Source of the DNA: an uncultured Bacilli bacterium | GTDB lineage: Bacteria > Bacillota_I > Bacilli_A > RF39 > UBA660 | Length of the DNA: 60,773 nt | NCBI GenBank assembly: GCA_905235045.1 | Contig: CAJOJO010000008.1 | Span: forward strand, 1-60,773 | Direction: 5' to 3' | Shown here: positions 1 to 60,773 of the stretch, one piece after another | How the letters are laid out: each line of letters opens with the position of its first letter | Numbering within the stretch: the first letter of the stretch is position 1 | Position numbers and translations under genes: made by a program | The notes under the pieces: model-generated | Databases searched by the model: none | What the model was told of the DNA's origin: nothing | Seen by the model: the letters and a program-made list of their open reading frames with translations, nothing else

Positions 1-124
1 TAGCATCAAATTCATTATCACTTGGAGTATATGTTACATCTTTTGAATCTATTAATGTAGCTGCATAAACTACTCCTCCACTTATTAATAGACCAGTTAA
101 TAAACCAAATACATATTTTTTCAT
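1..124 (-). CDS. 5' end of a secreted/surface protein gene that runs off the window (N-terminal signal peptide MKKYVFGLLTGLLISGGVVYA)
   Basis: ATG at 124..122 sits downstream of an AGGGA RBS and the poly-G promoter module. The frame stays open to position 1. KK is followed by a hydrophobic h-region. Confidence 0.55.
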   Translation of the reverse strand, partial: MKKYVFGLLTGLLISGGVVYAATLIDSKDVTYTPSDNEFDA

Positions 125-147
125 TTAATCCCTACTCTCTATTTATA

Positions 148-178
148 ATTATACCCCCCCCCCGACATAAAAAGTCAA
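148..178 (-). promoter_or_regulatory. Sigma-A-type promoter P1 with a G10 tract in the spacer
   Basis: The minus strand reads TTGACT(178..173)-TTTTATGTC-GGGGGGGGGG-TATAAT(153..148), a 19-nt spacer, followed by leader TATAAATAGAGAGTAGGGATTAA-ATG. Confidence 0.6.
154..163 (-). repeat. Homopolymer tract, C10 on the plus strand (G10 on the coding strand)
   Basis: Counted directly in the sequence. Only two such G/C runs were noticed in the whole AT-rich window. Confidence 0.95.
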
Positions 179-200
179 TGGGGAGTTATCATTGACTTTT
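169..200 (-). terminator. Intrinsic terminator-like hairpin whose descending arm contains the -35 of P1
   Basis: The minus strand reads AAAAGTCAATG-ATAACTCCC-CATTGAC-TTTTT. The stems are 174..180 and 190..196. Confidence 0.45.
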
Positions 201-827
201 TTATTGTTTTATAGGATCATTATTTGTAGATACAGAGCTGATGCTTTCAGGGTATTGTACCTTGCAACCATCAATAAGGTTCTGTATTTTCTTTTTATCT
301 TTATAAAGAATAATAGAAGACGTTTTTAATAAATTCTTTATATAATTATTAATTGATTTTCTACCATGTATTGACTTAATTATATTAGTATTAATTTCTA
401 TTGGAACAATTATTTGTTTTCTTTTATAATCAAATTGTTCAGTAAATACAATAATTTTATTTTCTTTAATTACTAATACAGGATTATTTAAATCGTTTAA
501 TGCTTCGTAAAATGTGTATTTACCCAACTGGTGATAACTATCATTTTTACCTAATGGGTATCCTAATTTTATAGCTTCTTCTTTAGATAAAATTGCATTT
601 CTTATTTCTCTTGGTGACGTTAATATTGGTTTATTATGTACAACTATTTTTCTTAATTTTTTTGGTACTTATTTTAAAATAACTTGATTTCCTTTTGGCA
701 TTTTACCATCATATATATTATCAATTATGTTATCTAATTGTTTTCTTATTTCAACATCATTTTTATTAAATATTTTTCTAAATGCTTTTTCATAATTTTT
801 ATTATAATTAATATTATTTTTTATCAT
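201..827 (-). pseudogene. Hypothetical gene of 209 codons interrupted by one in-frame TAA; alternatively two small ORFs
   Basis: ATG at 827..825 follows RBS AAGGAGGG (840..833). A single in-frame TAA lies at 671..669. The downstream 108-aa part (201..527) has only a TTG start and no RBS. Confidence 0.45.
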
Positions 828-884
828 CTAAACCCTCCTTAAGTTTTATATGATAGTACTTGCTTATGTCAATAAAAAAGAAAC

Positions 885-3020
885 TTATTTAAAAGCTTCT
901 TTTCTTGATAAATTTAATCTTCCACGTTTATCATATCCTAATGATTTAACTAGAATTTCATCGCCTACTTTAACAACATCAGAAGGTTTTTCAACTCTTT
1001 CATTAGCTAATTGAGAAACATGAACTAATCCTTCACATCCTGGCCATAATTCAACAAAGCAACCAAAGTCTTCTACTTTAACTACTTTACCTTTATAAAC
1101 TACACCATCTTCTACTTCTCTTACAATTGCTTTAATCATTTCAGCAGTACGCTCAATTATTTCTTTATCAGTATGATAAATAGTTACTTTACCATCATCG
1201 GCTAAATCAACTTTAACAGCGTTAACATCTTGAACAGTAGTAACATTTGATGCATCACAAATAATTTTCGTAATTGTTTCACCACCACGACCAATAACTT
1301 CTTTGATTCTATTTGGATCAATTTCAAAAATCATTGTTTTTGGTGCATATTTAGATACTTCTTTACGAGGTTCTTTAATTTGTGCTTCCATAACATCTAG
1401 TATCTCCATACGAGCTTGTTTTGCTTGCGCTAAAGCTTCTTTTAAGATTTCTTTAGTAATACCTTTTATTTTAATATCCATTTGTAATGAACAAATACCT
1501 TTTCTAGTACCACCAACTTTAAAATCCATATCTCCTAAATGATCTTCCATACCTTGAATATCAGTTAAAATAGTATATGATTTTTCATCTTTAGATGTAA
1601 TTAATCCCATAGCAATACCAGCAACTGGAGCTTTAATAGGTACACCTGCTGCCATTAATGACATACAACCTGCACAAATAGTGGCTTGACTTGATGAACC
1701 ATTTGATTCTAGGATTTCTGATACAACTCTTACTGTATAAGGGAATTCTTCTTCAGAAGGCATAACTTGTTTTAAACATCTTTCACCTAAAGCACCATGA
1801 CCAATTTCTCTTCTACCAGGGCTACCATATCTTCCTGTTTCACCAACTGAGAATTGTGGGAAATTATAATGTAACATAAAATGTTTTTCTGCTTCTAAAC
1901 TAATACCATCTAATGCTTGATATTCATTTAAAGCACCTAAGGTAGTTACTGCTAAAGCTTGGGTTTCACCACGAGTAAATAAAGCACTACCATGAGTTCT
2001 TGGAAGTAAGTCAATATCAGTTGAAAGTGGTCTAATTTCAGTCATACTTCTTCCATCAGCTCTAGTTTTTTCATTAACTGTGATATTTCTAAATATATCA
2101 TATTCAATACTTTCTAATACTAATTTAACTTTAGTAATTAAAATATTTAATTCTTCTTTATCTAATTCGCTGTTTTCTTCTTCATATTTTGCTACTACAT
2201 CTTCTTTTACTTGATCAATAGCAGCATATTTTTCTAGTTTTTCTTTAATACGCATAGCTTTATCTAATCTATCACTAGCTAATGCTTTTATTTCTTCTCT
2301 TAAAGAATCTTCTATTTCTAAGTGTTCATATTCCATTTTTTCTTCGCCAATTTCAGCAATGATTTTTTCTTGGAATTCACATAGTTCTTTAACAGCTTCA
2401 TGACCAAACATTAATGCTTCTAACATATCTTCTTCAGATACTTCTTTACTTCCTGCTTCAACCATGTTAATAGCTTTTTTAGTACCAGCTACTGTTAAGT
2501 CAATATCAGATAATTCTAATTCATCTGGGGTTGGGTTAATAATAAATTTACCATCAATACGACCTACTTTAACACCAGCAATTGGTCCATCAAATGGGAT
2601 TTTAGAAATACTTGTACAAAGTGAAGAACCAAACATAGCTGCTAATTCAGGAGAATTATCATTATCTACTGATAAAACAGTATTAACAACTTGAACTTCA
2701 TTTCTAAAGTCTTCTGGAAACATTGGACGCATTGGTCTATCTATCATCCGAGCAGCTAAAGTAGCAGCATCAGTTGGACGACCTTCTCTTTTAATGAATC
2801 CACCAGGTATTTTACCTACAGAATATAATTTTTCTTGATATAAAACCATTAATGGGAAGAAATCAGATAAAATATTGGCAGTTTTAGATACAACTACTGT
2901 TGATAAAATAACGGTATCACCATATCTTACTAATACAGCACCATGAGCTTGTTTCGCTAATTCACCATGTTCTACTACTAATTCTCTTCCTCTAAAATCT
3001 AATTTAAATACTTTTTTCAT
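885..3020 (-). CDS. pnp: Polyribonucleotide nucleotidyltransferase (PNPase)
   Basis: 711 aa with two RNase PH-like halves, then KH and C-terminal S1 ([19 protein letters not shown]). It lies downstream of rpsO as in most bacteria. Confidence 0.97.
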
Positions 3021-3035
3021 ACTATTATCTCTTTT

Positions 3036-3218
3036 CTATCTTGCTATAAAGTATTTTGACTTTATATATGCTCTTCCTTCTTTTTTTCTTGCTTCTTTAA
3101 TTAACCTATCTGTTTCATCACATATTCCTTTATATTCTTCGATTTTTTCTTTTGGATAAACTTTTTCCTTAATTATTTCTTCTTTTTTTAAATTATCAGC
3201 AATAATTATTCGTCCCAC
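3036..3218 (-). CDS. Small K/E-rich hypothetical protein between rpsO and pnp
   Basis: 60-codon ORF with a GTG start and a weak GGTGAG RBS. No recognisable family. Confidence 0.3.
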   Translation of the reverse strand: MGRIIIADNLKKEEIIKEKVYPKEKIEEYKGICDETDRLIKEARKKEGRAYIKSKYFIAR

Positions 3219-3240
3219 TTATCTCACCAACCTTTCCAAT

Positions 3241-3265
3241 AAAAAGCCACTCAAAAAAGAGTGCC
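3241..3265 (-). terminator. Intrinsic terminator after rpsO
   Basis: The minus strand reads GGCACTC-TTTTTT-GAGTGGC-TTTTT, with one mismatch in the stem. Confidence 0.55.
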
Positions 3266-3280
3266 TACTATTTATAAAAA

Positions 3281-3550
3281 TTATTTTCTTAGACCTAATT
3301 TTTTAATTAGATCACGGTAACGAGTTACATCTACTTTATATAAATATTGTAACATACTTCTTCTTTGACCTACTTTTTTAAGTAAACCTTTTCTTGAATG
3401 ATAATCATGAGTATGTTCTTTTAAGTGTTCTGTTAACTCATTAATTTCAGCTGTTAAAATAGCTATTTGAACTTCAGCTGAACCAGTGTCACCTTTACTT
3501 CTAGCATATTCTTTGATGATTTTTTCTTTCTTTTCTTTTGTTAATGCCAT
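3281..3550 (-). CDS. rpsO: 30S ribosomal protein S15
   Basis: 89 aa. The [11 protein letters not shown]...[14 protein letters not shown] pattern is typical of S15. Confidence 0.97.
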
Positions 3551-3681
3551 AAATTTTCTCCTTTCATCTCATATTCGCATATTCCCAGGCAAAAGTCGGA
3601 GAATCATTTGTCCGAAAATAAGTACATATATAATATACACTATTATTTTTTTAAATGCAAGCAATTTTTTTAATTATACAC

Positions 3682-4209
3682 TTACTTTACTGTTTTAAAT
3701 TTAAACACATTAAATATAGCTTTACCATCTATTTTTCCTTTTGCAACCAATCCTATCATTCTTGAATCAGTTGAATTAAGACGATTATCCCCCATTACGA
3801 AGTAATAACCTTGAGGAATATTTTTATAACCTAATAATTCTATGCTGAAATCATTAGTAAAATTACCAGTTGAACTTTTTTTCTTTTGTTCACTAGCATA
3901 TTCTTTATCTAAGAATATTTCTTCAACATATTCATCATTAATATATAATTTATTATTTTTATACTCTACTTTATCACCAGGTAAACCAATAATTCTTTTG
4001 ATTAGTTTTTCATTGTTATAATTTAAGACAACAATATCAAAACGTTTATAATTTTTATTAAATTTTTCAATTAATAAATAATCTTTATCATTTAGGGTCG
4101 GATACATTGACACACCATCAACACGAACTGGCGATATAATAAATAAACGAATTAAAATAACGACAATTAAAATAATAATATAAGGTACTAATTCTTTTAC
4201 AAATTTCAT
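3682..4209 (-). CDS. lepB: Signal peptidase I
   Basis: 175 aa with an N-terminal TM, the catalytic Ser box GVSMYPTL and the GDNRLNSTDSR box. Confidence 0.9.
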   Translation of the reverse strand: MKFVKELVPYIIILIVVILIRLFIISPVRVDGVSMYPTLNDKDYLLIEKFNKNYKRFDIVVLNYNNEKLIKRIIGLPGDKVEYKNNKLYINDEYVEEIFLDKEYASEQKKKSSTGNFTNDFSIELLGYKNIPQGYYFVMGDNRLNSTDSRMIGLVAKGKIDGKAIFNVFKFKTVK

Positions 4210-4254
4210 ATAACCACCTACTTAATTATACAATAAAATAATAAAAAAAAGAAG

Positions 4255-4617
4255 TTATTTTTCTTCTTTAGAAGCTTTATTTCTTCTTTCTTTAATTTTT
4301 GGTTGACTAACTAAGTTTCTAATATATCCAAGTTTTGCTTGACGAACTTTTCCCTTTCTAATTACTTCAATATAAGCAATTTTTGGTGAATTCATTGGGA
4401 ATGTTCTTTCAGTACCAACACCTTGTGATAATTTACGAACAATAAATGTTCTACCAATACCACGGTTTTGAATAGCCATAACAATTCCTTCAAAATCTTG
4501 GACTCTTTCTTTATTACCTTCTTTGATTTTGTAACCTACTTTAACAGTGTCACCAACTCTAAATTCAGGTAAATCAGTTCTAATTTGACTTTTAGTTATT
4601 TTATCAACTAAATTCAT
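4255..4617 (-). CDS. rplS: 50S ribosomal protein L19
   Basis: 120 aa. [10 protein letters not shown]...[10 protein letters not shown] is typical of L19, and the gene follows trmD. Confidence 0.97.
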
Positions 4618-4718
4618 ACATCCACGTCCTTTCTATTTGTTTTAATATAATCATGATCTAATATTATCAGCGGATTACAACTTAATCATTTTAACATATA
4701 TTTTTTATTTTGTAAAGC

Positions 4719-5180
4719 CTATCTACTTTTGCCAATTCTTTCTTCATAAACTGGATTTTCATCAAAAATTTTTTCTTGTCTTACTTTTTGGTAAACAGCT
4801 TTAGCTTTTAGTTCTCTTTCTAAAAGCGCAATTTTTCTTAATAAAACATTAATATAACGATCATCTAAATATTTGCGATATTTATATTCCACTATTTCTT
4901 TGTAGCGTGTCAAATCATTTAAAGCTTTACGAGCATCTGTTGAATCATCTTCATCAACTATTGAAATTAAATATTTTAAATAATAATCTAATTTAATACG
5001 TACTTTCTTCTTTAGTACTTTTTCAATAAATGATGGTTTAACAATTACTAGCGAATTAACTTTAACTCCAGGATAGTTTATGTCACCTTTAGGTTTTACT
5101 TTAAATCCATCTAATTTATCATAATTTATAACTACCAATTCTTTATTATAATTTGTTTTCGCTATAGTGTAGTGTTTCAT
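4719..5180 (-). CDS. Hypothetical K-rich protein inserted between trmD and rplS
   Basis: 153-aa ORF starting 2 nt after the trmD stop. No recognisable family. Confidence 0.6.
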   Translation of the reverse strand: MKHYTIAKTNYNKELVVINYDKLDGFKVKPKGDINYPGVKVNSLVIVKPSFIEKVLKKKVRIKLDYYLKYLISIVDEDDSTDARKALNDLTRYKEIVEYKYRKYLDDRYINVLLRKIALLERELKAKAVYQKVRQEKIFDENPVYEERIGKSR

Positions 5181-5184
5181 TATA

Positions 5185-5853
5185 TCAGCTCTTTTCTAAT
5201 AGATCTGGTCGACGTTCATTTGTTTTTTTTAATTGTTCTTCATAACGCCATTTATCAATATTTGCATGATGTCCTGATAATAAAACATCAGGAACTTTCA
5301 TACCTTTAAAATCAACTGGTTTAGTATACACCGGATAATCTAATAAGTTATTATTGAATGTTTCTTTTTCATGTGATTCTTTATCAATAACACCATCTAA
5401 TAATCTGGTAACACTATCAAGTAAAATCATACCAGGGATTTCCCCACCAGTTAATATATAGTCACCAACGCTTATTTCTTCATCAACGAATGATCTTATT
5501 CTTTCATCAAAGCCTTCATAGTGACCACAAAGTAATATTAAATGTTTTTCTTGGGCTAATTCATAAGCAAGTTTTTGATTATATTTTTTTCCTTGAGGAG
5601 TAAGCATAATTATCTTAGAATCTTTTGTTTTTAAAGCTTCTAATGCATTATATACTGGTTCTGGCATAAGAACCATTCCTTTACCTCCACCGAAAGCATA
5701 ATCATCAACTTTTTTATTTTTGTCTTCGGTATAGTCTCTTAAGTTATAAATATTTATTTCAACTTTTTTATTATCAATTGCTCTTTTTATTATTGATTCA
5801 TTTATAATTCCATCAAACATTGAAGGAAATAAAGTAATTACATCAATCTTCAT
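5185..5853 (-). CDS. trmD: tRNA (guanine37-N1)-methyltransferase
   Basis: 222 aa. It begins MKIDVITLFPSMF, contains GGGKGMVL and YILTGGEIP, and overlaps the rimM stop. Confidence 0.95.
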   Translation of the reverse strand: MKIDVITLFPSMFDGIINESIIKRAIDNKKVEINIYNLRDYTEDKNKKVDDYAFGGGKGMVLMPEPVYNALEALKTKDSKIIMLTPQGKKYNQKLAYELAQEKHLILLCGHYEGFDERIRSFVDEEISVGDYILTGGEIPGMILLDSVTRLLDGVIDKESHEKETFNNNLLDYPVYTKPVDFKGMKVPDVLLSGHHANIDKWRYEEQLKKTNERRPDLLEKS

Positions 5854-6319
5854 CTAATAATCCTTCAATTAAATTAATGTAAATTATTTTATTTTTATTA
5901 TCTATTTTTTTAATAAATGAATCAACATTAGGAATATAATGTGTTTTATCATTATATTTTATAACTAATAAATCTTGTGCACCATTATTTACTATATCAA
6001 TAACTTCACCTATTTTTTTATCAGTATAAATATTCATTCCTATATAATCTTCTTTAAACATTATATTTTCGCTTTTTTCTAATTTAGCGTATACAGATTT
6101 ACCTTTATATTTTAAAACATCATTTATATCATTGATATTAACAAATGTCACCATATCATAATTTTTATGAGTTCGATAAGTGTTTATAATTAATGTATCA
6201 TTATCAATTATTAATTCTTGGTTTTTTTTAAAAACTAATTCTTTATGTTTGATATCAGATAAAATTTTAACTTCGCCTTTAATCCCATGAGTATTAGTAA
6301 TTTTACCAATATAGTACAT
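5843..6319 (-). CDS. rimM: 16S rRNA processing protein RimM
   Basis: 158 aa with the N-terminal IGKITNTHGIKGEVKI motif. The rimM-trmD-rplS order is conserved. Confidence 0.9.
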   Translation of the reverse strand: MYYIGKITNTHGIKGEVKILSDIKHKELVFKKNQELIIDNDTLIINTYRTHKNYDMVTFVNINDINDVLKYKGKSVYAKLEKSENIMFKEDYIGMNIYTDKKIGEVIDIVNNGAQDLLVIKYNDKTHYIPNVDSFIKKIDNKNKIIYINLIEGLLDED

Positions 6320-6327
6320 TTAATCAC

Positions 6328-7062
6328 CTACTTATCTAATTCATATAGGATGATTGAAGTAGCGATACTTACATTTAAGGATTCACATGATTTATTCATA
6401 TCAATATATACATATTCATCGCATAAATCAAAAATGTCTTTTTGAATACCACTGCCTTCGTTTCCCATTATTATACATATTTTATTATTTTTTTCAAGTG
6501 TTTTTATATTTTTTCCATCGGTTAATTTTGTTCCAATTATTTTATAGCCTTGTTTTTTAATGTTTGGTAAAAATTCAGTAAGTTTTTTATTTACAATATT
6601 TATATTAAAAATCATTCCTTCACTAGCTCTTAGTACTTTTGAATTATATAAATCAACTGTGTTTTCGCCTAAAATAATTGTGTCAACATTAAAAGCAACC
6701 GCGCTTCTAATGATTGTTCCTAGATTACCTGGATCTTGAATTCCATCTAGAACTAAGATTTTATTACCTAGCTCACTTTCTTTTTTAAATTTACATATTC
6801 CCAACATATTTGATGGAGTTGTTAAGTTCGTAATATATTTCATTACTTTATAATCAACATAACTAGTTGGAACATCCAAATCAGTATTTGTTCCTTCTAA
6901 TAATATCAGTTCTTCTAAAAGATTGTTTTTATAAGCTTCATTTATTAAATGTTCAGTTTCAATTATAAATAAGCCTGATTCATGACGGTATTTTTTATCA
7001 TTTAGTTTTTTTAAATTTTTTATTTTTTGATTTTCTTTTGAAGTATACAGCATACTCATCAC
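6328..7062 (-). CDS. TrmH/SpoU-family RNA 2'-O-methyltransferase
   Basis: 244 aa. SpoU methylase motifs DPGNLGTIIRS, GNEGSGI and LNVSIATSI are present. Confidence 0.85.
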   Translation of the reverse strand: MMSMLYTSKENQKIKNLKKLNDKKYRHESGLFIIETEHLINEAYKNNLLEELILLEGTNTDLDVPTSYVDYKVMKYITNLTTPSNMLGICKFKKESELGNKILVLDGIQDPGNLGTIIRSAVAFNVDTIILGENTVDLYNSKVLRASEGMIFNINIVNKKLTEFLPNIKKQGYKIIGTKLTDGKNIKTLEKNNKICIIMGNEGSGIQKDIFDLCDEYVYIDMNKSCESLNVSIATSIILYELDK

Positions 7063-7107
7063 CTATTTCATTATAACAAAAAAAACAGATATTTTAAATC
7101 TATTTTT

Positions 7108-7491
7108 TTAATCTTCATCTTCTATTTCACAACTGAAATCATCTGATAATTCGTATTTCCATTTTTTACCAGTTTTGGTTATATAGATTTCACTATCAAT
7201 GTCGATAATTTCTTTAGTAGCAGGGTTTTCAATTTCATCTTCAATATAACCACCCGTAATTAAGTCACCTAGGGTGATTGTTAATCTACCACCATCTTCA
7301 CTTGGTAGAGCAAATACATTATCAGCGCCATATGAACGAGCAGCTGCTAAAATATTATTCATTTGTGTTTCACATAATGATCCTTTATTTTGTCTTAATA
7401 TTTTTGATATTGCGGGAATTGTAATTAAACTTATTAAAGCAAGTACTACAATAACCCCAATTAATTCTGCTAAAGTAAATCCTTTTTTCAT
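7108..7491 (-). CDS. Type IV pilin-like / pseudopilin protein (prepilin N-terminal cleavage-methylation signal)
   Basis: 127 aa. MKKG|FTLAELIGVIVVLALISLI is the G-FTLxE class III signal plus a hydrophobic helix. Confidence 0.8.
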   Translation of the reverse strand: MKKGFTLAELIGVIVVLALISLITIPAISKILRQNKGSLCETQMNNILAAARSYGADNVFALPSEDGGRLTITLGDLITGGYIEDEIENPATKEIIDIDSEIYITKTGKKWKYELSDDFSCEIEDED

Positions 7492-7514
7492 ACAAACCCT
7501 ACTTTCTATTCATA

Positions 7515-7543
7515 ATAATACCACCTCCGAGCTATATTGTCAA
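7515..7543 (-). promoter_or_regulatory. Promoter P3, a paralogue of the poly-G module with an interrupted G tract
   Basis: The minus strand reads TTGACA(7543..7538)-ATATAGCTCGGAGGTGG-TATTAT(7520..7515), a 17-nt spacer, followed by leader TATGAATAGAAAGTAGGGTTTGT-ATG. Confidence 0.5.
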
Positions 7544-7790
7544 ATGGGAAAAGAAACATATTCACCTTCTATGTTTTAACAAAATTAATTCTTTCTTAAC
7601 ACTTTTAAATATATCCAATTAATACATAGTAAGTATTATACGTTTTATCTCGTGGTATTTCTTTTTTTCCAATTTATCAAAACATTCTTATAATAGTTTT
7701 ATTTCACTATCATATTCCAAAACCATATTATTTATATTTTTTGTTTCATTTTTACAATCTAGCAAAATTTATTGTAACTATCAAATAACA

Positions 7791-8810
7791 TTATTCATTT
7801 ATATCTATATGTAGATTTAATTCTTCTTCAGTTGGTAATTCTTTTAAGATATTATTAGGTAAATATTTTTTTAGTTCATATGAACTAACTCCAATAGGTT
7901 TATTAATATCTTTTAATGTATACTCGACTGAAAATTTATTTTTATTTTTACATAAAATAAGTCCAATTGAAGGATTATCGGTTTTACCTTTTAATAAATC
8001 ATCTACTGCTGATAAATAAAAATTCATTTTTCCAACATATTCTGGTTTAAATTTAGTATTTTTTAATTCTATTACAATATAACAATGTAATTTTATATGA
8101 TAAAATAACAAATCAATAAAGTAATCCTCATTATCTACTGTTATTCTATATTGATTCCCAACAAAACTAAAACCATTTCCAAGTGCTAACAAAGTCATTT
8201 TAATTTTATCTACCATAGCAGTTTCTAATTCTTTCTCTATATAATCTTTTCTTAAAGTTGTTATATCAAATATATATGGATCTTTCATAATTTCTTTTGC
8301 CATTTTACCTTGTGGATTTGGTAAGGTTTTATTAAAATTATTTAGCTTTTCAACTGATTTATATCTTGAATATGAATTATATTTAATCTCATCTAATAAA
8401 TCATAATATCCCCAACCATTTTTTGCAGTTTGATTTATATACCATATTCTCTTTTCATCATCTGTTACTTTATCAAAAATTAGAATATTATGTGACCAAG
8501 GAATTAGTGCAGAAGCCTTCTGCACTTTTTTATTATTTGAACAAACTAGATAATATTTTCGCATATTTTTAAGATTTCTAACCGAAAAACCTTTCATATT
8601 TGGATATGATATTTTTAATTCAATAGATAAATTATTAATAAAATTGTTTCCGTATTTTGAATTTTCAACTATAATTTGTCCAATATAAAAATATAAATTT
8701 AATAAATTCATATTAGCACTTTTAAATATTTCTAATTTTGTATTGTCTATCTTGCTTTTTATTTCACATATAATTTGTTTAAAATCCTTGTCTAATGTTT
8801 CTTTTACCAT
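7791..8810 (-). CDS. YhcG-like PDDEXK nuclease domain protein (DUF1016 family)
   Basis: 339 aa with a DUF1016-type N-terminal region and a C-terminal PDDEXK core (IDLLFYHIKLHCYIVIELK). It is a paralogue of the disrupted copy at 52391..53370. Confidence 0.8.
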   Translation of the reverse strand: MVKETLDKDFKQIICEIKSKIDNTKLEIFKSANMNLLNLYFYIGQIIVENSKYGNNFINNLSIELKISYPNMKGFSVRNLKNMRKYYLVCSNNKKVQKASALIPWSHNILIFDKVTDDEKRIWYINQTAKNGWGYYDLLDEIKYNSYSRYKSVEKLNNFNKTLPNPQGKMAKEIMKDPYIFDITTLRKDYIEKELETAMVDKIKMTLLALGNGFSFVGNQYRITVDNEDYFIDLLFYHIKLHCYIVIELKNTKFKPEYVGKMNFYLSAVDDLLKGKTDNPSIGLILCKNKNKFSVEYTLKDINKPIGVSSYELKKYLPNNILKELPTEEELNLHIDINE

Positions 8811-8913
8811 ATTATTTTTTCCTTTCTAGTTTTGTTGAAACTTTTCCTTCTATAAATATCTTACGATATAGAATTTATAAATTCCTGCAAAAAAAAGAAA
8901 CTTTTTTAAGTTT

Positions 8914-9216
8914 CTATTTTCCTTTAAATAAATATTTTAATAAATATACTAAGAACCATACCATACATGCGACAAAGCACCATGATAATAAGTCATAGAA
9001 TAACCCATTAGAATATTTTGCTAATATATCCAATATTGAATCAGGTACATTTTTAATAAGAAAATCAGACAATTCATTTGTACCTATATGATACTTTATA
9101 AATTTAATGATGTGTAAAAATATTTCAACAATTCCTAAAGCATAAATCAAACTTTTTGTATTTCGAAAAAAGATAATTACTAATACTAAAATAACAAATA
9201 ACAAAATTAATTCCAT
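8914..9216 (-). CDS. Small membrane protein, unknown function
   Basis: 100 aa with about 3 hydrophobic segments. Confidence 0.55.
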   Translation of the reverse strand: MELILLFVILVLVIIFFRNTKSLIYALGIVEIFLHIIKFIKYHIGTNELSDFLIKNVPDSILDILAKYSNGLFYDLLSWCFVACMVWFLVYLLKYLFKGK

Positions 9217-9259
9217 ACATCCACCTACTTTATATACTAATTATATCATAAAAAAAGGC

Positions 9260-10453
9260 TTATAAAAAGTCTTTCTTTAAATTAGGATTTTCTAAAGCTT
9301 TAACTAAAGTATCTATTTCTTCTTTAGTATTATAGAATGCTAAACTAATACGTACTGTATTTTTAATATTTAATTCATCTTTTAAAATTTTTGAGCAATG
9401 ATTACCAGCTCTAACACATATTTTATACTTATTTAAGTAATTAGCTAAATCTTCGGCAAATACATCTTTATAGTTTAAAGTAATTATGTTTCCTTTAATA
9501 TTTTGATTATAAATAATTAGATTAGCATTATTTTTTAATTTACTAATTGCATATTCTTTTAATTCATGCTCGTATTTAGTAATATTATCTAATCCTATTT
9601 CATTTAAATATTCAATAACTCTACCTAAACCAATTACCCCAGCAATATTTTGGGTTCCTGCTTCTAATAATTCTGGTAATTCGTCATAAATACGTGTCAT
9701 ATCTGATCCATAGCTACTATTCATCCCACCACCAAATATAATTGGTTTAATATTTTTTAGCAATTCTTCTTTACCATATAAAACACCAACGCCAGTAGGA
9801 CCATACATTTTATGAGCTGAAAAAGCTAAGAAATCAATGTCTAAATCAGTAACATTTATTTTTAAATGTCCCATACTTTGGGCCGCATCTACTAGGACTA
9901 AAATATTATGTTTATGGCATATATCAATTGCTTTCTTTAAATCTCTTGTATCACCAACTACATTAGTAATACTCGCAATACTAAGTACTTTTGTATTTTC
10001 ATTTATTAAGTTTTCTAAACTATTTATGTTTAAAGAATAATCATCGTTTAAATCGATAAATTTGATTTTTAAATCTAAACTATCAGCTAATTCAAACCAA
10101 GGTAATACATTAGATGCATGTTCACTTTTATTAAGTAGTATTTCATCACCTGGTTTTAATACATTTCTAAAGTATCCAAATACTATTTTATTGATGCTGT
10201 CAGTTGTACCGCTTGTAAAAATAATTTCCTCTCTTTTTTTAGCATTTATAAATTCTTTTACTAAATCTCTTGTATGTTCATACTTTTTATTTACTTTTAA
10301 ACTTATATCATATGAACCACGATGTGCATTAGCGGAATAATTGCTGTAATAATCAACAATACTATCAATCATTACTTTTGGCTTTAGAGTTGTTGCCCCA
10401 TTATCAAAATAAATAATATTATTTTTTAACATAGGAAAATCTTCTCGATTCAT
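9260..10453 (-). CDS. sufS: Cysteine desulfurase, SufS type
   Basis: 397 aa class V aminotransferase. The PLP lysine is in SAHKMYGP and the catalytic Cys is in RAGNHCS. Confidence 0.9.
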   Translation of the reverse strand: MNREDFPMLKNNIIYFDNGATTLKPKVMIDSIVDYYSNYSANAHRGSYDISLKVNKKYEHTRDLVKEFINAKKREEIIFTSGTTDSINKIVFGYFRNVLKPGDEILLNKSEHASNVLPWFELADSLDLKIKFIDLNDDYSLNINSLENLINENTKVLSIASITNVVGDTRDLKKAIDICHKHNILVLVDAAQSMGHLKINVTDLDIDFLAFSAHKMYGPTGVGVLYGKEELLKNIKPIIFGGGMNSSYGSDMTRIYDELPELLEAGTQNIAGVIGLGRVIEYLNEIGLDNITKYEHELKEYAISKLKNNANLIIYNQNIKGNIITLNYKDVFAEDLANYLNKYKICVRAGNHCSKILKDELNIKNTVRISLAFYNTKEEIDTLVKALENPNLKKDFL

Positions 10454-10456
10454 AAT

Positions 10457-11245
10457 TCACCTCCAATATTTATTAATTAATTTTTCTAATTTTTGGCTTT
10501 TAAGTCTATCGTATAAAAATTTAGTTTTTAATATGTCTAAAGCTTCATATTCAGTTTTTCCTTTTTTAATTAATGAATTAATTTCTTTATCGCTAAATTT
10601 ACCAACATAAGTTTCATAATTATTTATAGTATCTTCTTCATCAATTAGTAAGTTTGGTTTTATTATACAGTCTTTATCAGTAAGATTAATTATTTTATCA
10701 TTTTGATTAAGTTCACATTTATTTATACCATTATATACTACGCTAGTAACATTAAATATTGTAGTACCATTATCTATATTAAGTCCATTATTAACAATAT
10801 TACTTTTTGTTTTTGGAGCATTATGATAAATATAGGTATCATATTTATGTTTATCAGGAACAATAGTTTTAAACAAATAATCGATAGAAGCGTTTTCACC
10901 ATTCAAAGAAATAATATCTAATTCTCTAACTTCTTTAACATTATAAAATTTAATTACTTTTAGTTTAGAATTTTTATCTAGGTTATATTTATATTGGATT
11001 TTAATTTTCTTTTCTTTTCTAATTTCAACTACTTTTAAACTACAGTTTGAACTAATATTATATTCAATATCCAATTTTGTTTCTTTACTATTTTCATAAA
11101 TTATTTCTAATTCTGTATTACCAATACAATCAATTATGATATTTTTAATGTCAAATAATTCAAATTTATCAGATAAAGATACACTTATTAAATCATCTGT
11201 TTCTAATAATTCAAATTGATTGTTCTTAAAACTTATTCTATTCAT
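10457..11245 (-). CDS. Divergent SufB/SufD-family paralogue
   Basis: 262 aa from the ATG with an AGGAG RBS. It lies immediately upstream of sufS, and its C-terminal helix region resembles the SufB/SufD tails at 24540 and 25560. Confidence 0.55.
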   Translation of the reverse strand: MNRISFKNNQFELLETDDLISVSLSDKFELFDIKNIIIDCIGNTELEIIYENSKETKLDIEYNISSNCSLKVVEIRKEKKIKIQYKYNLDKNSKLKVIKFYNVKEVRELDIISLNGENASIDYLFKTIVPDKHKYDTYIYHNAPKTKSNIVNNGLNIDNGTTIFNVTSVVYNGINKCELNQNDKIINLTDKDCIIKPNLLIDEEDTINNYETYVGKFSDKEINSLIKKGKTEYEALDILKTKFLYDRLKSQKLEKLINKYWR

Positions 11246-11312
11246 CCTACTACTCCTGTCTAGTAAATATTTTACCATATTTTAAATAAAAAAAAAGAAG
11301 TTTTTCTTTTTT

Positions 11313-11750
11313 TTAGTTTATAAGTGTAAAAATAGAGGCAACTATTACTCCAAGTAAGATTCCAACAAATACTTCTAAAGGTTCATGACCTAGTTTTTCT
11401 TTTAAATGATGGAAAGCTTTTTTGGGGTTACCTTTCATCATGGCATCAAATATTTGGTTAATAGCTGCTGCTTGTTTACCACTTTCCCATCTAACGCCTA
11501 ATGCGTCATATGAAGTAATACAAGTAAATATTAAAGCAACGGCAAATATAGGGGTATCAAATCCTTCTTCATAACCGATTAAAGTGGTTAAAGAAACAGA
11601 AAAAACGGTATGAGTGCTTGGCATACCACCAGCGCCATTAAATAGTCTAGCAATGTTTATTTTTTTTGTTTTAATTGTTTCACCTAAAAATTTAATGATT
11701 TGGCATATTACTAAAGCTGTAAAAGGACAAATAATATAAATATACTTCAT
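11313..11750 (-). CDS. Divergent PAP2 family membrane protein (YuiD-like)
   Basis: 145 aa, with a GGMPSTHT motif and multiple TMs. Confidence 0.75.
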   Translation of the reverse strand: MKYIYIICPFTALVICQIIKFLGETIKTKKINIARLFNGAGGMPSTHTVFSVSLTTLIGYEEGFDTPIFAVALIFTCITSYDALGVRWESGKQAAAINQIFDAMMKGNPKKAFHHLKEKLGHEPLEVFVGILLGVIVASIFTLIN

Positions 11751-11753
11751 AAA

Positions 11754-12476
11754 TCACCTCTTAATTTTATTGAGTAGATATTTTGTTCTTAAATAAAGTC
11801 CAGTATATAATTCATAATAACTATCTAAAAAATCATTTATTTCTTTTTCTACTTTTTCACTTACTTCTAATTTATCGATTTTTTCAATGTCTACGTAATA
11901 GAATAAGCGAATTAGTTTTATGGCTTTTTCACTAACGATTATATCATTAGTTAAACAATTACGACATATAAAGCCACCACGACTACCTGATAAAGTTACA
12001 ATATTTGTTTTAGAACCGCATATACTACAACTATCTAAAACTGGTAAAACACCTAAATATTCTAAATATTTAAGTTCTAATATATTGGTTATAACCCGAT
12101 AGTCAAATCCATCATTTATTTTTTTTAAGCTATCTATTAATAGTTTATATACTTCTTTTTTATTATTTTGTTTCATTACTTGAGTTCCTAATTCAAGTAA
12201 ATATGTTGCATAACTTATTTTATTAATATCTTTTTTAATATTAGTAAAGTTATTAATTATGTCAACACCAGTTATTACTGATAATTTATCCTGCTTATCG
12301 ATTATTTGGAAATCAGCATAAGTTAGTTTTGTTGTGCCAGCTCTTAGACTACTTTTTAATGTTTTAGCGCCTTTAGCCATAGCGGAAATAATTCCTGATT
12401 CAGTTAAAATACCAACTATTTTACTAGTTTCACCATAAGATGTTTCACTTACCACAATACCAGTTATTTTTTCCAT
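11754..12476 (-). CDS. recO: DNA repair protein RecO
   Basis: 240 aa with the Zn motif CSICG...CRNC. Its position after era-yqzL matches Bacillus. Confidence 0.85.
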   Translation of the reverse strand: MEKITGIVVSETSYGETSKIVGILTESGIISAMAKGAKTLKSSLRAGTTKLTYADFQIIDKQDKLSVITGVDIINNFTNIKKDINKISYATYLLELGTQVMKQNNKKEVYKLLIDSLKKINDGFDYRVITNILELKYLEYLGVLPVLDSCSICGSKTNIVTLSGSRGGFICRNCLTNDIIVSEKAIKLIRLFYYVDIEKIDKLEVSEKVEKEINDFLDSYYELYTGLYLRTKYLLNKIKR

Positions 12477-12707
12477 TTAAATCACTAATTCAAAACGATA
12501 TTCTTGGGTTTCATCAGGATATTTTTCTTTATCAACTTTGGAATTAAACATATCATAAGGTCTTGTCCATATTAAATGTTTACCATACAAAGCTTCATAA
12601 ACAACTACTTCTTCATTTGTTTCTGAATCAGTAGCGATACATAATACTTTATATAACTCGCCTTTAAAATGTCTATATGTTTTACCGACTAATATTACTC
12701 TTTCCAT
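12477..12707 (-). CDS. DUF1653 domain protein
   Basis: 76 aa. The YRHFKGELYKV...VVYEALYG...WTRPYDMF pattern is present. Confidence 0.7.
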   Translation of the reverse strand: MERVILVGKTYRHFKGELYKVLCIATDSETNEEVVVYEALYGKHLIWTRPYDMFNSKVDKEKYPDETQEYRFELVI

Positions 12708-12789
12708 TTTTTTCTAACTCCTTATACTTAAGATAATACTCAATTTTACCAGTATTTTTAAATAAATCCCATAATAATTTTTTATTCAT
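12682..12789 (-). CDS. yqzL: YqzL-like small protein (not in the ORF track)
   Basis: 35 aa, MNKKLLWDLFKNTGKIEYYLKYKELEKNGKSNISR, with RBS AGGTGA. It lies between era and recO like B. subtilis yqzL, and overlaps the next ORF by 26 nt. Confidence 0.55.
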   Translation of the reverse strand: MNKKLLWDLFKNTGKIEYYLKYKELEKNGKSNISR

Positions 12790-12828
12790 TTTTATCACCT
12801 ATTATATATAGATGATTTTTTAAGTTTT

Positions 12829-13716
12829 TTATTCACTAAAATCGTTAAAACCAAATTCGTGCAAATATTTTTCTTTGTCACGCCAATTTTTAATTGTTTT
12901 AACATAAGTTTCTAGATATACTTTTTTATTTAGTAAAGTTTCTAATTCTTTTCTTGCTTGAATACCAATGTTTTTAATTTTAATTCCTTGTTTTCCAATA
13001 ATAATTTTTTTTAAGTTATCTCTATCTACTATAATAGCGACATTTATATGATAACTATTATTATCTTTTTCAATGTTTTCTACAACGCAAGTTAGAGAAT
13101 GTGGTACTTCTTCTTTTGTTTCATTAAATACTTTTTCTCTTACTATTTCTGCAATTTGGAAAGTTAATGGTTTATTAGTTACCATATTATCATCATAGTA
13201 TTTATATTCATCAGTTAAATATTTTTTTATTGTTTTAATTAGTTCATCTTTATTTTTTCCTTTAATAGCGGAAACAGGAACTATTTCATCAAAGTTATAC
13301 AATTCATTATATTCTTTTATTTTTTCTAATATTTGATCATTACTTATTTTATCTATTTTGTTTAAAACCAAGATAATTGGTTTTTTTGCTTCTTTAATTT
13401 TTTCTAAAACAAATTCGTCTCCTTTACCAAAAGGTTCATTAATATCGGTTAAAAATAAGATAACATCAACATCATTCATACTATAGTATGATTGTTTATT
13501 TAAGTAATCACCTAATTTATGGTTAGGCTTATGTACTCCAGGAGTATCAACAAATATTATTTGTGTATCATCTTCATTATATATTCCTTGAATAATATTA
13601 CGAGTTGTTTGTGGTTTATTTGATGTTATTGCGACTTTTTTACCAATAATACTATTTAATAAAGTACTTTTACCTACATTAGGTCTTCCTACTAATCCAA
13701 CAAAACCCGATCTCAT
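12829..13716 (-). CDS. era: GTPase Era
   Basis: 295 aa with G1 GRPNVGKST, G3 DTPG, G4 NKID and a C-terminal KH domain. Confidence 0.97.
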   Translation of the reverse strand: MRSGFVGLVGRPNVGKSTLLNSIIGKKVAITSNKPQTTRNIIQGIYNEDDTQIIFVDTPGVHKPNHKLGDYLNKQSYYSMNDVDVILFLTDINEPFGKGDEFVLEKIKEAKKPIILVLNKIDKISNDQILEKIKEYNELYNFDEIVPVSAIKGKNKDELIKTIKKYLTDEYKYYDDNMVTNKPLTFQIAEIVREKVFNETKEEVPHSLTCVVENIEKDNNSYHINVAIIVDRDNLKKIIIGKQGIKIKNIGIQARKELETLLNKKVYLETYVKTIKNWRDKEKYLHEFGFNDFSE

Positions 13717-14102
13717 TTTAAATCCTCTTCATTAAAAGGGTATGGACATAATTCACTAACTTTATATTCTTTTTTTTCGCCATTATTATTATAAAAATAT
13801 AGTGAATCATTTTTATCAAAGAATTCTTGAATTACTTGACGACAACCAAAACAACTAGTGCTTATTCTACTACTATCTTTACATAGACAATGTAGTTCTT
13901 TAAAATCACCTTTTTTATATCCTTTACTTATTGCCCTTACAATAGCGCTTCTTTCTGAGCATATTGATGAACCATAGGAAGCATTTTCTACATTTACTCC
14001 TTCTATTTCTGTTCCATCTTTCATAACTAATATAGTAGCTACTCTAAATTTAGAGTATGGACTATAAGAATTATTAGCTAAATTCATTAGTTTTTCAAAC
14101 AT
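13713..14102 (-). CDS. cdd: Cytidine deaminase
   Basis: 129 aa with zinc-ligand motifs CSERSA and CFGCRQ. Confidence 0.93.
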   Translation of the reverse strand: MFEKLMNLANNSYSPYSKFRVATILVMKDGTEIEGVNVENASYGSSICSERSAIVRAISKGYKKGDFKELHCLCKDSSRISTSCFGCRQVIQEFFDKNDSLYFYNNNGEKKEYKVSELCPYPFNEEDLK

Positions 14103-14148
14103 ATTATCACCAATATAATTATACTAAATATTTTAATTTTATACAATG

Positions 14149-14177
14149 TTTACAGATTAATAAATATGTGCTAGAAT
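14149..14177 (+). promoter_or_regulatory. Plus-strand promoter for a candidate antisense small RNA
   Basis: TTTACA(14149..14154), a 17-nt spacer, then TAGAAT(14172..14177) with an upstream TGC extended -10. Confidence 0.45.
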
Positions 14178-14183
14178 GTATAT

Positions 14184-14289
14184 AGATGAGTTATTACTCA
14201 TAAAATAAATTAGGAACACTTAATATTAGTATGTTGGGTGTTGCCTGAATAATTTCAGTTCACCTAACAATTGTTAGGTGATTTTTTTC
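14184..14289 (+). ncRNA. Candidate ~105-nt small RNA convergent with the hydrophobic peptide gene (putative type I antitoxin)
   Basis: It is bounded by the promoter above and a perfect-palindrome terminator with a T7 run. It has no meaningful ORF. It is fully complementary to the 3' extension of the minus-strand transcript. Confidence 0.4.
14260..14288 (+). terminator. Intrinsic terminator (perfect 22-nt palindrome plus T7), efficient only in the plus direction
   Basis: TCACCTAACAATTGTTAGGTGA is followed by TTTTTTT on the plus strand. No U tract follows it on the minus strand. Confidence 0.6.
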
Positions 14290-14373
14290 TTATATGAATA
14301 TTACTAATAGCAATATTACAAGTAAGATTATGATAGAAAGTAGGAAAAAGATTAAAAAATCTTTCTTACTCAT
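14290..14373 (-). CDS. 27-aa hydrophobic peptide (candidate type I toxin; not in the ORF track)
   Basis: MSKKDFLIFFLLSIIILLVILLLVIFI. RBS GGAGGTGG lies 6 nt upstream of the ATG at 14373, and the stop is TAA at 14292..14290. Confidence 0.5.
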   Translation of the reverse strand: MSKKDFLIFFLLSIIILLVILLLVIFI

Positions 14374-14438
14374 AATACCACCTCCAATCATTTTCAGACT
14401 AAAGGCAATCACCCAACTATTTAAATGTTCCTAATATT

Positions 14439-14467
14439 ATTATACTGGTTATATATCTATTAGTCAA
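14439..14467 (-). promoter_or_regulatory. Promoter of the small-peptide transcript
   Basis: The minus strand reads TTGACT(14467..14462), a 17-nt spacer, then TATAAT(14444..14439), directly after the dgkA terminator hairpin. Confidence 0.5.
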
Positions 14468-14493
14468 CATAAAAAGCGAAAATTAATTCGCTT

Positions 14494-14892
14494 TTATTTT
14501 ATACATTCTATTATCTTAGGAACATAAATATTTATTGCGCCAATTAAAGCAGTTATCGATAAAATTAAAGTTGCGCTACTAGCTGCATCTTTAGCTATTT
14601 TAGCTAAAGGATGGGTTTTTAAAGTTTCTAAATCAACTACTGCTTCTATAGCTGTATTAATCATTTCACTAGCCATAACAAGTCCAATAATTAAAATAAC
14701 AAATAACCATTCAGTAGAATTTAAATCTAATAATATACCACTTATACTAGCTACTAAAGCAGCTAATATAATAATTATCATATTATGTTCATAACGAATA
14801 GCATAAATAATTCCATCAATTGCGTGAATAAAACTTTTACCATAACGTTCTACCGCATTTCCTGTATCCTTATTTCGTGATATTTGCTTCAT
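14494..14892 (-). CDS. dgkA: Diacylglycerol/undecaprenol kinase DgkA
   Basis: 132 aa, 3 TM. The position after ybeY matches Bacillus. Confidence 0.9.
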   Translation of the reverse strand: MKQISRNKDTGNAVERYGKSFIHAIDGIIYAIRYEHNMIIIILAALVASISGILLDLNSTEWLFVILIIGLVMASEMINTAIEAVVDLETLKTHPLAKIAKDAASSATLILSITALIGAINIYVPKIIECIK

Positions 14893-15307
14893 TAAGTATT
14901 ACCTCCTGCTTACTAAACATTATCTTTTCATCTTCTTTTTTCATATGATCATATCCTAATAAATGAAGAAAACCATGAACAGCTAGAAAACAAATTTCTC
15001 TTTTAAAACTATGACCATATTCTATAGCTTGTTCTTTAGCTTTATCCAAAGAAATATAAATATCACCTAATATACGATACTCCTCTATTTCTTCTTCATT
15101 ATCTTCTAAAGCAAATGTTATAACATCAGTAGGTCTATCAACATGACGATATTCTCTATTTAATTTATGAATATATTCATTATCAACAATAATAACATTA
15201 AATTCAATATTAGCTAATTTTTCAATTTCAATAGCTTTATTTAAAACAAATTCTATATCTTTGATTTCTTTTATTTCTTCATTTGTTAAATTATTTATTT
15301 CAAACAT
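14870..15307 (-). CDS. ybeY: rRNA maturation endoribonuclease YbeY
   Basis: 145 aa with the zinc motif HGFLHLLGYDH. Confidence 0.95.
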   Translation of the reverse strand: MFEINNLTNEEIKEIKDIEFVLNKAIEIEKLANIEFNVIIVDNEYIHKLNREYRHVDRPTDVITFALEDNEEEIEEYRILGDIYISLDKAKEQAIEYGHSFKREICFLAVHGFLHLLGYDHMKKEDEKIMFSKQEVILNEANITK

Positions 15308-15923
15308 TAAATCCTCCTAAAATATAATAAATATAATGACAAATAATCCCTACTATTATAATAACCACAATATTATAAAATACTTCGTTAGTTAAAAACT
15401 TAGGTAACTTATCTTTGATTTTCATTAAGAAACGATATATAAAATATCCTACAAAAGCTCCTAGTAAATTAAGTAAAATATCATCAACATCAAATACTCG
15501 ACCAATAATTAATTGTGTTGCTTCGATAGTTACTGAAGCGATTAAACTTAGTATAAAAACATATCTTTTCTTATCAATTCTTAAAAAATAAGAAATAAAG
15601 AATCCATAAGGAATAAACATAATCATATTTCCAATAACATTTTTAAAAAACATATCAGAAAATAAATCATATCTCATTATTTCTTTAAAAGGAATAAAAT
15701 TTGATGTTGACCAACTAACATCTTGAAAAGTTACAACATAGAATAAACCAATTATATAAATAATAAATCCTAGTTTAAATATTTCACTATATAAACGAAA
15801 TTTTTCTCTTGTTTTTATTAAATAAGATATTCTAAGAGATACCAAAATAACAGTTATTATAAGAACCATGGGCCATATATTAGCTAAAATATTTTTAATT
15901 GTTATATCAAACATCTTATTCAC
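15300..15923 (-). CDS. VanZ-family membrane protein
   Basis: 207 aa, multi-TM, with a VanZ-like RVFDVDDILLNLLGAFVGY segment. Confidence 0.75.
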   Translation of the reverse strand: MNKMFDITIKNILANIWPMVLIITVILVSLRISYLIKTREKFRLYSEIFKLGFIIYIIGLFYVVTFQDVSWSTSNFIPFKEIMRYDLFSDMFFKNVIGNMIMFIPYGFFISYFLRIDKKRYVFILSLIASVTIEATQLIIGRVFDVDDILLNLLGAFVGYFIYRFLMKIKDKLPKFLTNEVFYNIVVIIIVGIICHYIYYILGGFNV

Positions 15924-17064
15924 CTTCTATATAAACATAATCAGTTATATCTTCATATACTGTAAAAAACATCTCTACTATTATTTTACTATTATTTTCT
16001 TCAACTTTCAATTTTTTTGTGCGAATAATATACTCTTTTTCTTTTAATCTTTTTTTTATTTTGTTTTCCGCACACTCAATTGCTTTATTGGTTGCTTCTT
16101 CATAGGTGAGTTTTTGTTTAATATATTTAACTTTTTTATATGTTTCTTTAGTAATAGAAATCGGTAAAAAAAGATGTTTAAAAATATTTGTTTCACTTTT
16201 TTTAACATTATAATTTTTAATATGGTTTAATTTAAATTTAAAACTATTTATATTAAAAAAATAAATATCTTTTTCATCACTCATTATTTTTTCTTCATAA
16301 TAAATTAATGGATATTCTACTTCTACTTTATACCATACTTCACCATATACTTTACCTATCGCCACTTTATTTTCTTTTAAGTTATCATTTAAGTAAATAC
16401 TACCTGATATAATAACATCACCTTTATGAACATAGTCATTTTTATTTTTTATTATTTCACCATTTTCAGCTTCAATTTTTAATATTGTGGCGTTCTTTTT
16501 GGCAACTATATTTCTTGGTAATAAAGTATCTTTTTCATTATTTATAATTCTTTCTTCAACTCTAACAATATATTTAGTACCAATTCTTTCTATTTCTAAC
16601 CATTCTATTTTATCTTGATATTTCTTTAAAATTTTTTCTTTTACTTTATTAATATATTTATAACTCTTTTTAAGAGCCATTGGTTTAATATCATAATTTA
16701 CTAATTCTTCTCTAAGTAGTTCTCTTATATTTTTATCATTATGAATTATATCTACTTTAAAAATAATATTACTTAAAAATAGAATAAATAAAAAGCTTAT
16801 CATTAGGATTATTAATATATATTTATATTTTTTAAGAATATTTTTAATTTTGTTTATTCCGTATAATTCAACTATTTTAATCTCATATATTGTTTTTAGT
16901 TCATTTATTTTAGCATAATCATTATTATTTATAATAATATTTACTTCATTATATTTTAGATAGTCTATTTTATATAATTCAATATTTAAGGATATTAGTC
17001 TTTTAATAAATCTTTCAATATTTTTACCAGTTATATTTATTTTTATTTTATTCACGGATATCAA
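15916..17064 (-). CDS. yqfD: Sporulation protein YqfD
   Basis: 382 aa with a central TM. It follows yqfC as in Bacillus and Clostridia. Confidence 0.8.
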   Translation of the reverse strand: MISVNKIKINITGKNIERFIKRLISLNIELYKIDYLKYNEVNIIINNNDYAKINELKTIYEIKIVELYGINKIKNILKKYKYILIILMISFLFILFLSNIIFKVDIIHNDKNIRELLREELVNYDIKPMALKKSYKYINKVKEKILKKYQDKIEWLEIERIGTKYIVRVEERIINNEKDTLLPRNIVAKKNATILKIEAENGEIIKNKNDYVHKGDVIISGSIYLNDNLKENKVAIGKVYGEVWYKVEVEYPLIYYEEKIMSDEKDIYFFNINSFKFKLNHIKNYNVKKSETNIFKHLFLPISITKETYKKVKYIKQKLTYEEATNKAIECAENKIKKRLKEKEYIIRTKKLKVEENNSKIIVEMFFTVYEDITDYVYIEGE

Positions 17065-17287
17065 TTCTTTCTATTTTACCTTCAATTAATAATTCATCTT
17101 TTAATAGTTTACTAATCACTAAATTATTACCATTTATCGTAATTATCTTATTTTCGTTATAAACAATTATTTTATTATTATCAAAGTGACCAATATCACT
17201 ATAATTAACAACATTAATCTTATTATTTAGGTAAATTAATTTAAATTCGTTTTCTAATATATAGGTTCTTAATTTATCAAAAGACAT
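17048..17287 (-). CDS. yqfC: Sporulation protein YqfC (YabP/YqfC family)
   Basis: 79 aa, overlapping the yqfD start. Confidence 0.75.
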   Translation of the reverse strand: MSFDKLRTYILENEFKLIYLNNKINVVNYSDIGHFDNNKIIVYNENKIITINGNNLVISKLLKDELLIEGKIERIDIRE

Positions 17288-17346
17288 AGTATCACCTATA
17301 TAATTTTATTTTTTAAATAATAAAAAAAGAACTTTATTAAGTTCTT

Positions 17347-17799
17347 TTATTGGATTATTCCTGATGAGTCTTTAATCATTATTTTATATTCTTCAGTTAT
17401 TTCAGTATATTCGTCTTCACCTAAATCATATGTAAATGTTCCTTTATATGTTCCATCTTCTTTTATTTTAATTTCTTCAGTTTCAAATTTAATAGGTCTT
17501 TTTATTTCATGTTCATTTCTTATTGTTTTACCAAAAAGAATAATCATATATTTCACTTGAACATCTTTAAATTTTTTATCTTCTACTATTGGCTCAATAT
17601 TAAGACTATATGTTAGTTGGTTATTTTTAAATGATTTAATATTAACTGTTGTTTTAATATATCTCATAGCCATAGTACCATTTAGTTCAATAATATGTTT
17701 TTTACTTCCACCAAAGAAGATGATTAATGTACCAGTGATTAATAATACCACAATAATTAGTATTAAAATAAGTACTTTTTTTATATTTAATTTTTTCAT
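17347..17799 (-). CDS. Membrane-anchored hypothetical protein co-transcribed with the 630-aa pilin-like gene
   Basis: 150 aa with an N-terminal TM. RBS AGGAGG lies 9 nt after the upstream stop. Confidence 0.6.
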   Translation of the reverse strand: MKKLNIKKVLILILIIVVLLITGTLIIFFGGSKKHIIELNGTMAMRYIKTTVNIKSFKNNQLTYSLNIEPIVEDKKFKDVQVKYMIILFGKTIRNEHEIKRPIKFETEEIKIKEDGTYKGTFTYDLGEDEYTEITEEYKIMIKDSSGIIQ

Positions 17800-17808
17800 G
17801 CTGACCTC

Positions 17809-19701
17809 CTATTTAATAGATAACACATATTCTTTATCTAAAGTATAATGTTCATATCTCTTATTTAGTTTTACACTTGATGTTGGACTTGAGCCATCAT
17901 ATACAGTATCACTATATCTTACCCCAGTTACATTTAGAGATAATTTTTTATAGAAATCACCTTGATTGTTTTCAACAAGTTTACCAGTAACATATAAATA
18001 ACCACTATTTAATTCAAATATTGCATATAAATCACCAGTTGTATAATCTAGAAAATAATAACCAGGAGCTAATCTAGATGGATCATTTGTTTGATTCATC
18101 CTTCCAGCGAAACTTTTACCATCTGGTAAAGCACTGCTAATATTGAATGTATTAGAAGAATTTTTTTCATTAAATGATAAATCATCATAACCCCATGTTG
18201 ATATTTCTTTATATTGGATGATTGTAGTGATTTTCTTTGACGAAGTATCTAAAGATATTGAAGGCCTTACCCAATACCTTTGACCAGAATGGCTAACATA
18301 ACCATAAAGATATAAATCATCTTTTGGATATTCATATTCCCCAGCAGTAACTTTCACTGATTTAGCAGATACACCACCACTAGCACTTGTAACATAAGAA
18401 TAATAAGTTGATGATTTTAGTTCTTCTTGATTAGCATTAGTATATGTATTCAATACATAACCATCCGTTGTAAGTCCATAAACAGAAGTACTACCAGTCC
18501 CAGTATCATAATTCCATGAGTCACTTAATATGGTACTACTTGATGATATAGAATACGTAACAGCACCTGTTGTTTTATTTATTGACATATATCCTGGTAA
18601 AAGATAGTTTGTAGTTGTATAACCATTAGCACTTGTATTAAAACCTGTAAGCATTGTGTCAAAGTAAGCATAATGATTATTTACATCCTGAAAAGGTAAT
18701 TCATAAAAATTGCAATAATATACTGTAGAAGCACCAGCTGTAGTAGAACTATCACGATACATTACTGGATTAATATCTGTAGTTGTAACTAACTCCCACG
18801 CATTAGTACTTGCATTCCATTTAAATGTTTTAAGATAATAACGATAATCAGTTATTAAATCACTAGCATCATTCAGATAATAATACATAACACCTATCAC
18901 AGTTGGACTAAATCTAAATACAGGAAAAGGACTATTCCAACAGCCACCATTACTATATGTTATCTTTGCTGTATCTGTGCCTACTAAAAAGGTATCATAA
19001 GCATCCGAATTTAATTTTTTTATATCTATATACATAGTAAAATATTCCGCAGTTGCTGTTTTATAATCATATCTAAATTTCACTATATCGTTTGGAATAG
19101 TAACAGTATTTACTTTAAACATTGGTCCTGATGATATTGATTTAATACCAGTTGCTAACTCTTCAAATGATTTATTTTCATTTATTTCGTATCCTCTACT
19201 CTTAATAGCATTTGCTATCTTTTCTTTGCCAGTTATTATTTCTTCATTACAAGCATTTATATCTTCCACACATTTGTTTGTAACACTTATTATTCCATCA
19301 ACAGTAATGCCATCGCATATTCCATCTCCTATGGTAGCTTCTTTTTGATTTAATTCTTTTTTAGCATACCATTTCCCGTTATCAATACAAATTGCTGATT
19401 TATTATCTGTTGTGATTAACACCATACCATGCTCTATTGAACCTTTATAGCTTAATTTCTCATAATCATCTATTTGCTTTCCATTACTAAATTCTAATAA
19501 TCGATTATTTTCTGCATCTTGCATATTTATTTGATAATAATAATTAGCAGCTTCAGCAATCCCTTGCACACTTGCTTTTAAAGCACCTTTTTGAGCTTTT
19601 TCAATCACATCACTTATTAATGGTATTGATATTAATGTAACTATTGCTATCAATACTATTACCGCTAATAATTCAATTAACGTAAATCCTTTTTTCTTCA
19701 T
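17809..19701 (-). CDS. Large type IV pilin-like surface protein (prepilin signal plus ~520-aa Y/T/S-rich domain of unknown fold)
   Basis: 630 aa. MKKKG|FTLIELLAVIVLIAIVTLISIPL is the prepilin signal. No family was recognised for the remainder. Confidence 0.8.
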   Translation of the reverse strand: MKKKGFTLIELLAVIVLIAIVTLISIPLISDVIEKAQKGALKASVQGIAEAANYYYQINMQDAENNRLLEFSNGKQIDDYEKLSYKGSIEHGMVLITTDNKSAICIDNGKWYAKKELNQKEATIGDGICDGITVDGIISVTNKCVEDINACNEEIITGKEKIANAIKSRGYEINENKSFEELATGIKSISSGPMFKVNTVTIPNDIVKFRYDYKTATAEYFTMYIDIKKLNSDAYDTFLVGTDTAKITYSNGGCWNSPFPVFRFSPTVIGVMYYYLNDASDLITDYRYYLKTFKWNASTNAWELVTTTDINPVMYRDSSTTAGASTVYYCNFYELPFQDVNNHYAYFDTMLTGFNTSANGYTTTNYLLPGYMSINKTTGAVTYSISSSSTILSDSWNYDTGTGSTSVYGLTTDGYVLNTYTNANQEELKSSTYYSYVTSASGGVSAKSVKVTAGEYEYPKDDLYLYGYVSHSGQRYWVRPSISLDTSSKKITTIIQYKEISTWGYDDLSFNEKNSSNTFNISSALPDGKSFAGRMNQTNDPSRLAPGYYFLDYTTGDLYAIFELNSGYLYVTGKLVENNQGDFYKKLSLNVTGVRYSDTVYDGSSPTSSVKLNKRYEHYTLDKEYVLSIK

Positions 19702-19724
19702 ATAACTCCTACTTTCTACTTATA

Positions 19725-19754
19725 ATTATACCCCCCCCCGACAGGCCTTGTCAA
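19725..19754 (-). promoter_or_regulatory. Sigma-A-type promoter P2 with a G9 tract in the spacer
   Basis: The minus strand reads TTGACA(19754..19749)-AGGCCTGTC-GGGGGGGGG-TATAAT(19730..19725), an 18-nt spacer, followed by leader TATAAGTAGAAAGTAGGAGTTAT-ATG. Confidence 0.65.
19731..19739 (-). repeat. Homopolymer tract, C9 on the plus strand (G9 on the coding strand)
   Basis: Counted directly in the sequence. Confidence 0.95.
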
Positions 19755-19768
19755 ACAAAAAAAGAAAA

Positions 19769-20308
19769 CTATTCGTTTTCTATAAAATCATCATTTACAT
19801 TTTCATCTATTTCATCCATTACAGTATCGTCTACATCATCTTCAATTAAGTCCCATGGTTCTTCATCATCTTCAATATTTATTTTTACTTTTGTCTCACC
19901 AATTACTTCAATTCCTAATTCTTTTTCAATGTCAAAACTAATATTACCATTATCTTCAATATGAACACCAGTACAATTTGGTTGTTTTAAGGATCTAACA
20001 ATTATATCAGTATCACTAGTTAATTCAACATCATCTTTTATTTTTACATTAAATAAATTATTATAAGTTACCTTTTTATTAACAACTGTTGTTTTAGAAT
20101 CATTATCATATGAATACCAAATATTTACATCATATGATCCTTCAACGCCAATTTTACTACCAGATTTATAACCTTTAAAATTATGATTTATCACCCAACA
20201 ACCTAATACTGTAGTTGGTAATTCATTTGTTTCTATACTATAATTATCTTTAAAATATTTTTTACCTTTACCAACAATCGCTTTTGTTACAATTTCTTTG
20301 AATGCCAC
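19769..20308 (-). CDS. cotE: Outer spore coat morphogenetic protein CotE
   Basis: 179 aa with a GTG start. It appears colinear with my recollection of B. subtilis CotE (EIVTKAIVGKGKK..., WVINH, DVNIWYSY, LKQPNC, VIGETKV) and has an acidic tail. Confidence 0.8.
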   Translation of the reverse strand: MAFKEIVTKAIVGKGKKYFKDNYSIETNELPTTVLGCWVINHNFKGYKSGSKIGVEGSYDVNIWYSYDNDSKTTVVNKKVTYNNLFNVKIKDDVELTSDTDIIVRSLKQPNCTGVHIEDNGNISFDIEKELGIEVIGETKVKINIEDDEEPWDLIEDDVDDTVMDEIDENVNDDFIENE

Positions 20309-20403
20309 TTAAATCACCTCTTACTCTAATGTATTCAATTACTAGTCAAATGTTTACAAAAAAAATGTACTTAAATAGTACATTTTATGATAAATCATTA
20401 TCG

Positions 20404-20697
20404 TTATAAACCCTTATGGTATTCAGTAATTTTTTCTTGTAATAAAGTATTAAGTTTATCATTATAGGAACTCATAACATATAGTTCTTCTAAAATAACT
20501 TTATCACCGACATAATTTTCTTTTACTTTTCTAATTTTCTTTCTTTCTTCTTCTTGAAGTTTAAATACTTCTTCAAATAAAGCTACTTTCTCACTATCAG
20601 GTGCATCATTAAATAGTAATTTTATTTGTTTCATAAATAATTCTCTTTGGTTATAAACTACATTAATCATATCAATTAAATTAACATTTTCACTCAT
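20404..20697 (-). CDS. Hypothetical small protein downstream of the oapA-like gene
   Basis: 97 aa from the ATG with an AGGTGGTGA RBS. Confidence 0.55.
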   Translation of the reverse strand: MSENVNLIDMINVVYNQRELFMKQIKLLFNDAPDSEKVALFEEVFKLQEEERKKIRKVKENYVGDKVILEELYVMSSYNDKLNTLLQEKITEYHKGL

Positions 20698-20744
20698 ACA
20701 TATCACCACCTATATAATAACACAAAAACTAAGAAATATTACTT

Positions 20745-21314
20745 TTAATTTTTTATTTTATAAAAACAGGAAATTACTTTAGCAAATTTATATAAAATAA
20801 TATTACTTTTATTTATAGCAAAACTTTTCCCCAAAGCTTTTCCACCAATAGTTAATGCCGCAATAATAGCCGAAATAACTAAAACCGTAAAAAATGCATC
20901 AAAGTGATAATGAGCGGATATATTAAGGGCAATTATAGAACCAGCGCCACCTGATATAATCCCACATACATCTCCTACTACGTCGTTACAAAAACTTGAT
21001 ACTAATGCCGCATTTTGTTTAAATTTTACAGCTATATCAGCTCCTTTTATTTTTCTTGAATTCATTGAATTAAAAGGAACAATATCAGCGGCTGTTACAG
21101 CAACCCCAATAATATCAAAGATAATACCAATAATAATAAAAATAACTAAAACAATTAAACCAATTATAATATTAACATTAGGAATAACTGATTCTGATAA
21201 CATACTAAATATAAAGGAAAGCATAAAAGCAGTTATCGTTATTTCAATAATCCATTTATAATTTGTAAATGCTGTTTTATCTTTTTCTAGTTGTTTTTTA
21301 AAAACCTTTTTCAT
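20745..21314 (-). CDS. 4-TM membrane protein, OapA-like (OLE-associated protein A candidate)
   Basis: 189 aa with four predicted TMs and a DVVGD (DxxxD) motif in TM3. It lies directly downstream of the large structured RNA. The OapA assignment is from memory of the family, not from a search. Confidence 0.55.
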   Translation of the reverse strand: MKKVFKKQLEKDKTAFTNYKWIIEITITAFMLSFIFSMLSESVIPNVNIIIGLIVLVIFIIIGIIFDIIGVAVTAADIVPFNSMNSRKIKGADIAVKFKQNAALVSSFCNDVVGDVCGIISGGAGSIIALNISAHYHFDAFFTVLVISAIIAALTIGGKALGKSFAINKSNIILYKFAKVISCFYKIKN

Positions 21315-21327
21315 AATTTTCTCCTAT

Positions 21328-21942
21328 AAAAAAAAGAAATAATTTCTTTTATAAATAATAATGGCGATTAATATAGTTAACTTTATGCCTTAGGTCAAGT
21401 AGAATTTCTCTAGTTTTTACTTATCGTTACCAATAAGCGGTTCCCCTTTAAAAAAACCAATATATTGTCACCAAATATATGACTTGATTACCACTTAGTA
21501 CATACTGCAATCCTACACTAACTCCACTCTAGGAATTTTCTTCAACAACTATTACTATTAGTTCTTTTTTGCAAATACAATTTCATATAGCAATAACAGT
21601 AATCATTTGGCCTAAATCATACTATCTGTCTATAATCCCAAGTATTCACGCAAGACAAGCTACGCTACTCATAAGTTGCCCCACGAAGTAGGTTTAATCC
21701 TAAATCGTCACAAGTCCATCAACTTACGTGTATAGGCTTATAACAAGTTCAGGTCTCCACGACAGTTGGGTCAGTATCGTATGCCATTACGGCCGCCCAA
21801 GTTGTCTTTCTTCCAGCACTCACCCTAAACTGGGCGTATAAAGCAAGCACCAGAAGCTTCACAGATGTGCTCTTTAATGGATTTTTAGCCCCATCTTCAT
21901 AGTAATTAAGTTGACTAGAATAATGTGCCATTACTTATTTAT
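21328..21942 (-). ncRNA. Large (~600 nt) structured non-coding RNA, OLE-like
   Basis: An 830-nt gap holds only a spurious 60-aa ORF. It has its own TTGACA-17-TATATT promoter. The core (about 21640..21900) is visibly GC-enriched against AT-rich surroundings. A 13-bp closing helix pairs 21940..21927 (AAAUAAGUAAUGGC) with 21365..21353 (GCCAUUAUUAUUU). Internal hairpins are present, e.g. GACAACTTGGG...CCCAACTGTC. A terminator lies at 21328..21351. Confidence 0.55.
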
Positions 21943-21948
21943 ATGTAA

Positions 21949-21977
21949 AATATATCAAAAAATATGTGTATTGTCAA
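21949..21977 (-). promoter_or_regulatory. Promoter of the large ncRNA
   Basis: The minus strand reads TTGACA(21977..21972)-ATACACATATTTTTTGA-TATATT(21954..21949). Confidence 0.55.
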
Positions 21978-22108
21978 TTATCATAACTTTAATTATTCCT
22001 TATTTTATAAAGCTATTTTTATATTTAATTAATGAAAAACTAAACATATAAGTAATATAGTTTCTAATTTAACTATTTTATAATAAATATTAAATAATAT
22101 TGTAATTC

Positions 22109-22123
22109 CTACCAATTTGGTAG
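22109..22123 (+). promoter_or_regulatory. Candidate Rrf2 operator: a 7-1-7 palindrome abutting the -10 of the suf operon promoter
   Basis: CTACCAA-T-TTGGTAG is immediately followed by TATAAT (22124..22129), with TTGTAA 18 nt upstream. Confidence 0.4.
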
Positions 22124-22145
22124 TATAATTGTTTATGGTGATATT

Positions 22146-22544
22146 ATGCGTATTTCAACAAAAGGACGATATACTTTAGTTATTATGTTAGACTTAGCTA
22201 AGGAATATAAAAACAATTGCTATGTTAGTTTAAAAGAAATAGCTTTAAAGGAAAATATATCGTTAAAATATTTAGAAAAGTTAATGCTCACTTTAAATAA
22301 AAGTGACTATTTAATATCTTTACGAGGTGAACATGGAGGCTATAAATTAAAGTATGAACCTAGTCATTATAAAATTGGGGATATTTTAAAACTTGCCGAA
22401 GGTAATATTGATGTTACTGATTGTGTTTCTAAAGATCATATTTGTCCTAATAAACATAATTGTGATACTTTTCCTTTATGGAAAGAATTAAATGATTTAA
22501 TAAATGATTATTTAGATAGTAAAACACTAGAAGACTATATATAG
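22146..22544 (+). CDS. Rrf2-family transcriptional regulator (IscR/CymR-like)
   Basis: 132 aa with an N-terminal wHTH (MRISTKGRYTL...) and three clustered Cys (CVSKDHICPNKHNC). Confidence 0.85.
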   Translation: MRISTKGRYTLVIMLDLAKEYKNNCYVSLKEIALKENISLKYLEKLMLTLNKSDYLISLRGEHGGYKLKYEPSHYKIGDILKLAEGNIDVTDCVSKDHICPNKHNCDTFPLWKELNDLINDYLDSKTLEDYI

Positions 22545-22553
22545 GAGGTATTT

Positions 22554-23303
22554 ATGAAATTACTAGAAATTAAAAATTTACATACGATTGCGGAAGATGA
22601 TAACAATAAGAAAATCTTAAATGGTTTAGATTTAGTAATTAATGAAGGAGAAATTCACGTTATTATGGGTCCTAATGGATCTGGTAAGTCAACGCTCGCT
22701 AATACATGTTTTCATTCTCCTAAATATATTGTAACTAAAGGTAATATTATTTTTGATAATGAAGATATAACAAATAAAGAAACTGATTACATTGCTAAAA
22801 AAGGCTTATTTATGTCTTTCCAAACACCAGTAGAAATACCTGGTATTACTTTAGCTAATTTTTTAAAAGCTACTAAAAAAAGTAGTACTGGGGTTAATCC
22901 TAATGTCTATACTTTTTATAAAGAAGTAAATGAAAATATGGAAAAGCTAAATATGGATAAAGAATATACCAAAAGAGAATTTAATATTGGTTTTTCTGGT
23001 GGTGAAAAAAAGAAATGTGAAATTCTTCAATTACTTACGTTAAATCCTAAATTAGCTATTTTAGATGAAACAGATTCGGGATTAGATGTTGATGCTATAA
23101 AGACAGTTTCCAAAGGAATTAGTTTATTTAAAAATAATAAAAATGCGGTTTTAATTATTACCCATTCAACTAAAATACTAGAAAGTTTAAAAGTTGATAA
23201 AGTTCATATTTTAGTTAATGGAAAAATAGTTAAAACAGGTGATGCTCGACTTGCTAAAGAAATTGAAAAAGAAGGATATAATAAATATTTAAATGAAAAC
23301 TAA
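22554..23303 (+). CDS. sufC: Fe-S cluster assembly ATPase SufC
   Basis: 249 aa with Walker A GPNGSGKST, signature FSGGEKKK and Walker B ILDETDSGLD. Confidence 0.95.
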   Translation: MKLLEIKNLHTIAEDDNNKKILNGLDLVINEGEIHVIMGPNGSGKSTLANTCFHSPKYIVTKGNIIFDNEDITNKETDYIAKKGLFMSFQTPVEIPGITLANFLKATKKSSTGVNPNVYTFYKEVNENMEKLNMDKEYTKREFNIGFSGGEKKKCEILQLLTLNPKLAILDETDSGLDVDAIKTVSKGISLFKNNKNAVLIITHSTKILESLKVDKVHILVNGKIVKTGDARLAKEIEKEGYNKYLNEN

Positions 23304-24693
23304 AATTGAAGAAAATAAACGATTAGAAAACATTTATAATACGCAAGTTAATAATGTATCATTAAAAAAAGAATATGGTTTAACTGAAGATATTATTAGA
23401 AATATTTCTAAAGAAAAAGATGAACCAAAATGGATTTTAGATTTAAGGCTTAAAGCTTTAAAGTTATATTATGAACTTAGTAATCCTGATTGGGGACCAG
23501 ATATTAGCTATTTAGATATTAATAAAATAGCAACTTATGTTAAACCAAATAGTAAACAAACAAAATCTTGGAATGATGTACCTAGTGATATTAAAAATGT
23601 GTTTGATAAATTAGGAATTCCGGAATCGGAAAAAGCGGCTATGGCTGGTGTTGGCGCACAATTTGATTCGGAAATGGTATATCATAATTTATCAGAAAAA
23701 ATGAAAAAAATGGGTGTTATATATACTAATTTTGATACTGCTATTAAAGAATATCCCGAGTTAATTAAAGAGTACTTTAGTAAAGCAGTTCCTTTGAATG
23801 ATCACAAGTATATTGCCTTACACTATGCCCTATTTTCTGGTGGATCTTTTGTTTACGTTCCCAAAGGCGTTAGGGTAACGCAACCATTACAAAGTTATTT
23901 TCGTCTTAATGCTCCTGGTGCTGGACAATTTGAACACACTTTAATTATTGTTGATGAAGGAGCTTATTTAGAGTTCATTGAAGGTTGTAGTGCGCCTGGT
24001 TACAATGACTTAAATCTCCATGCTGGTTGTGTTGAATTATATGTTAAAAAAGATGGCTTTTTAAGATTTTCAACAATTGAAAATTGGTCTAAAAATATGC
24101 TTAATTTAAATACTAAAAAATGTTTTGTTGAAGAATCTGGTAAAATTGAATGGATTATGGGTTCGTTTGGTAGTAAAGTATCTATGCTATATCCTCTAAC
24201 TGTTTTAAATGGGGAAAATGCTAAGGTAGAATTTACTTCTTTATCATTTGCTGGTAAAGGACAAAACTTAGATACGGGGATTAAACTAATTCATAATGCT
24301 CCTAATACTACTTCAATTGTAAATACTAAATCTATTTCTAAAGATGGTGGTATTTGTACATTTAGAAGTAATTTAATTATGAATAAAAACGCTACTAAAT
24401 CTAGTTCAACTGTTTCTTGTGAGTCTTTAATGTTAGATAGTATATCTCGTAGTGATACAATACCAGTTAATACAATTAAAAATAGTGATGTTACTTTTGC
24501 TCATGAAGCTAGTGTTGGTAAAATAAGTGATGAAACGATATTTTATTTAATGAGTCGAGGAATGAAGGAAGAAGAAGCTAAATCTTTAATTGTTCAAGGT
24601 TTCGCAGAACCAATTGCGAAAATATTCCCGGTTGAATATGCTGTAGAAATGAATCGTTTAATTAATTTAGAACTTGAAGGGACAATTGGGTGA
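23293..24693 (+). CDS. sufB: Fe-S cluster assembly protein SufB
   Basis: 466 aa, typical SufB beta-helix core and a C-terminal FYLMSRGMKEEEAKSLIVQGF. Confidence 0.95.
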   Translation: MKTKIEENKRLENIYNTQVNNVSLKKEYGLTEDIIRNISKEKDEPKWILDLRLKALKLYYELSNPDWGPDISYLDINKIATYVKPNSKQTKSWNDVPSDIKNVFDKLGIPESEKAAMAGVGAQFDSEMVYHNLSEKMKKMGVIYTNFDTAIKEYPELIKEYFSKAVPLNDHKYIALHYALFSGGSFVYVPKGVRVTQPLQSYFRLNAPGAGQFEHTLIIVDEGAYLEFIEGCSAPGYNDLNLHAGCVELYVKKDGFLRFSTIENWSKNMLNLNTKKCFVEESGKIEWIMGSFGSKVSMLYPLTVLNGENAKVEFTSLSFAGKGQNLDTGIKLIHNAPNTTSIVNTKSISKDGGICTFRSNLIMNKNATKSSSTVSCESLMLDSISRSDTIPVNTIKNSDVTFAHEASVGKISDETIFYLMSRGMKEEEAKSLIVQGFAEPIAKIFPVEYAVEMNRLINLELEGTIG

Positions 24694-24697
24694 TAAT

Positions 24698-25696
24698 ATG
24701 ATATTAAATGAAATACCAATTAAAACTACTAATGGTTTTAATGTTAATAATTTAAAAATTAATTTAGATTTACCTGATAGTTTTAAGTATCATGAATATA
24801 AAAGTAATATTAAAATTAAATATAAAAAAACTAACCTTAATTCTTTAATTGGCTTAGATTATAAAGAAGCACTTGATATAGAAATTATTATTGATAAAGT
24901 TTTTGAGAAACCAATTGAACTTATCTATGAATTTAAAAATAGTGATTCTTTAATAAATAGGATTAATGTTCATTATTTAGAAAATAGTAAATCTGATATT
25001 ATCTTTACTTATAAATCACTAGATCAAACGAAGCAATTTAACTATATTAAATTTAATATTATTATGGATAAATATAGTAATGGTAATATTAATATAATCA
25101 ATCTATTAAATAATAATAGTACTAATATAATTGCTAGTGAAAGTAATTTAGCTGAATCTAGTTATTTAAAACAAAATCTTATTGATATTGGTGGTAACAT
25201 CCGTATTTATAATTTTTCTTCAAAAGTAAATAGTAATGCCAAAAGTTATTTAAATAATATTTATTTAGGTAACAAAAAAAATCTTATTGATATGAATTAT
25301 AATTATCAAAATATTGGTGAAAATTCTCTTACTAATATAAAAGTTGAAGGAGTTCTAGATGAGAAAGCAACTAAAACATTTAGAGGAACGATTGATTTTA
25401 ACAATAGTAATAATGCAAGTGGTAAAGAATTAGAAAATTGTTTATTATTATCTGATGATGCCATCTCTAAATCAGTTCCTATTTTACTTTGTAATGAAGA
25501 AAATGTTGTTGGTAGTCATGCTGTTTCAACTGGTAAGATAGATAATGATAAATTATTCTATTTAATGAGTAGAGGCTTTAGTTTAAAAGATGCTAAAAAA
25601 TTAATTATTATGGCCAATTTTAATAATATAATTAAAGAAATAAGTAATGAAGAGCTAGAAGAAATAGTTATAAACCATATTAGTAAAAATATCTAG
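24698..25696 (+). CDS. sufD: Fe-S cluster assembly protein SufD
   Basis: 332 aa from the ATG with a GGGTGA RBS. It has the SufB/D fold and a C-terminal FYLMSRGFSLKDAKKLI. Confidence 0.8.
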   Translation: MILNEIPIKTTNGFNVNNLKINLDLPDSFKYHEYKSNIKIKYKKTNLNSLIGLDYKEALDIEIIIDKVFEKPIELIYEFKNSDSLINRINVHYLENSKSDIIFTYKSLDQTKQFNYIKFNIIMDKYSNGNINIINLLNNNSTNIIASESNLAESSYLKQNLIDIGGNIRIYNFSSKVNSNAKSYLNNIYLGNKKNLIDMNYNYQNIGENSLTNIKVEGVLDEKATKTFRGTIDFNNSNNASGKELENCLLLSDDAISKSVPILLCNEENVVGSHAVSTGKIDNDKLFYLMSRGFSLKDAKKLIIMANFNNIIKEISNEELEEIVINHISKNI

Positions 25697-25749
25697 ATAA
25701 TTGCAAATTAATAACATTTATTATATAATTTATAAAGGAAGTGAACAAT

Positions 25750-26673
25750 ATGACAATATCTTTTAAAGTAAGTGATAAAACCAAAAACCAACTTAATGAA
25801 TTCTATGCTGATTATAAAAGAGAAATAACTCCACCATATGCAGTATTTCAAGCTAAAGATGGTGACACAGTAGTTACTTTATATGAATCAGGTAAAGTCG
25901 TTTTTCAAGGTAAAGATGCTGATTTAGCTAGTCAAATATGGGTAGAAACGGAAAAAATGGTTAACAATAAAGTAGAAATAAATAATAGTGATAATAAAAA
26001 GAAAAAAGAACCAATTTATGTTGATCCAAAAATTTATAATGCTTCTACAATTGGTAGTGATGAAGTAGGAACTGGTGACTATTTTGGCCCTATTGTTGTT
26101 ACGGCAGCATTTGTTGAAAAAGAAAATATTGCTTATTTAAAAGAACTAGGAGTTACTGATTCTAAAAAATTAGATGACCAAAAAACTCTAAAAATTGTTC
26201 CAGAAATTATAAAAAAAATACCATATACAACTTATATTTTAAGTAATAAACAATATAATGAAATGAATATGAATATGAATAAAGTTAAAGCTGTATTACA
26301 TAATAAGGTATTATCTGATTTAACTAGTAAATATAAAGCTGATTATGTTGTAGTTGATCAATTTGTCGCACCAAATTACTATTTTGCTTATTTAAAAGAA
26401 GTACCTAATGTTTATAAAAATATAACTTTTATGACTAAGGCAGAACTTAAATGTTTAAGTGTTGCTTGTGCTTCACTAATAAGTAGATATGTATTTTTAA
26501 AAGAATATGATAAATTAAGTAAAGAATTAAATGTTACGTTACTTAAAGGTGCTTCTAATTTAGTTGATGAACAAGGTGCTTTATTAGTAAAAAAATATGG
26601 TATGGATAAATTAAATGAAATAGCTAAATTAAATTTTAAAAATACTGATAAAATAAAAGGACTTGCTAATTAG
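25750..26673 (+). CDS. rnhC: Ribonuclease HIII
   Basis: 307 aa from the ATG with an AAGGAAG RBS. It has an N-terminal RNase HIII-specific domain and the catalytic segment GSDEVGTGDYFGP. Confidence 0.9.
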   Translation: MTISFKVSDKTKNQLNEFYADYKREITPPYAVFQAKDGDTVVTLYESGKVVFQGKDADLASQIWVETEKMVNNKVEINNSDNKKKKEPIYVDPKIYNASTIGSDEVGTGDYFGPIVVTAAFVEKENIAYLKELGVTDSKKLDDQKTLKIVPEIIKKIPYTTYILSNKQYNEMNMNMNKVKAVLHNKVLSDLTSKYKADYVVVDQFVAPNYYFAYLKEVPNVYKNITFMTKAELKCLSVACASLISRYVFLKEYDKLSKELNVTLLKGASNLVDEQGALLVKKYGMDKLNEIAKLNFKNTDKIKGLAN

Positions 26674-26677
26674 CAAG
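26662..26677. terminator. Palindrome containing both stop codons of convergent rnhC and murC (bidirectional terminator candidate)
   Basis: CTTGCTAATTAGCAAG has T-rich runs on both sides. Both proteins end in LAN. Confidence 0.5.
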
Positions 26678-27967
26678 TTTTTCTTTTAATTCATTTTCTA
26701 ATTTAGATAAATCATTAGGACTCATAAATATTATAACTTCATCTTTATATTGAACTAATTTATCAGCTTCATCTATGTTTATACGATGTCCATTATTTAA
26801 TTCTTTAATTATTAAATCAGAAGTTATATTTGGATAATCTTCTTGTTTTTCACGAGCTGGATGAATATCTAATACATATGCTACATCAGCTAAATTTAAA
26901 GCTTCAGCCATACCACTCGCAAATTCTTCTACTCTAGTAAATGTATGTGGTTGAAATACAGCAATTATTTTCTTATCCGGATATTTTTGTTTTACTGATT
27001 TAATAGTTGCTTTCATTTCGTTAGGATGATGTGCATAATCATCAATAATAACTGTTTTATTTACTATATCTATACTAAATCTTCTTTTAGCTCCAGTAAA
27101 TGTTTTTAAAATTTTAGCAGTTTCTTTGGCTTCTATTCTTTCATAATAACATACCGATATACAAGCTAAAGCATCTAATAGCATATGTTTTCCATAAATT
27201 GGTAAATCAAAGAACCCATAATAGTTATCTTCAACAAACACTTCAAAACTAGTGCCATCAGTTTTATATTCTACATTTTTAGCAATTATGTCATTATCAC
27301 CATCTAAGCCATAATAGAATATTGGCTTTTTTACATCTAAATATCTTGTATAGTGGTCATCACCACAAGCTATAATCATTTTCTCAGTTTTATTCGCAAA
27401 TTCACTATATGCATCAATTACATCATTAATATCTTTAAAGTAATCAACATGATCTAAATCAACATTAGTAATAACTAAGTAATAAGGTGAATAATTTAGA
27501 AAATGTCTTCTATATTCGCAAGATTCTAAGATAAATAATTCATTTTCTTTATTAGAAAAACCAGTTCCATCTCCGATTAAGTAATTAGCCCCTTTACTAT
27601 TATTAAACACATGCGCCAACATAGAAGTAGTGGTTGTTTTTCCATGACAACCCGCAACACAGATGGTTTTAAATTTTTTTGTTAGACTACCTACCATTTC
27701 GGCATAAGTATAAATTGGTAAGTCAAGTTCTAAAGCTTTTTTTATTTCTGGATGATTATCATCAAAACTAGCTCCCCTAATTATTTTCATATCTTCTTTT
27801 ATATTATTTTCATCAAAAGGTAGTATTTTAATTCCTAATTCACGTAATCTATCCTCGGTGAAAAAGTGCTTATCTAAGTCACTTCCTTGAACTGTATAAC
27901 CAAGATTATGCATTATTTGGGCTAAAGCACTCATACCAGTACCTTTTATACCAACAAAATGATACAT
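26666..27967 (-). CDS. murC: UDP-N-acetylmuramate--L-alanine ligase
   Basis: 433 aa. It begins MYHFVGIKGTGMSALA and has the Mur ligase P-loop GCHGKTTTT. Confidence 0.95.
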   Translation of the reverse strand: MYHFVGIKGTGMSALAQIMHNLGYTVQGSDLDKHFFTEDRLRELGIKILPFDENNIKEDMKIIRGASFDDNHPEIKKALELDLPIYTYAEMVGSLTKKFKTICVAGCHGKTTTTSMLAHVFNNSKGANYLIGDGTGFSNKENELFILESCEYRRHFLNYSPYYLVITNVDLDHVDYFKDINDVIDAYSEFANKTEKMIIACGDDHYTRYLDVKKPIFYYGLDGDNDIIAKNVEYKTDGTSFEVFVEDNYYGFFDLPIYGKHMLLDALACISVCYYERIEAKETAKILKTFTGAKRRFSIDIVNKTVIIDDYAHHPNEMKATIKSVKQKYPDKKIIAVFQPHTFTRVEEFASGMAEALNLADVAYVLDIHPAREKQEDYPNITSDLIIKELNNGHRINIDEADKLVQYKDEVIIFMSPNDLSKLENELKEKLAN

Positions 27968-28045
27968 AAGACCACTACCTTTTCTATTTAAAGTATATCA
28001 AAAATATCTATACAAAACAATAATTTTAATGCTTACTTGACACTA

Positions 28046-29287
28046 TTAAACACTTGTAATTTCGGTATTTATATAGTAGTGTTTTAATATATCTTTATAG
28101 TTATAACCTTTTTGCGCTAATTTATTAGCGCCATACTGACTCATACCAACCCCATGACCATAACCTCTAGTTGTTATTGTGGCTGTTCCATTATTAACGC
28201 TTATATCAAAATCAGTTGATCTTAGGCCTAGTAAATTACGTAATTCTATACCGGTATATATTTTATTATCGATTTTTATTTCTTTAACTCTACCGCTACT
28301 TGTCCTTGATAATACTTCAATATTATTTAAATTAGTAACTCCTAGTATATTTAAAATATCTAATTCTGATTTTTCAATAGTTCTTAAATATGGCGTAGTT
28401 TCTAAATCAACACTACTTTCTACTGATTGAAGATAAGGTATATCATAACCAAATACTTCTTTAGCTGATTCAGTATAACCATTACTAGTAGAAAAATACA
28501 TCGCATTTATTAAACTACCTTGATATTTAATAACTAAGTTGTCTGTTTCTGAAACTGCTTGTTTTATTTTATTATAGTATTTATCAAAACTACTACCCCA
28601 TTTTTGTTGTAGTTCATTATTATCAGAATACGCTTGAGTAGATACTGTGTCCGTTAGAATACCACCTTCCTCTATTTTTTTTAAAGCATAAGTACGAGCT
28701 GCGATAGCTCCAGCTTTTAAGGCTTCAAGATGAAATTCTGCTGGCATTTCTGATCCTACTACCCCTATTAAATAGTCATTCATGCTTAAGTTAATAATTT
28801 CTCCATTACGACGATAAACCGTTATTTCATTCTTTGTTGTTTCTTCTACAATTGGTTTTACTTCTTCTACTGGTTGCGGATTATTTTGAATTTGTTGTTC
28901 TTCTTGTACTGGGGTACTTACTACTACTTCATTTGTTATATTTTCCTCTTTTATTTCTTCTTTAGGTTCTTCTTTATTAGTATTATTTACTATTGAATAA
29001 CCTGGTAATAATGTACTAGTAATATATTTATTTTCTAAAATATTTTTATCTGGATGATATAATAGTGTTCCTAATATAATTCCACCACTAACTAAAACTA
29101 TTTTCATTCCTTTTTTTAAATTAATTTTCATATCTTTAATATATTCACTTACTTTTTCAAATATACCGAATTCACTACTAAATTCATAATCGTAACTCAA
29201 ATAAAGATATAATGTATTATTTTCTATTTTATAATTTTCTATCATATTTTTATTATGAATAAAAAAAAGAAAACTATTAGTTTTCAT
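28046..29287 (-). CDS. spoIID: Stage II sporulation protein D (SpoIID/LytB domain)
   Basis: 413 aa with an N-terminal TM, a linker and the SpoIID domain (EMPAEFHLEALKAGAIAARTYA..., YFSTSNGYTE, GHGVGMSQYGA). Confidence 0.85.
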   Translation of the reverse strand: MKTNSFLFFIHNKNMIENYKIENNTLYLYLSYDYEFSSEFGIFEKVSEYIKDMKINLKKGMKIVLVSGGIILGTLLYHPDKNILENKYITSTLLPGYSIVNNTNKEEPKEEIKEENITNEVVVSTPVQEEQQIQNNPQPVEEVKPIVEETTKNEITVYRRNGEIINLSMNDYLIGVVGSEMPAEFHLEALKAGAIAARTYALKKIEEGGILTDTVSTQAYSDNNELQQKWGSSFDKYYNKIKQAVSETDNLVIKYQGSLINAMYFSTSNGYTESAKEVFGYDIPYLQSVESSVDLETTPYLRTIEKSELDILNILGVTNLNNIEVLSRTSSGRVKEIKIDNKIYTGIELRNLLGLRSTDFDISVNNGTATITTRGYGHGVGMSQYGANKLAQKGYNYKDILKHYYINTEITSV

Positions 29288-29396
29288 TAAATTAATATTT
29301 TATTTAAATTCATTAGCAGCAAATTTATTTCTTAAATTGTTAGATATAAAGATAAAGAGATTTATGATATACATTTAAATTAAGTATAATTTACAT

Positions 29397-29957
29397 TTAT
29401 ATTAATAACTTTAACAAATTATTTTCTTTACATAATTTTAAGATTTTTTCATTTCTTTTTTCTATCTCACCATAAACATCATTTTCAAAAGAAATTCCTC
29501 TATCTCTAAACGCCGAATACATTTCTTTTCTTCCATAGTTAAACTCCCATATATTTTTCTTAGAAGCAAAACTTCTTGTAAAGTTATATATAGCATAACC
29601 ATCTTCATCAACCGCAGCATATAATTGTGGTTTATGGTCATCACACGTAACTCTTATTACGTCACTTCTATCAGCAACTTTTCCCAAATACTCAATTTTA
29701 TATCTTCTCCCATATAATAGATTATTATTTTCTATCCATTGTTCTAATTCTTCACTTGTATCAAAGTATTCAGAAAAAAATACGCTAGATACACCATATA
29801 ATGTCATTTGCGATTTTGGAATTTCCTTTAAAGGGGATTTATTATCGATAGACGCCATATCATTTTCTACCTTTGATACATCTGTTGAAGCTTCATACAT
29901 CCTTAAGGCGTAACAAAGTTCTAATTGTTCATCCATTTCCTCTTCACTCATAATCAT
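29397..29957 (-). CDS. Acidic hypothetical protein
   Basis: 186 aa with RBS GGAGGT. No family recognised. It abuts the orphan copy of the ftsW 3' end. Confidence 0.6.
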   Translation of the reverse strand: MIMSEEEMDEQLELCYALRMYEASTDVSKVENDMASIDNKSPLKEIPKSQMTLYGVSSVFFSEYFDTSEELEQWIENNNLLYGRRYKIEYLGKVADRSDVIRVTCDDHKPQLYAAVDEDGYAIYNFTRSFASKKNIWEFNYGRKEMYSAFRDRGISFENDVYGEIEKRNEKILKLCKENNLLKLLI

Positions 29958-29997
29958 AACATTACCTCCAAAATAATTATATCATGTATTATAAACT

Positions 29998-30092
29998 ATT
30001 CCTAGATATATTTAAAAGTATTCCAATGCTTATCATACTTATTAATAAACTACTTCCACCATAACTTAAAAATGGAAGTGTATCCCCTGATA
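29998..30092. repeat. Orphan duplicate of the last ~30 codons of ftsW (direct repeat copy A)
   Basis: About 82 nt nearly identical (4 mismatches) to 31103..31184, then decaying. It would encode ...[29 protein letters not shown]. Confidence 0.8.
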
Positions 30093-31102
30093 CAAGTTTT
30101 TGGAGAGAAAATTTTATAGATTACATTTCTTGGGAAGAAAGAATTTTTTCTATATCTTTTATTATAGTTTTTTTTACTTTTTCATCTTGTAATATATTAA
30201 TTGAAGATTTTCTATATCCAATATGGTTAACTGAGTTACCTGAGTGATAAATTCTATTACTATCAATTATAAAATATCTATCATGATAAGTATCATTATA
30301 AATAATCTTTAAATTATTATATGTTTCATTATACTTATTTATATCTAATTTTGTTATTTTAGTATTAGATCCAGTAATTAATATTACCTTACATGTTAAA
30401 TTTTTAATCATATCAAGCATAGTTTTATCTGTATATCTATCTATTATGATTAATTCATTCTTTGCTTCATTAAAAATATCTAGTACTTTAGAATAAGCAT
30501 CATATCTTTTTCCATTAAAATACAATTCATTTTCTAAATTTTCTTCTTTAAAACTATCAAATGTTTGTTGGAGTAATTTAATATCATTAGTATTTTTCTT
30601 TATTTTTTGATTATCTTCTAGTACTAAATTATTTATATATCCTTGTTCTAATAAATTGTTTCCAATATAATGACGCATCGCTACGAATGTATCCATTATT
30701 TGTATATTAACAAAAGTAGCAACCTTAGATTTTAATACTGTTGCTAGCATATAAATTCCTTGTTCTGTAAATACTCTTGGATTAACACGAGACATATTGC
30801 TTATATTTGCGGTCGAAAATTTCGACCACAAATTGTTTTTCTCATCGTTACTTAGAACAAAACTGTATCTTTCTGGAAATTTTTCAGGATTATTTTTTAC
30901 AGCTTCATTTATTCTTTTGGTTTCAACATGATATAATTTAGCCAAATCAGAGTCGAGCATAACCTGTTTTCCTCTAATTTCATAAATCATATTTTCAATA
31001 TGTATTTCTTCTTTTGTAATTACTTCATTCATAGAAAACACCTCCAATAAATGTTTTCTATAATAACACATTTATTTTGAATATTTTGTCAAATTATGTT
31101 GA
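30093..31102 (-). mobile_element. ~1-kb single-gene insertion cassette in the dcw cluster, bounded by direct repeats of the ftsW 3' end
   Basis: Direct repeats at 29998..30092 and 31103..31197 bracket only the ORF6N gene. No recombinase is present. Confidence 0.4.
30121..31032 (-). CDS. ORF6N (KilA-N-related) domain protein with a C-terminal HDRYFIID domain
   Basis: 303 aa from the ATG with a GGAGGTG RBS. The N-terminus IRGKQVMLDSDLAKLYHVETKRINEAVKNNPEKFPERYSF...FTEQGIYMLATVLKS is typical of ORF6N. The C-terminal IIIDRY...HDRYFIID...YHSG pattern is reminiscent of PLD-like/MIT_C-type folds, which is an inference. Confidence 0.8.
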   Translation of the reverse strand: MNEVITKEEIHIENMIYEIRGKQVMLDSDLAKLYHVETKRINEAVKNNPEKFPERYSFVLSNDEKNNLWSKFSTANISNMSRVNPRVFTEQGIYMLATVLKSKVATFVNIQIMDTFVAMRHYIGNNLLEQGYINNLVLEDNQKIKKNTNDIKLLQQTFDSFKEENLENELYFNGKRYDAYSKVLDIFNEAKNELIIIDRYTDKTMLDMIKNLTCKVILITGSNTKITKLDINKYNETYNNLKIIYNDTYHDRYFIIDSNRIYHSGNSVNHIGYRKSSINILQDEKVKKTIIKDIEKILSSQEM

Positions 31103-32179
31103 ATTCCTAGATATATTTAAAAGTATCCCAATACTTATCATACTTATTAATAAACTACTTCCACCATAGCTTAAAAATGGAAGGGTTACACCAGTAACTG
31201 GAATTAATCCAACTACAACCATTAAATTAAGTAAAGTTTGAATAGATATTTGAAAAACAATCCCAAATGCTAAATATTTACTAAACAAATTATCAGCTTT
31301 TAAAGCTATTCTAATTCCCCTAATAATTATAATTAAAAACAAAGTGGTAACAATTAAAATACCCATAAAGCCAAATTCTTCTGAGATAATAGAAAAAATA
31401 AAATCAGTTTGTGGTTCTGGTAAATAAAAATGTTTTTGTCTTGAATTTAAAAAACCAAAGCCAAATAACCCACCTGGACCTATTGCATATAAACTTTGAA
31501 TAATTTGAAAACCACTTCCCAAAGGATCACTCCACGGATTTAAAAATGATAGAATTCTTTCCAATCGATAAGGAGCGATAATAATTAAACCTACTACTCC
31601 CAATATACCTAGTAATCCTATTTTTAAAAAAAATGATATTTTAACACCCGATATAAATAATAAACCGATAATTGACATTACGATAATAACTCCAGTACCA
31701 AAATCAGGTTGCAACATAATTAAAAGAAATACTAAACCAACAATCATTAATAATGGTAAAACACCTTTCATAATTTTATTTAATATTCGTTCATTACTAG
31801 ATAAATATTTAGCCGCATAAATAATTAATCCTAATTTAGCGGCTTCACTAGGTTGAATACCGAAAGATCCGATTCCAAACCAACTACGACTACCATTTCT
31901 AATACTACCAACACCTGGTATTATAACTAAAATAAGTAAAATAAGTGAAATAATTAAAATTAAGTTAGCTTTTTTTAATAATACTTTATAATCTAGTTTA
32001 ATAATTAAATACATTAGGAATAATCCAATTAAAAAAAATAGACTCTGATGTTTAACATATTTTAATGGATCAGCAAATTTATATTCCGCCCATACATATG
32101 AAGATGAAAAAATCATTAAAATTCCAAATAAAGATAAAACAATAACACTTATAAATAAAATGTAATCGATTTTTTTCAT
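31094..32179 (-). CDS. ftsW: SEDS-family peptidoglycan polymerase FtsW/SpoVE
   Basis: 361 aa, ~10 TM, with the conserved C-terminal [14 protein letters not shown]. It follows mraY. Confidence 0.9.
   Translation of the reverse strand: MKKIDYILFISVIVLSLFGILMIFSSSYVWAEYKFADPLKYVKHQSLFFLIGLFLMYLIIKLDYKVLLKKANLILIISLILLILVIIPGVGSIRNGSRSWFGIGSFGIQPSEAAKLGLIIYAAKYLSSNERILNKIMKGVLPLLMIVGLVFLLIMLQPDFGTGVIIVMSIIGLLFISGVKISFFLKIGLLGILGVVGLIIIAPYRLERILSFLNPWSDPLGSGFQIIQSLYAIGPGGLFGFGFLNSRQKHFYLPEPQTDFIFSIISEEFGFMGILIVTTLFLIIIIRGIRIALKADNLFSKYLAFGIVFQISIQTLLNLMVVVGLIPVTGVTLPFLSYGGSSLLISMISIGILLNISRNST
31103..31197. repeat. Direct repeat copy B (the functional 3' end of ftsW)
   Basis: See 29998..30092. 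Confidence 0.8.
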
Positions 32180-33156
32180 TTAATCACCAATACCGATATT
32201 AATGATCCTATTAAACCAATTAGCCAAAATAGTTTTACAATATCTCTTTCTTTCCATCCTAATTTTTCAAACGTATGGTGTATGGGGGCCATAGGAAAAA
32301 TTCTTTTTTTTGTTAATTTATAATAATATCTTTGAATTAAGCAAGATAATGTTTCAATAACAAAAACAATACCAATTAAAACAAGTAAAAACTCATGTCT
32401 AGTTAATATACTAATTGTTCCTAGAGTAGCTCCCAAGGCTAAAGAACCTGTATCTCCCATAAATACTTTAGCGGGGTTTACATTAAATACTAAAAAACCA
32501 ATTATACTACTAGCTAGAACAAAGCAAAACATACTTATTTCTTTATACCCTTCTAACCAACCCGTAAAATAAGTAATAATTCCCATTGTTATAAAAGCAA
32601 TTACTGATAAGCCACCAGCTAATCCATCTAATCCATCAGTTAGATTAACAGCATTACTACTAGCAAGTAAGATAAATAAAATAAATAATCCATAATACCA
32701 ACCAATATCAATTTTTAGTTTTAGTGATTGAAACCATATTAAAGGTTCATTTTCTTGTAAAAAAAGCATAAAGAAAATAATCGCTATTATAATTTGTAGT
32801 AATAATTTAGTTAATTCTGATAAACCATTATTATTATGTCTTTTAATAATTAAGAAATCATCAATAAAACCGATTAAAGCATAACTTAGAAAAGTAAAAA
32901 TAACAATTACTAAATTATAAGTAATAGTTATTTTATTAAATAACAAAAGAATTAGCATTGTAATAAGTGTTGAAATTATAAAGATTAATCCACCCATAGT
33001 AGGAGTTTCTTTTTTACTTCGATGTGTTTCTTCTAAATAGATGCTTAAATTTTGATTAATATGAAATTTTTTTAGAATAGGTATTATGCTTAAACCTAAA
33101 AATAATGATAAAAGAAGACTAATTAAAACCGCTAAAGAGATAATTGTTAAATACAT
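32176..33156 (-). CDS. mraY: Phospho-N-acetylmuramoyl-pentapeptide transferase
   Basis: 326 aa, with NAVNLTDGLDGLA and MGDTGSLALG motifs. Confidence 0.95.
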   Translation of the reverse strand: MYLTIISLAVLISLLLSLFLGLSIIPILKKFHINQNLSIYLEETHRSKKETPTMGGLIFIISTLITMLILLLFNKITITYNLVIVIFTFLSYALIGFIDDFLIIKRHNNNGLSELTKLLLQIIIAIIFFMLFLQENEPLIWFQSLKLKIDIGWYYGLFILFILLASSNAVNLTDGLDGLAGGLSVIAFITMGIITYFTGWLEGYKEISMFCFVLASSIIGFLVFNVNPAKVFMGDTGSLALGATLGTISILTRHEFLLVLIGIVFVIETLSCLIQRYYYKLTKKRIFPMAPIHHTFEKLGWKERDIVKLFWLIGLIGSLISVLVIK

Positions 33157-33164
33157 ATTTCACC

Positions 33165-35069
33165 TCATTCTAGTAATAACTTAATGGTTTCACCTTCATA
33201 TATACGTTCATTAGCTCCTGGGCTTTGGTATATTACTTTAGTACCAGTTCCAGTATATTCAACTTTAAAGGACTTTAATAATTTAAAAGCTTCATTTAAT
33301 TCCATACCAACGACATTAGGAATAGTAACATATTTCTTATCGTAGTAATTATAATTTTTTTCACTTGCTCCTTTTTGTTTTGGAATATTTAAAATATCAA
33401 TTGCGTCTAATAATATATTACGCGCTACTGGTGCGGCAACTGTTCCCCCATATTGGGTTACCCCTTTAGGATTATCAATAGCAACATAAACAATTACTTT
33501 TGGATCATTAGCTGGCATAAAACCAATAAATGATACAATATAATTTCCTATCATGTAGTGACCACTATCAACTTTTTGCGCAGTTCCCGTTTTGCCACCT
33601 ACTCGATATCCATCAATAAAAGCATTTCTTCCAGTTCCATTTGTTACAACGCTTTCTAAAGCATACCTTACTTTTTCACTTGTTTCATTGGTAATTACTT
33701 TTCTTACAATTTCTTTACTATTTTGTTTTATCACACTATTTGTTTCTGGTTCATTAATACTTTTAACAATGTATGGTTTTAATAAATAGCCACCATTTAT
33801 AGCGGCAGATACAGCTGTAATTTGTTGAATTGGAGTAACTGAAACACCTTGACCAAAAGAAGTAGTAGCAAGTTCTACAGGACCAACATTATCTAAATTA
33901 AATAAAATTCCTTTAGATTCACCATTTAAGTCAACTCCTGTTTTTTTACCAAATCCAAATTGATTTATATAATAGAACAATTTTTCTTTACCTAGTTTTT
34001 GACCTAAAGTAACAAATCCAGGGTTACAAGAATTTTCCACTACTTGTAAGTAAGTTTGGGTACCATGACCACCATGTTTCCAACACTTAATTCTAGCATT
34101 TTCAACTTGAATACTTCCAGAATCAGTAAAAGTATCTTTTTCTAAATCAACGGTATGTTCTTCTAAGGAAGCAGCTAAAGTTATTATTTTAAAAGTAGAA
34201 CCTGGTTCATAAGTCATCCATACTGGTAAATTTCGATTTATTTCTTCAACAGTATAATTTTGATAGTTAGTTGGGCTAAAATTTGGACGAGATGATATAG
34301 CCAAAATTTCACCGGTATTAGGATCCATTGCGATTCCTAATGCCTGATCTGGACTATATTTACTAACAACATTATCTAGTTCTCTTTCTAATGATGCTTG
34401 TAATTTATAATTAATTGTTAAAGTTAAATTCATTCCATCCTGTGGTTTTTCATAAGTTTCGGCTAATTCTAATTTATTTCCTTTTGCATCACCCATATAT
34501 TTAATTGAACCATATGTACCAGTTAAGTATTTATCATAAGTTAGTTCTAATCCGCTTAAGCCTTGATTATCAATACCAACAAATCCAATTGTATGTGATA
34601 ATAATTTATCATAAGGATAATCTCTCTTTGTTTCTTTTACTAAATAAACACCATCATAATTTAGTTCATTTATTTTATTAACAATATCATATGATAATCT
34701 TCTTCCTTCTGGATGAACTCTTTCAATTGATGTTTTTTTAGAAACGTGTTTATACATTTCTTCATATGATGTATTCAGTATTTTGGCTAAATCTCTAGAT
34801 ACTTTTTCTTTATCTTTTATTTGATTGGGTATTAAGACTAATGAAGCAGTTGTTAAATTATCAGCTAATATTACACCATTTGTATCTAGTATTTTTCCCC
34901 GATTAGCTTCAATAGGTAAATTTCTATTCCATAAAGATGAAGCTAAATTATTTAATTTTTTATAACTAAATACTTGAATATAAAAAACTTTAAAAATAAC
35001 AAGTAAAAATAAAATTATAATTAGCAAAGTAATTATTTTAATTCTTGTATGAATATTTTTAAAAAACAT
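33165..35069 (-). CDS. Class B penicillin-binding protein (PBP2B/SpoVD-like) with one PASTA domain
   Basis: The ATG at 35069 has a GGGTGA RBS. SxxK (STFK), SxN (SCN) and KTG (KTGTA) are present, plus a C-terminal PASTA. Confidence 0.9.
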   Translation of the reverse strand: MFFKNIHTRIKIITLLIIILFLLVIFKVFYIQVFSYKKLNNLASSLWNRNLPIEANRGKILDTNGVILADNLTTASLVLIPNQIKDKEKVSRDLAKILNTSYEEMYKHVSKKTSIERVHPEGRRLSYDIVNKINELNYDGVYLVKETKRDYPYDKLLSHTIGFVGIDNQGLSGLELTYDKYLTGTYGSIKYMGDAKGNKLELAETYEKPQDGMNLTLTINYKLQASLERELDNVVSKYSPDQALGIAMDPNTGEILAISSRPNFSPTNYQNYTVEEINRNLPVWMTYEPGSTFKIITLAASLEEHTVDLEKDTFTDSGSIQVENARIKCWKHGGHGTQTYLQVVENSCNPGFVTLGQKLGKEKLFYYINQFGFGKKTGVDLNGESKGILFNLDNVGPVELATTSFGQGVSVTPIQQITAVSAAINGGYLLKPYIVKSINEPETNSVIKQNSKEIVRKVITNETSEKVRYALESVVTNGTGRNAFIDGYRVGGKTGTAQKVDSGHYMIGNYIVSFIGFMPANDPKVIVYVAIDNPKGVTQYGGTVAAPVARNILLDAIDILNIPKQKGASEKNYNYYDKKYVTIPNVVGMELNEAFKLLKSFKVEYTGTGTKVIYQSPGANERIYEGETIKLLLE

Positions 35070-35099
35070 TATTTTCACCCAACTAATTATATGAGAACA

Positions 35100-35130
35100 T
35101 AAAAAAAATATGAAATTAATTCATATTTTT
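35100..35130 (-). repeat. Duplicate of the polC terminator hairpin (direct repeat copy 1)
   Basis: T-A8-TATGAAATTAATTCATATTTTT matches 35509..35539 (A7 version). Confidence 0.75.
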
Positions 35131-35142
35131 AATTTATCTTTA

Positions 35143-35448
35143 TTATTTTTTTCTTGAATCACCATTTTGAGCTATTAAATAACAGGCATAACGGGATAAT
35201 TTATAATCACGAATACTTCTTGTTGTCTTAGAACCAATATTAACCATTTTACCCACTTGGATAAAATGGTCAGAAACATTAAATTTACTATTTTCACAAG
35301 AAATCATGGCTTTATTAACAATTACTTGAAATTTTTGCCAAGTATTATATTCTAATCCTTTTTGTAATTCTCTAGCACTCCAATATTCATTACCAGCTTC
35401 ATCATAATGCTTAATACTTTCAAATAAATTATTTTCTAATTTTAACAT
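35143..35448 (-). pseudogene. dinD: Truncated DNA-damage-inducible protein D (DinD, Bro-N domain) fragment
   Basis: 101 aa. EYWSARELQKGLEYNTWQKF...DYKLSRYACYLIAQNGDSRKK matches the DinD N-terminus. Full-length DinD is roughly 270 aa, and this ORF ends at the repeat junction. Confidence 0.7.
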
Positions 35449-35508
35449 ATAAAACCTCCCTTAAGTTTTATATATTAGCAAATAAATATTTAAAAAAATG
35501 TCGAAATA

Positions 35509-35540
35509 TAAAAAAATATGAAATTAATTCATATTTTTTA
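35509..35540 (-). terminator. polC intrinsic terminator (direct repeat copy 2)
   Basis: The minus strand reads AAAAAATATGAA-TTAAT-TTCATATTTTTTT and overlaps the polC stop codon. Confidence 0.7.
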
Positions 35541-38500
35541 AAATAGGCTTAATTGATTTGTTTCATCCATTCCTTCAAATATTCCCATTAAGCGCATTTT
35601 ATCAATTAAAGTACTTGATACTTTACATCTTTTTTGGAAATCTTCGATACTAATAAATGGTTGTTTTTCTCTTTCTTGAACTATATTATTAGCAACCGTA
35701 ACACCTAAACCATCAATTGAAGAAAATGGTGGAATAATTGTTTTATCATCAATTACTTCCCAAGTAGTTGAACCACTCTTATATAAATCAATATTAGTAA
35801 AATTAATACCACGAGCACTAGCTTCTAACGAAACGTGCAAAGATTCATATAAACCAGCATCTTTATTAGTTGCGTCTTCTTTATTATTAATTGATGTTAA
35901 AGCATCTTTAATAGCTTTATAACCTTTAATCATAATTTCAACATCAAAGTCTGTTCCTTTACTTGATAACCAGGTTGCATAGAAATAAACTGGCATATGA
36001 ACTTTAAACCAAGCAATTCTAAATGCGCTCATAACATAAGCTGCAGCATGAGCTTTAGGGAACATGTACTTAATTTTCGCACAACTATTTATAAACCATG
36101 GCTCAATACCTATATCTTTCATTAAAGATTCATATTCTAACCATTGTTCTCTTTCTTTTGGTTTACTAGCTTTTCCTTTACGAACAAATTCCATTATTTT
36201 AAATGCCTTAATTGGTTCTAAACCTTTATACATTAAATAAACCATAATATCATCACGACAACCAATTACTTCACTAAATGGAACAATTTTATCTTTAATT
36301 AAGTCTTGAGCATTACCAAGCCATACATCAGTACCATGTGATAAACCTGATATTTTAACTAATTCACCAAAGGTTTTTGGCTTAGTATCTTCAACCATTT
36401 GAATAGTAAATTTTGTACCAAATTCAGGTATACCCAAAGTACCAGTGTTACACATTATTTGGCTTTCTGTAACGCCTAATACTTTTGGTGATAAGAAAAT
36501 AGCCATAGTTTCTTTATCATCTAGTGGTACTTTAGTTACATCTTTACCAGTCATATCTTGTAACATTCTAAGTTGCGTTGGGTCAGAATGTCCTAAAATA
36601 TCAAGTTTTAAAACACAATCTTCAATTTTATGATAATCAAAGTGAGTTGTACGCCAAGGACTAGTAGCATCATCAGCTGGATATTGATATGGGGTAAAAT
36701 CAAATACGTCCATATAATCTGGAATAACAACAATACCACCTGGATGTTGACCAGTTGTTCTTTTAACACCAGTACAATGGGCAGCTAATCTTTCAACTTC
36801 AGCAGTACGCATAGTAATACCTTTATCTTCACAATAGCCTTTAACAAAACCAAAGGCTGTTTTATCAGCAACAGTACCAATTGTACCAGCACGATAAACA
36901 TTATCGACACCAAATAATACTTTTGTGTATTCATGGGCAGCAGCTTGGTTTAAATCACTAAAGTTAAGGTCTATATCAGGAACTTTGTCAGCATTAAATC
37001 CTAAGAAAGTAGCAAATGGCATATCTTGACCATCTTTAGTCATTGGTGTACCACATTTAGGACATATTTTATCTGGTAAATCGATACCGCATGAATATCT
37101 TGAACCTAATGAACCATTTTCATCTTCAAATATACTATGTTTACAATTAGTACAACGATAGTGAGCTGGTAAAGGATTTACTTCGGTTATTCCCATCATC
37201 GTAGCGACAAAACTTGAGCCAACAGAACCACGGGAACCAACTAAGAATCCATCATCATTAGATTTTTTTACTAATCTTTGCGCAATTAAATAAATTGGAT
37301 CAAATCCAGCACCAATAACACCACCCAAGGATTTTTTTAATCTTTGTTCTAAATCATTTTCTTCTAGTTTTTCACCAACTTTATCTAAGATGTTTTGACA
37401 AACTAATGATTTAACATTTTCTACACCCATTAAAATGGTATTATGAAGTTCTTTATAGATTGATTCTTCATCAGTTATATTTTCTTTTGCTAAATTATAT
37501 TTAATTGCTTCTAATACAGCATCACCATATAATTCTTTAGCAATTCTTTCTTCAATATTATATGGAAGTGGACTACCATACCAAGATAAGGCTTTTTCAT
37601 AAACTAAATCTGTTACAACGCTTGGACAATCTACATATGTTCCATCTTCATTTTTAACTCTTGGAGAAAAAGGAACACCTTTTGTATCAATAATAACTTC
37701 AACATCTTCTACCATATCAAAAATCTTATTAGTGTTAGTAACGACTAATTTATAGGCTTCTTCTTTACCTAGAAATTTAAAAGCATCTAACATTTCATCT
37801 GTTGTTCTAAAATAGTAGTTAGGAATTTCTTTATATTTAGCTAATGGATGTCTACCACCACCAGGTACTTTTTGATTAACAATTATTTCACGATAGATTT
37901 TATCTTCAGGTTCTAAATTATGAACATCTCCAGTAGCAACAATTATTTTGCCTGAATCTTCAGTTGTTTTTATTATTTTTTTAACTACTTCGATCATTTC
38001 TTCTTCTGAACCAAAATCACCAGATTCTAATAAATGACTATATAAATCTAATGGTTGTATTTCAACATAATCATAGAAATTAATAATGTTCGTTAATTCT
38101 TCGTCACTTTTACTACGGGCTTCAATAAATACTTCTGATTCATAACAACCACTACCAATCAGTAATCCATCACGATATTTTTCAATTTCACTTCTTAATA
38201 TTCTTGGTGTTTTATATAAGTATTTTGTATTAGCAAGGGAAATAATACGGAATAAATTCTTTAGACCAGTTTTATTTAAAACTAGCAAATTAACATGGTA
38301 AGAACGACCATATTTATGAATTTCATTTTTTGCGACTAATTTATCTAAATCACTTATTTTTTCAATATTACGATCATCTAGTTTTTTTAGCATTTTTGCT
38401 AAAACTAAAGCAGTTCCTTCTGCATCATAGTCAGCTCGATGGTGTGATTCTTCATCAAAAGGAACATTATATCTTTTAACTAAAGCTGATAAACTATGAC

Positions 38501-40004
38501 GAGCAAAGGTATTATCCATTGTCCTTGATAATTCTAATGTATCAATTAAAGTATTAGTATATTCGCCAAAACCATATTTTTTAAATGCCATTTCAATAAA
38601 TGAAGAATCAAATTTAGCATTATGGGCTACCATTGGTAAATCACCAACCCAGTCCATAAATTTTTTAACCGCTTCTTCTTCTTTTGGTTTACCTACTAAC
38701 ATTTCATTAGTTATATTGGTAACGTTAGTAATACGTTCACTAATTTCTTTACCAGGATCTACTAATTCATCATATTTATCAATAATTTCCCCATTTTTAA
38801 GTTTAACCGCACCTATTTCAATAATTGAATCTTCGCCACCAGCATTAAAACCAGTTGTTTCTAAGTCAAAAACAACATAAGTTGAATCTAGTAATGAATC
38901 ATCAGTTGGACGAATTACAATACGCATTGTGTCATCAATTAAAGTTAATTCAGTCCCATATATTACTTTAAATTTTTCTTCACGATCTTTATTTATTCCT
39001 TTAACGTAGTTAAATACATTTGGGAATGCTTGACAGCAGTTATGATCAGTTATAGCAATTCCTTTATGACCAAATTTAATCGCTTTTTTAACTAAATCTT
39101 CTTCTTTAATAACACCATCCATTTGGCTCATCATAGTATGAGCATGAAGTTCAATTCTTTTTGTTTCTGCATTATCAGTACGTTCAGTTATTTCTTTATC
39201 TAAGCGATTTATATCCATAACATTTAAAGTTATATCAGGATTATATTTATCTGGTTCTTTTACTTTAGCTCTTATTTTATACCATTTATTTTCTTCTACA
39301 GCCGGAAAATTTTCTTCACTATTTAAAAACATTGAACCATATATACTATCAGTAAAGTCAGTTATCTTAAAGTTAACAATTTTAAAATCACGGCCATTTT
39401 TTGATCTTAAAGATTTATTTTCTACACCAAATAAGTAAGCTTCGATTGTTACAATCCCACCTGGTTCATAAATTGCGTCAATTCGAGTTATTTCATCATT
39501 AATTTTACGACCATAAATTACTTCATTATCATTATCTTTTACTTCTAATTTAGGAGCCTTTAATTTTATTTCTCCTTTATACTCAATTCTTATTTCATAA
39601 CCACATTTTTGAAATGATTTAATTAAACTTTCTTCTTTTTCGGGAATTAATTGATGAGTATCAATAATTAACTTATCAGCTTTATAAGTTACATTATCAT
39701 TATTTTTTAATTCATCAATTTCTAAAGAATTAACAAAGTAATCTAAATAATTATAAAATTCTTTAATGCTTTTATTATCTACCTTTATGTTTAAACTAAC
39801 TTTTCTAACTCCAGGAAAAGCAGCTTGCAAATTATTATTTAGTTTTAAATATAAATTAAATGGTAAAGTATTATTTAAATGAATATTAATAACACAAACA
39901 TCTTTTGTATCATTAGTTACAATGCTTTCTAAAGTACCATTTAAAAAATATTCGTGTTCATTTATACCCGCTTTTTCTAATAACTTTTCTAACTTGTTAT
40001 CCAT
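35538..40004 (-). CDS. polC: DNA polymerase III PolC-type
   Basis: ~1488 aa from the ATG with an AAAGGTGG RBS. It has PHP, a DEDDh exonuclease (VVFDLETTGF, HNAKFDSSF, HRADYDA), Zn fingers CTNC/CPKC and the pol III alpha core. Confidence 0.97.
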   Translation of the reverse strand: MDNKLEKLLEKAGINEHEYFLNGTLESIVTNDTKDVCVINIHLNNTLPFNLYLKLNNNLQAAFPGVRKVSLNIKVDNKSIKEFYNYLDYFVNSLEIDELKNNDNVTYKADKLIIDTHQLIPEKEESLIKSFQKCGYEIRIEYKGEIKLKAPKLEVKDNDNEVIYGRKINDEITRIDAIYEPGGIVTIEAYLFGVENKSLRSKNGRDFKIVNFKITDFTDSIYGSMFLNSEENFPAVEENKWYKIRAKVKEPDKYNPDITLNVMDINRLDKEITERTDNAETKRIELHAHTMMSQMDGVIKEEDLVKKAIKFGHKGIAITDHNCCQAFPNVFNYVKGINKDREEKFKVIYGTELTLIDDTMRIVIRPTDDSLLDSTYVVFDLETTGFNAGGEDSIIEIGAVKLKNGEIIDKYDELVDPGKEISERITNVTNITNEMLVGKPKEEEAVKKFMDWVGDLPMVAHNAKFDSSFIEMAFKKYGFGEYTNTLIDTLELSRTMDNTFARHSLSALVKRYNVPFDEESHHRADYDAEGTALVLAKMLKKLDDRNIEKISDLDKLVAKNEIHKYGRSYHVNLLVLNKTGLKNLFRIISLANTKYLYKTPRILRSEIEKYRDGLLIGSGCYESEVFIEARSKSDEELTNIINFYDYVEIQPLDLYSHLLESGDFGSEEEMIEVVKKIIKTTEDSGKIIVATGDVHNLEPEDKIYREIIVNQKVPGGGRHPLAKYKEIPNYYFRTTDEMLDAFKFLGKEEAYKLVVTNTNKIFDMVEDVEVIIDTKGVPFSPRVKNEDGTYVDCPSVVTDLVYEKALSWYGSPLPYNIEERIAKELYGDAVLEAIKYNLAKENITDEESIYKELHNTILMGVENVKSLVCQNILDKVGEKLEENDLEQRLKKSLGGVIGAGFDPIYLIAQRLVKKSNDDGFLVGSRGSVGSSFVATMMGITEVNPLPAHYRCTNCKHSIFEDENGSLGSRYSCGIDLPDKICPKCGTPMTKDGQDMPFATFLGFNADKVPDIDLNFSDLNQAAAHEYTKVLFGVDNVYRAGTIGTVADKTAFGFVKGYCEDKGITMRTAEVERLAAHCTGVKRTTGQHPGGIVVIPDYMDVFDFTPYQYPADDATSPWRTTHFDYHKIEDCVLKLDILGHSDPTQLRMLQDMTGKDVTKVPLDDKETMAIFLSPKVLGVTESQIMCNTGTLGIPEFGTKFTIQMVEDTKPKTFGELVKISGLSHGTDVWLGNAQDLIKDKIVPFSEVIGCRDDIMVYLMYKGLEPIKAFKIMEFVRKGKASKPKEREQWLEYESLMKDIGIEPWFINSCAKIKYMFPKAHAAAYVMSAFRIAWFKVHMPVYFYATWLSSKGTDFDVEIMIKGYKAIKDALTSINNKEDATNKDAGLYESLHVSLEASARGINFTNIDLYKSGSTTWEVIDDKTIIPPFSSIDGLGVTVANNIVQEREKQPFISIEDFQKRCKVSSTLIDKMRLMGIFEGMDETNQLSLF

Positions 40005-40053
40005 ACTTACCACCTTTAAATATTATAACAAAAAAAAGGTTCAAAATAAACCT

Positions 40054-40479
40054 TTATTTTTTTACTTGACCAACTACTTTTTCAAATCCCATCCATGGAA
40101 GTAGTGCACATTTTTTTCTGTTTGGTTGTTTTGCAATATTATCATAAATTATTAGTTCTTCTAAGATATTTTCATCATAGTCTTCCTCATTTATCATATT
40201 TTTAAAATTATTATAAATAGTAACTGCTTCTTCTAAAGTTTTACCAATTAATTTATTAACCATTAAAGATGTTGAACTAGTACATATAGCACAAGCTTCA
40301 CCATCAAAATAAGCATCAACTATTTTATCATCAACTAACTTTACCATTAAGTTTATTTCATCAATACATGTATCACTATTAGCATTAACTAATATATAAT
40401 CATCATCATTTATTAATCCTTTATGAAAAGGATGCTCATAGTTATCTAAGATTATTTCTTTACGCATTTCTTGATCCAT
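40054..40479 (-). CDS. sufU: Fe-S cluster scaffold/sulfur acceptor SufU (NifU N-terminal family)
   Basis: 141 aa with conserved Cys in SDTCIDEI, GEACAICTSS and KKCALLPW. Confidence 0.9.
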   Translation of the reverse strand: MDQEMRKEIILDNYEHPFHKGLINDDDYILVNANSDTCIDEINLMVKLVDDKIVDAYFDGEACAICTSSTSLMVNKLIGKTLEEAVTIYNNFKNMINEEDYDENILEELIIYDNIAKQPNRKKCALLPWMGFEKVVGQVKK

Positions 40480-40514
40480 AAATATCACCAATAAAAAAAA
40501 GAAACAATGTTTCT

Positions 40515-40775
40515 TTATTTAGCTTCAACAATAAGTTTAATGGCAGTTCTTTCTTCACCATCAATTACAATATCAGTAAAGGCTGGAATACAAACTAAAT
40601 TTTTACCAGATGGTGCGACAAAGCCACGCGCAATGGCAATACCTTTTATTGCTTGATTAAGGGCCCCGGCTCCGATTGCTTGGATTTCGGCTTCATCGTT
40701 AGTACGGAATACATTAGCTAAAGCTCCAGCTACTGAATTAGGATTTGATTTACTTGATACTTTAAGTGTTTCCAT
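40515..40775 (-). CDS. spoVS: Stage V sporulation protein S
   Basis: 86 aa, closely matching my recollection of B. subtilis SpoVS (KVS.KS.PNSVAGALA...IQAIGAGALNQA.K..AIARGFVAPSG..L.CIPAFTDI.IDGEERTAIKLIVE). Confidence 0.95.
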   Translation of the reverse strand: METLKVSSKSNPNSVAGALANVFRTNDEAEIQAIGAGALNQAIKGIAIARGFVAPSGKNLVCIPAFTDIVIDGEERTAIKLIVEAK

Positions 40776-40825
40776 CTATTTTTCCTCCTTATAGTAAATT
40801 ATATTTTTAACATAAAAAAAAAGAA

Positions 40826-41842
40826 CTATTTTTGTTCTTTATTATAGATAACTTTATCAAATAATGGTTTAATGCCTGTTCCATCATCGTTTAAATGAAT
40901 TTTTGATTGATAAATATCATAACCAGGTAATTGGTTTCCTTCAATCATAACTGGTCCATTATTTGTAATTGCTACATCCCAACCAACTAATCCAACTTCC
41001 GGAATTACTTTAGCGGCTTCTTTAACCATTTGAATGGCTTCATTAAAGTAAGGTATTTTAAATCCTTCAATTAAAGTATTAGTTACTGGATGATTAATAT
41101 AAACATTACCTTTTTTATCAATAGCTGGTTTCGTTATAACACCATCTTCACTAATAATACTATACATTCCTCCATGGTTAAAATTATCAACCACATTTTT
41201 ACCATTACCGATTCTTATTGCGCGAAATAAAATAGTTGTTCTACCTTTTTTATAACAAGAAACAATTCTTAATGTATTAACACTATAAGGAAATAATTCA
41301 TTCATTTTTTTGTGTTGTTTAACACATTCTTCAATTAATAATTGTTTGTTATGAACTAATCGCATGTATAAGTTTTTTAAATTAGTTTTTTCGTTTATCT
41401 CAATTTTTTGAATGTCTTTACCACATTGAGCATCAATTGGTTTTACAATAATTACTTTATGTTTTAAAGCAAATTCACTAAATACTTCTAAGTTAGATCT
41501 TAAATAAATATATTCTCTTCCTAAATAATCATTAAATTTCTCGTTAAATTTTATTTTATTATTAAACCAATCATAATATAGACTATTATTCATGGTTTTA
41601 ATGTAACCATTATTAACACCTCTTGTAATAAAAGTTTTTCTTTGACGACGAGTTAAATTTTCAAAGAAGAATACTTTATAATCCATATAACCAGCTTGAT
41701 ATTTAATAGAGCAGATAATCATATCGAAGAAGATATGTATACGCCATTTACCACTTCTTTTAGATACTTCTTTAACGCTTTCAAACATTGATTTAAAGCT
41801 CATAGTAAATAATCTTTTAAAGTAATAAGTTATCTTCTTCAT
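40826..41842 (-). CDS. Sugar-transfer-associated ATP-grasp family protein (ATPgrasp_ST-like)
   Basis: 338 aa. The N-terminal region (IFFDMIICSIKYQAGYMDYKVFFFENLTRRQRKTFITRG) and the C-terminal ATP-grasp core are typical of this family, identified from memory. Confidence 0.65.
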   Translation of the reverse strand: MKKITYYFKRLFTMSFKSMFESVKEVSKRSGKWRIHIFFDMIICSIKYQAGYMDYKVFFFENLTRRQRKTFITRGVNNGYIKTMNNSLYYDWFNNKIKFNEKFNDYLGREYIYLRSNLEVFSEFALKHKVIIVKPIDAQCGKDIQKIEINEKTNLKNLYMRLVHNKQLLIEECVKQHKKMNELFPYSVNTLRIVSCYKKGRTTILFRAIRIGNGKNVVDNFNHGGMYSIISEDGVITKPAIDKKGNVYINHPVTNTLIEGFKIPYFNEAIQMVKEAAKVIPEVGLVGWDVAITNNGPVMIEGNQLPGYDIYQSKIHLNDDGTGIKPLFDKVIYNKEQK

Positions 41843-41887
41843 ATTATCACCTAATATAATTTTAACATTTTATTAAAAAAAAAGAAA

Positions 41888-42103
41888 CTAATTTGTTTCT
41901 TCCTTTACACATGGTGTACTTGTGCACAAAGCGACATAAGTAATAATAACTAAAATAATAGATACTGGTATAATTGCATGTGTTTCAATATGATAAATGA
42001 ATTTTGTATGACTTATTATTGTTTGATATAAATAGTCATATAAAGGACATACAATTAAACCTAATAAAGAAAATCCTATTATATTAGATAGATATTCTTT
42101 CAC
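41888..42103 (-). CDS. Small 2-TM membrane protein
   Basis: 71 aa with a GTG start behind a strong GGAGGGTGG RBS and its own terminator. Confidence 0.55.
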   Translation of the reverse strand: MKEYLSNIIGFSLLGLIVCPLYDYLYQTIISHTKFIYHIETHAIIPVSIILVIITYVALCTSTPCVKEETN

Positions 42104-42152
42104 CGAACCACCCTCCTATTATAATTATACCTTATAATTGATGGCTTGGCAA

Positions 42153-43319
42153 TTAAAAAATTATATTACCTGTAATTATATCTTTTATATTTTTAAAATA
42201 TAAACTTATAATATTTGTTTTAGTTATATCTTCTTTAACGGTAACTGGTATTTCATTAATTACTTTATTATTTTCTTTTATTTTTAAATTACCAATTATT
42301 GTTCCTTTTTTTATTGGCGCTTCAATTTTCTTTAGTTTTAATTCATAAGTAATTTTACCTAATTTTGTTCCTTTTGGTTTAACTATATTTACATCATACA
42401 TAGGTACTATTAAAGCATAATCATTTGCGGCTTTATCAATTACTTCTTTCTTAATAACAGTATCTTTTTTAGCAATGTTATAAACGGTTATTTTGGCAAA
42501 ACCATAGTCTAATAATGATGATATTTCAGCATTTCTAGTACTACTAGATGGTTCATTCATAGCAACGGCAATTAACCTAACATTATCTTTTTTAGCAGTA
42601 GCGGTTAAACAATAACCAGCGGTATCAGTATAACCAGTTTTTAATCCATCTGCACCATTATAAAAACGTACTAGTTTATTGGTGTTAACTAACCAAAATT
42701 CTTTATCAGTTCCTTTTCTTAAATAATCTTCATAAATACTAGTATATTTTAATACTTCTTCATGTTTAATAAGTTCTTTAGCAATTACACTCATATCATA
42801 AGCACTAGAATAATGATTAGCCTCATCTAAACCATGGGGATTTTTAAAGTTGGAATCTTTTAGCCCTAATTCTTTAGCTTTTTTATTCATCTCATTTACA
42901 AATTCAGAAACTGTTCCATAAGTTGCTTCTGCAAGAGCTACTACTGCATCATTCCCACTCGCAACTGCAACACCTTTAAATAAATCCGATACAGTCATTA
43001 CTTCTCCTGCTTCTAATAGGATTTGTGAACCACCCATTTTTGATGCATTTTCGGATATTGTAATTTTATCATCCCAATTAATTACTCCTTTTTCAATTGC
43101 TTCAATAATTACTAACATACTCATTATTTTAGTCATTGAAGCGGGCGCTAATTTTTCATGGCTATTTTTCTCAAATAAAATTTCCCCGGTTGTTGCTTCA
43201 ATTAAAATAGCTGATTTAGCATTACTAGCTAAAGAGTCATCAACCATTATAGTGTTTTCACTTGCAAAGATACTAATAGGAAGTAATAAACTTATTAAAA
43301 ACAATAATACTTTCTTCAT
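42153..43319 (-). CDS. D-alanyl-D-alanine carboxypeptidase (PBP5 family, DacB/DacF-like)
   Basis: 388 aa with a signal peptide and the SMTK, SGN and KTGYT motifs. It is adjacent to the spoVA genes. Confidence 0.9.
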   Translation of the reverse strand: MKKVLLFLISLLLPISIFASENTIMVDDSLASNAKSAILIEATTGEILFEKNSHEKLAPASMTKIMSMLVIIEAIEKGVINWDDKITISENASKMGGSQILLEAGEVMTVSDLFKGVAVASGNDAVVALAEATYGTVSEFVNEMNKKAKELGLKDSNFKNPHGLDEANHYSSAYDMSVIAKELIKHEEVLKYTSIYEDYLRKGTDKEFWLVNTNKLVRFYNGADGLKTGYTDTAGYCLTATAKKDNVRLIAVAMNEPSSSTRNAEISSLLDYGFAKITVYNIAKKDTVIKKEVIDKAANDYALIVPMYDVNIVKPKGTKLGKITYELKLKKIEAPIKKGTIIGNLKIKENNKVINEIPVTVKEDITKTNIISLYFKNIKDIITGNIIF

Positions 43320-43362
43320 AATCCACCTCTAATTAAATGTATGAAATTTATAAAAAAAAAGA

Positions 43363-43713
43363 CTATGATTTAGGTTTAAAAATTAGACTCATAAAAAAAG
43401 AAAAGACAATTACTGCGACTATACCAGGCGAAGTTAAATCAAACATACCAAAAAATAATCCAATTATACCAAAATTACGAGCTGCTTCCATTGCTCCATG
43501 AATTAGTGAATGACCAAAAGAAGTGATGGGAATTAATGCTCCTCCACCAACTCTTATAATAATCCAATCATAGATACTAAAAATATCTAAAAAAGTTCCT
43601 ATTACAACAAAAAGGGTTGTTATATGACCACTTGTTAATTTTGTGTTGTCAAGAATTATTTGTCCTAGTAAACAAATAAAACCACAGAATAAAAAAGAGT
43701 TTAAGTATAACAT
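43363..43713 (-). CDS. spoVAE: Stage V sporulation protein AE (SpoVAEB)
   Basis: 116 aa membrane protein. It is a paralogue of SpoVAC, and its start overlaps the spoVAD stop (TAATG). Confidence 0.85.
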   Translation of the reverse strand: MLYLNSFLFCGFICLLGQIILDNTKLTSGHITTLFVVIGTFLDIFSIYDWIIIRVGGGALIPITSFGHSLIHGAMEAARNFGIIGLFFGMFDLTSPGIVAVIVFSFFMSLIFKPKS

Positions 43714-44687
43714 TAGATTACCTCCAAACTAATCGCATGACATATTGCTGGAATACTAAGTTTTAAGTTAACCATTGTAGGTGACATTAAAGCACCCGTA
43801 GCAAGTAATAAAACTTTATTTATTTCCTTTTTTTGCATTTTTTCTAAAATATAACTATATGTAACAAGTGGCAAACAAGCTGGTCCCGATCCTCCCGCAT
43901 AAACATTTTGCTTATCTAAATCATATATCATACAGGCCGAATCATCATAATTTGTTAAATTTATATTATAATCTTTTTTCATTAAAATTTTAAAAATATC
44001 CTTCCCATAACGACCTAAATCGCCACTTAGGATTAAATCATAATAAGAATAGTCACGGTGTGTTTCAAGTAAGTGGGTATATAATGTTTTTGCGCAAGCA
44101 GGAGCCATAACCGAACCCATATCATAGACATCTTTTATCCCCATATCAACTACTTCACCAATTGTTGCTGATTCAATTTTAATACAACTTTTTTTATTTG
44201 ATAAGTATGCAGCTCCAACACCAGTTGTGGTAAAAGTTGCGGTTTTTGGCTTTATTCCACCATATTCAACAGGATAACGAAATTGTCTTTCAGCAGTATT
44301 ATTATGTGAAGAAGCGGAACAAATGCAAGAATTTATAATATTATGTTCAATAAAATTAGATGCAATAATTAATCCTTGAACGCTAGATGCACAAGCACTA
44401 TAAATTCCTAAATAAGGAAGACTTAATTTACTTGCTGCATAGTTAGAAGCAACCAACTGGTTTAATAAATCACCCGATATAAATAAATCTGGTTTTCCTG
44501 ATTGAATAATTAAAGCATTAACTGCTTCTTCAATTATTTTACTTTCTGCTTTTTCAAAACTTTTAGCACCAAAATAAAAATCTTGATATACTTTATCATA
44601 ATATTTACCTAATGGTCCTTTTGCTTCATTTATCCCAGCTATTGTGTAAGTATTATTTAAATAAACATTATTATATTTTGTGGTCAT
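43713..44687 (-). CDS. spoVAD: Stage V sporulation protein AD
   Basis: 324 aa from an ATG overlapping the spoVAC stop (ATGA), with a GGAGGT RBS. Thiolase-like fold. Confidence 0.9.
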   Translation of the reverse strand: MTTKYNNVYLNNTYTIAGINEAKGPLGKYYDKVYQDFYFGAKSFEKAESKIIEEAVNALIIQSGKPDLFISGDLLNQLVASNYAASKLSLPYLGIYSACASSVQGLIIASNFIEHNIINSCICSASSHNNTAERQFRYPVEYGGIKPKTATFTTTGVGAAYLSNKKSCIKIESATIGEVVDMGIKDVYDMGSVMAPACAKTLYTHLLETHRDYSYYDLILSGDLGRYGKDIFKILMKKDYNINLTNYDDSACMIYDLDKQNVYAGGSGPACLPLVTYSYILEKMQKKEINKVLLLATGALMSPTMVNLKLSIPAICHAISLEVI

Positions 44688-45130
44688 ATGGTACCTCCAA
44701 ATAGACATATTCTAATTAAAGCAAGAACATAAGCACTAATAATTCCAAATGCAATAACTGTTCCCGCTAGTTTAAACATATTTGCCCCTATACCAGTTAC
44801 TAGTCCTTCTTTTCGGTATTCCATTGTTGAACTCATTACGGAATGAGCAAAGCCTGTAATTGGAATAATTAAACCACCACCAGCCCATTTTACAAGACTA
44901 TCAAAAAAACCAATTCCTGTAAATAAGCAAGCAACAAATATAATCGTAATAATCATATAAGGATTTGCTTCTACTCTTGGAATTTCAAAGATATTCATAT
45001 AAATATTTACTAATAACTCAGCTAAAGCACCTATAGAGCCACCAATTAAAAAAGCCTTAATACTATTTTTAATTCTATCTTCTTTAGGAGTTCTCTTTTT
45101 TACAAGTTCTTGATACTTTCCTTTTTCCAT
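44684..45130 (-). CDS. spoVAC: Stage V sporulation protein AC
   Basis: ~148 aa, 4 TM, first gene of the spoVAC-D-E order. Confidence 0.9.
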   Translation of the reverse strand: MEKGKYQELVKKRTPKEDRIKNSIKAFLIGGSIGALAELLVNIYMNIFEIPRVEANPYMIITIIFVACLFTGIGFFDSLVKWAGGGLIIPITGFAHSVMSSTMEYRKEGLVTGIGANMFKLAGTVIAFGIISAYVLALIRICLFGGTI

Positions 45131-45181
45131 ATTTTTCACCAATAATAGTATGGAAAAAATGAACTTTTTTATACAAAAAAA

Positions 45182-45829
45182 TTAAGCCACATATGACTTA
45201 ATTTTTTGCTTTATTTTAGTTAATTCTCTTGATACTTTAACTTGATTTTTATTAAGTAAAGAAGCTATTTCTTCTTGCGTATAATTATTTAAATTATGAT
45301 TTAGTATAAAACGTTCTTCTTCGCTTAATTTACTTATTGCATCTTTTAGCAATAACAAAGTATCAATATCAGTGTCTGGACTACTTATGGTATCCATTAA
45401 AGTTATATTATTGTCATCAGTACTAATTAAAGTATCAGTACTAAGTACGGGATTCATTACTTTTAAACATTCAATTATTTCAACTTCATCTATTTCTAAA
45501 AAATGTGCTAATTCATGAGTAGTTGGATAATGATTATTCTTTTGGGATAATATATTGATTGCTTTTTCTAATTTTAAACTTAGCGCATTCATTTTACTCC
45601 CTACTTTAATACTTTTATCTTCACAAACTTGTTTATACATTTCACCTAAAATATATGGATAAGCGTAGGTAGTAAATTTAGCTCCATAAGAATTATCATA
45701 ATTTTGATAAGCATTCATTAAACCTATATAACCTGCTTGATATAAGTCATCTTTATTAGCATAATTTTTAAAACGCTTCATAATACTATAAATTAATTTA
45801 CTATATTCTGTAATATCTTCATTAGTCAT
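45182..45829 (-). CDS. Sigma-70 family sigma factor, sporulation SigF/SigG-like
   Basis: 215 aa with region 2 (DLYQAGYIGLMNAYQNYD...FTTYAYPYILGEM) and a region 4 HTH (YTQEEIASLLNKNQVKVSRE). It lies directly upstream of spoVA. Confidence 0.75.
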   Translation of the reverse strand: MTNEDITEYSKLIYSIMKRFKNYANKDDLYQAGYIGLMNAYQNYDNSYGAKFTTYAYPYILGEMYKQVCEDKSIKVGSKMNALSLKLEKAINILSQKNNHYPTTHELAHFLEIDEVEIIECLKVMNPVLSTDTLISTDDNNITLMDTISSPDTDIDTLLLLKDAISKLSEEERFILNHNLNNYTQEEIASLLNKNQVKVSRELTKIKQKIKSYVA

Positions 45830-45907
45830 ATGAGTTCCTCCTAGTTTAATTTAGCATATTTTTAATATTATTTATACTAAATCGACAAAACTAGAAAAAA
45901 AAAGACC

Positions 45908-46360
45908 TTAGTCTTCTATACATGAACTATCTAATGAGTAGCCTTCTTTTTCTGTATCAAGATGTGAATCTGTTCCATCATAATTAATAATTGTGTCACT
46001 AATAATAAATTGTCCTTTTATAACTGAGTCATCTTTCATAATAACCCAACCTTCTTCTGGTAAGTCTCCTTTAGCAGCAGGAATTATTCTAGCGTCATCT
46101 GGATTAGCATAATTACCTTTTCGCATTATGATTCCATCTTCAACAATATAGCACCCATTTTTTAAAGGGGCTTTATCAAATTGTTCAGCAATAATTTGAT
46201 CTTCTAATGCTTTAACATAGTTTTTAACTGTTTCTAATTTACTACTATCCTTTGTTCCGTTAATTACCTTAACTAATTCTGGGATTGCTACTAAAGTTAG
46301 AACAGCGATTACAATAATAACTGCTAATAATTCAAATACTGTAAAACCTTTTTTCTTCAT
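45908..46360 (-). CDS. Type IV pilin-like protein
   Basis: 150 aa from the internal ATG with an AAGGAGG RBS. MKKKG|FTVFELLAVIIVIAVLTLVAIP is the prepilin signal. It starts 10 nt after the MBL gene stop. Confidence 0.8.
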   Translation of the reverse strand: MKKKGFTVFELLAVIIVIAVLTLVAIPELVKVINGTKDSSKLETVKNYVKALEDQIIAEQFDKAPLKNGCYIVEDGIIMRKGNYANPDDARIIPAAKGDLPEEGWVIMKDDSVIKGQFIISDTIINYDGTDSHLDTEKEGYSLDSSCIED

Positions 46361-46370
46361 AATTACCTCC

Positions 46371-46895
46371 TTAATTAAAAAATGGATTTTTATCTTTTTC
46401 TTCACCTAAATTAGTCATATCACCGTGTCCTGGATATACTCTAATACGATCACTATATTCACTTATTTTTCTAATACTATTCATCATTTCTTCGTTACTT
46501 CCTGTTGGCATATCAGTTCTGCCAATTGTTCCTTTAAAGATAAAGTCACCAGAGAACATAAAGTTATAATCATAGAAATAAAAAGATATTGAATCACTAG
46601 TATGACCTGGTGTATATATTACTTCAAATTTAAAGCCAAACATTTCATATTTTTTTTCTTCTAAATTAGATTTATCATAAACAGGTACATGATATTCTTT
46701 TTCAAATTTATCTAAAGCTCCAATATGATCTGGATGACGATGGGTTATTAAAATAGCAACTAGTTTATTATCACCTATTTGATGTTCAATTGAATAGAAT
46801 TGATCACCCGGATCGATTATAATACAGTTACCATCTTTAACTAAGATATAACAATTAGTTTGTAAACTTCCTACTTTAATAATTCTTATTTGCAT
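46371..46895 (-). CDS. MBL-fold metallo-hydrolase (YqgX/glyoxalase II-like)
   Basis: 174 aa with the THRHPDH motif and a C-terminal PGHGDMTNLGEEKDKNPF. Confidence 0.85.
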   Translation of the reverse strand: MQIRIIKVGSLQTNCYILVKDGNCIIIDPGDQFYSIEHQIGDNKLVAILITHRHPDHIGALDKFEKEYHVPVYDKSNLEEKKYEMFGFKFEVIYTPGHTSDSISFYFYDYNFMFSGDFIFKGTIGRTDMPTGSNEEMMNSIRKISEYSDRIRVYPGHGDMTNLGEEKDKNPFFN

Positions 46896-47512
46896 TTTTC
46901 CACCCTTTCTAACACTTCTTTTACTGGTCCATAAGTTTTACGATAACCTTCTATTAAACCATATTTATTTATGGCCTCAATATGTTTTTTAGTAGGATAT
47001 CCTTTATGACTAGCAAAAGCATATTCTGGATATTTTTTATCTAATTTATACATTAAATCATCACGGTATACTTTAGCAATAACTGAAGCTGCCGCAATAG
47101 ATATACTTAAACTATCGCCTTTAATAATTGAAGTTGTTGGAATATCTAAATCAAGAGGCATAGCATCGATTAAAATATGTTCTAATTTTACTTTCTTCTC
47201 AACTTGTTTTATAGCTTTTTCCATAGCTAATTTAGTTGCTTGATAGATATTTACTTTATCAATTATATCAGGGCTAATTTCACCTATACCATAGGCAATA
47301 GCATGTTCTTTAATATAATCACTAAAGACATTTCTTTTTTTTTCGCTTAGCTTTTTTGAATCAGTTAATCCTTCTAGCACAAAGTCTTTTGGTAGAACAA
47401 CACAAGCAGCTACTACTGGTCCAACTAATGGTCCCCGTCCTACTTCGTCAACACCACCAATTAAATTAACACCATTTTTATAAAGTTCTTTTTCATATTT
47501 ATATAAATCCAT
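46886..47512 (-). CDS. rnhB: Ribonuclease HII
   Basis: 208 aa with the GVDEVGRGPL catalytic motif. Confidence 0.95.
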   Translation of the reverse strand: MDLYKYEKELYKNGVNLIGGVDEVGRGPLVGPVVAACVVLPKDFVLEGLTDSKKLSEKKRNVFSDYIKEHAIAYGIGEISPDIIDKVNIYQATKLAMEKAIKQVEKKVKLEHILIDAMPLDLDIPTTSIIKGDSLSISIAAASVIAKVYRDDLMYKLDKKYPEYAFASHKGYPTKKHIEAINKYGLIEGYRKTYGPVKEVLERVEKCK

Positions 47513-47588
47513 GTTATCTATCCCCTATTAATATTATAGCACATATTACCTTTGTTTGCATATAATTAAATTAGAATGGAGTGGATTT

Positions 47589-47810
47589 ATGAAAAGCAAA
47601 AGAAACTGTCCAATGGCATATGGTATGCCAATGATGATGCCTCCAATGATGATGCAACCATATAATCAAATGCCTACATATACTGGACAAATGAATGATA
47701 ATGATACTGATATAGTTAATCGCCTTAATAATTTAGAAAAACGTGTTTCCGCTTTGGAGAATATGTATGGTACTAATAACTATAATAGTTCAAATTATCA
47801 AATGCTATAA
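47589..47810 (+). CDS. Small Met/Pro-rich protein
   Basis: 73 aa from the ATG with a GGAGTGG RBS. It has a CPMAYGMPMMMPPMMMQPYNQMP low-complexity N-terminus followed by a short helical segment. Confidence 0.5.
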   Translation: MKSKRNCPMAYGMPMMMPPMMMQPYNQMPTYTGQMNDNDTDIVNRLNNLEKRVSALENMYGTNNYNSSNYQML

Positions 47811-47842
47811 AAAAATACCTTCTTAATCTTGAAGGTATTTTT
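47811..47842. terminator. Bidirectional terminator hairpin between convergent genes
   Basis: AAAAATACCTTC-TTAATCTT-GAAGGTATTTTT. The stop codon of the minus-strand gene lies in the loop. Confidence 0.5.
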
Positions 47843-48392
47843 CAATGTTATCTTTTTCAATGCCAGTAATATTTGCTATTTCGTCAATACCATATCTTTT
47901 AATTAATATTGTAACCATTGATTTTAGATTAGATAAAACACTATCATTATTCAAAATTTTTTTACGTAATCTTACTATTTCATCATTTAATTTAGTAAGT
48001 TCTTCATCATATTCTTCACATTTTTCATTATACATTTCAACATATTCACTTAATTCACGTTCTTGATTTTTATATTCTATTTCTTTTAATTTATAATCTT
48101 CTATTTCTTTTTTATAATCCATTATTTTATTAGAATATGTATCAATTCGTTCATTAGCTTCTTTAAGTAGCGATTTTCTTGCTTCTGCATCACTTTTTAA
48201 TTCTTTTGATAAGTTTTCGAGACTTTTTGCAACATCGACATTTTCTTTTTCTATATCAACAATTCGGAATTTTAAATCTGATTTACTAATTGGTTCATCT
48301 TTTTTTTGCATTTTCTTAACTTTTTTAACTTCTTTAGCTAATTTATCTAAAGCAGCATCCATTTCGGTTTTTGGTGCTTCTTTTTTTACCAT
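47823..48392 (-). CDS. Coiled-coil hypothetical protein
   Basis: 189 aa, K/E-rich with heptad-like sequence. Confidence 0.6.
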   Translation of the reverse strand: MVKKEAPKTEMDAALDKLAKEVKKVKKMQKKDEPISKSDLKFRIVDIEKENVDVAKSLENLSKELKSDAEARKSLLKEANERIDTYSNKIMDYKKEIEDYKLKEIEYKNQERELSEYVEMYNEKCEEYDEELTKLNDEIVRLRKKILNNDSVLSNLKSMVTILIKRYGIDEIANITGIEKDNIEKYLQD

Positions 48393-48471
48393 ATAGGACC
48401 CTCCTATTCTTACAATTATTATATCATAATAAAATAAAAAGTACTATATTATTTTAAAAAAAAGACCAAGT

Positions 48472-50877
48472 TTAAACTTGATCCATATATTCTAATAATT
48501 TTAAGAATAGTTTAATAAATTTGTGTTCCAAACCTTTTGCGCCTAATTTACGTATCGCAATACGTTTTTTCTTCATTGGCATATCACTAAATAATACCTC
48601 ATCAATCAAGTCTTTCATTTTTGTTTCAATTTGTAAGTCAGCGATAATTGATTCAATATCATCATTTATAAGTCTTAAAGCATCAATTTCAATATCTTTA
48701 CCCTTACAGTTAACTGTTAATTGACCAATTGATGATACATCGTTTACTTCAACAATAAAGTTAGGTCCTGATACATATCCTTTAGCTTCGATTGGTAAAT
48801 CATTAAAATATACTACTATATCATCAGCTTTTTTTGTATTACGGAAGACAAATTTATAATTCCTTTTTTCTGGTACAATACCTGTTTTACCAGTTACTGG
48901 TCTTACAATAACCGTATAGTTATTAGGCATATAATTATAGTCAATTGCAGTAAGCAAGAAATATTCTTTTCGATATAAATCACTTACGCCATCATCTTCA
49001 TATAAGTTATATGTATTACTCATACCAGGGAAAATATGTATTTCTAAATTCTTTGGTGGGTTAGTATTATTTAATTCGTCATTAGTACCCATAGTTATAA
49101 TTGAACCAGCACGAGCAAATACTGGGTAATCTTCATCTTTAAAGAAAGATACATAGTTTTGACCACCTAAGAATTTTTTACCAGTTACAAAATCATACCA
49201 TACTCCATCTGGTAAAAAGAATTTATGAATAGCTCTATTCATTACATAATCCTTACGATTTATAATTGGTGAAATATATAATTCAGTACCAAAGAAATAT
49301 CCATTACGATAATTACTATCATCGTACATTTCAGGATATTTATAGTAAATTGGCATAATTAATGGCATTCCTGATTTATGATATTTATAACTTTCAGCAT
49401 ATAAATAAGGTATTAGTTTATGTCTTAAATTTAAGTAATGTTTAACGATATTATATGTTTTGATACCCCATTTCCATGGTTCTCTTTTATAATATTTACC
49501 TTCATCACTACCAAATTTTAGAATTGGTGAAAATACTCCTAATTGAACATATCTTGTATATAATTCATTATCTTCAGTTCCCTTATAGTAACCACCAATA
49601 TCATGAGCCCAGAAACTACATCCAATGTTTGTTGCACTAGCATTATGAATTGGAATCATTCTTAAAGTATCCCAACTAACTATCGTTTTTCCTGAGTATA
49701 AAACAGGATAACGGTGTGGAGCATACATATTATTACGACTTAATATTATTGGACGACGTTTATAGTCTCTTTTCATATCATTAAAATGATAATGATCAAG
49801 TAAAAATAATTCTTCTAGTTTAGATGTTTCTTCGTAGTTTATCCAATAAAAGTCTACTTCAGTTGTATCCAATGGATGAATTAAAACTTTAAGATAAGCA
49901 TCGACTGTTTTTGGATCTAAGACATTAAATGGAATGGCTCCGTTTTCATCTTTTTTAAGATATTCACTTATTTTATCAAAGTTATTTTCATATGGTAAGA
50001 TTCCCTCCATTGGGTCAACATTTAATCCTAGACGAATACCTTTTTTATGAAGGTAGTCAATCATTTTCTTTGGATTAGCAAATAAATCATTATTCCATGA
50101 AAAACCTGTTTCATATGTTTTATCTCCAATTTTATTTTTGTGCCAATACTTATCTAATAAAACTACTGACAAAGGAATTTCGTTTTCTTCAAAATTAGCT
50201 ACTAATTCATTTAATGATTGATCATTGTATTCAATATTACGACTCCACCAGTTACCTAAAGCATATCTTGGTATTAATGCTGGTTTACCAGTAATATCAT
50301 AATAATCACTTAAACATAAAGCAAAGTCTTTTAAATACATAAATAAGTATACATCTAAAGCTGAACTATTACGATAAATAATATCACCAGTTTCACTAAA
50401 TATATTCGATTTTGAATCATCAATAGAAGCAAAACCATCTACTGAGTATAATCCTTTTTTTAGTTTTAGTTTTTTTGAATCATCTAAGCTCATTCCTGGT
50501 GCGCCATAGTTTCTAACTTCTGGATGATTATAGTACCAAATACGATCAGTATTCAATAATTCTACTTTTAAGTTAGCTGTTGGGTTAAATTTAGAACCCG
50601 CAAATGGATTTTCTTTAACATAAGTTAAACGGAAATATTTTGTTTCTATTTCTAAGTATTTTTTATCTTCTTTTAGTTTAAATTCAACACGGGGCATATT
50701 ACGATACCAAACTAATTCAGTAGGACGATCTTCAAATAAACCTTCTTCACTATATTCCATTCTAATTAATCGTTCTGTTAAAACTGTAAAACGATATTTT
50801 TGTCCTTGAACAACATTTTTTTCGTTTGGCTTTGCTTTAGCGTAATCAAAACTAAATTGATCTCCTAATTTATACAT
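48472..50877 (-). CDS. Glycoside hydrolase family 31 homologue, probably non-catalytic
   Basis: 801 aa. A GH31 signature-2-like segment is present (FWAHDIGGY...LYTRYVQLGVFSPILKF). The nucleophile motif reads FYWINYEE (Asn where Asp is expected), and the acid/base region reads YSGKTIVSW (Lys where Asp is expected). The start lies 4 nt after the pyk stop. Confidence 0.8.
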   Translation of the reverse strand: MYKLGDQFSFDYAKAKPNEKNVVQGQKYRFTVLTERLIRMEYSEEGLFEDRPTELVWYRNMPRVEFKLKEDKKYLEIETKYFRLTYVKENPFAGSKFNPTANLKVELLNTDRIWYYNHPEVRNYGAPGMSLDDSKKLKLKKGLYSVDGFASIDDSKSNIFSETGDIIYRNSSALDVYLFMYLKDFALCLSDYYDITGKPALIPRYALGNWWSRNIEYNDQSLNELVANFEENEIPLSVVLLDKYWHKNKIGDKTYETGFSWNNDLFANPKKMIDYLHKKGIRLGLNVDPMEGILPYENNFDKISEYLKKDENGAIPFNVLDPKTVDAYLKVLIHPLDTTEVDFYWINYEETSKLEELFLLDHYHFNDMKRDYKRRPIILSRNNMYAPHRYPVLYSGKTIVSWDTLRMIPIHNASATNIGCSFWAHDIGGYYKGTEDNELYTRYVQLGVFSPILKFGSDEGKYYKREPWKWGIKTYNIVKHYLNLRHKLIPYLYAESYKYHKSGMPLIMPIYYKYPEMYDDSNYRNGYFFGTELYISPIINRKDYVMNRAIHKFFLPDGVWYDFVTGKKFLGGQNYVSFFKDEDYPVFARAGSIITMGTNDELNNTNPPKNLEIHIFPGMSNTYNLYEDDGVSDLYRKEYFLLTAIDYNYMPNNYTVIVRPVTGKTGIVPEKRNYKFVFRNTKKADDIVVYFNDLPIEAKGYVSGPNFIVEVNDVSSIGQLTVNCKGKDIEIDALRLINDDIESIIADLQIETKMKDLIDEVLFSDMPMKKKRIAIRKLGAKGLEHKFIKLFLKLLEYMDQV

Positions 50878-50881
50878 CTAA

Positions 50882-52300
50882 TCACCTCATCTCCTCTATT
50901 TTCATAAAGTTGGTTTTTTTTACATCGTTAAATGGATAACCACCAGTTATTATATATTTATCATCTTTTACTAAATCATAAGATTTAGCTACCTCATTTA
51001 TTTTTTCAAGGATTTTATCAAATGTAGTTATTTTACTAATTAATATTGGATATACACCATAATAGATATTTAAATTTTTAATTGTTTTTTCATCTGGTGA
51101 TAAAGCAATAATTGGACAACTTGGTCTAAATCTTGATATTTTTTTAGCTGTATATCCTGTCATTGTTGGTGTCATTATTAATTTGGCTTTCATTTTATCC
51201 GCACTCATTACTACACTATAAGCAATTGTCCCGGTTATATCTTCATTTTCTGTACGCATTGCTTGGTCAATAAATTTATAATAATCAACTTCTTTTTCGG
51301 TTTGTTCAATTATTTTAACCATTGTTTCTAATGTTTCAACTGGATATTTACCAACCGTTGTTTCACCTGATAACATAACTACATCAATACCATCTAGTAT
51401 AGCATTCGCAACATCAGATACTTCAGCTCTAGTTGGTCTATTAGTATTTTCCATTGATGACATCATTTCGGTAGCAACAATGCTGAATTTACCTTCCATA
51501 TGGCATTTATTAATGATTTTCTTTTGAATTCCTGGAACTCTTTCCATAGGTAATTCTACTCCTAAATCACCACGAGCAATCATAATTCCATCACTATTAC
51601 TAATAATATTATCTAAATCTTCTACTGCTGATTCATTTTCTATTTTCGCAATTATTGCTAAACGATCATTTTTAATATCAATTAAATGGTCATATACTTC
51701 TAAAACATCTTCATAATTTGATACAAATGATAAAGCTAAAAAGTCTGCTTCTATTCGATCAGCAAATAATATATCTTCTTTATCTTTTTTACTTAAGAAA
51801 GGCACATTAAGTTTTCGATTTATTACATTAACACCTTTATGATCTTCAATAAAGCCACCAACTTTAACTTCGCATAATAAGTAGTCTACCCCTTTTTCTA
51901 AAACTAATAACTCAATTAAACCATCATTTAGTTTTATTGTTGTATTTGTTTTAACGTCTCTTACAAAGTTATTATAGCTCACTGAAAACTTAGTAGAATC
52001 TCCTACTAAGCATGGGTCATCATAAATTCTAATTTTATCTCCGGTATTAAAGTAAGCGGTTCCACCTTCAAAGGTATTTACTATGATATCTGGTCCTTTT
52101 AAATCAATTAATATACCCGTATTTTTATTTAATTCTTTATCGATTTTTCTAATTTTTTTGATAATGTCTTCGGCAAATTGATAATCAGAATGAGTCATAT
52201 TGATACGCGCAATATCCATACCATTACTAATTAATGCTTTTAAAACATTTTCATCTTTACTTGCAGGCCCAATGGTCGCAATTACCTTTGTTTTTTTCAT
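50882..52300 (-). CDS. pyk: Pyruvate kinase
   Basis: 472 aa. It begins MKKTKVIATIGPAS and contains MIARGDLGVE and the MLSGETT motif. Confidence 0.95.
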   Translation of the reverse strand: MKKTKVIATIGPASKDENVLKALISNGMDIARINMTHSDYQFAEDIIKKIRKIDKELNKNTGILIDLKGPDIIVNTFEGGTAYFNTGDKIRIYDDPCLVGDSTKFSVSYNNFVRDVKTNTTIKLNDGLIELLVLEKGVDYLLCEVKVGGFIEDHKGVNVINRKLNVPFLSKKDKEDILFADRIEADFLALSFVSNYEDVLEVYDHLIDIKNDRLAIIAKIENESAVEDLDNIISNSDGIMIARGDLGVELPMERVPGIQKKIINKCHMEGKFSIVATEMMSSMENTNRPTRAEVSDVANAILDGIDVVMLSGETTVGKYPVETLETMVKIIEQTEKEVDYYKFIDQAMRTENEDITGTIAYSVVMSADKMKAKLIMTPTMTGYTAKKISRFRPSCPIIALSPDEKTIKNLNIYYGVYPILISKITTFDKILEKINEVAKSYDLVKDDKYIITGGYPFNDVKKTNFMKIEEMR

Positions 52301-52390
52301 ATCACATTACCTTACCCTTATTCTTAAATATTATATCATTTTTTTTAAGAAAATAAAAGAAAAAAAGCGTTTTTTAAGATATTAAAGATT

Positions 52391-53370
52391 TTAATTATCT
52401 TCTAAATCAATATACATATTTAAATCTTCTTCTGTTGGTAGATATTCTTTTAACTTAAATGAGCTTATTCCAATAGGTTTGTTTATATCTTTTAAAGCAT
52501 ATTGAGTTATAAATCTATTTTTATTTTTGCATAAAATTAAACCAATTGTAGGATTATCAGTCTTATCTTTTATTAAATCATCTACTGCAGATAAATAAAA
52601 ATTCATTTTACCAATATATTCAGGTTTGAATTCAGTTGCCTTTAATTCAACTACTATATAAGATTTTAATTTCAAATGATAAAATAGTAAATCGATAAAA
52701 TATTCATTTTCTCCAATTACTAATTTATATTGGCTACCAACAAAACTAAATCCATTACCAAATTCTAAAAGAACATTTTTAATTTTTTCTATCATTTTAT
52801 TTTCTAGCTGTTTTTCTTTATAATTATTATTTAAGGAAATAAAATATCTTTTAGGGTATTATTAATTAAATCACTATCAAGCTTTAATGACACGTCTTTA
52901 AAATTATTTATTGAATTTCCAATTCGTTTATAATAATTAGTTTTAATTTGTAAATCTAACATATTCCTACTCCATCCATTATCGATAGTTGCTTTAGCAT
53001 AAATTTCTCTTATATTTCTATCTTTTATTTTTTCCATTAATAATATGTTATGACCCCAAGGTAAATGTGCAACAAGTTGTTGCACTTTTTCATTATCATT
53101 ATATTCAATGTAAAATTTTTTCATATATTTTAAGTTTCTATCTGAAAATCCCTTCAAATTTGGATATTCTAGTTTTATAGCGCTAGAAACATTTTTTATA
53201 AAACTGTTACCATATTTACTATTTTCAGCTAGTATTTTACCAATTCTAAAATACATCATAATAAGATTTTTATTAACTTGTTGGACTGTATTTATTTGCG
53301 TTGTCTTAATTTCATTTTTAATACTAGCAACAACATGTTTAAAACTTTCACTAATTTTTTCTTCGATCAT
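52391..53370 (-). pseudogene. Frameshifted YhcG-like PDDEXK nuclease (second paralogue)
   Basis: ORFs 52831..53370 and 52391..52795 align colinearly with the intact 339-aa copy. The frame is lost near 52845 (..LKDILFP* where ..KDPYIFD.. is expected), and reading continues in another frame as YFISLNNNYKEKQLENKMIEK... Confidence 0.75.
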
Positions 53371-53444
53371 ATTTACCTCCTACTAATATCATACGAGATA
53401 AATTTTAAAATTCCTGCAAAAAAAAGAATACTTTTAAAGTATTC

Positions 53445-53993
53445 TTAGAATTGCACTTTTGGTGCTTCTCTATCTGCTGCTTCAACTTCAAATAATTTAG
53501 CTGCTTCAAAATGGAACATTCCAGCAATAATGTTTGATGGAACAACTTCGATTTTGTTGTTATATTTAGTAACAGCATCATTATAGAATTGTCTAGCGTA
53601 TCTAATTTTATCTTCAGTTTCTGTTAGTTTTTGTTGTAAATCCATGAAATTAGCATTTGCTTTTAAGTCTGGATAACTTTCAGATAAAGCAAATAATTTA
53701 CTTAAGGCACCAGTAATTTCACCACTTGCCTTCATTTGATCTTCTGGTGTAGTAGCAGTTACATAGCTATTACGAGCTTTTATAACAGCTTCTAAAGTTT
53801 CACTTTCATGATTTGCATATCCTTTTACTGTTTCAACTAAATTTGGAATTAAATCCGCTCTTGTTTTTAAAACAACATCAATTTGTGACCATTGATTTCT
53901 TACTTTATTTCTTAATTGTACTAGAGTATTATAAATACTAATTACAAAGAAAACAAGTAATACAACAACCACTAAAATAATAATCCATACCAT
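53445..53993 (-). CDS. lemA: LemA family protein
   Basis: ~182 aa with an N-terminal TM and LemA motifs (QWSQIDVVLKTRADLIPNLVETVKGY, NFMDLQQKL, RYARQFYNDAV). Confidence 0.9.
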   Translation of the reverse strand: MVWIIILVVVVLLVFFVISIYNTLVQLRNKVRNQWSQIDVVLKTRADLIPNLVETVKGYANHESETLEAVIKARNSYVTATTPEDQMKASGEITGALSKLFALSESYPDLKANANFMDLQQKLTETEDKIRYARQFYNDAVTKYNNKIEVVPSNIIAGMFHFEAAKLFEVEAADREAPKVQF

Positions 53994-54069
53994 ACACATT
54001 CCTCCTATAATTAATTATACATTGTTTTTAAAAAAAAAGAAACATTTTTTAAGATAAAATTAAAAAAGC

Positions 54070-54270
54070 TTATTCAGCTTTTATTTTTACATACCCTTTA
54101 GCTATTTCTTCTAAAGCTTTTCCGATGTTTTTTTTAGAAATGTATTCTTCTTCCTTCATTTGGTAGTTTTTTACTTTTTCCATTTCATCGATTCTTTTTG
54201 ATATTAGGTTAACTAGTAAATATTTCGAACCAGCAATATTTAATAGTTTATCTATTGATGGATATATCAC
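54070..54270 (-). CDS. rpoZ: DNA-directed RNA polymerase subunit omega
   Basis: 66 aa with a GTG start, PSIDKLL...SKYLLVNLISKRIDEM. Confidence 0.85.
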   Translation of the reverse strand: MIYPSIDKLLNIAGSKYLLVNLISKRIDEMEKVKNYQMKEEEYISKKNIGKALEEIAKGYVKIKAE

Positions 54271-54351
54271 GCTATCACTCCCTCTATTATTAGAATATAA
54301 TATATTTTTTTAAGTTTCAAGAAAAAATTCTTTTTTTGACACATTTTGACA

Positions 54352-55620
54352 TTATCTTATAATATCAATGACTAAGTTTGCTTTTTTTGGTGCTTCTTCA
54401 CTTATTGTGAAACAATCTAATAATTCATTTATTTTTAAGTCTTTATCACTTATATATACTTTAACTAGTTCTTCGTTTTCAAAAACTAAGTCACCAACTT
54501 TTTTATTTAAAACAATACCAACACCATAATCAATAGAATCTTCTTTATTAGTTCTACCACCGCCGATATTTTTAACGATTTCGCCCAGTTTTTCAGTATC
54601 AATATGCGTTATAAAACCCTCTTCTTTACTTTTTATGGATATTATATTATTAGAAATACTTATATTATTAATATCCCCTTTTTGATAAGCAATAAATTCA
54701 TAAAATTTGGCTAATGCTTTACCATTATCCAAGTTTTCTTTTACTACATTATATGCTTCTTCTTCACTTATATTTTTGGCCATCGATACCATTATTGATC
54801 CTAATCTTAGACATAACATTTCTAAGTCTTTTGGACCATTACCTTTTAATACTTCAATACTTTCCAGTACTTCTAATCCATTACCAATATTTTTTCCTAA
54901 AGGAACATCCATATTAGTTAGAACGCATACTACTTTTCGATTATATGATTCACCAATTCTAATCATTGTTTTCGCTAGTGTTTTTGCATCTTCTTCGTTT
55001 TTCATTAAAGCTCCGTTACCAACTTTAACGTCAATGACAATATTTTGAGCACCACTAGCTATTTTTTTACTCATAATACTAGAAGCAATTAAAGGAATTG
55101 ATTCAACAGTTCCGGTTACATCTCTTAGGGCATAAATTTTTTTGTCAGCCGGAACGATATTACCCGATTGACTTATAACTGATAAACCAATTTCTTTTAC
55201 TTGTTTAATAAATTCTTCTCTTTCTAAAGATACTTGAAATCCTTTAATTGATTCTAATTTATCAATAGTACCACCAGTATGTCCTAATCCTCTACCACTC
55301 ATTTTTGCGACATTAACTCCTGATGCTGCTACTATTGGTCCTAGTATTAAAGTTGTTTTATCACCAACACCACCAGTGGAATGCTTATCAACTAAATCAG
55401 GTAAATCGAGATTAATAATTTCGCCACTATTTAACATAACATCAGTTAAATCAATTGTTTCTTTTAAAGTCATTCCGTTTAAAACTATTGCCATTAAAAG
55501 ACTAGATACTTGATAATCTGGTATTTCATTATTTACGTATCCGTTTATTACAAATTCTAGTTCTTCTTTAGTAAGTTCTTGTTTATTTTTTTTCTTTAAA
55601 ATGATATCAATAATATTCAT
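54352..55620 (-). CDS. pdp: Pyrimidine-nucleoside phosphorylase
   Basis: 422 aa with HSTGGVGDKT and KMSGRGLGHTGGT motifs. Confidence 0.95.
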   Translation of the reverse strand: MNIIDIILKKKNKQELTKEELEFVINGYVNNEIPDYQVSSLLMAIVLNGMTLKETIDLTDVMLNSGEIINLDLPDLVDKHSTGGVGDKTTLILGPIVAASGVNVAKMSGRGLGHTGGTIDKLESIKGFQVSLEREEFIKQVKEIGLSVISQSGNIVPADKKIYALRDVTGTVESIPLIASSIMSKKIASGAQNIVIDVKVGNGALMKNEEDAKTLAKTMIRIGESYNRKVVCVLTNMDVPLGKNIGNGLEVLESIEVLKGNGPKDLEMLCLRLGSIMVSMAKNISEEEAYNVVKENLDNGKALAKFYEFIAYQKGDINNISISNNIISIKSKEEGFITHIDTEKLGEIVKNIGGGRTNKEDSIDYGVGIVLNKKVGDLVFENEELVKVYISDKDLKINELLDCFTISEEAPKKANLVIDIIR

Positions 55621-55698
55621 AGTATCACCTATTTTAATTCTAACATTTAAAAAAAAGAAATACTATTGTATTTCTTTAATTTTGACAGTTGTTTACAC

Positions 55699-56766
55699 TT
55701 ATTCTTCTATTTTTTCTATCTCAACATGATTAATTGAGTCAAAACGTTTAGTTATTTTTTCAGAAGTAATGTGCAAATCTTTAACATCTTTACCTACTGT
55801 ATCAATACTGCGAGATAATTTATCCCAACGTTCTTTATAACGTTTAAAGTCTTCGTCTAGTAATTTTAATTCTTTATGGATTATTTTAGTATATTTATCT
55901 CTTTCAATATTCATCATAACAACTTGAATCATTGTTAAAGTACTCATTAAAGTTGTTGGACTAACAATCCATACTTTTTTACTATAAGCGTATTCGACTA
56001 TATCATTGTGATATGCATTTACTTCAGCAAATATTGCTTCTGCAGGTAAGAATAAAATTGCTTGGTCAGCGGTAACTCCAGGAATAATATATTTATCATG
56101 AATTGCGTCAATATGTTTTTTCATATCGGCTTTAAATAATTTTTCTGCTTTTGTTCTTTCTAATTCACTATTATTTTTATCAACCATTATTTGATAGTGT
56201 TCTAATGGGAATTTAGAGTCAATGCCAATTAAGCCTAATGGTTCTGGAGCAAATAAAGCGCAGTCAACTATTGTATTATTAGGCAAAGTATATTGTAATT
56301 TATAGATTTTATCATTGTTTTCACCAAAGATATTAACAACAATATTTTTTAGGTTTATTTCTCCAAAAATACCTCTTGTTTTTTTATCAGTTAGTACTCC
56401 TTGTAAAGAAATAATATCATTTGATAAGGTATCTATTTTCTTTTGAGCTTCATCTATTTTTGTTAGCCTTTCTAATACTGAGTTAAATGTTTTATTTGTT
56501 TTTTCAAAGTTTTGATCTAATCTTTCATTAACTGCATCATTTATATGATTTAGTTTATTTTCCATACGATCATTTAAACTAGTAAAATCATCATTTAATT
56601 CTTTAGTTAAAGAACCTTTAAAATCACTAAATTCTTTAATCATATTAGTTTCTAATTTACCTAATCGTTCAGTTATGTTTGATTCATTACTACTATTATT
56701 TTTAAGTAATAAAAATACTAATAATAAAAAATTAACAACTAATATACTTATAATTATATATTCCAT
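55699..56766 (-). CDS. rmuC: DNA recombination protein RmuC
   Basis: 355 aa with an N-terminal TM, a coiled coil and a C-terminal RmuC nuclease-like domain (DCALFAPE..., ILFLPAEAIFAE). Confidence 0.9.
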   Translation of the reverse strand: MEYIIISILVVNFLLLVFLLLKNNSSNESNITERLGKLETNMIKEFSDFKGSLTKELNDDFTSLNDRMENKLNHINDAVNERLDQNFEKTNKTFNSVLERLTKIDEAQKKIDTLSNDIISLQGVLTDKKTRGIFGEINLKNIVVNIFGENNDKIYKLQYTLPNNTIVDCALFAPEPLGLIGIDSKFPLEHYQIMVDKNNSELERTKAEKLFKADMKKHIDAIHDKYIIPGVTADQAILFLPAEAIFAEVNAYHNDIVEYAYSKKVWIVSPTTLMSTLTMIQVVMMNIERDKYTKIIHKELKLLDEDFKRYKERWDKLSRSIDTVGKDVKDLHITSEKITKRFDSINHVEIEKIEE

Positions 56767-56774
56767 ACATCCTC

Positions 56775-57356
56775 CTAAATATTGAATTTTTTATCAACTA
56801 ATTTTGAAACAATATATGCTCCTATTAATAAAAGTAAGATTTCTATTATTGTCCATATATTAGTAATACTTTCTAAGAAAGTGCGAGCAATAAACACCCA
56901 AAAATACACCATAAATATTTTTGAGCATAATAAGGTTTTTAAGTATTTTGTGTATTTCATTTCTGATAAACCAGCAGCTATATTTACTGTGAAAGCTGGC
57001 GTAAAGGGCATAGCTAATAAACATACTAAGCTAGGAAAACTAATTTGATCTACTTTATTAATAAAGTTAATTATTTTTAAGTGTTTATATAGTCTGTTAT
57101 AAGCTTTTTTTCTTATTTTTCTAAACAATAAATAACTTAAACTACATCCAATAGTAGTTCCTATCCACGAAATAATTAGAGCGGGAATAGAACCAAAAGC
57201 AATAACATTAATTGCAACAAATACTGACAAAGGTAATATTGGTATTATAGATTCTAAGATAATAATACCTAAACCAAGTGAAAGACTTAATAATATATTA
57301 CTTGTTTGAGCAAATGTTTGAATATTATTTATTATGTCGTTTAATATTGCTTCCAT
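56775..57356 (-). CDS. TVP38/TMEM64 (DedA-related) family membrane protein
   Basis: ~193 aa from the ATG with an AGGAGA RBS, multi-TM. Confidence 0.8.
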   Translation of the reverse strand: MEAILNDIINNIQTFAQTSNILLSLSLGLGIIILESIIPILPLSVFVAINVIAFGSIPALIISWIGTTIGCSLSYLLFRKIRKKAYNRLYKHLKIINFINKVDQISFPSLVCLLAMPFTPAFTVNIAAGLSEMKYTKYLKTLLCSKIFMVYFWVFIARTFLESITNIWTIIEILLLLIGAYIVSKLVDKKFNI

Positions 57357-57435
57357 ATTTTTTCTCCTATCCATTATTATTATAATACAATTAGTTGGTT
57401 TTTAAAAGAAAAGAGTGAAATTTTTCACTCTTATT

Positions 57436-58461
57436 TTAAATTTTTTGAAATTTATTCTTTGGTACTGTTATAACTGGACGAATACCAACATCAGCAGTAT
57501 AAACACGTGTATCATTTAAACTACCATTAAAGCGTATATACCAAACAGTATACACATAGTTTTGAACAAGTCCTAATGGATCTTGTGTCCAATAACCACC
57601 ATTTGTTGAATCAGATGAAGCAATTTCACAACCATTTGAAACACAATCATATGTATAATCATATAACCATGAATATGCACTTGATCCTTTACTAGTAGCT
57701 CTTTGCGTAGTCGTTAGACTATCAAAATAGTATCCACTATTTACATCAGTTATATCAAATTCTGTTCTACCTATTATTTTATTTAACTCAGATGTTGTTA
57801 TGAGCGTTGTTCCTAGGCTGGAATCCCAATTTAAATTTTGTATTGCTTCATAAGCACCACTTAATTCATACGCCACATTTGTATTTGATGAATTCCATGC
57901 AATACTATTTTCTGTATTATGATCTAGTATCATTTTATAGTTGTCTCCACTATTATCAAATATATACCATTTCATACATCCACTTGTACCTGATCCTACT
58001 GTTGAATTTTCTTCATCACATACTTCATCTATATCACTAGGATTAAAATAAGCAATTCCCTTAACACCTTTTTGTTTAACGTTATTAGATGAATATATAT
58101 CTTTCAAATCAACTATGGATCTATCTGGACATTCTACAATTCGATAACTATTTGTATTTCCTATTTTAACTTCAATACACTTATCAATATATTTACTTAC
58201 ATCTATAGGTATTAAACCTTCTTTATCGATATCAGATATTAAAATATCATATATGACACCAATTTGTTTATCATAGTCATTACCATATCTTTCCATATAT
58301 TGATCAGCTGAACTATATAATATATCTTTAGTTGCTTGATCCACTTCTACTTCTTTTTTTTCAAAATTAGATATTAAGTTTGGAAAAATAAGAATTGCTA
58401 AAAAACTTAATAAAAGAATAATTGCTAATAATTCTATTAAAGTAAATCCTTTATTCTTCAT
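57436..58461 (-). CDS. Type IV pilin-like surface protein with a ~290-aa C-terminal domain
   Basis: 341 aa. MKNKG|FTLIELLAIILLLSFLAILIFP is the prepilin signal. It lies immediately downstream of the glycine-rich protein gene. Confidence 0.8.
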   Translation of the reverse strand: MKNKGFTLIELLAIILLLSFLAILIFPNLISNFEKKEVEVDQATKDILYSSADQYMERYGNDYDKQIGVIYDILISDIDKEGLIPIDVSKYIDKCIEVKIGNTNSYRIVECPDRSIVDLKDIYSSNNVKQKGVKGIAYFNPSDIDEVCDEENSTVGSGTSGCMKWYIFDNSGDNYKMILDHNTENSIAWNSSNTNVAYELSGAYEAIQNLNWDSSLGTTLITTSELNKIIGRTEFDITDVNSGYYFDSLTTTQRATSKGSSAYSWLYDYTYDCVSNGCEIASSDSTNGGYWTQDPLGLVQNYVYTVWYIRFNGSLNDTRVYTADVGIRPVITVPKNKFQKI

Positions 58462-58504
58462 AGTATCACCTATTATAATTTTATCAAATTTCTTTTTTAT
58501 TGTA

Positions 58505-58528
58505 AATAAAAAGAGCTAAAAGCTCTTT
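58505..58528 (-). terminator. Intrinsic terminator after the glycine-rich protein gene
   Basis: The minus strand reads AAGAGCT-TTT-AGCTCTT-TTTATTT. Confidence 0.65.
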
Positions 58529-60773
58529 TAATTTCCTATATATGTTATTTTAGCATAGCCATTAGCATAGCCATTACCATCATTACCAGCTTGTTCTGTA
58601 CCATATAATGGATGATTTACACCAATATACGTACCTTTTGATGTTGTCCACTTATAACCTGTTCCATCTACCATTTTTGTGTTAGTAAATTTATAGCCTG
58701 TATATGATATAGAATCTGATCTTTGTGATAAATCATAATTAACTGCCACACATCCATCATGACCAGATATATATGAAGAACCTCCTGATGCTTGCCCACC
58801 AGCATAGGCACCGCCAGCTCCACCATACCAGCCAGAACCTCCACCAGGATTATCATATGATTGATATGATGCTCCACCATATCCAAAACCACCTGGAGTA
58901 GCCGGATATGAAGCCCCTGAATTTATTGACTTACCACCAGTTGTCTGAGTAGCTACTGAAGCAGCATATGCAGCTGAACTTGAACCAGTTTCACCAACAT
59001 AACTTTCTAATCCTCCGGCTGCGCCACCTTTACTTGCCCAAGCAGAACCTGAGTGTTGAGCAGCTCCAGAGCCAGCTCCAGCTACCATTATTCTTGTTTT
59101 TAAAGACTCGATTTCATTCCATATTTCATTAGATGAAGTAGAGGATATTCTTACATCAGTAGCTCCGCCACCTGAAGTTGAATTACCGTTACCAATAGCA
59201 CCGCCATTCCATCCTGGTGTCTTAGTTGCGCCGCCTTGACCTCCTACATAAATATATAATGTTTGGCCTTTATTAACATTCATTTCACCACTTGTGTAAG
59301 CTCCATTACCACCTATATAAGTTGTACTGTAGTCTCCTCCGGAAGCTCCCCACAATTCAAATTTATATTTTCCCGTATATGGTGCGGTAAATGTTTGATA
59401 TGTTCCCGTTAATTGATAACGCCATACTTTATGCTTTTGAAAATATAAATCATCATATTGTTCATTAGTATATGTAGCAAATTTACTAAATGTGATTCTT
59501 GCATAACCATTTCCATCATTACCAACAGTTGGTGAACCACTACTATAAGATGGAGTACCCATATAAATCCCTTTTATTGTAGTCCAATTATATCCTTGAC
59601 CATCTATCATAATCGTATTTATAAAATATTTTCCAGTAAATGATTTACTTGTCCCATTTAAGTCATATGGATAAATGCATCCATCGTGACCAGAAATATA
59701 TGAAGAACCTCCTGATGCTTGTCCGCCAGCATAAGCGCCACCAGCACCACCAAACCAACCAGATCCTCCGCCAGGATTATCATATGATTGATACGATGCG
59801 CCACCATATCCAAAGCCACCTGGAGTAGCCGGATATGAAGCTCCTGAATTTATTGACTTACCACCAGCTATTTGCGTAGCTACTGAAGCAGCATATGCAG
59901 CTGAACTTGAACCAGTTTCACCAGCATAACTTTCTAATCCTCCGGCTGCGCCACCTTTACTTGCCCAAGCAGAACCTGAGTGTTGAGCAGCTCCGGAACC
60001 AGCTCCAGCTACCATTATTCTTGATTTTAAACTTTCTATTTCATTCCATACTGTAGGAGAAGCAGTGTGAATAGTTCTTACATCAGTAGCCCCGCCACCT
60101 GATGATGAATTACCATTACCAATTGCGCCACCATTCCAGCCTGGTGTTTTAGTCGCACCACCTTCACCACCTACATATACATATATTTCTTCATCAACAT
60201 TTAAATAAATATCACCTTTTGTATAGGCACCATTACCACCTACATATGTAGCGTTATAATCGCCACCTGAGGCTCCCCATAATTCTATTGTATAATATCC
60301 TGAGTAAGGAGCCGTAAAAGTTTTATATTCACCACTATAATCAAAATCCCATACGTATGAATCTCGAATATAGCTTAATTGAACCCATTCATTATTATAT
60401 ACATAAGCTTCTTTTAGTTGCCAATCACCACTCAAGTATTGAACAGCATAACCAATTCCTATTTTTGATTTTTTGTTTTCAACAACGTTTGTTGTTTCAC
60501 TACTTTGTACTAGCCAAACCATTCCTTCTTTTAATTCAGTGGGAGGTAGTTGTGATGAAGAAACATAATAATCAGTTATTTTATCATTTGTTATAACAGC
60601 TATTGTTCCTGCGTTTGATTTGTTTGGTAAATCAGCAGTTGTTGCATAAGCTTTTACATTTAATCTTAGACCAGTATATGATGCATTACCAATCGTAACA
60701 TATCCTAGTAATTCTTCGTCATATTCACCAGAACATACTCCTTCATCTAATTCTAACTCTTTACTATCTAAGT
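58528..60773 (-). CDS. Large glycine-rich surface protein with two tandem ALK/LTK-GRD-like (Pfam Gly_rich type) domains; the 5' end lies outside the window
   Basis: The frame is open from 60773 down to the stop at 58528, whereas the ORF track starts only at an internal Met. Each ~309-aa unit reads FTAPYSGYYTIELWGASGGD...GGNGAYT...VYVGGEGG...GWNGG...GGGATDVR...AGAGSG... Confidence 0.8.
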   Translation of the reverse strand, partial: LDSKELELDEGVCSGEYDEELLGYVTIGNASYTGLRLNVKAYATTADLPNKSNAGTIAVITNDKITDYYVSSSQLPPTELKEGMVWLVQSSETTNVVENKKSKIGIGYAVQYLSGDWQLKEAYVYNNEWVQLSYIRDSYVWDFDYSGEYKTFTAPYSGYYTIELWGASGGDYNATYVGGNGAYTKGDIYLNVDEEIYVYVGGEGGATKTPGWNGGAIGNGNSSSGGGATDVRTIHTASPTVWNEIESLKSRIMVAGAGSGAAQHSGSAWASKGGAAGGLESYAGETGSSSAAYAASVATQIAGGKSINSGASYPATPGGFGYGGASYQSYDNPGGGSGWFGGAGGAYAGGQASGGSSYISGHDGCIYPYDLNGTSKSFTGKYFINTIMIDGQGYNWTTIKGIYMGTPSYSSGSPTVGNDGNGYARITFSKFATYTNEQYDDLYFQKHKVWRYQLTGTYQTFTAPYTGKYKFELWGASGGDYSTTYIGGNGAYTSGEMNVNKGQTLYIYVGGQGGATKTPGWNGGAIGNGNSTSGGGATDVRISSTSSNEIWNEIESLKTRIMVAGAGSGAAQHSGSAWASKGGAAGGLESYVGETGSSSAAYAASVATQTTGGKSINSGASYPATPGGFGYGGASYQSYDNPGGGSGWYGGAGGAYAGGQASGGSSYISGHDGCVAVNYDLSQRSDSISYTGYKFTNTKMVDGTGYKWTTSKGTYIGVNHPLYGTEQAGNDGNGYANGYAKITYIGN
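58560..60413 (-). repeat. Intragenic tandem duplication, 2 x 927 bp
   Basis: The constant offset is 927 nt (e.g. 58751 vs 59678, 58949 vs 59876, 59114 vs 60041). There is one mismatch in ~118 nt over 58949..59066 vs 59876..59993, and the remainder is clearly more diverged. Confidence 0.85.

Follow-up and report, generated by a model that had tools for sequence, protein, structure and literature searches.

Switching of transcription by homopolymers located in promoter spacers is known mostly from pathogens belonging to Neisseria, Treponema and Mycoplasma. In Mycoplasma hyorhinis, a poly-A tract is present in every vlp promoter, and insertions or deletions in this tract switch transcription (Citti and Wise, 1995, as summarised in PMC10502178). 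In porA of Neisseria meningitidis and tp0126 of Treponema pallidum, a poly-G tract of about 8-11 residues lies between the -35 and -10 elements, and in tprE, G, J and L the tract adjoins them; these genes encode outer-surface proteins, their transcription peaks at a spacer of 17 nt, and tracts of 7-11 G occur within isolates (PMC7864442). A gut commensal has also been described, Bifidobacterium breve, in which replication slippage in a G tract controls the expression of a surface appendage or adhesin, the sortase-pilus, the tract being conserved across related species (PMC9187656). A literature search on homopolymer phase variation in RF39 or in MAGs returned nothing relevant. The mechanism discussed here is classic, and the lineage and the protein family are without earlier description of such a switch.

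We analyzed a stretch of 60,773 nucleotides from an uncultured Bacilli bacterium of the RF39 lineage (hereafter the window), at the start of which the initial annotation had proposed a poly-G promoter with a tract of variable length (site 1). Our results support this reading: as far as the sequence allows us to judge, the G tract of site 1 is probably (probability of about 0.8) a slipped-strand transcriptional phase-variation switch of a surface-protein gene, similar to those of vlp and porA. The succession of TTGACT, TATAAT and ATG that had been announced is indeed found on the minus strand, where site 1 is composed of the following elements:

201-169, minus strand: hairpin AAAAAGTCAATG-ATAACTCCC-CATTGACTTTTT with a T-run (read directly; terminator-like in the scan)
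178-173, minus strand: -35 hexamer TTGACT, 5/6 matches to TTGACA (read directly)
172-164, minus strand: fixed part of the spacer, TTTTATGTC, 9 nt (read directly)
163-154, minus strand: G10 homopolymer, C10 when read on the plus strand; slippage-prone portion of the spacer (G/C-run scan)
153-148, minus strand: -10 hexamer TATAAT (read directly)
147-125, minus strand: 5'UTR TATAAATAGAGAGTAGGGATTAA, 23 nt, with the SD-like AGTAGGGA inside (near-invariant among paralogues)
139-129, minus strand: SD-like GAGAGTAGGGA (read directly)
124-122, minus strand: start codon ATG (read directly)
124-2, minus strand: first 41 codons of the ORF, MKKYVFGLLTGLLISGGVVYA/ATLIDSKDVTYTPSDNEFDA... (slash, cleavage site; the remainder lies beyond the window start)

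The total spacer between -35 and -10 is 19 nt (9 nt plus G10), as previously stated. Our promoter scan takes spacers of 16-18 nt only, and site 1 was therefore skipped by it. The hairpin at 169-201 (-13.1 kcal/mol, z = -3.05 on folding) contains the -35 hexamer within its 3' arm, so that the overlap described between this hexamer and an upstream terminator is real; it is peculiar to the site 1 copy and does not belong to the conserved cassette design described below. This hairpin likely terminates the transcript of pnp and the MuF_C remnant that lie upstream and would insulate the promoter; since read-through from pnp would be stopped there, the switch alone would set the expression of the gene. 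The GC content of the window is 26.8%, and a scan for G/C runs of at least 6 nt over the 60.8 kb detected only C10 (154-163) and C9 (19731-19739, site 2), the next longest run being 5, which agrees with the earlier statement that no long G/C homopolymers other than these two are present. The G9 pattern gave 3 overlapping matches, all at site 1 or site 2, for 0.02 expected in dinucleotide shuffles. Sporulation sigma factors were also considered for the cassette promoters and rejected, as the hexamers are near-consensus for sigma-A and did not fit the commonly known motifs of sigma-E, F, G, K or H.

The window and two other contigs (L001, L002) all stop 96-150 nt into the site 1 ORF. A spanning contig (L087, 47 kb) was reached via the neighboring 108-aa MuF_C-remnant ORF (204-527, minus strand); it shows 99.93% identity with positions 1-3027 of the window and carries the same promoter (TTGACT, 9 nt, G10, TATAAT). 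The contig extension suggested by the initial annotation thus revealed that the ORF is not a fragment: the complete gene (L087, 2904-3380) encodes an intact protein of 158 aa (MKKYVFGLLTGLLISGGVVYAATLIDSKDVTYTPSDNEFDASNVETALNELYEKVNDKK...YYFAIEE). Downstream of it come rpmB, which is encoded on the opposite strand, and dnaE; pnp lies on the other side. Because of these downstream neighbors, and because the hairpin brackets it upstream, we consider this gene as a monocistronic insert between pnp and rpmB. An A/T-only hairpin located 3' of the gene had no statistical support as a terminator (z = -0.82). The nearest full-length orthologue, P0002, presents 79% identity and the same rpmB/dnaE synteny.

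The 41 codons present in the window begin with an N-terminus resembling a signal peptide, in line with the signal-peptide protein that had been proposed at this place. The leader of the full protein resembles a Sec signal peptide with a VYA/A cleavage site, and has neither a prepilin motif nor a lipobox. Pfam searches gave no domain for the protein and no N_methyl match in its 50-aa N-terminal fragment or in the paralogues L007a and L007b; direct reading of the full sequence confirmed the absence of a G-F-T-L-x-E motif, and a protein search with the 51-aa N-terminal fragment returned no candidates. In the family alignment, the leader ends with ..GGVVYA/ATLIDS and no lipobox cysteine is conserved; for lack of this residue, the members of the cassette-driven 158-aa family are not lipoproteins. 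TRF found no tandem repeat in the C-terminal coding part of the gene, its sole match (12 nt, 1.9 copies, L087 2921-2943) falling within the signal-peptide codons.

A word-index search provided 20 homologues of the 158-aa protein, all between 158 and 268 aa. The N-terminal part of about 55 residues is near-invariant in this family (..ATLIDSKDVTYTPSD.xF.xSNVExAL.ELY), and the C-terminal part of about 100 residues is hypervariable and unalignable. A profile search extended the family to 2174 cluster representatives at E<=1e-3; no Pfam family covers it, a PDB profile search gave nothing significant, and AlphaFold2 run on the family alignment yielded an unusable model (pLDDT 42, pTM 0.26). In PHROGs, the N-terminal motif matches weakly one phrog of unknown function, and the C-termini of some paralogues match tail, tail-fibre or virion structural phrogs. 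Also, two family members contain F5/8 type C domains. These phage-tail-type and discoidin-type lectin matches are suggestive of binding heads at the C-terminus. At one paralogue locus (locus B, see below), near-identical flanks enclose a mosaic C-terminal region with about 45 substitutions in 255 nt. The C-terminal halves evolve as mosaics, which fits diversifying selection on an exposed domain.

The promoter of site 1 is not isolated in the window. The site at 19.7 kb, which had been described as the same design with one G less, proved to have a G9 tract and an 18-nt spacer within a common cassette, TGTC-Gn-TATAATTATAA.TAGA.AGTAGG. This cassette had 0 chance matches in 100 shuffles. The elements of this site (site 2), and those of a third cassette copy of the window that was absent from the initial annotation (site 3), are:

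19754-19725, minus strand: site 2 promoter, TTGACA-AGGCCTGTC-G9-TATAAT, 18-nt spacer (promoter scan, 12/12 consensus)
19701-17809, minus strand: site 2 gene, protein of 630 aa bearing an N-terminal methylation motif of prepilin type, MKKKGFTLIELLAV (Pfam N_methyl, 1.8e-6)
7543-7515, minus strand: site 3 promoter, TTGACA-ATATAGCTC-GGAGGTGG-TATTAT, interrupted tract, 17-nt spacer (cassette search)
7491-7108, minus strand: site 3 gene, 127-aa prepilin-type protein, MKKGFTLAELIGV... (G-F-T-L-x-E read directly)

The site 3 cassette copy spans 7543-7489, with 3 mismatches to the cassette core and 0 matches expected, and its protein had no Pfam match at E<=0.001. Its interrupted tract GGAGGTGG, with a spacer of exactly 17 nt, does not differ between the window, L001 and L002. 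Site 3 is a degenerate, "locked" copy of the cassette that is not slippery, and it serves as an internal control for the pure tracts.

Outside the window, the cassette of the paralogues consists of TTGAC(A/T), exactly 9 nt, G9-G11, [T]ATAATTATAAATAGAGAGTAGGGATTAA and ATGAAAAA. The distance of 9 nt from the -35 to the tract was found in every tract-bearing cassette of the host, and also in L007, L062 and L063, which come from related species. On host-assigned contigs, the cassettes with a pure tract have spacers of 18 or 19 nt, never 17. Copies are present at at least 9 loci, in front of about 7 paralogues of the 158-aa protein gene and of genes for prepilin-type proteins. An array of four tandem paralogues is located upstream of ligA on L088, and also on L102/L103. 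On L088, the cassette precedes 3 of the 4 genes, the fourth beginning at the contig end, so that the assembly does not reach its upstream region; on L102 it precedes 2 of the 3 complete genes, and on L103 both genes (2/2). The exception is the paralogue copy L102-335, which is without any G tract. Loci A and B (L089-L095, L101) lie between a T2SSF/prepilin-peptidase/mgsA-like block and a XerD-like recombinase gene, and locus C is a paralogue with its cassette on L096-L099. The longest exact stretch shared by site 1 with any paralogue is 54 nt, from -46 to +8 relative to the ATG, and corresponds to the cassette. This promoter/5'UTR segment of about 60 nt is better conserved than the adjoining coding sequence, which shows synonymous drift. 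The paralogue contigs come from the same samples as the contigs identical to the window, have a similar GC content and have no housekeeping genes in common with it; on the basis of these shared samples, GC, cassette identity and non-overlapping housekeeping genes, rather than of binning, they appear to belong to the same organism. Searches for the cassette pattern, exact or degenerate, in the genome_contigs and metagenome_contigs collections gave 0 matches each, the organism being absent from them at this stringency.

This organization recalls the Vlp system in several respects. Here too we observed a multigene family of several paralogues, each gene being transcribed as a separate unit from a conserved homopolymer promoter, so that combinatorial expression would be possible, and in which a conserved leader and N-terminus are joined to a variable surface part at the C-terminal end. 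Switching by tract insertions and deletions, which the summary in PMC10502178 gives for Vlp, would also operate in the window. However, the tract is poly-G instead of poly-A, which stands out in a genome of 27% GC, the signal peptide is of AXA type without the lipobox cysteine, the C-terminal tandem repeats are absent, no sequence relationship was found (no Pfam match), and the genes are dispersed at at least 5 loci, whereas those of Vlp form one cluster. Judged on these features, the system would be Vlp-like in its working but is not a member of the Vlp family. With porA and tp0126 it shares a poly-G tract between -35 and -10 before a surface-protein gene, the tract of the tpr genes being adjacent to these elements. 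Those systems belong to Gram-negative or spirochaete pathogens and concern single loci or tpr paralogues; in contrast, the present host is an uncultured gut commensal of Gram-positive type, and a strictly modular cassette is found before at least 9 genes of two unrelated protein types.

The same promoter design was found in related species. Among 82 loci totaling 937 kb, we detected 14 G runs of at least 7 nt, all on the gene-sense strand, and 8-10 of them lie between -35 and -10 before surface-protein genes. For example, L007 carries G10 and G9 tracts with spacers of 19 and 18 nt before genes of the same N-terminal family, L062 carries G8 with a 17-nt spacer, L022 has two G10 tracts before prepilin-type genes, L063 has a G10 tract, and on L070 a G8 precedes the gene for a 688-aa glycine-rich protein. 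The pure tract is kept across species whose flanks have fully diverged. Tract-less family members also exist (L010, L100): their promoters are ordinary ones, upstream of which lies an XRE-type HTH gene in divergent orientation, and the promoter spacer of L010 can be read as 17 nt. L068 differs from all of these, since its G8 is located within the coding sequence, near the 5' end, where an ORF of 585 aa with a signal peptide is recovered only with G9. The tracts of B. breve are likewise intragenic and act on translation by frameshift, whereas those of the window lie in the promoter spacer and would act on transcription; L068 is an example of the intragenic type, a putative translational version of the same strategy.

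All tract-bearing cassettes thus place a homopolymer of at least about 8 nt between -35 and -10, as in the SSR-type phase-variable promoters acting on transcription. The length heterogeneity that the initial annotation had proposed to look for was found as well, at locus B, at the P0005 gene, at locus C and at site 1, in close relatives with the same flanks; all these comparisons were made only between assembly consensuses. At locus B, the tract is G10 in L091, L092 and L093 and G9 in L094 and L095, although the haplotypes L092-L095 are separated by only 0-2 substitutions over 0.9-3.5 kb, and G9 was found both in ERZ1667847 and in ERZ27234816. For the P0005 gene, L102 shows G9 and L103 shows G10. 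At locus C, L096 has G10 followed by TATAAT, and L097 and L098 have G11 followed by ATAAT. At site 1, the window and L087 have G10 followed by TATAAT, and L001 and L002, which represent a second strain type with a 12-aa indel in the MuF_C remnant, have G10 followed by ATAAT: the first T of the -10 is missing, leaving GATAAT, and the sequence is 1 nt shorter, with an 18-nt spacer. Both assemblies of the window's strain type are therefore G10, and the other type differs at the junction of tract and -10 without a clean change in the number of G. The tract was constant at locus A, where each of the six contigs has G10 (one starts inside the tract), and at site 2 (G9 in 4/4 assemblies). Across samples, the cassette loci are judged from these consensuses to vary independently.

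Contigs L095 and L099 begin inside tracts, an indirect hint that several tract lengths may coexist in one population, and L088 begins at the ATG of an array gene. A long exact repeat was examined as the cause of the contig breaks in the site 1 gene and rejected, the longest shared stretch (54 nt) being below the assembler k of 141; strain-level divergence of the C-terminal part together with tract heterogeneity is more likely at their origin. Tract switching might in general be a reason why assemblies fragment at these genes.

In the mechanism that we propose, the G10 run would make up the variable portion of the spacer in a sigma-A-type promoter, and this promoter alone would drive the monocistronic 158-aa gene. 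Slipped-strand mispairing at replication would add G residues to the tract or remove them, and the distance between -35 and -10 would change with it, being 17 nt for G8, 18 nt for G9 and 19 nt for G10. The altered spacing would switch or dim transcription in a heritable and reversible way. As the conserved cassette heads at least 9 genes, each cell could expose its own random selection of the variable surface proteins, and the pay-off might be the evasion of antibody or phage, or the switching of adhesion. If the optimum is 17 nt, the spacing of site 3, L010 and L062, full expression (ON) would correspond to G8, an intermediate level to G9 and a low or OFF state to G10. From the general behavior of sigma-70 and sigma-A promoters, a spacer of 19 nt would be expected to leave the promoter weak or OFF. 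As assembled, site 1 is thus most likely in a low/OFF state, and site 2, with 18 nt, would be in an intermediate one. The pure tracts of the host lead to spacers of 18 or 19 nt, with no example of 17. Either, then, most cassette loci may be parked in the low/OFF state and ON cells would be in the minority, a situation anticipated for antigen families of combinatorial type, or 18 nt may be the working optimum of a promoter with a G/C tract.

The absence of 17-nt spacers among the pure tracts also speaks for another explanation, according to which the tract acts as a graded "rheostat", or as an element depending on a regulator (a shared factor, or an unusual geometry of the G/C tract), G9 and G10 tuning expression around an optimum of 18 nt. 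Poly-C tracts, known from the fim promoters of Bordetella, would offer a parallel. The part of the cassette located 3' of the -10, almost invariant among paralogues and more so than the coding sequence, is compatible with such an element, as is the co-regulation of the tpr poly-G promoters by a CRP homologue (PMC7864442). Nevertheless, we regard this explanation as unlikely, because the locked site 3 copy and the tract-less relatives in L010 stand at exactly 17 nt and the G8 of L062 gives the same value. Also, the -35 and -10 are near-consensus for sigma-A (12/12 at site 2), so that the cassette promoters should need no activator, and no regulator was identified.

It is still less probable that the tract is a static spacer inherited with a duplicated promoter, in which the differences of 1 nt come from errors of assembly or of the short-read consensus. 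Short-read assemblies are prone to errors at homopolymers, in particular from 10 nt, and the constancy of site 2 and locus A could be taken as a sign of such a spacer. But this constancy makes the differences locus-specific, which renders random consensus error unlikely, and they were met again when sample and assembler changed, as the G9 of locus B was in the independent samples ERZ1667847 and ERZ27234816. A static tract should moreover erode in a genome of 27% GC, whereas it is kept pure across species with diverged flanks, and the only interrupted copy, site 3, is the one that stands at the 17-nt optimum. The coding-region G8 of L068, out of frame by exactly one G, and the contigs that start within tracts (L095, L099) also speak against it. 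Lastly, poly-G read tails are a recognized artefact of two-color Illumina sequencing and could in principle have entered an assembly. This reading is effectively refuted, as the tract is flanked on either side by unique sequence within long contigs, and over 10 independent assemblies, produced in several studies with several assemblers, contain it, without exception on the sense strand and at one and the same place in the promoter.

The slipped-strand switch remains the reading that we prefer, and it leads to a wider picture to which we give about even odds. A spore-forming lineage of gut Bacilli would run a Vlp-like "phasome", in which a portable poly-G cassette toggles at least 9 genes independently; the products would be a family made of an invariant N-terminal stalk and swappable lectin- or phage-tail-like heads, together with prepilin-type proteins. 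Most loci would be low/OFF with G9 or G10, rare cells being ON with G8, and distant relatives would use XRE-type repressors instead. If this picture is true, it would be the first contingency-locus system known from the lineage, with SSR switching in place of classical regulation. Such modular, multi-copy switching in an uncultured gut commensal lineage, of which only MAGs are known, would imply that these organisms are under strong and fluctuating surface selection, exerted by IgA, phage or niche adhesion. The cassette would also mark exposed and selected proteins in an unannotated family of more than 2000 cluster representatives. Its signature (-35, 9 nt, Gn, -10) could be used to mine phasomes in metagenomes, and its tracts are loci where read-level counts could follow population dynamics in vivo.

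All relatives of the PNPase belong to uncultured gut MAGs that carry the label Bacilli, Tenericutes, Mollicutes or Erysipelotrichaceae, which places the host, like that of Vlp, in the low-GC Bacilli/Mollicutes neighborhood. Unlike the latter, it has sporulation genes, for which we found CotE, YqfD, SpoIIM and GPR. The prepilin motif G-F-T-L-x-E present in the genes of sites 2 and 3 and on L022 brings these close to type IV pilins or pseudopilins. In contrast, the site 1 protein and its paralogues are devoid of this motif and have a Sec-type leader (..GGVVYA/AT..), and membership among pilins therefore applies only to some of the cassette-driven genes. A prepilin peptidase gene and a T2SSF platform gene adjoin loci A and B.

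A third copy of the cassette, the promoter and 5' untranslated region of about 60 nt that carries a G tract before the -10 hexamer and heads surface-protein genes, was found with its tract interrupted. Elsewhere, on comparison contigs, the tract runs into the -10 hexamer, the first T of which is G or absent (Gn-ATAAT in place of Gn-TATAAT), or has been lost altogether. The copies concerned are as follows.

Window 7489-7543, (-): cassette copy 3, interrupted G tract GGAGGTGG, spacer of exactly 17 nt
Window 7108-7491, (-): gene for a 127-aa prepilin-type protein, driven by cassette copy 3
L001/L002 12894-12909, L088 695-710 and L097/L098 1462-1478: Gn-ATAAT allele
L102 260-335: array copy of the cassette with TGGAAT replacing the G tract, TTGACA-AACATGTTA-TGGAAT-TAATTATAAATAG

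The sequence of copy 3 is the same across 3 assemblies, and this invariant copy looks like a "locked-ON" derivative. The Gn-ATAAT allele is recurrent, as it was seen at 3 different loci, and would reflect either a real recurrent mutation or a base-calling effect following the homopolymer. In the tandem array on L102, the tract-less copy has perhaps decayed or been inactivated.

In one related genome, a G tract was also detected in a different position. On the related MAG contig L068, a surface-protein gene contains a G8 tract in its 5' end (6017-6063); with G8 the ORF is truncated at 19 aa, and with G9 it would extend to 585 aa with a signal/TM segment, which makes this tract a candidate for translational phase variation. 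More distant members of the N-terminal family, the secreted proteins sharing a near-invariant N-terminus, have no G tract (L010 8600-8700 and 10040-10110; L100 2651-3001). Upstream of each of them, an XRE-type HTH gene is transcribed divergently; in L010, the promoters of these members have 17-nt spacers. This arrangement suggests that, in the lineage of the window, the SSR switch replaced classical repression.

At locus B, a paralogous cassette-driven gene, about 45 substitutions were counted within 255 nt of the variable domain, in the C-terminal half (L091 vs L092-L095, alignment columns 2352-2607), whereas the 3 kb flanking this hypervariable stretch are nearly identical between the same contigs. 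Such clustering in the C-terminal domain between nearly identical flanks suggests that the domain was replaced in mosaic fashion or is under diversifying selection. In L092, a 1-nt deletion close to the 3' end also alters the C-terminus (170 vs 163 aa). Across several samples and assemblers, contigs end or start at or just within cassette-driven genes (window 1-124; ends of L001, L002, L084 and L085; starts of L088, L090/L095, L099 and L103). Some contigs begin exactly within the G tract, and L084 and L085 both stop 630 nt inside the site-2 gene, which lies behind the G9 copy. Exact repeats do not account for these breaks, the longest being 54 nt.

Other features of the window and of the comparison contigs are the following.

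Window 201-827, (-): two short ORFs (52 aa, then 108 aa) that separate pnp from the promoter of site 1 (the G10 copy)
Window 14158-14501, (-), and L096 1108-1440 and 2002-2339: repeat element of about 345 nt
Window 57436-58461, (-): 341-aa fusion protein, with a prepilin-type N-terminus and, at the C-terminus, a DUF6273-like domain
Window 58528-60773, (-): protein with two glycine-rich domains of the ALK/LTK type, >664 aa long, adjoining the 341-aa gene

The second ORF after pnp (108 aa) gave a hit (4.6e-11) to the phage MuF C-terminal domain and is probably the leftover of a larger gene; it contains a 12-aa insertion in the other strain type (L001/L002). The repeat element comprises its own promoter (17-nt spacer), a very hydrophobic 27-aa ORF (MSKKDFLIFFLLSIIILLVILLLVIFI) and a hairpin. 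Its window copy sits between dgkA-like and cdd-like genes, and direct copies with 75-84% identity lie on both sides of the family gene of locus C, another cassette-driven paralog. One possibility is that this repeat acts as a type I toxin-like module, another that it is a small mobile or recombination element. At the far end of the window, the 341-aa gene has an ordinary 17-nt promoter without a tract, and the L070 homologue of the glycine-rich protein is placed behind a G8 promoter.

At 21345-21947 (-), the window also contains an OLE (Ornate Large Extremophilic) RNA that covers its model over the full length (positions 1-616 of 616, 392 bits), hosted here by a gut MAG lineage and not by an extremophile. 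The next gene on the same strand (20745-21314) encodes a 189-aa multi-pass membrane protein with no Pfam match, which could be OapA, the partner of OLE RNA.

Follow-up and report, generated by a model that had tools for sequence, protein, structure and literature searches.

Can homopolymeric G tracts inside the promoters of pilin-like genes act as switches in a gut bacterium? The question is raised by a 60,773-nt stretch of DNA with 26.8% GC, referred to here as the window, in which similar promoter-leader modules of about 55 nt precede two prepilin-type genes and a gene for a signal-peptide protein. The window is chromosomal DNA of an uncultured, spore-forming member of the Bacillota; CotE, YabP/YqfD, and SpoIID- and SpoVS-like proteins are encoded on it. 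The sequence comes from gut metagenome assembly. Contigs almost identical to it are present in an NCBI MAG and in several assemblies from ENA and Logan, and the sample labels of these assemblies suggest chicken caecum.

The three modules, P1, P3 and P2, are located on the minus strand (Table 1) and follow a single plan, consisting of TTGAC(A/T), a spacer, TAT(A/T)AT, 23 nt and ATG. All three sequences quoted in the initial annotation, which had described a three-copy module with G10, G9 and an interrupted tract, are found exactly. The spacers of P1, P2 and P3 measure 19, 18 and 17 nt, respectively, while the distance from the -10 element to the ATG is 23 nt in all three. A mononucleotide tract of at least about 8 nt lies between recognisable -35 and -10 elements in P1 (TTGACT-9 nt-G10-TATAAT) and in P2 (TTGACA-9 nt-G9-TATAAT). 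The block specific to the module reads (T/C)(G/C)TC-G(n)-TAT(A/T)AT-TAT(A/G)A(A/G)TAGA(A/G)AGTAGG, with the ATG at the fixed 23-nt distance.

Table 1 Promoter modules and associated or prepilin-type genes in the window (window positions; parts of the modules are given in the direction of transcription).
Feature	Position	Strand	Details
P1 module	122-178	minus	-35 TTGACT 178-173; spacer 172-154, 19 nt, TTTTATGTC+G10 (G10 at 163-154); -10 TATAAT 153-148; leader 147-125, 23 nt, with AGTAGGG ribosome-binding site; ATG 124-122
P1 gene, 5' end	1-124	minus	41 codons; truncated by window start
P3 module	7489-7543	minus	-35 TTGACA 7543-7538; spacer 7537-7521, 17 nt, ATATAGCTC+GGAGGTGG (GGAGGTGG at 7528-7521, creating a TGn extended -10); -10 TATTAT 7520-7515; leader 7514-7492; ATG 7491-7489
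P3 gene	7108-7491	minus	127-aa type IV prepilin-type protein, MKKG-FTLAE...; TIGR02532 19.8 bits
150-aa protein gene	17347-17799	minus	N-terminal hydrophobic, membrane-anchor-like segment
P2 gene	17809-19701	minus	630-aa modular type IV pilin-like protein; TIGR02532 26.9 bits, PF07963 27.7 bits
P2 module	19699-19754	minus	-35 TTGACA 19754-19749; spacer 19748-19731, 18 nt, AGGCCTGTC+G9 (G9 at 19739-19731); -10 TATAAT 19730-19725; leader 19724-19702; ATG 19701-19699
150-aa prepilin-type gene	45908-46360	minus	no own promoter; AAGGAGG ribosome-binding site; overlaps upstream gene
341-aa modular pilin-like gene	57436-58461	minus	ordinary promoter TTTACA-17-TAAAAT, no tract
Gly-rich modular pilin-like gene	58528-60773	minus	PF12810-type, judged from homologues P0004/P0006; start past window end, promoter outside

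These modules are rare in their surroundings. The 23-nt core pattern matches the window three times, against 0.01 matches expected from the shuffled window. An nhmmer search with a module profile returned exactly P1, P2 and P3 (E 1e-12 to 1e-15; next best E 0.86); since the three window copies were themselves in the profile, what this search adds is only that no others turned up. G10 of P1 and G9 of P2 are the sole runs of six or more G or C in the whole window, and by our own estimate about 0.002 runs of nine or more would be expected by chance. In a scan of the first 20 kb for sigma-70-type consensus promoters, P2 was the only 12/12 match and P3 scored 11/12 with an additional TG extended -10, while P1 was missed because its 19-nt spacer exceeds the 16-18 nt limit of the scanner. 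A terminator-like hairpin (169-201) contains the -35 element of P1 in its 3' arm. Pairing of the C-rich stretch upstream with the G tract was considered and rejected, since it would comprise four pairs only and is absent in P2.

Part of the likeness between the modules is generic. AGTAGG[T/A]G-type ribosome-binding sites precede about 7 of the 57 genes in the window and, because the -35, -10 and AGTAGG elements are all generic here, the shuffle statistics overstate the share of the similarity that needs common descent. Transcription would start approximately 7 nt past the -10 element, leaving a 5'UTR of only about 16 nt, and the leader is essentially the ribosome-binding site usual in this organism. 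On these grounds we no longer considered the 5'UTR to be regulatory, and an Rfam scan of the whole window showed no RNA family at or near P1, P2 or P3. The single match to the core pattern among 185k GTDB species genomes, in the relative L008, has no tract and places the same -10 element and leader before a non-surface gene. The "5'UTR cassette" of the initial annotation is thus mostly a common ribosome-binding site.

The genes behind P3 and P2 encode prepilin-type proteins. As had been proposed, P3 drives the 127-aa pilin-like gene, whose start codon is the ATG of the module. The gene is monocistronic, lies between genes for a YhcG-type nuclease and a SpoU methylase, and has about 90 orthologues among the sequences recovered. 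Its product passes the TIGR02532 cutoff of 16.3 bits and falls short of the PF07963 cutoff of 21.2 bits (18.4 bits). The AF2 model of this protein (pLDDT 84.5) consists of a 51-residue N-terminal helix (residues 7-57) and three short strands forming a small beta head; when the model was compared with the PDB by Foldseek, nothing matched significantly, and the C. difficile minor pilin PilW came closest (E 1.6). The P3 and P2 products carry class III (prepilin) signal peptides, MKKG-FTLAELIGVIVVLALISLITIP and MKKKG-FTLIELLAVIVLIAIVTLISIP, respectively, which share the pattern MKK(K)G-FTL(A/I)E ahead of a hydrophobic tract. Both display the hallmarks of a type IV pilin N-terminus, namely a short hydrophilic leader ending in Gly, Phe at +1, Glu at +5 and about 21 hydrophobic residues.

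The 630-aa P2 product combines a pilin module that spans about 130 aa at the N-terminus and matches solved pilins by sequence (E 2e-4) with a strain-variable C-terminal part of about 500 aa, for which we found no Pfam match and no known domain. The first ~130 aa are common to a family of at least 647 proteins from MAGs of uncultured Bacilli or "Tenericutes", whose C-terminal domains are diverse and include BspA-LRR, FN3, Gly-rich and DUF1566 types. Judged from its sequence, the protein is a modular pilin as defined in PMC8179133, that is, a pilin module with an extra C-terminal module that is not specific to pili. In other assemblies, contigs end precisely at the point where the gene becomes variable, and the targets of the tract-bearing promoters look like strain-variable surface proteins. 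A gene for a 150-aa protein starts 9 nt after the 630-aa gene and is therefore probably co-transcribed from P2; the pair is kept in the contigs L015 and L016/L017.

The P1 gene is complete in a 47-kb contig of another assembly (L102:6404-6880), where it encodes 158 aa and is followed by its own terminator. A Sec-type signal peptide was recognised by eye. No Pfam family scored above threshold for this protein, with a weak hint of an H-type lectin, and neither a homology search with the 50-aa N-terminus nor a comparison of the full protein with PDB sequences gave a match. Its N-terminal motif does match uncharacterised phage proteins (phrog_7154, E 8e-5). None of the P1, P2 and P3 products contains a lipobox.

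The relationship between the modules differs from pair to pair. The similarity of P2 and P3 extends beyond the module into the coding N-terminus and into a T-rich stretch upstream of the -35 element, and therefore reflects paralogy rather than a portable cassette. P1 shares the promoter and leader only, with no coding similarity to P2. The proposal of a portable cassette placed before unrelated genes thus fits P1 but not P2 and P3, which serve related prepilin-type genes.

The initial annotation had pointed out that the likeness of the three leaders would be coincidental if the genome held no further copies and relatives lacked the module. Relatives do not lack it. In a contig from Hadza human gut (L104), belonging to a different species with 22% GC, the gene for a P1 protein homologue is preceded by TTGACT-TTTACGTCT-G10-TATGAT-23 nt-ATG, with a 19-nt spacer. 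This module is 83% identical to P1 and has the same 9 nt before the tract, whereas the encoded proteins are 37% identical over 54 aa. Conservation of the module beyond that of the protein, with a pure G10 kept, argues for selection on the tract or a recent transfer of the module. The same contig carries a 58% identical orthologue of the P3 pilin that has no promoter of its own, the element TAGAAAGTAGG being kept as an operon-internal ribosome-binding site.

Poly-G spacer promoters also recur before pilin genes in other organisms. TTGACA-8 nt-G11-TATACT, with a spacer of 19 nt, precedes a modular pilin gene in a human-gut relative (L029), and TTGACA-9 nt-G10-TATAAT precedes another prepilin gene in two IMG/VR contigs of 36% GC (L114/L118). 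In L018/L019 and L022, a G9 run lies approximately 48-64 nt upstream of pilin genes. That of L022 is probably a poly-G spacer promoter, drawn as TTGCTA-18-TATTTT, while no convincing -35/-10 pair could be drawn around the G9 of L018/L019. Across 318 kb of partly redundant low-GC loci, every run of eight or more G or C is a sense-strand poly-G located 23-64 nt upstream of an ATG, and the genes 3' of these runs are all prepilin or signal-peptide genes. Among metagenome contigs with pilin-homologue loci below 36% GC, two runs of seven or more occur in the 5,051 nt directly upstream of the genes versus none in 80,202 nt elsewhere. The strict pattern G7..ATAAT..TAGARAGTAGG has no match in the JGI metagenome contigs or in IMG/VR; the organism itself is apparently absent from those collections.

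The tract is not a fixed part of the promoter. In L015, which carries the orthologue of the P2 gene from a related strain, the module is kept with an ordinary 17-nt spacer and no tract, and its leader equals that of P1 over 25 nt. The orthologue of the P3 gene in L103 has an A-rich 18-nt spacer, again with no pure tract. As these orthologous promoters do without it, the tract is not essential to promoter function and is subject to gain and loss. Tracts thus come and go while the promoter scaffold is conserved.

Could the likeness of the three copies then be a product of duplication and generic signals, and the tracts neutral by-products of slippage-driven expansion? The reach of the P2/P3 similarity on both sides of the module would be expected from duplication, and the common AGTAGG-type ribosome-binding sites, the -10 element and leader of the non-surface gene in L008 and the operon-internal site in L104 point the same way. 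Duplication does not explain why P1 and P2, in spite of their dissimilar coding regions, share the block GTC-G(n)-TATAAT-TATAA-TAGA-AGTAGG, nor the identity of the L015 leader with that of P1, which indicates exchange or strong constraint. A neutral G10 should moreover decay fast at 22-27% GC, yet it is pure in two species, and the tracts are strictly tied to genes for surface or secreted proteins. We therefore consider this explanation quite improbable.

Comparison of the tract states between assemblies, as suggested by the initial annotation, revealed no change of length at either locus. The P1 tract has the length G10 in L102, L009 and L010 as well as in the window. At P2, the window and each of the four other contigs have G9, and one of these contigs comes from a strain whose leader differs slightly and is 1 nt shorter. 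L018 and L019 both have G9. From -35 to -10, P3 is identical in L002-L007, L009 and L010, with a single A/G difference in the leader. The sole variation at a tract site is the deletion of a T at the junction of the P1 tract and the -10 element in L009/L010 (G10+ATAAT), which converts TTGACT-19-TATAAT to TTGACT-18-GATAAT and is not slippage of the tract itself. The absence of length differences among three to four assemblies per locus, each reporting the majority state only, is the main gap in an interpretation as phase variation. It is weak negative evidence, as the assemblies are few and possibly derive from the same read sets.

Runs of G can also arise as sequencing or assembly artefacts, for example from two-colour Illumina chemistry, and several contigs do end near these loci. 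The tracts discussed here are internal to long contigs, have conserved sequence on both flanks, stand in register with the -35 and -10 elements, and are reproduced across pipelines, studies and hosts. We therefore rejected an artefact, the chance of which appears negligible.

The invariant tract length at each locus might alternatively mean that the G tract is a static promoter element, such as a rigid A-form-like spacer, a contribution of the G at -14 to an extended -10 or a regulator site, and that the genes are under conventional control. P1, L104 and L114/L118 all pair G10 with a spacer of 19 nt, and L029 likewise has 19 nt, so 19 nt with a G tract could be a selected functional state rather than an OFF state. 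A homopolymer beside a -10 element is not necessarily a switch, as exemplified by the T tract of the M. agalactiae vpma promoter, which does not switch (PMC2268961). A static element is difficult to reconcile with the ordinary A/T-rich spacers of 17-18 nt in the orthologous promoters of L015 and L103, with tract lengths that vary between G9, G10 and G11 among paralogues and homologues, and with the lack of any conserved motif beyond the tract that would suggest a regulator site. To our knowledge, mononucleotide runs of 9-11 nt are intrinsically mutable in every bacterium studied, which again speaks against a static role. On balance, we think such a role unlikely.

In our preferred interpretation, P1 and P2 are probably subject to phase variation of promoter strength through tract length, as in porA, opc and vlp. 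Both are sigma-A-type promoters, and in each the poly-G makes up the 3' half of the spacer and runs directly into the -10 element. Slipped-strand mispairing at replication would add or remove one G and bring the spacer to 17, 18 or 19 nt, and each such step would change promoter strength in a heritable and reversible manner. Each gene would then be a contingency locus, switched stochastically or in a graded fashion within the population. The products affected would be the 630-aa modular type IV pilin together with the small protein encoded downstream, and the 158-aa signal-peptide protein. In support of a switch, the tracts lie exactly between consensus -35 and -10 elements, and the paralogous copies differ in 1-nt steps of 17, 18 and 19. 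The assembled states of nearly all tract-bearing promoters have 18-19 nt, which is nominally suboptimal; either an OFF or low state is the usual one or the G tract shifts the optimum, and the recurrence of 19 nt in particular might reflect such a shift in optimal spacer length.

P3 would represent a paralogous promoter that does not slip, with an interrupted G-rich 8-mer in place of the tract and an optimal 17-nt spacer, making it constitutively competent. The T among its two interrupting bases creates the TGn motif, which would compensate for TATTAT. The view that P3 is fixed in the ON configuration is supported by these features (TTGACA, 17 nt, TGn and TATTAT) and by the identity from -35 to -10 in the other assemblies recovered. 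That its tract has decayed from a pure one is plausible, given six G in eight positions in a genome with about 13% G and AT-biased mutation, but there is no pure tract at the orthologues in L103 or L104; P3 may thus have evolved in either direction.

Tract-bearing promoters serve only part of the prepilin-type genes of the window. At least three further ones show no module within it (Table 1), the promoter of the Gly-rich gene lying outside, and a homologue of one of them, the 341-aa gene, is the one that has the G11 spacer promoter in L029. No prepilin peptidase or pilus assembly machinery was recognised by eye among the translated window ORFs, most of which were inspected without a family-library scan. 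The initial annotation had envisaged a variable surface-protein regulon. A regulon implies a shared regulator, which our data do not support, and the promoters are better described as a set of putative, independently switchable contingency promoters. More tentatively, these promoters may be part of a genome-wide "phasome" in a clade of low-GC, spore-forming gut Bacilli, in which many modular pilin adhesins and small secreted proteins are each switched independently by a poly-G promoter tract, with combinatorial surface variation and spread of the module by recombination; we regard this extension as possible, although we would not yet favour it.

In a search of the literature, in a partial library and hence not proof, no pilin promoters with repeat tracts were described for gut commensals that are Gram-positive or form spores. 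The layout of a slippage-driven switch is already known from Neisseria and Mycoplasma and is apparently undescribed in this kind of gut bacterium. As far as we know, repeat-tract phase variation has been worked out almost entirely in pathogens such as Neisseria, Haemophilus, Campylobacter, Helicobacter and Mycoplasma, and the switches documented in gut commensals are mostly invertible promoters and methylation. If the tracts do switch, abundant uncultured gut Bacillota would vary pilin-borne adhesins by pathogen-style contingency loci, which would bear on colonisation, on evasion of IgA and phages, and on the interpretation of strain-level heterogeneity in metagenomes. A phasome would additionally provide a commensal endospore former of the chicken and human gut with combinatorial surface variation comparable to that of Mycoplasma Vlp. 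The signature TTGAC-N8-9-G(8-11)-TATNAT before prepilin genes can be mined and is testable in existing read sets.

Modular type IV pilins, such as Streptococcus sanguinis PilB and PilC, occur widely and in great diversity (PMC8179133), and their architecture also accommodates the 630-aa P2 product with its at least 647 homologues. In the text of PMC8179133 consulted, no phase-variable promoter is described for those pilins, and the C-terminal module of the 630-aa protein stands apart in matching no known domain.

In the meningococcal genes porA (poly-G) and opc (poly-C), described by van der Ende 1995 and Sarkari 1994 as cited in PMC5084427, the tract lies between the -35 and -10 elements, and changes of 1 nt alter their spacing and thereby transcription of the surface gene. 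P1 and P2 likewise have a homopolymeric G tract between -35 and -10 before surface-protein genes. In contrast to porA and opc, the host is an uncultured spore-forming gut Bacillota with 22-27% GC, several genes share a homologous promoter and leader block, and instead of outer-membrane porins the genes encode small secreted proteins and proteins resembling type IV pilins; switching is deduced here from the layout.

Promoter repeat tracts also switch fimbrial subunit genes, as in Bordetella pertussis fim2 and fim3 (poly-C) and in Haemophilus influenzae hifA and hifB (TA repeats). In these systems, as proposed for P2, a repeat tract in the promoter of a fimbrial or pilus gene changes the spacing of promoter elements. 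The fim tract sets the distance from the site of the BvgA activator to the -10 element, and the hif repeats lie in overlapping divergent promoters. Both systems encode Gram-negative fimbriae of the chaperone-usher type, whereas the genes described here encode type IV pilins.

In Mycoplasma hyorhinis, several vlp genes have a highly conserved 5' block, comprising promoter, leader and signal sequence, which is followed by divergent coding regions. This system is the closest analogue, both in the repetition of a conserved 5' block at several genes and in belonging to a lineage derived from the Bacillota. Indels in the -35/-10 spacer switch variable surface proteins in Mycoplasma vlp, in maa2 of M. 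arthritidis and in vmm of M. mycoides (PMC2268961). The vlp promoters contain a poly-A tract (TA repeats in vmm) and control lipoproteins encoded in a tandem gene cluster. In contrast, the tracts described here are poly-G, the products carry class III or Sec signal peptides, and the copies are dispersed at approximately 0.1, 7.5 and 19.7 kb among housekeeping and sporulation genes. The P1/P2/P3 system would thus work like Vlp but, with its lack of a lipobox, dispersed copies and poly-G tracts, is not a member of the Vlp family.

The P1 module, which precedes the gene for a 158-aa signal-peptide protein, varies between assemblies at the junction of its G tract and -10 box. In two contigs of other assemblies (L009:11894-11910 and L010, corresponding to window 148-163), the G10 tract is followed by ATAAT where the window has TATAAT. 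With this 1-nt deletion the P1 spacer measures 18 nt instead of 19, and the -10 box becomes GATAAT.

Variation is also suggested within the downstream genes. Contigs of other assemblies (L012, L013 and L014) match the 630-aa modular pilin gene behind P2 at 626 of its initial 630 nt and stop thereafter, exactly where the C-terminal module of the gene starts (window ~17809-19071). Contig ends of other assemblies also fall 100-150 nt inside the P1 gene. These contig ends suggest that several alleles of the variable parts co-exist.

Between pnp and P1 lies an ORF with a phage MuF domain, 108 aa long in the window versus 120 aa in other assemblies; the ORF could be left over from a mobile element. 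It is followed by an inverted repeat whose 3' arm includes the P1 -35 hexamer, so that terminator and promoter overlap. The repeat is absent at the homologous locus of L104, a human-gut contig from a different species with a P1-type module.

Features at and around the promoter modules and elsewhere in the window, with related promoters on IMG/VR contigs
Feature	Position	Strand	Details
Terminator-like inverted repeat, 13 bp, AAAAAGTCAATG...CATTGACTTTTT	window 169-201		3' of MuF_C-domain ORF
Small ORF with phage MuF C-terminal domain	window 201-527	-	PF18819, E 5e-11
YhcG/DUF1016 PDDEXK-nuclease gene, copy 1	window 7791-8810		intact, 339 aa; directly upstream of P3
Gene-free interval, 390 nt	window 14103-14493		consensus promoter and terminator-like hairpins
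189-aa membrane-protein gene	window 20745-21314	-	immediately downstream of OLE RNA
OLE (Ornate Large Extremophilic) RNA, full-length	window 21345-21947	-	RF01071, 392.5 bits, model positions 1-616
YhcG/DUF1016 PDDEXK-nuclease gene, copy 2	window 52391-53370		two ORFs, 179 + 134 aa
TTGACA-9 nt-G10-TATAAT before prepilin-type gene (MKKHKHYQGFTIIEVV...)	L114:9885-9925; L118:13061-13100		IMG/VR contigs, ~36% GC

The string TAGAAAGTAGG is found 6-7 nt ahead of the ATG (L104:1475-1503; also at loci L027, L023 and L008). It is retained before pilin genes across species down to 58% protein identity, even at a pilin gene without its own promoter, and at L008 it precedes a non-pilin gene. It may represent a favoured translation-initiation region of this clade.

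A poly-G spacer promoter also occurs in an unrelated organism. On L114 and L118 the prepilin-type ATG follows TATAAT by only 5-6 nt, and the pilin gene is nearly leaderless. Other matches from the same scan, on higher-GC viral contigs (IMG/VR), likewise include consensus promoters with poly-G spacers.

The promoter of the gene-free interval (TTGACT-17-TATAAT, window 14467-14439, minus strand) is the second-best consensus promoter in the first 20 kb scanned. An Rfam search of the window returned no match for the interval, which may encode an undescribed leader or small RNA. The split second YhcG/DUF1016 copy is probably a pseudogene.

The presence of an OLE RNA in an uncultured, apparently chicken-gut spore former of 27% GC is worth noting. 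The adjoining membrane-protein gene occupies the position usually held by oapA.

Follow-up and report, generated by a model that had tools for sequence, protein, structure and literature searches.

Does a run of nine guanines lodged between the -35 and -10 hexamers of a bacterial promoter act as a slipped-strand switch for the surface-protein operon downstream, or is it a fixed part of an ordinary promoter? The window in which this question arises is the whole 60,773-nucleotide contig analyzed here (26.8 % G+C), which derives from an uncultured gut or rumen member of the Bacilli. The organism represents an abundant uncultured lineage; its near relatives bear the labels Bacilli, Tenericutes or Lactobacillales bacterium, and relatives whose PNPase is 89-94 % identical are plentiful. 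Its sporulation genes include cotE, yabP, yqfD, spoIIM and gpr. The promoter under study, termed c1, lies on the minus strand of the window, as do all other window features given below. It consists of a TTGACA -35 hexamer (19749..19754), an 18-nt spacer (19731..19748) composed of AGGCCTGTC followed by G9 (19731-19739), a TATAAT -10 hexamer (19725..19730) and a 23-nt leader, TATAAGTAGAAAGTAGGAGTTAT (19702..19724), which contains the ribosome-binding site AGGAG (19706-19710) and leads directly into the ATG of the pilin ORF at 19701. A first-pass annotation made from the sequence alone had described this arrangement of TTGACA, an 18-nt spacer with G9, TATAAT and ATG, and our analysis reproduces it on the minus strand. 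In a promoter scan of positions 16500-22500 (6 kb), c1 was alone in matching both hexamers completely (12/12), and the total number of promoter-like matches equalled the expectation from shuffled sequence, so the scan on its own carries no evidential weight. An Rfam search returned only an OLE RNA and no match at c1 or at the related promoters described below.

The operon downstream of c1 opens with a gene for a 630-aa prepilin-type protein (17809..19701), with an N-terminal type IV pilin module and a beta-rich C-terminal region. The protein matches PF07963 at 27.7 bits (cut-off 21.2, E 1.8e-6) and carries a class III signal peptide, MKKKG-FTLIELLAVIVLIAIV, in which G/FTLIE and Glu5 are present. 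Its AF2 model places a helix at residues 8-60 and strands at residues 67-141, with a pLDDT of ~90 over residues 8-141, and is beta-rich and of low confidence beyond residue 141. Its resemblance in sequence to the N-termini of solved type IV pilins was weak, a Foldseek search of the model against the PDB yielded TM-scores of 0.1-0.2 only and no informative structural match, and two full-length relatives were found. With both the signal peptide and the helix-on-sheet fold present in sequence and model, the protein is classed as a putative type IV pilin or pseudopilin-like protein. The same sample as the window also yielded contig L031, which encodes Peptidase_A24 (prepilin peptidase) and T2SSF (PilC-like) genes. 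Nine nucleotides past the pilin gene begins a gene for a 150-aa protein with an N-terminal hydrophobic membrane anchor (17347..17799), presumably co-transcribed with the pilin gene; a Pfam-type family search gave no match for this protein, and its ORF is syntenic in the related contigs L016 and L017. The earlier description of the operon's products as a prepilin-type and a membrane-anchored protein is therefore upheld by the PF07963 match and the N-terminal anchor.

Evidence that c1 is a real promoter comes from orthologous loci. The syntenic orthologue on L016 encodes a pilin of 62 % identity, with cotE on one side and a 148-aa ORF and then yabP on the other, and this pilin gene is preceded by TTGACA, ATGCATATTGTAAGAAG (17 nt, without a G-run), TATAAT, 23 nt and ATG. 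A remoter orthologue, on L017/L018, encodes a pilin of 45 % identity behind an upstream gene other than cotE, and its promoter reads TTGACT, AAATATAATAAAAAAAGC (18 nt, with an A7 run), TATAAT, 23 nt and ATG. Because both hexamers and the leader length are kept while the spacer sequence diverges, c1 can be taken as a predicted functional sigma-A-type promoter, and the claim that the tract sits in a promoter spacer gains support at the sequence level. The G-run itself would then be a lineage-specific filling of the spacer, and it appears not to be needed for promoter function, since the orthologous promoters do without it. An extended -10 (TG) is absent from all the promoters of this type that we examined, and they should for that reason depend on the -35 hexamer and on spacing. 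A related promoter on L027 (TGTATAAT) has no -35 hexamer.

Long G/C runs are exceptional in this genome. The 60.8 kb window contains only two such runs longer than 5 nt, the C9 at 19731-19739 and a C10 at 154-163, and ~0.004 runs of at least 9 nt would be expected from base composition. Over 118,866 non-redundant bases the run lengths are bimodal, with 386 runs of 3 nt, 86 of 4, seven of 5, none of 6-8, three of 9 and six of 10. All nine long runs (9/9) lie within 15 nt downstream of TTGAC[A/T], a location that covers ~0.5 % of positions by chance, and eight of them (8/9) fall in a canonical -35/-10 spacer. The promoter c1 is one member of a family of poly-G promoters, nine or more in number and nearly identical, that this species carries and that together with their leaders we refer to as cassettes. 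The family comprises nine poly-G copies and one interrupted copy (c3), and the poly-G copies beyond the window are found on L029 (three), L031 (two) and L035 (two). Their consensus is TTGAC[A/T], 9 nt, Gn, (T)ATAAT, a 23-nt leader with a ribosome-binding site, and ATG. The TTGAC[A/T] hexamer is invariant in orthologues and paralogues, TATAAT is kept in L016, L017 and all paralogous cassettes, the c1 leader is common to the family, and the distance from the -10 hexamer to the ATG is 23 nt at every copy. At each of the eight cassette-form loci, exactly 9 nt of variable sequence separate the -35 hexamer from the G-run, and length variation is restricted to the G-run and its 3′ edge. With a slippable length taken as ~8 nt or more, c1 has G9 and its sister tracts G9-G11. 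The interpretation offered by the first-pass annotation is thus extended, the same promoter with G9-G11 being present at eight more places, although the family, c2 and c3 had been overlooked.

The cassette genes occupy at least five chromosomal sites plus one tandem array; two or three of them are prepilin-type and at least six belong to a small secreted or anchored family. Within the window, c2 (148..178) comprises TTGACT (173-178), TTTTATGTC, G10 (154-163) and TATAAT (148-153), with a spacer of 19 nt. Its leader, TATAAATAGAGAGTAGGGATTAA, is followed by an ATG at 122-124 and by the 5′ end of a gene for a 158-aa secreted-family protein (1..124, start MKKYVFGLLTGLLISGGVVYAATLIDSKDVTYTPSD), which runs off the window and is complete at L028:10001-10477 (P0134). 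The interrupted copy, c3 (7515..7543), is identical in L028 and consists of TTGACA (7538-7543), a 17-nt spacer (7521-7537) and TATTAT (7515-7520), followed by a 23-nt leader. Its spacer holds an interrupted G-rich stretch, ATATAGCTCGGAGGTGG, i.e. ATATAGCTC-GGAGGTGG, so that c3 is a version of the cassette unable to slip. It precedes a gene for a 127-aa small prepilin-type protein (7108..7491; N-terminus MKKGFTLAELIGVIV), which scores 18.4 bits against PF07963, under the curated cut-off of 21.2. Locus 3, on L031, consists of two genes between rarA and xerD, with AGTGTGTTC + Gn at the first (3a, G10) and TTTGCTGTT + Gn at the second (3b, G9 or G10). Locus 4 is a tandem array of four genes before ligA, with ATATGTGTC, AATTATGTC and ATTTATGCC, each followed by Gn, and tract states G10-ATAAT, G10-TATAAT and G9-TATAAT. 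Locus 5 is a single gene flanked by a PIG-L gene and a glycosyltransferase gene (AGTTATGTC + Gn, G10 or G11), and locus 6 is a second pilin-like gene preceded by ATC + G9 in an atypical geometry. We also considered whether the tyrosine recombinase beside locus 3 might be an invertase of the vsa/vpma type, and rejected this on account of its xerD-like housekeeping synteny (deoB and spoIIM nearby); each gene having its own promoter likewise rules out an invertase reading.

A profile search with the N-terminus of the c2 protein retrieved 23 small proteins of 158-216 aa. They share an N-terminus of ~55 residues, formed by a signal peptide or anchor and then ATLIDSKDVTYTPSDxxFxVSNVExALxELY, and their C-terminal domains are mutually unrelated. 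One member has an F5/8 type C lectin domain; beyond this domain, sequence searches of the small family against Pfam, PHROGs and the PDB gave only a weak match to an uncharacterised phage family. At E <= 1e-3 the family spans 2,355 clusters at 50 % identity, without annotation. Neither a lipobox cysteine nor internal repeats were seen in the small-family sequences inspected. The signal sites of cassette products are of a VYA-A signal-peptidase-I-like type or the prepilin type G-FTLIE, and the products are predicted to be of surface or secreted type.

The first-pass annotation had proposed comparing tract length across strains, and at c1 this comparison shows no variation: G9 is present in all four independent assemblies (4/4), from four samples and at least three strains 2-5 SNPs per kb apart, a result that counts against switching at c1 itself. 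Around the tract, L003 and L004 carry substitutions and a 1-nt deletion just past the -10 hexamer. The same G9 in four assemblies indicates that the run is not an assembly artefact; a two-colour poly-G or assembly artefact at c1 was rejected on this ground and on the tract being internal to contigs. Tract 3a is likewise G10 in 4/4 assemblies, in strains 2-7 SNPs per kb apart. At c2 the run is G10 in 4/4 assemblies; the window and L028 have a T directly after it, which L014 and L015 lack. The presence or absence of this T tracks strain clades, and the difference for that reason has the look of one change passed on by descent, not of rapid switching.

Lengths differ at other members of the family. 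All length calls, those at c1 included, are short-read metagenome consensus values, and G9-G11 calls may be off by one base. The four assemblies that cover tract 3b split evenly, L031 and L032 having G10 and L033 and L034 having G9 between identical flanks; the last gene of locus 4 has G9 in L029 and G10 in L030 (two assemblies); and locus 5 reads G10-ATAAT in L035, G10-TATAAT in L036 and G11-ATAAT in L037, a further contig starting inside the tract. Contigs L033 and L038 start at or within a tract. Several of these differences separate near-identical sequences. Over 9,963 bp, L035 and L037 show a single mismatch and a single gap, and the gap is the tract (G10/G11). The alignment of L032 with L034 has 4 mismatches and 1 gap over 6,297 bp, the gap being the 3b tract, and that of L032 with L033 has 4 mismatches and 2 gaps over 10,574 bp, one of the gaps being the tract. 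The slippage reading put forward for c1 therefore finds support at its sister loci, where near-identical strains differ in tract length, and not at c1, where the tract is invariant.

In the same alignments, runs of A or T of at least 7 nt varied in length in 4/121 cases. Among the 8 G tracts sampled, each compared in 2-4 strains, 4/8 varied when edge changes and the L029/L030 pair were included (Fisher p = 4e-4 against A/T runs) and 2/8 when only pure changes in G-count were considered (p = 0.045). With T-less forms scored using GATAAT as the -10 hexamer, the spacer was 18 nt in 11 and 19 nt in 12 of the 23 complete cassette-form observations, and never 17 or 20 nt, so that the optimal 17-nt state postulated in the first-pass annotation is missing from the spacers seen. 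Occupancy of 18 and 19 alone is the pattern that would be expected of tracts held at a functional boundary. The T-less forms (G10-ATAAT and G11-ATAAT) occur at three loci and could stem from T-to-G substitution, deletion of the T, gene conversion between cassettes or a miscall of the base following the run. An assembler-specific bias in tract calls was not seen, contigs of the k141_, k87_ and scaffold_ types each showing both states.

We consider it probable that the poly-G cassettes form a family of vlp-like slipped-strand promoter switches in a Bacilli lineage with sporulation genes, the G-run being the length-variable element; the promoter architecture, the family, the bimodal run lengths, the confinement of change to the run and the one-base differences between near-clonal strains all fit this reading. 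Slipped-strand mispairing during replication would add or remove one G, so that the two hexamers would stand 18 or 19 bp apart, with an effect on the binding of RNA polymerase. Expression of each gene would thereby flip at random between a higher level and a lower level or none, the state being heritable and set independently of the other genes, and such switches together would give rise to combinatorial variation of the cell surface. The activity of sigma-70/sigma-A promoters depends on spacer length in general, which suggests that the length change alters transcription. Although an 18-bp spacer differs from the textbook optimum, 18 bp may be the more active spacing and 19 bp weak or off, in which case the pilin operon would be on in all four samples and most small-family genes off in any sample. 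Within a clone, tract changes may be both frequent and reversible, the breaks of contigs at tracts being the one indirect hint of this. Neutral tracts that slip freely should vary among strains, yet c1 and 3a are invariant in diverged strains. The c1 copy, with its invariant G9 and 18-nt spacer, may switch as well; the slippage reading is in this sense partly supported, being strengthened at the level of the family, with c1 itself a candidate switch.

More tentatively, and with a likelihood that we place slightly short of even, the cassettes may make up a genome-wide phasome of a commensal, derived from one portable unit of poly-G promoter, leader and secretion signal, which would have spread to at least five sites and two protein classes, each copy toggling between 18 and 19 bp to combinatorial effect. 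The two classes concerned are unrelated, one consisting of pilin-anchored proteins and the other of small secreted proteins, some with lectin-type domains.

The constancy of c1 and 3a invites a different explanation, in which the G-run is a fixed and selected part of the promoter, contributing strength or a site for a shared regulator, and the one-base differences are slow mutations. We regard this as unlikely, although it would account directly for G9 at c1 and G10 at 3a in 4/4 assemblies each across diverged strains and for a c2 difference that tracks strain clades. The existence of two spacer classes only is also compatible with purifying selection, the interrupted G-rich spacer of c3 hints that G-richness might be what is selected, and the poly-T tract of the vpma genes, discussed below, provides a precedent for a non-switching tract. 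Such an explanation is harder to reconcile with near-identical strains that differ at the tract and hardly anywhere else, with G tracts that change oftener than A/T runs, with orthologous promoters that do without any G-run, and with a run-length distribution (0 runs of 6-8 nt and nine of 9-10) that bears the mark of selection acting on mutable length and not on G content. The differences might instead reflect errors of sequencing or assembly at long homopolymers of G, a miscalled next T among them, the tracts themselves being stable. All the data are Illumina-type metagenome assemblies, contigs break at tracts, and T-less forms that recur at three loci could represent a miscalled post-run base; we nevertheless find this account improbable, given that the calls are reproducible (8/8 identical at c1 and 3a), that tract state is independent of assembler type (k141_, k87_ or scaffold_) and that the T-less form of c2 is identical in two different assemblies.

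For the pilin operon, the genomic context introduces a further source of transcription. Upstream of c1 lies cotE (19769..20308; PF10628, E 4.7e-51), and downstream of the 150-aa gene lies a terminator hairpin, AGAACUUAAUAAAGUUCU, followed by a U-run (17322..17348; -9.8 kcal/mol, z = -2.45). In the close relatives L022-L025, whose CotE belongs to the same 90 % cluster, this hairpin terminator comes straight after cotE, with yabP next, L026 being too short to show this arrangement. In the window the same hairpin is separated from the stop codon of cotE by the pilin and 150-aa genes with their promoter, and the pilin operon is therefore an accessory insertion. At the same insertion site, L027 has a small-family gene whose promoter lacks a G-run. 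We rejected the idea that the G-run is a scar of the insertion, since L016 has the same insertion without it; the position of the run, 15 nt inside the junction, also contradicts a scar. No hairpin or terminator was detected between cotE and c1 in the window, so read-through from cotE into the pilin operon is possible. Together with the placement of the pilin and 150-aa pair ahead of cotE's hairpin, this could mean that the operon is transcribed mostly by read-through from cotE, which is expressed in the mother cell during sporulation, and that the tract has little effect. We judge this highly improbable, considering that a promoter matching the consensus at 12/12 positions in the window is conserved in orthologues, including L017 with its non-cotE upstream gene, and that the same cassette drives genes elsewhere behind unrelated upstream genes. 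Read-through is compatible with a promoter switch, and both could coexist. The first-pass annotation had overlooked both the accessory nature of the insertion and the possible contribution of cotE.

The reading of the cassettes as slipped-strand promoter switches finds its nearest parallel in the mollicutes. In Mycoplasma hyorhinis, a poly(A) tract reportedly occupies the spacer at each vlp promoter and allows combinatorial expression. Insertions and deletions in the spacer are known to switch vlp in M. hyorhinis, maa2 in M. arthritidis and vmm in M. mycoides, and the vlp system resembles the cassettes in that its paralogous surface genes each possess a highly conserved promoter and 5′ region of their own, with a homopolymer in the spacer (PMC2268961). 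Both sets of products also combine a conserved N-terminus with a variable C-terminal part. The two systems differ in several respects: the tract here is poly-G, in a genome of ~26 % G+C, instead of poly-A; the host has sporulation genes and pilin machinery and is not a wall-less mollicute; the genes lie on at least five scattered chromosomal sites and one tandem array; and one cassette serves two unrelated protein classes, with vlp-type switching predicted here. The products, moreover, are non-lipoproteins, with no lipobox and no tandem-repeat size variation, which places the cassette family outside the Vlp protein family, however vlp-like its predicted working.

A G/C homopolymer between the -35 region and the -10 hexamer of an outer-surface or fimbrial gene is also said to occur in Neisseria meningitidis, as poly-G at porA and poly-C at opc, and as poly-C at fim in Bordetella pertussis. 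One-base changes in these promoter-spacer tracts reportedly alter spacing and grade expression, and both within-strain tract variation and its effect on expression are said to have been measured. Those are single proteobacterial genes with no cassette family, whereas the present case offers differences in consensus between strains only. The phasomes of Campylobacter and Helicobacter provide a similar genomic setting, with rare and bimodal G/C runs at surface contingency genes of an AT-rich genome, but their tracts are mostly intragenic and act by frameshifting (PMC8355987, PMC2823697). In the genome studied here, by contrast, 9/9 long runs follow a -35-like hexamer upstream of a gene, and they appear to share a single cassette ancestry.

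Heritable, stochastic switching of surface or motility functions is known from spore-formers of the same broad group, through slipped-strand mispairing within the coding region of swrA in B. subtilis (PMC5386303), a flagellar-gene slippage hotspot in a coding tract in Paenibacillus (PMC9941203) and invertible promoters in C. difficile (PMC11868660). These cases are intragenic frameshifts or site-specific inversions, in contrast to the promoter-spacer tracts described here, and our literature search found no promoter-spacer homopolymer family in a spore-former. The vpma genes of M. agalactiae likewise have a homopolymer immediately upstream of the -10 hexamer of a variable surface-protein promoter, and their poly-T tract was shown experimentally not to mediate switching (PMC2268961). 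Architecture alone is, by this example, no proof of switching. The proposed mechanism is itself classical; the lineage and the protein families are new.

To our knowledge, work on phase variation among gut commensals has dealt almost exclusively with invertible promoters, in Bacteroides and C. difficile. If the cassettes switch as proposed, contingency loci based on simple repeats, and not on invertons, would also operate in gut Firmicutes, extending to them strategies hitherto thought typical of pathogens and mollicutes, and such loci would shape the surface diversity of Firmicutes in gut or rumen. They would also be detectable straight from metagenome assemblies through bimodal G/C run lengths. 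The tracts would then flag surface proteins under fluctuating selection by phage, host or substrate binding, among them an unannotated family of more than 2,000 sequence clusters. As sites of contig breaks and consensus differences, the tracts are relevant to MAG assembly and strain tracking as well. A scan of JGI metagenomes with a tract-independent leader pattern returned only three unrelated genes, encoding a TnpB-like protein, WhiA and an acidic protein, so that this collection lacks the organism. A scan of the genome collection for TGTC-G7+-TATAATTA gave 8 matches, 0 of them from the window's species, and similar poly-G promoters were seen to occur sporadically elsewhere, on L008 and L012/L013.

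The accessory insertion that carries the pilin-like gene and its 150-aa neighbor is flanked by the cotE stop codon and the cotE terminator, as seen when the window (17322-17348 and 19755-19771) is compared with a relative that lacks the insertion (L022:4540-4631). In another relative (L027) a gene of the small secreted family constitutes the alternative cargo at this position, which seems to be a hotspot where surface-protein cassettes insert. Two large protein families are without annotation. The first is defined by a pilin-like N-terminal module of ~130 aa, found in uncultured Bacilli/Tenericutes MAGs and fused to many different C-terminal domains, including BspA-type LRR, Fn3 and DUF1566; the second comprises small secreted proteins with an N-terminus of the form ATLIDSKDVTYTPSD...ALxELY, and spans 2,355 clusters at 50 % identity.

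Variant forms of the poly-G promoter cassette were also identified. The third copy in the window (c3, 7515-7543, minus strand), preceding a small prepilin gene (7108-7491), carries GGAGGTGG at the position of the G-run and has a 17-nt spacer, so that, judged from its sequence, it looks like a locked version of the cassette that would not slip; the copy in another assembly of the species (L028) is identical. At three loci forms of the cassette occur that lack the T preceding ATAAT, which in them directly follows G10 or G11 and yields GATAAT as the −10 element (L014:10894, L015:10894, L029:695, L035:9963 and L037:8945). These T-less forms may reflect a true extension of the run through T-to-G change, loss of the T by deletion, transfer from one cassette to another by gene conversion, or a miscalled base after the homopolymer. 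A second large pilin-like gene, encoding a product starting with MKKKGFTL or MNKKGFTL, is preceded by TTGACA-ATC-G9-TATATATTACAATATAAT (L035:16065 and L038:6099); here the G9 follows a −35-like hexamer, the spacer of 12 nt or 24 nt matches no normal geometry, and the length of the run is the same in both assemblies.

Assemblies of the species break repeatedly in the genes driven by these cassettes and in their tracts. Two contigs (L003 and L004) end ~630 nt into the pilin gene, the window start, L014 and L015 all terminate 100-150 nt into the small secreted-family gene behind cassette c2, and two further contigs (L033 and L038) start at or within G tracts. The recurrence of these breaks suggests strain-variable or repeated coding regions, heterogeneity in tract length or low coverage of the tracts.

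Poly-G promoters were also found outside the species. In the rumen Firmicutes RUG293 (L008:3337-3359), TTGAAA-ATTTGTC-G8-TGT-TATAAT, with a spacer of 18, lies upstream of a lipoprotein gene, and in two Nomurabacteria (CPR) species G7 and G9 runs precede TATAAT (L012:2187-2205 and L013:4072-4092), the genes behind them being orthologous and encoding secreted proteins.

Between pnp and cassette c2, the window contains a minus-strand ORF (201-527) that carries a MuF C-terminal domain (PF18819) and has short ORFs and an in-frame stop upstream of it, up to ~830; it looks like a remnant of a phage or polymorphic-toxin gene. The window also encodes a full-length ornate large extremophilic (OLE) RNA on the minus strand (21345-21947; RF01071, 392 bits). 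Between this RNA and cotE, immediately upstream of the latter, lie the gene for a membrane protein of 189 aa (20745-21314) and an ORF of 101 aa (20404-20709), which by position occupy the place expected for OLE-associated proteins. The host of this OLE RNA is a low-GC Bacilli lineage of gut or rumen, and no extremophile.

Follow-up and report, generated by a model that had tools for sequence, protein, structure and literature searches.

The window analysed here is a stretch of 60,773 nt, in which a gap between coding sequences (21315..22145) had been put forward, from the letters alone, as the site of a large structured RNA of ~600 nt resembling OLE RNA. Using cmscan, we found that the minus strand at 21345..21947 matches RF01071 (OLE RNA) with 392.5 bits and an E value of 8e-112, far above the gathering score of 50; the match spans model positions 1-616 of 616 and is not truncated, with a posterior probability near 1 throughout, and the RNA measures 603 nt over the matched span. 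The start codon of a 189-aa protein lies 31 nt beyond the end of this match. We therefore regard the gap as almost certainly a canonical ole-oapA locus, constituted by a full-length OLE RNA and then the OapA gene, whose features are as follows.

21949..21977, minus strand: predicted ole promoter of sigma-A type, with -35 TTGACA (21977..21972), a 17-nt spacer and a TG-extended -10 TATATT (21954..21949)
21927..21940, minus strand: 5' strand of the helix read as P1, with core UAAUGGC (21933..21927) and an A/U extension, pairing with 21365..21353
21899..21913, minus strand: 5' strand of P3 (CAACU) and of P3.1 (AUUACUAU), separated by a 2-nt bulge
21561..21895, minus strand: domain 1, stems P4 to P9, aligned to the Rfam model with no stem lost
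21895..21876, minus strand: P4 hairpin with the A-rich loop CUAAAAAUCC
21857..21810, minus strand: P5/5.1
21806..21761, minus strand: P6/6.1
21753..21699, minus strand: P7, which folds at z = -5.13
21691..21665, minus strand: P8
21657..21561, minus strand: P9, which folds as a hairpin, with a palindromic GGCC loop at about 21611
21546..21558, minus strand: 3' strand of P3.1 (AUAGUAAU) and P3 (AGUUG), pairing with 21899..21913, 13 bp in total
21419..21481, minus strand: candidate OapB-binding region, with P13, the conserved UUUAAAGGGGAACC and P14.1
21481..21458, minus strand: P13 hairpin capped by a GUGA tetraloop, its bulge aligned as in the Rfam model
21438..21419, minus strand: P14.1 hairpin with a GUAA tetraloop
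21353..21365, minus strand: 3' strand of the helix read as P1, GCCAUUA plus an A/U extension
21328..21350, minus strand: A/U-rich hairpin AAAGAAA-UUA-UUUCUUU and a U tract, 5' of the AGGAG ribosome-binding site (RBS)
20745..21325, minus strand: oapA, with the AGGAG RBS at 21325..21321 and a 189-aa coding sequence at 21314..20745
20970..20984, minus strand: codons of D111-V-V-G-D115, the DxxxD motif of the third hydrophobic helix

The original prediction had kept as its fallback a new large structured RNA, either unrelated to OLE or alike just in size and context. Such a reading could draw on a gene neighbourhood unlike that of H. halodurans and on a GC content of 36%, which makes this RNA far more A/U-rich than the typical OLE RNAs of thermophiles; however, the full-model match to RF01071 at the score given above speaks against it, every highly conserved OLE motif is present, and no other Rfam family was found above threshold in the whole 60.8-kb window (cmscan). 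We thus discard the fallback, to which we assign practically no probability, and retain the identification as OLE, against which we saw no evidence. The motifs ACAUUAUUCUAGUCA, CUAAAAAUCC, ACGCCCAGU, GUAAUGGCAUACG, GGAUUAAACCU, AAAGGGGAACC and CUUGACCUAAG are all present and invariant, or nearly so, in 11 relatives, with a mean column identity of 82% across the alignment of 11 related OLE sequences; furthermore, each of 10 related loci found via the protein carries OLE (10/10, 371-415 bits).

The remaining properties ascribed to the gap were likewise recovered. No credible open reading frame (ORF) is found in 21315..22145, the longest being of 60, 46, 40 and 37 aa. The 60-aa ORF (21749..21931, minus strand) was considered as a coding signal and rejected, being not kept in relatives, where it shrinks to 7-41 aa; this ORF inside ole, called by one assembly, is spurious. 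The described GC richness is reflected in 35.7% GC for the OLE RNA vs 26.8% for the window, with a peak 200-nt stretch (21637..21836) at 47.5%, a value surpassed only at 58.8-60.3 kb, a region encoding a 664-aa glycine-rich protein. As for the internal hairpins, the whole RNA folds with a minimum free energy of -158.6 kcal/mol, at z = -3.94 vs shuffles.

The ends of the RNA had been proposed to be joined by a 13-bp helix (21940..21927 with 21365..21353), and 13 pairs with one bulged G are indeed formed there (RNAduplex, -14.7 kcal/mol). All 11 related OLE loci examined have this helix, with its register unchanged; in its 7-bp core, 90.9% of cells are paired among the 11 sequences, and 4 of the 7 pairs change on both sides, the sequence of the A/U extension being not conserved. 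Because of this shared register and these compensatory changes, we read the helix as the OLE stem P1, as judged from sequence comparison; at the same positions the Rfam consensus displays GUGGUG...CACCAC, left unpaired in the Rfam structure line. The mature RNA would likely extend from about 21942 to 21353, closed by P1.

The second long-range helix was labelled P3 because it is located before P4 and after P9 and comprises ~12 bp plus a bulge, as in PMC12265935. In published cryo-EM models, P3 is the proposed membrane-spanning stem; here, P3/P3.1 joins domain 1 (P4-P9) to domain 2 (P1, P2, P10-P15). Cells of P3 and P3.1 are paired in 100% and 98.7% of cases, with compensatory changes at 4 pairs. 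P1 and P3/P3.1 together comprise 18 pairs, with 96% of cells paired; sliding the partner strand by 1-3 columns lowers this share to 19-64%. Changes on both sides are seen at 8 pairs, a number that falls to 0-3 in the slid controls and was reached in 0/500 shuffles. On four of five covariation measures, 0/500 shuffles attained the values of the real alignment, and 49/500 did so when further pair types were counted, figures that derive from 11 fairly close sequences and from a structure obtained from those same sequences. Within that set of 11 related OLE sequences, P1 and P3/P3.1 are maintained by compensatory changes, in agreement with a covariation-supported structure.

Regarding its type, the RNA resembles the full-length OLE of H. 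halodurans and of Clostridium acetobutylicum/botulinum in its length of about 600 nt, in its stem order from P1 to P15, in the highly conserved joining regions and loops, and in having oapA immediately downstream. The host, an uncultured spore-forming gut bacterium, is a member of Bacillota, as is expected for OLE RNA, whose carriers are usually anaerobes or extremophiles; the nearest genome relatives of the window are metagenome assemblies of Bacilli, Firmicutes and Clostridia, several of them from human gut or animal rectum. It differs from full-length OLE in its much lower GC (36%), in an 11-nt insertion in P7 relative to the Rfam model, and in the absence of the 12-nt Rfam hairpin at model positions 424-435, which is missing from the cmscan alignment of the window OLE and for which 10 relatives offer no room at that point of the alignment, read by eye.

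Two shortened types of OLE RNA have been described, variant 1 (TANB77), with P7-P9 shortened and the P13 OapB site often missing, and variant 2 (RF39), which lacks P7 and P8 (Fernando and Breaker, 2024, PMC11332333). Both come from uncultured gut hosts, as does the window, whose host is A/T-rich and has a small-looking genome. In contrast to both variants, the window OLE keeps P7, P8, the long P9 and the P13 GUGA loop; P7, P8 and P9 all align to the model and fold independently. Since P7 and P8 are present, the RNA is of the full-length type and not of variant 1 or 2 (PMC11332333). A related possibility is that the RNA is a remnant of OLE, similar to these truncated variants, which is decaying and no longer functional in a reduced gut genome, and the very A/T-rich (26.8% GC) uncultured host, with its relatives from gut and rectal metagenomes, the missing 424-435 hairpin and several P9 pairs that are non-canonical in the Rfam alignment would be in line with it. 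Nevertheless, the RNA still has P7, P8, the long P9 and its two GNRA loops, P1 and P3 are kept by compensatory changes, and the OLE sequences hold their 82% mean column identity whereas the OapA proteins are just 54-73% identical to that of the window; in addition, oapA itself is intact, its key residues do not vary, and the locus has a strong promoter. Decay is thus highly improbable, and a full-length OLE RNA remains our reading.

The sequences of the loops for dimerisation and OapB binding are present (CUAAAAAUCC, GCCCA, AAUGGCAU, GGCC, GUGA and GUAA). The OapB site has been defined as a bulged P13 hairpin with a GNRA tetraloop, together with a second GNRA loop on P14.1 (PMC7936274), and in the candidate region of the window the P13 and P14.1 tetraloops align to the model loops GugA and GcgA. 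The sequences that flank P5 at the putative k-turn of the OapC site, CUGUGAAG (21864..21857) and GGAAGAAAGAC, are similar to the consensus and are kept in relatives.

The protein encoded downstream was described as a 189-aa OapA-like product with four transmembrane segments and a DVVGD motif, and our analysis bears out this description: hydrophobic segments are found at residues 22-40, 47-65, 112-134 and 138-156, with DVVGD at 111-115, and the four helices, the DxxxD motif, the basic loops, the CNNM-like fold and an OLE gene upstream (11/11) all match the published account of OapA. More than 7,500 homologues were found. D111 and D115 do not vary in 41 homologues (59-83% identity), nor do R87 and K159/K163/K169; DxxxD is the feature that distinguishes OapA from CNNM domains (PMC11332333). 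Lysines and arginines number 7 in the N-terminus, 5 in the loop 76-101 and 5 in the C-terminus, with 0 in the short loops of the opposite side, so that by the positive-inside rule we infer a cytoplasmic location for the K/R-rich parts. An OLE gene lies 5' of the oapA homologue in all 11 of the loci considered.

The AF2 model of the protein has moderate confidence (pLDDT 75, pTM 0.65), with helices at 19-40, 49-75, 102-136 and 140-168, and its best six Foldseek matches were CorB (7M1T/7M1U) and CorC (7CFG/7CFF), with probabilities of 0.95-1.0. By sequence, the protein gave no Pfam or NCBIfam match at 0.01, and none in Pfam even at E <= 10, and four homologues (P0015, P0039, L007 and L012) reach 20-25 bits with PF01595 (CNNM), below its cut-off of 28.4. 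A search of the PDB returned nothing at E <= 10, and therefore no solved OapA is available by sequence. The suggested CNNM link thus rests on close homologues and on a moderate-confidence model. With H. halodurans OapA (BH2780, according to the original prediction), compared by its published description, the window protein shares a length of about 190 aa, four predicted transmembrane helices, DxxxD, basic cytoplasmic loops, a gene directly after ole, and the CNNM-like fold with 7M1U/7M1T among the best structural matches.

MpfA, CorB and CorC possess three transmembrane helices, CBS and CorC_HlyC domains and a conserved proline, lack DxxxD, and are anticorrelated with OLE across genomes (PMC11332333); their membrane-domain fold is similar to that of the window protein, which is a membrane domain only. 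Shared ancestry of OapA and CNNM transporters, with possibly related roles in Mg2+ homeostasis, has been proposed (PMC11332333). The question arises whether the protein is an ordinary Mg2+ transporter fragment of CNNM/MpfA/CorC type that stands beside ole by chance, rather than an RNA-binding OapA, as the predicted match to CorB/CorC membrane domains and the subthreshold PF01595 matches of close homologues could be taken to mean. This is very hard to reconcile with a protein that, at 189 aa, is too short to hold cytosolic domains, is devoid of CBS and CorC_HlyC domains and of any further Pfam match, has four hydrophobic helices vs three for CorB and displays the DxxxD that is absent from CNNM domains (PMC11332333), and whose homologues have an OLE gene upstream in 11/11 loci; we consider it extremely unlikely and assign the protein to OapA.

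Concerning transcription, the predicted promoter TTGACA-17-TATATT was recovered in our promoter scan as the best site in 20300..22300, with 11/12 positions plus a TG before the -10. A -35-like hexamer and a -10-like element occur at an equal distance from P1 in 10/10 loci examined; the -35 is TTGACA in 7/10 and the -10 is TG-extended in 9/10, that of L014 being a plain TATAAA when read by eye. From this arrangement we infer a start of ole transcription at about 21943..21940, and ole would be transcribed from its own promoter. In H. halodurans, by contrast, ole forms part of a long polycistronic transcript (PMC12265935).

An A/U-rich terminator had also been placed immediately before the RBS of oapA. 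The hairpin is there, followed by a U tract of eight residues (U8), but it is weak (-5.5 kcal/mol, z = -0.71), 35/200 shuffles fold as well, and a terminator scan of the region did not call it (21350..21328). By eye, a hairpin with a U tract is also seen at the junction in L007, L012, L014 and L016, and because of this recurrence in some relatives we keep the reading of a possible leaky element, which might terminate or attenuate transcripts between ole and oapA. In L009, L010, L011 and L013 the oapA RBS comes directly after P1. Part of the transcripts would then read through the weak hairpin into oapA, so that RNA would be made in excess of protein; a second possibility is that processing generates the 3' end of the RNA.

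A different arrangement would have oapA transcribed mainly from a separate promoter-like site within ole, at its 3' end (TTGACC-17-TATATT, 21398..21370), which scores 10/12 in the promoter scan and is located about 55 nt 5' of the oapA start codon. Its -35, however, belongs to the OLE motif CUUGACCUAAG, almost invariant in 11 sequences (one U-to-C in L012), its -10 degenerates in relatives (CATGTT in L009, TACACC in L010), and promoter-like sites in the region number 20 vs 15 +/- 4.4 expected by chance. Furthermore, oapA begins about 20 nt past P1 in L009-L011 and L013, and therefore co-transcription is implied for these loci. An internal origin of oapA transcripts is accordingly unlikely, and the site is probably fortuitous.

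The locus was noted to lie between cotE and the suf operon, in a context described as unusual. The position itself holds, the neighbours being cotE (PF10628, E 4.7e-51) and Rrf2-sufCBD, and it does differ from H. halodurans (ispA-dxs in B. halodurans, according to the original prediction); the context is nevertheless unexceptional, as cotE recurs near oapA in relatives, being one to three genes downstream in L007/L008 and L016. Sporulation genes are among the commonest ole neighbours (PMC11332333, PMC12265935), and we found no literature naming OLE RNA together with cotE. The sporulation genes of the window are cotE, spoIID, yabP, yqfD, spoVA and spoVS. In tblastn searches of the related loci, orf101, Rrf2 and SufB of the window gave no match and SufC gave one distant ABC-ATPase match, in L012 only; for lack of such matches, we consider that conservation extends neither to the upstream context nor to the small ORF behind oapA. 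Genes for OapB, OapC or bS21 were not found in the annotated parts of the window, which leave out its high-coordinate end, and their absence says little because these three genes mostly lie away from ole. For the complete genome, the published phylogenetic profile would lead one to expect oapB (ybzG, KOW motif) and oapC (ybxF, L7Ae family), but no mpfA.

More broadly, the surroundings of ole repeatedly include spore-coat and ribosome-related genes, with cotE, yabP-yqfD and ybeY-era in the window. In relative L015, rpsU-yqeY stands directly upstream, a linkage in agreement with the binding of OLE RNA by bS21 and YqeY, for which published or preliminary results exist. A membrane-anchored protein of 484-514 aa with no Pfam match is found beside oapA in L007, L015 and L016; in L007/L008, the nearest genome relatives, a 484-aa gene stands between ole and oapA, and no homologue of this large oapA-adjacent protein was found in the window.

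By analogy with the particles of H. halodurans and Clostridium described in publications, two OLE RNAs would dimerise through the loops of P4, P5.1/P6.1 and P9. An OapA dimer would bind the RNA and anchor it in the cell membrane, as published elsewhere, and OapB (P13 GNRA loop), OapC (k-turn next to P5) and bS21 would join the particle, which would help the cell to withstand cold, short-chain alcohols, excess Mg2+ and poor carbon sources. For the clade studied here, a joint reading may be entertained, although we hold it as rather doubtful: ole would be an autonomous, strongly promoted gene with an adjustable coupling to oapA, the particle would have a sporulation or ribosome role, and a new OLE-associated protein would exist. 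As to its parts, ole and oapA may be fused directly, separated by a weak hairpin or parted by a whole inserted gene, the neighbourhood pattern could reflect a role of the OLE particle in sporulation or in ribosome hibernation or maturation in non-extremophile gut anaerobes, and the 484-514-aa protein of L007, L015 and L016 might be an OLE-associated protein that has so far escaped notice.

With its large size, its possible passage through the membrane and its link to stress tolerance, OLE RNA counts among the most intriguing bacterial RNAs of obscure biochemistry. A published GTDB-wide survey lists about 2,800 OLE genes for Bacillota, some of them from uncultured gut lineages. The window locus is a further example of this known system, with nothing new as a system, and a standard member recognised by the public Rfam model; the value of the result therefore lies mostly in annotation, since an 830-nt "empty" gap is explained and the adjoining hypothetical protein can be named OapA. 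Two minor additions to the current knowledge are the apparent own promoter of ole, predicted to start transcription exactly at P1 in this clade, and the finding of the ole-oapA pair repeatedly near cotE and once near rpsU-yqeY.

The minus strand at 21345..21947 matches the OLE RNA family (Rfam RF01071) along the complete model (positions 1-616 of 616, not truncated), with 392.5 bits and an E value of 8e-112 against a gathering score of 50, which bears out the original prediction of an OLE RNA. The whole window was scanned with all 4,227 Rfam families at their gathering thresholds, and no family besides RF01071 exceeded its threshold anywhere in it; this extends to ROOL, GOLLD, HEARO and raiA, which we take to be contained in Rfam. 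The predicted fold of the whole RNA has an energy of -158.6 kcal/mol (z = -3.94 relative to shuffles), and stem P7 by itself reaches z = -5.13. Ten related OLE loci, gathered through their downstream protein and all scoring 371-415 bits for OLE, were aligned with the RNA of the window. All stems of the model are visible in the RF01071 alignment of the window, except for one 12-nt hairpin (model positions 424-435) deleted at 21533-21520; in the alignment, the ten relatives have no space for it at that position either, and its loss looks like a clade-level feature. Further, the stem at model positions 198-252 carries an 11-nt insertion in its loop. Stem names were assigned from the text of two reports (PMC12265935; PMC9723947), taking as landmarks the A-rich loop of P4, the kissing loops of P5.1/P6.1, the symmetrical loop of P9 and the k-turn beside P5.

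Stems of the OLE RNA in the window, mapped from published stem names
21895..21876, minus strand: P4
21857..21810, minus strand: P5/5.1
21806..21761, minus strand: P6/6.1
21753..21699, minus strand: P7
21691..21665, minus strand: P8
21657..21561, minus strand: P9, with GGCC loop
21481..21458, minus strand: P13, with GUGA GNRA tetraloop
21438..21419, minus strand: P14.1, with GUAA GNRA tetraloop

With P7 and P8 in place and neither GNRA tetraloop lost, the RNA is, judged by its sequence, of the "full-length" type and not one of the reduced forms, variants 1 and 2, reported from the gut lineages TANB77 and RF39 (PMC11332333).

The 13-bp helix proposed to join both ends of the RNA (21940..21927 with 21365..21353) was confirmed, with one bulged G, and we identify it with OLE stem P1. 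The Rfam structure line leaves both termini unpaired, and its consensus carries GUGGUG and CACCAC close to the 5' and 3' ends, respectively. The P1 core, UAAUGGC/GCCAUUA, lies in identical register in 11/11 aligned RNAs and covaries among the relatives, with compensatory changes to GGU/ACC in L013, GAUGGC/GCCAUC in L011 and UUGGC/GCCAA in L012; the A/U extension that gives the P1 of the window its 13 bp is not conserved in sequence, and several relatives extend P1 too. A second long-range helix, 21913..21899 with 21558..21546 (5 bp, a 2-nt bulge and 8 bp), also covaries and fits the published description of P3/P3.1, the proposed membrane-spanning stem of about 12 bp with a small bulge between P4 and P9. 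Among these eleven fairly close sequences, from which the structure itself was derived, the 18 pairs of P1 and P3/P3.1 were paired in 96% of cells, compared with 19-64% when the partner strand was slid by 1-3 columns, changes on both sides occurred in 8 of the 18 pairs versus 0-3 in the slid controls, and 0/500 shuffles equalled the observed value on four of five measures.

The alternative of a protein-coding region was assessed by reading the minus strand of 20500..22400 and listing ORFs. Between the 189-aa ORF (20745..21314, minus strand) and the Rrf2-family gene (22146..22544, plus strand) no ORF exceeds 60 aa, as anticipated from the sequence. The 60-aa ORF (21749..21931, minus strand) lies within the OLE RNA and is annotated as a gene in one public assembly (L004:1925-2107); in the relatives it is broken after 7-41 codons or has lost its start codon, no longer ORF within the RNA is common to them, and they show no conserved protein-coding signal, so we regard the 60-aa ORF as a spurious gene call. 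The GC content is 26.8% in the window, 35.7% in the OLE RNA region and 47.5% in its richest 200 nt (21637..21836), a peak surpassed solely at 58.8-60.3 kb, in the coding region of a 664-aa glycine-rich protein, in agreement with the earlier description of the gap as the most GC-rich non-glycine sequence. This glycine-rich protein (58528-60522, minus strand) consists of two tandem repeats of about 330 aa.

The 189-aa product has no Pfam or NCBIfam match. More than 7,500 homologues were found in the protein collection, a subset with a precomputed PF01595 (CNNM) annotation; close homologues re-scanned with this profile scored 20-25 bits, under the 28.4 cut-off, the same behaviour as published OapA, which is the next-best cluster after MpfA with the PF01595 HMM (PMC11332333). 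The expected four-transmembrane DxxxD protein was recovered: hydropathy gives four segments (22-40, 47-65, 112-134 and 138-156), D111-VVG-D115 is invariant among 41 homologues, and the N-terminus, the 76-101 loop and the C-terminus are K/R-rich. DxxxD is a distinctive OapA feature absent from CNNM domains (PMC11332333). By these sequence features the 189-aa protein fits OapA as published.

Regarding transcription, the predicted TTGACA-17-TATATT promoter (21977..21949, minus strand) is the best-scoring site of the region (11 of 12), and TG precedes its -10. In 10/10 loci the 5' strand of P1 has a -35-like hexamer and a -10-like element shortly before it (-35 TTGACA in 7, TG-extended -10 in 9), from which ole in this clade seems to have a promoter of its own and to begin at P1, in contrast to H. 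halodurans, where it belongs to a long polycistronic transcript (PMC12265935). A further promoter-like site, at 21398..21370 within the 3' end of ole, is probably fortuitous, because the conserved CUUGACC motif makes up its -35 and the relatives have lost its -10. The A/U-rich terminator held only in part: a hairpin and U tract exist at 21350..21328 but are weak (-5.5 kcal/mol, z = -0.71) and were not called by the terminator scan. A hairpin and U tract lie between P1 and oapA in the window, L007, L012, L014 and L016, while in L009, L010, L011 and L013 the ribosome-binding site and start codon of oapA fall within about 20 nt after P1, a distance that implies co-transcription; in the window, read-through of this presumably leaky hairpin would carry transcription from ole into oapA.

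L007/L008 hold an entire 484-aa gene between ole and oapA. This gene belongs to a Pfam-less family of 484-514 aa that adjoins oapA at L007:4407-5861, L015:6673-8205 and L016:6685-8229, with mutual identity of 35-42% and, in the L007 member, a hydrophobic N-terminal stretch; the family has no homologue in the window and could represent a partner of the OLE locus that is specific to some lineages.

Several metagenome contigs, from ENA assemblies and from Logan sequencing runs, carry the gene for the 189-aa protein (longest, 60,929 bp), and the nearest genomes are uncultured Bacilli from Hadza gut metagenomes (OapA identity 68-69%). In its annotated part, the window is an unremarkable piece of a spore former's chromosome, with pnp, rpsO, rplS, trmD, rimM, sufS, recO, era, cdd, dgkA, ybeY, yqfD, yabP and cotE on one side and, onward from cotE, oapA, ole, Rrf2-sufCBD, spoIID, polC, spoVS, spoVA and a sigma factor. 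Genes for OapB, OapC and bS21 were not found in this annotated part, whose size makes the result uninformative. The upstream neighbours of ole vary among relatives (transketolase, rpsU-yqeY, rnfCD) and are the divergent Rrf2-suf genes in the window. The context, originally called unusual, does differ from that of H. halodurans yet is within the known range: in L007/L008 and L016, too, cotE follows oapA at a distance of one to three genes, and ole clusters with metal homeostasis, translation, sporulation and cell-wall synthesis genes, two sporulation genes being among its 16 commonest neighbours (PMC12265935; PMC11332333).

After oapA, at about 8000-20300 (minus strand), the gene order is cotE, a pilin-like gene, orf150, yabP, yqfD, VanZ, ybeY, dgkA, cdd, era, yqzL, DUF1653 and recO. 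This block resembles what we take to be the B. subtilis order yqfC-yqfD...ybeY-dgkA-cdd-era-recO, presumably following rpsU-yqeY there, so ole-oapA occupies the place expected for rpsU-yqeY. In L015 (OapA 66% identical), rpsU (bS21) and yqeY stand directly upstream of ole-oapA (L015:4619-6594), a genomic linkage matching physical interaction, as the partners of OLE RNA include bS21 (published) and YqeY (preliminary; PMC12054373).

Other nearby elements were recorded. A small ORF (20404-20709, minus strand; 97-101 aa, charged-residue-rich, without Pfam or NCBIfam match) begins 35-47 nt after the oapA stop, before cotE, and is found on same-organism contigs only, relatives carrying other genes there. 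The perfect 15-bp palindrome CTACCAATTTGGTAG (22109-22123), labelled merely 'terminator-like' by the scan, overlaps a -10-like TATAAT just upstream of the Rrf2-family gene and is probably the operator through which the regulator acts on its own operon, Rrf2-sufCBD. Proteins with a prepilin-type N-terminal methylation motif (GFTLIELL) are encoded at 17809-19701 and 57436-58461 (both minus strand), and also at about 46262-46360 and 7330-7488; their bodies, of unknown family, are unusually large (630 aa and 341 aa), with one gene immediately following cotE and another adjoining the glycine-rich protein gene.

The published model draws on genetic and biochemical work in H. halodurans and on Clostridium OLE cryo-EM. 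In it, loops P4, P5.1/P6.1 and P9 hold a pair of OLE RNAs together as a dimer, which is bound at the membrane by an OapA dimer, and P3 is suggested to span the bilayer; OapB sits on the P13 GNRA loop, OapC on the P5 k-turn, and bS21 joins; and the particle helps cells to grow when stressed by cold, alcohol, Mg2+ or the carbon source (PMC12265935, PMC7936274, PMC9723947, PMC12054373). The determinants of these contacts, known here from sequence, are present at the locus, with a candidate k-turn at P5 whose flanking sequences resemble the consensus; the locus is a canonical form of an already known kind of system and, by homology, would work in the same way.
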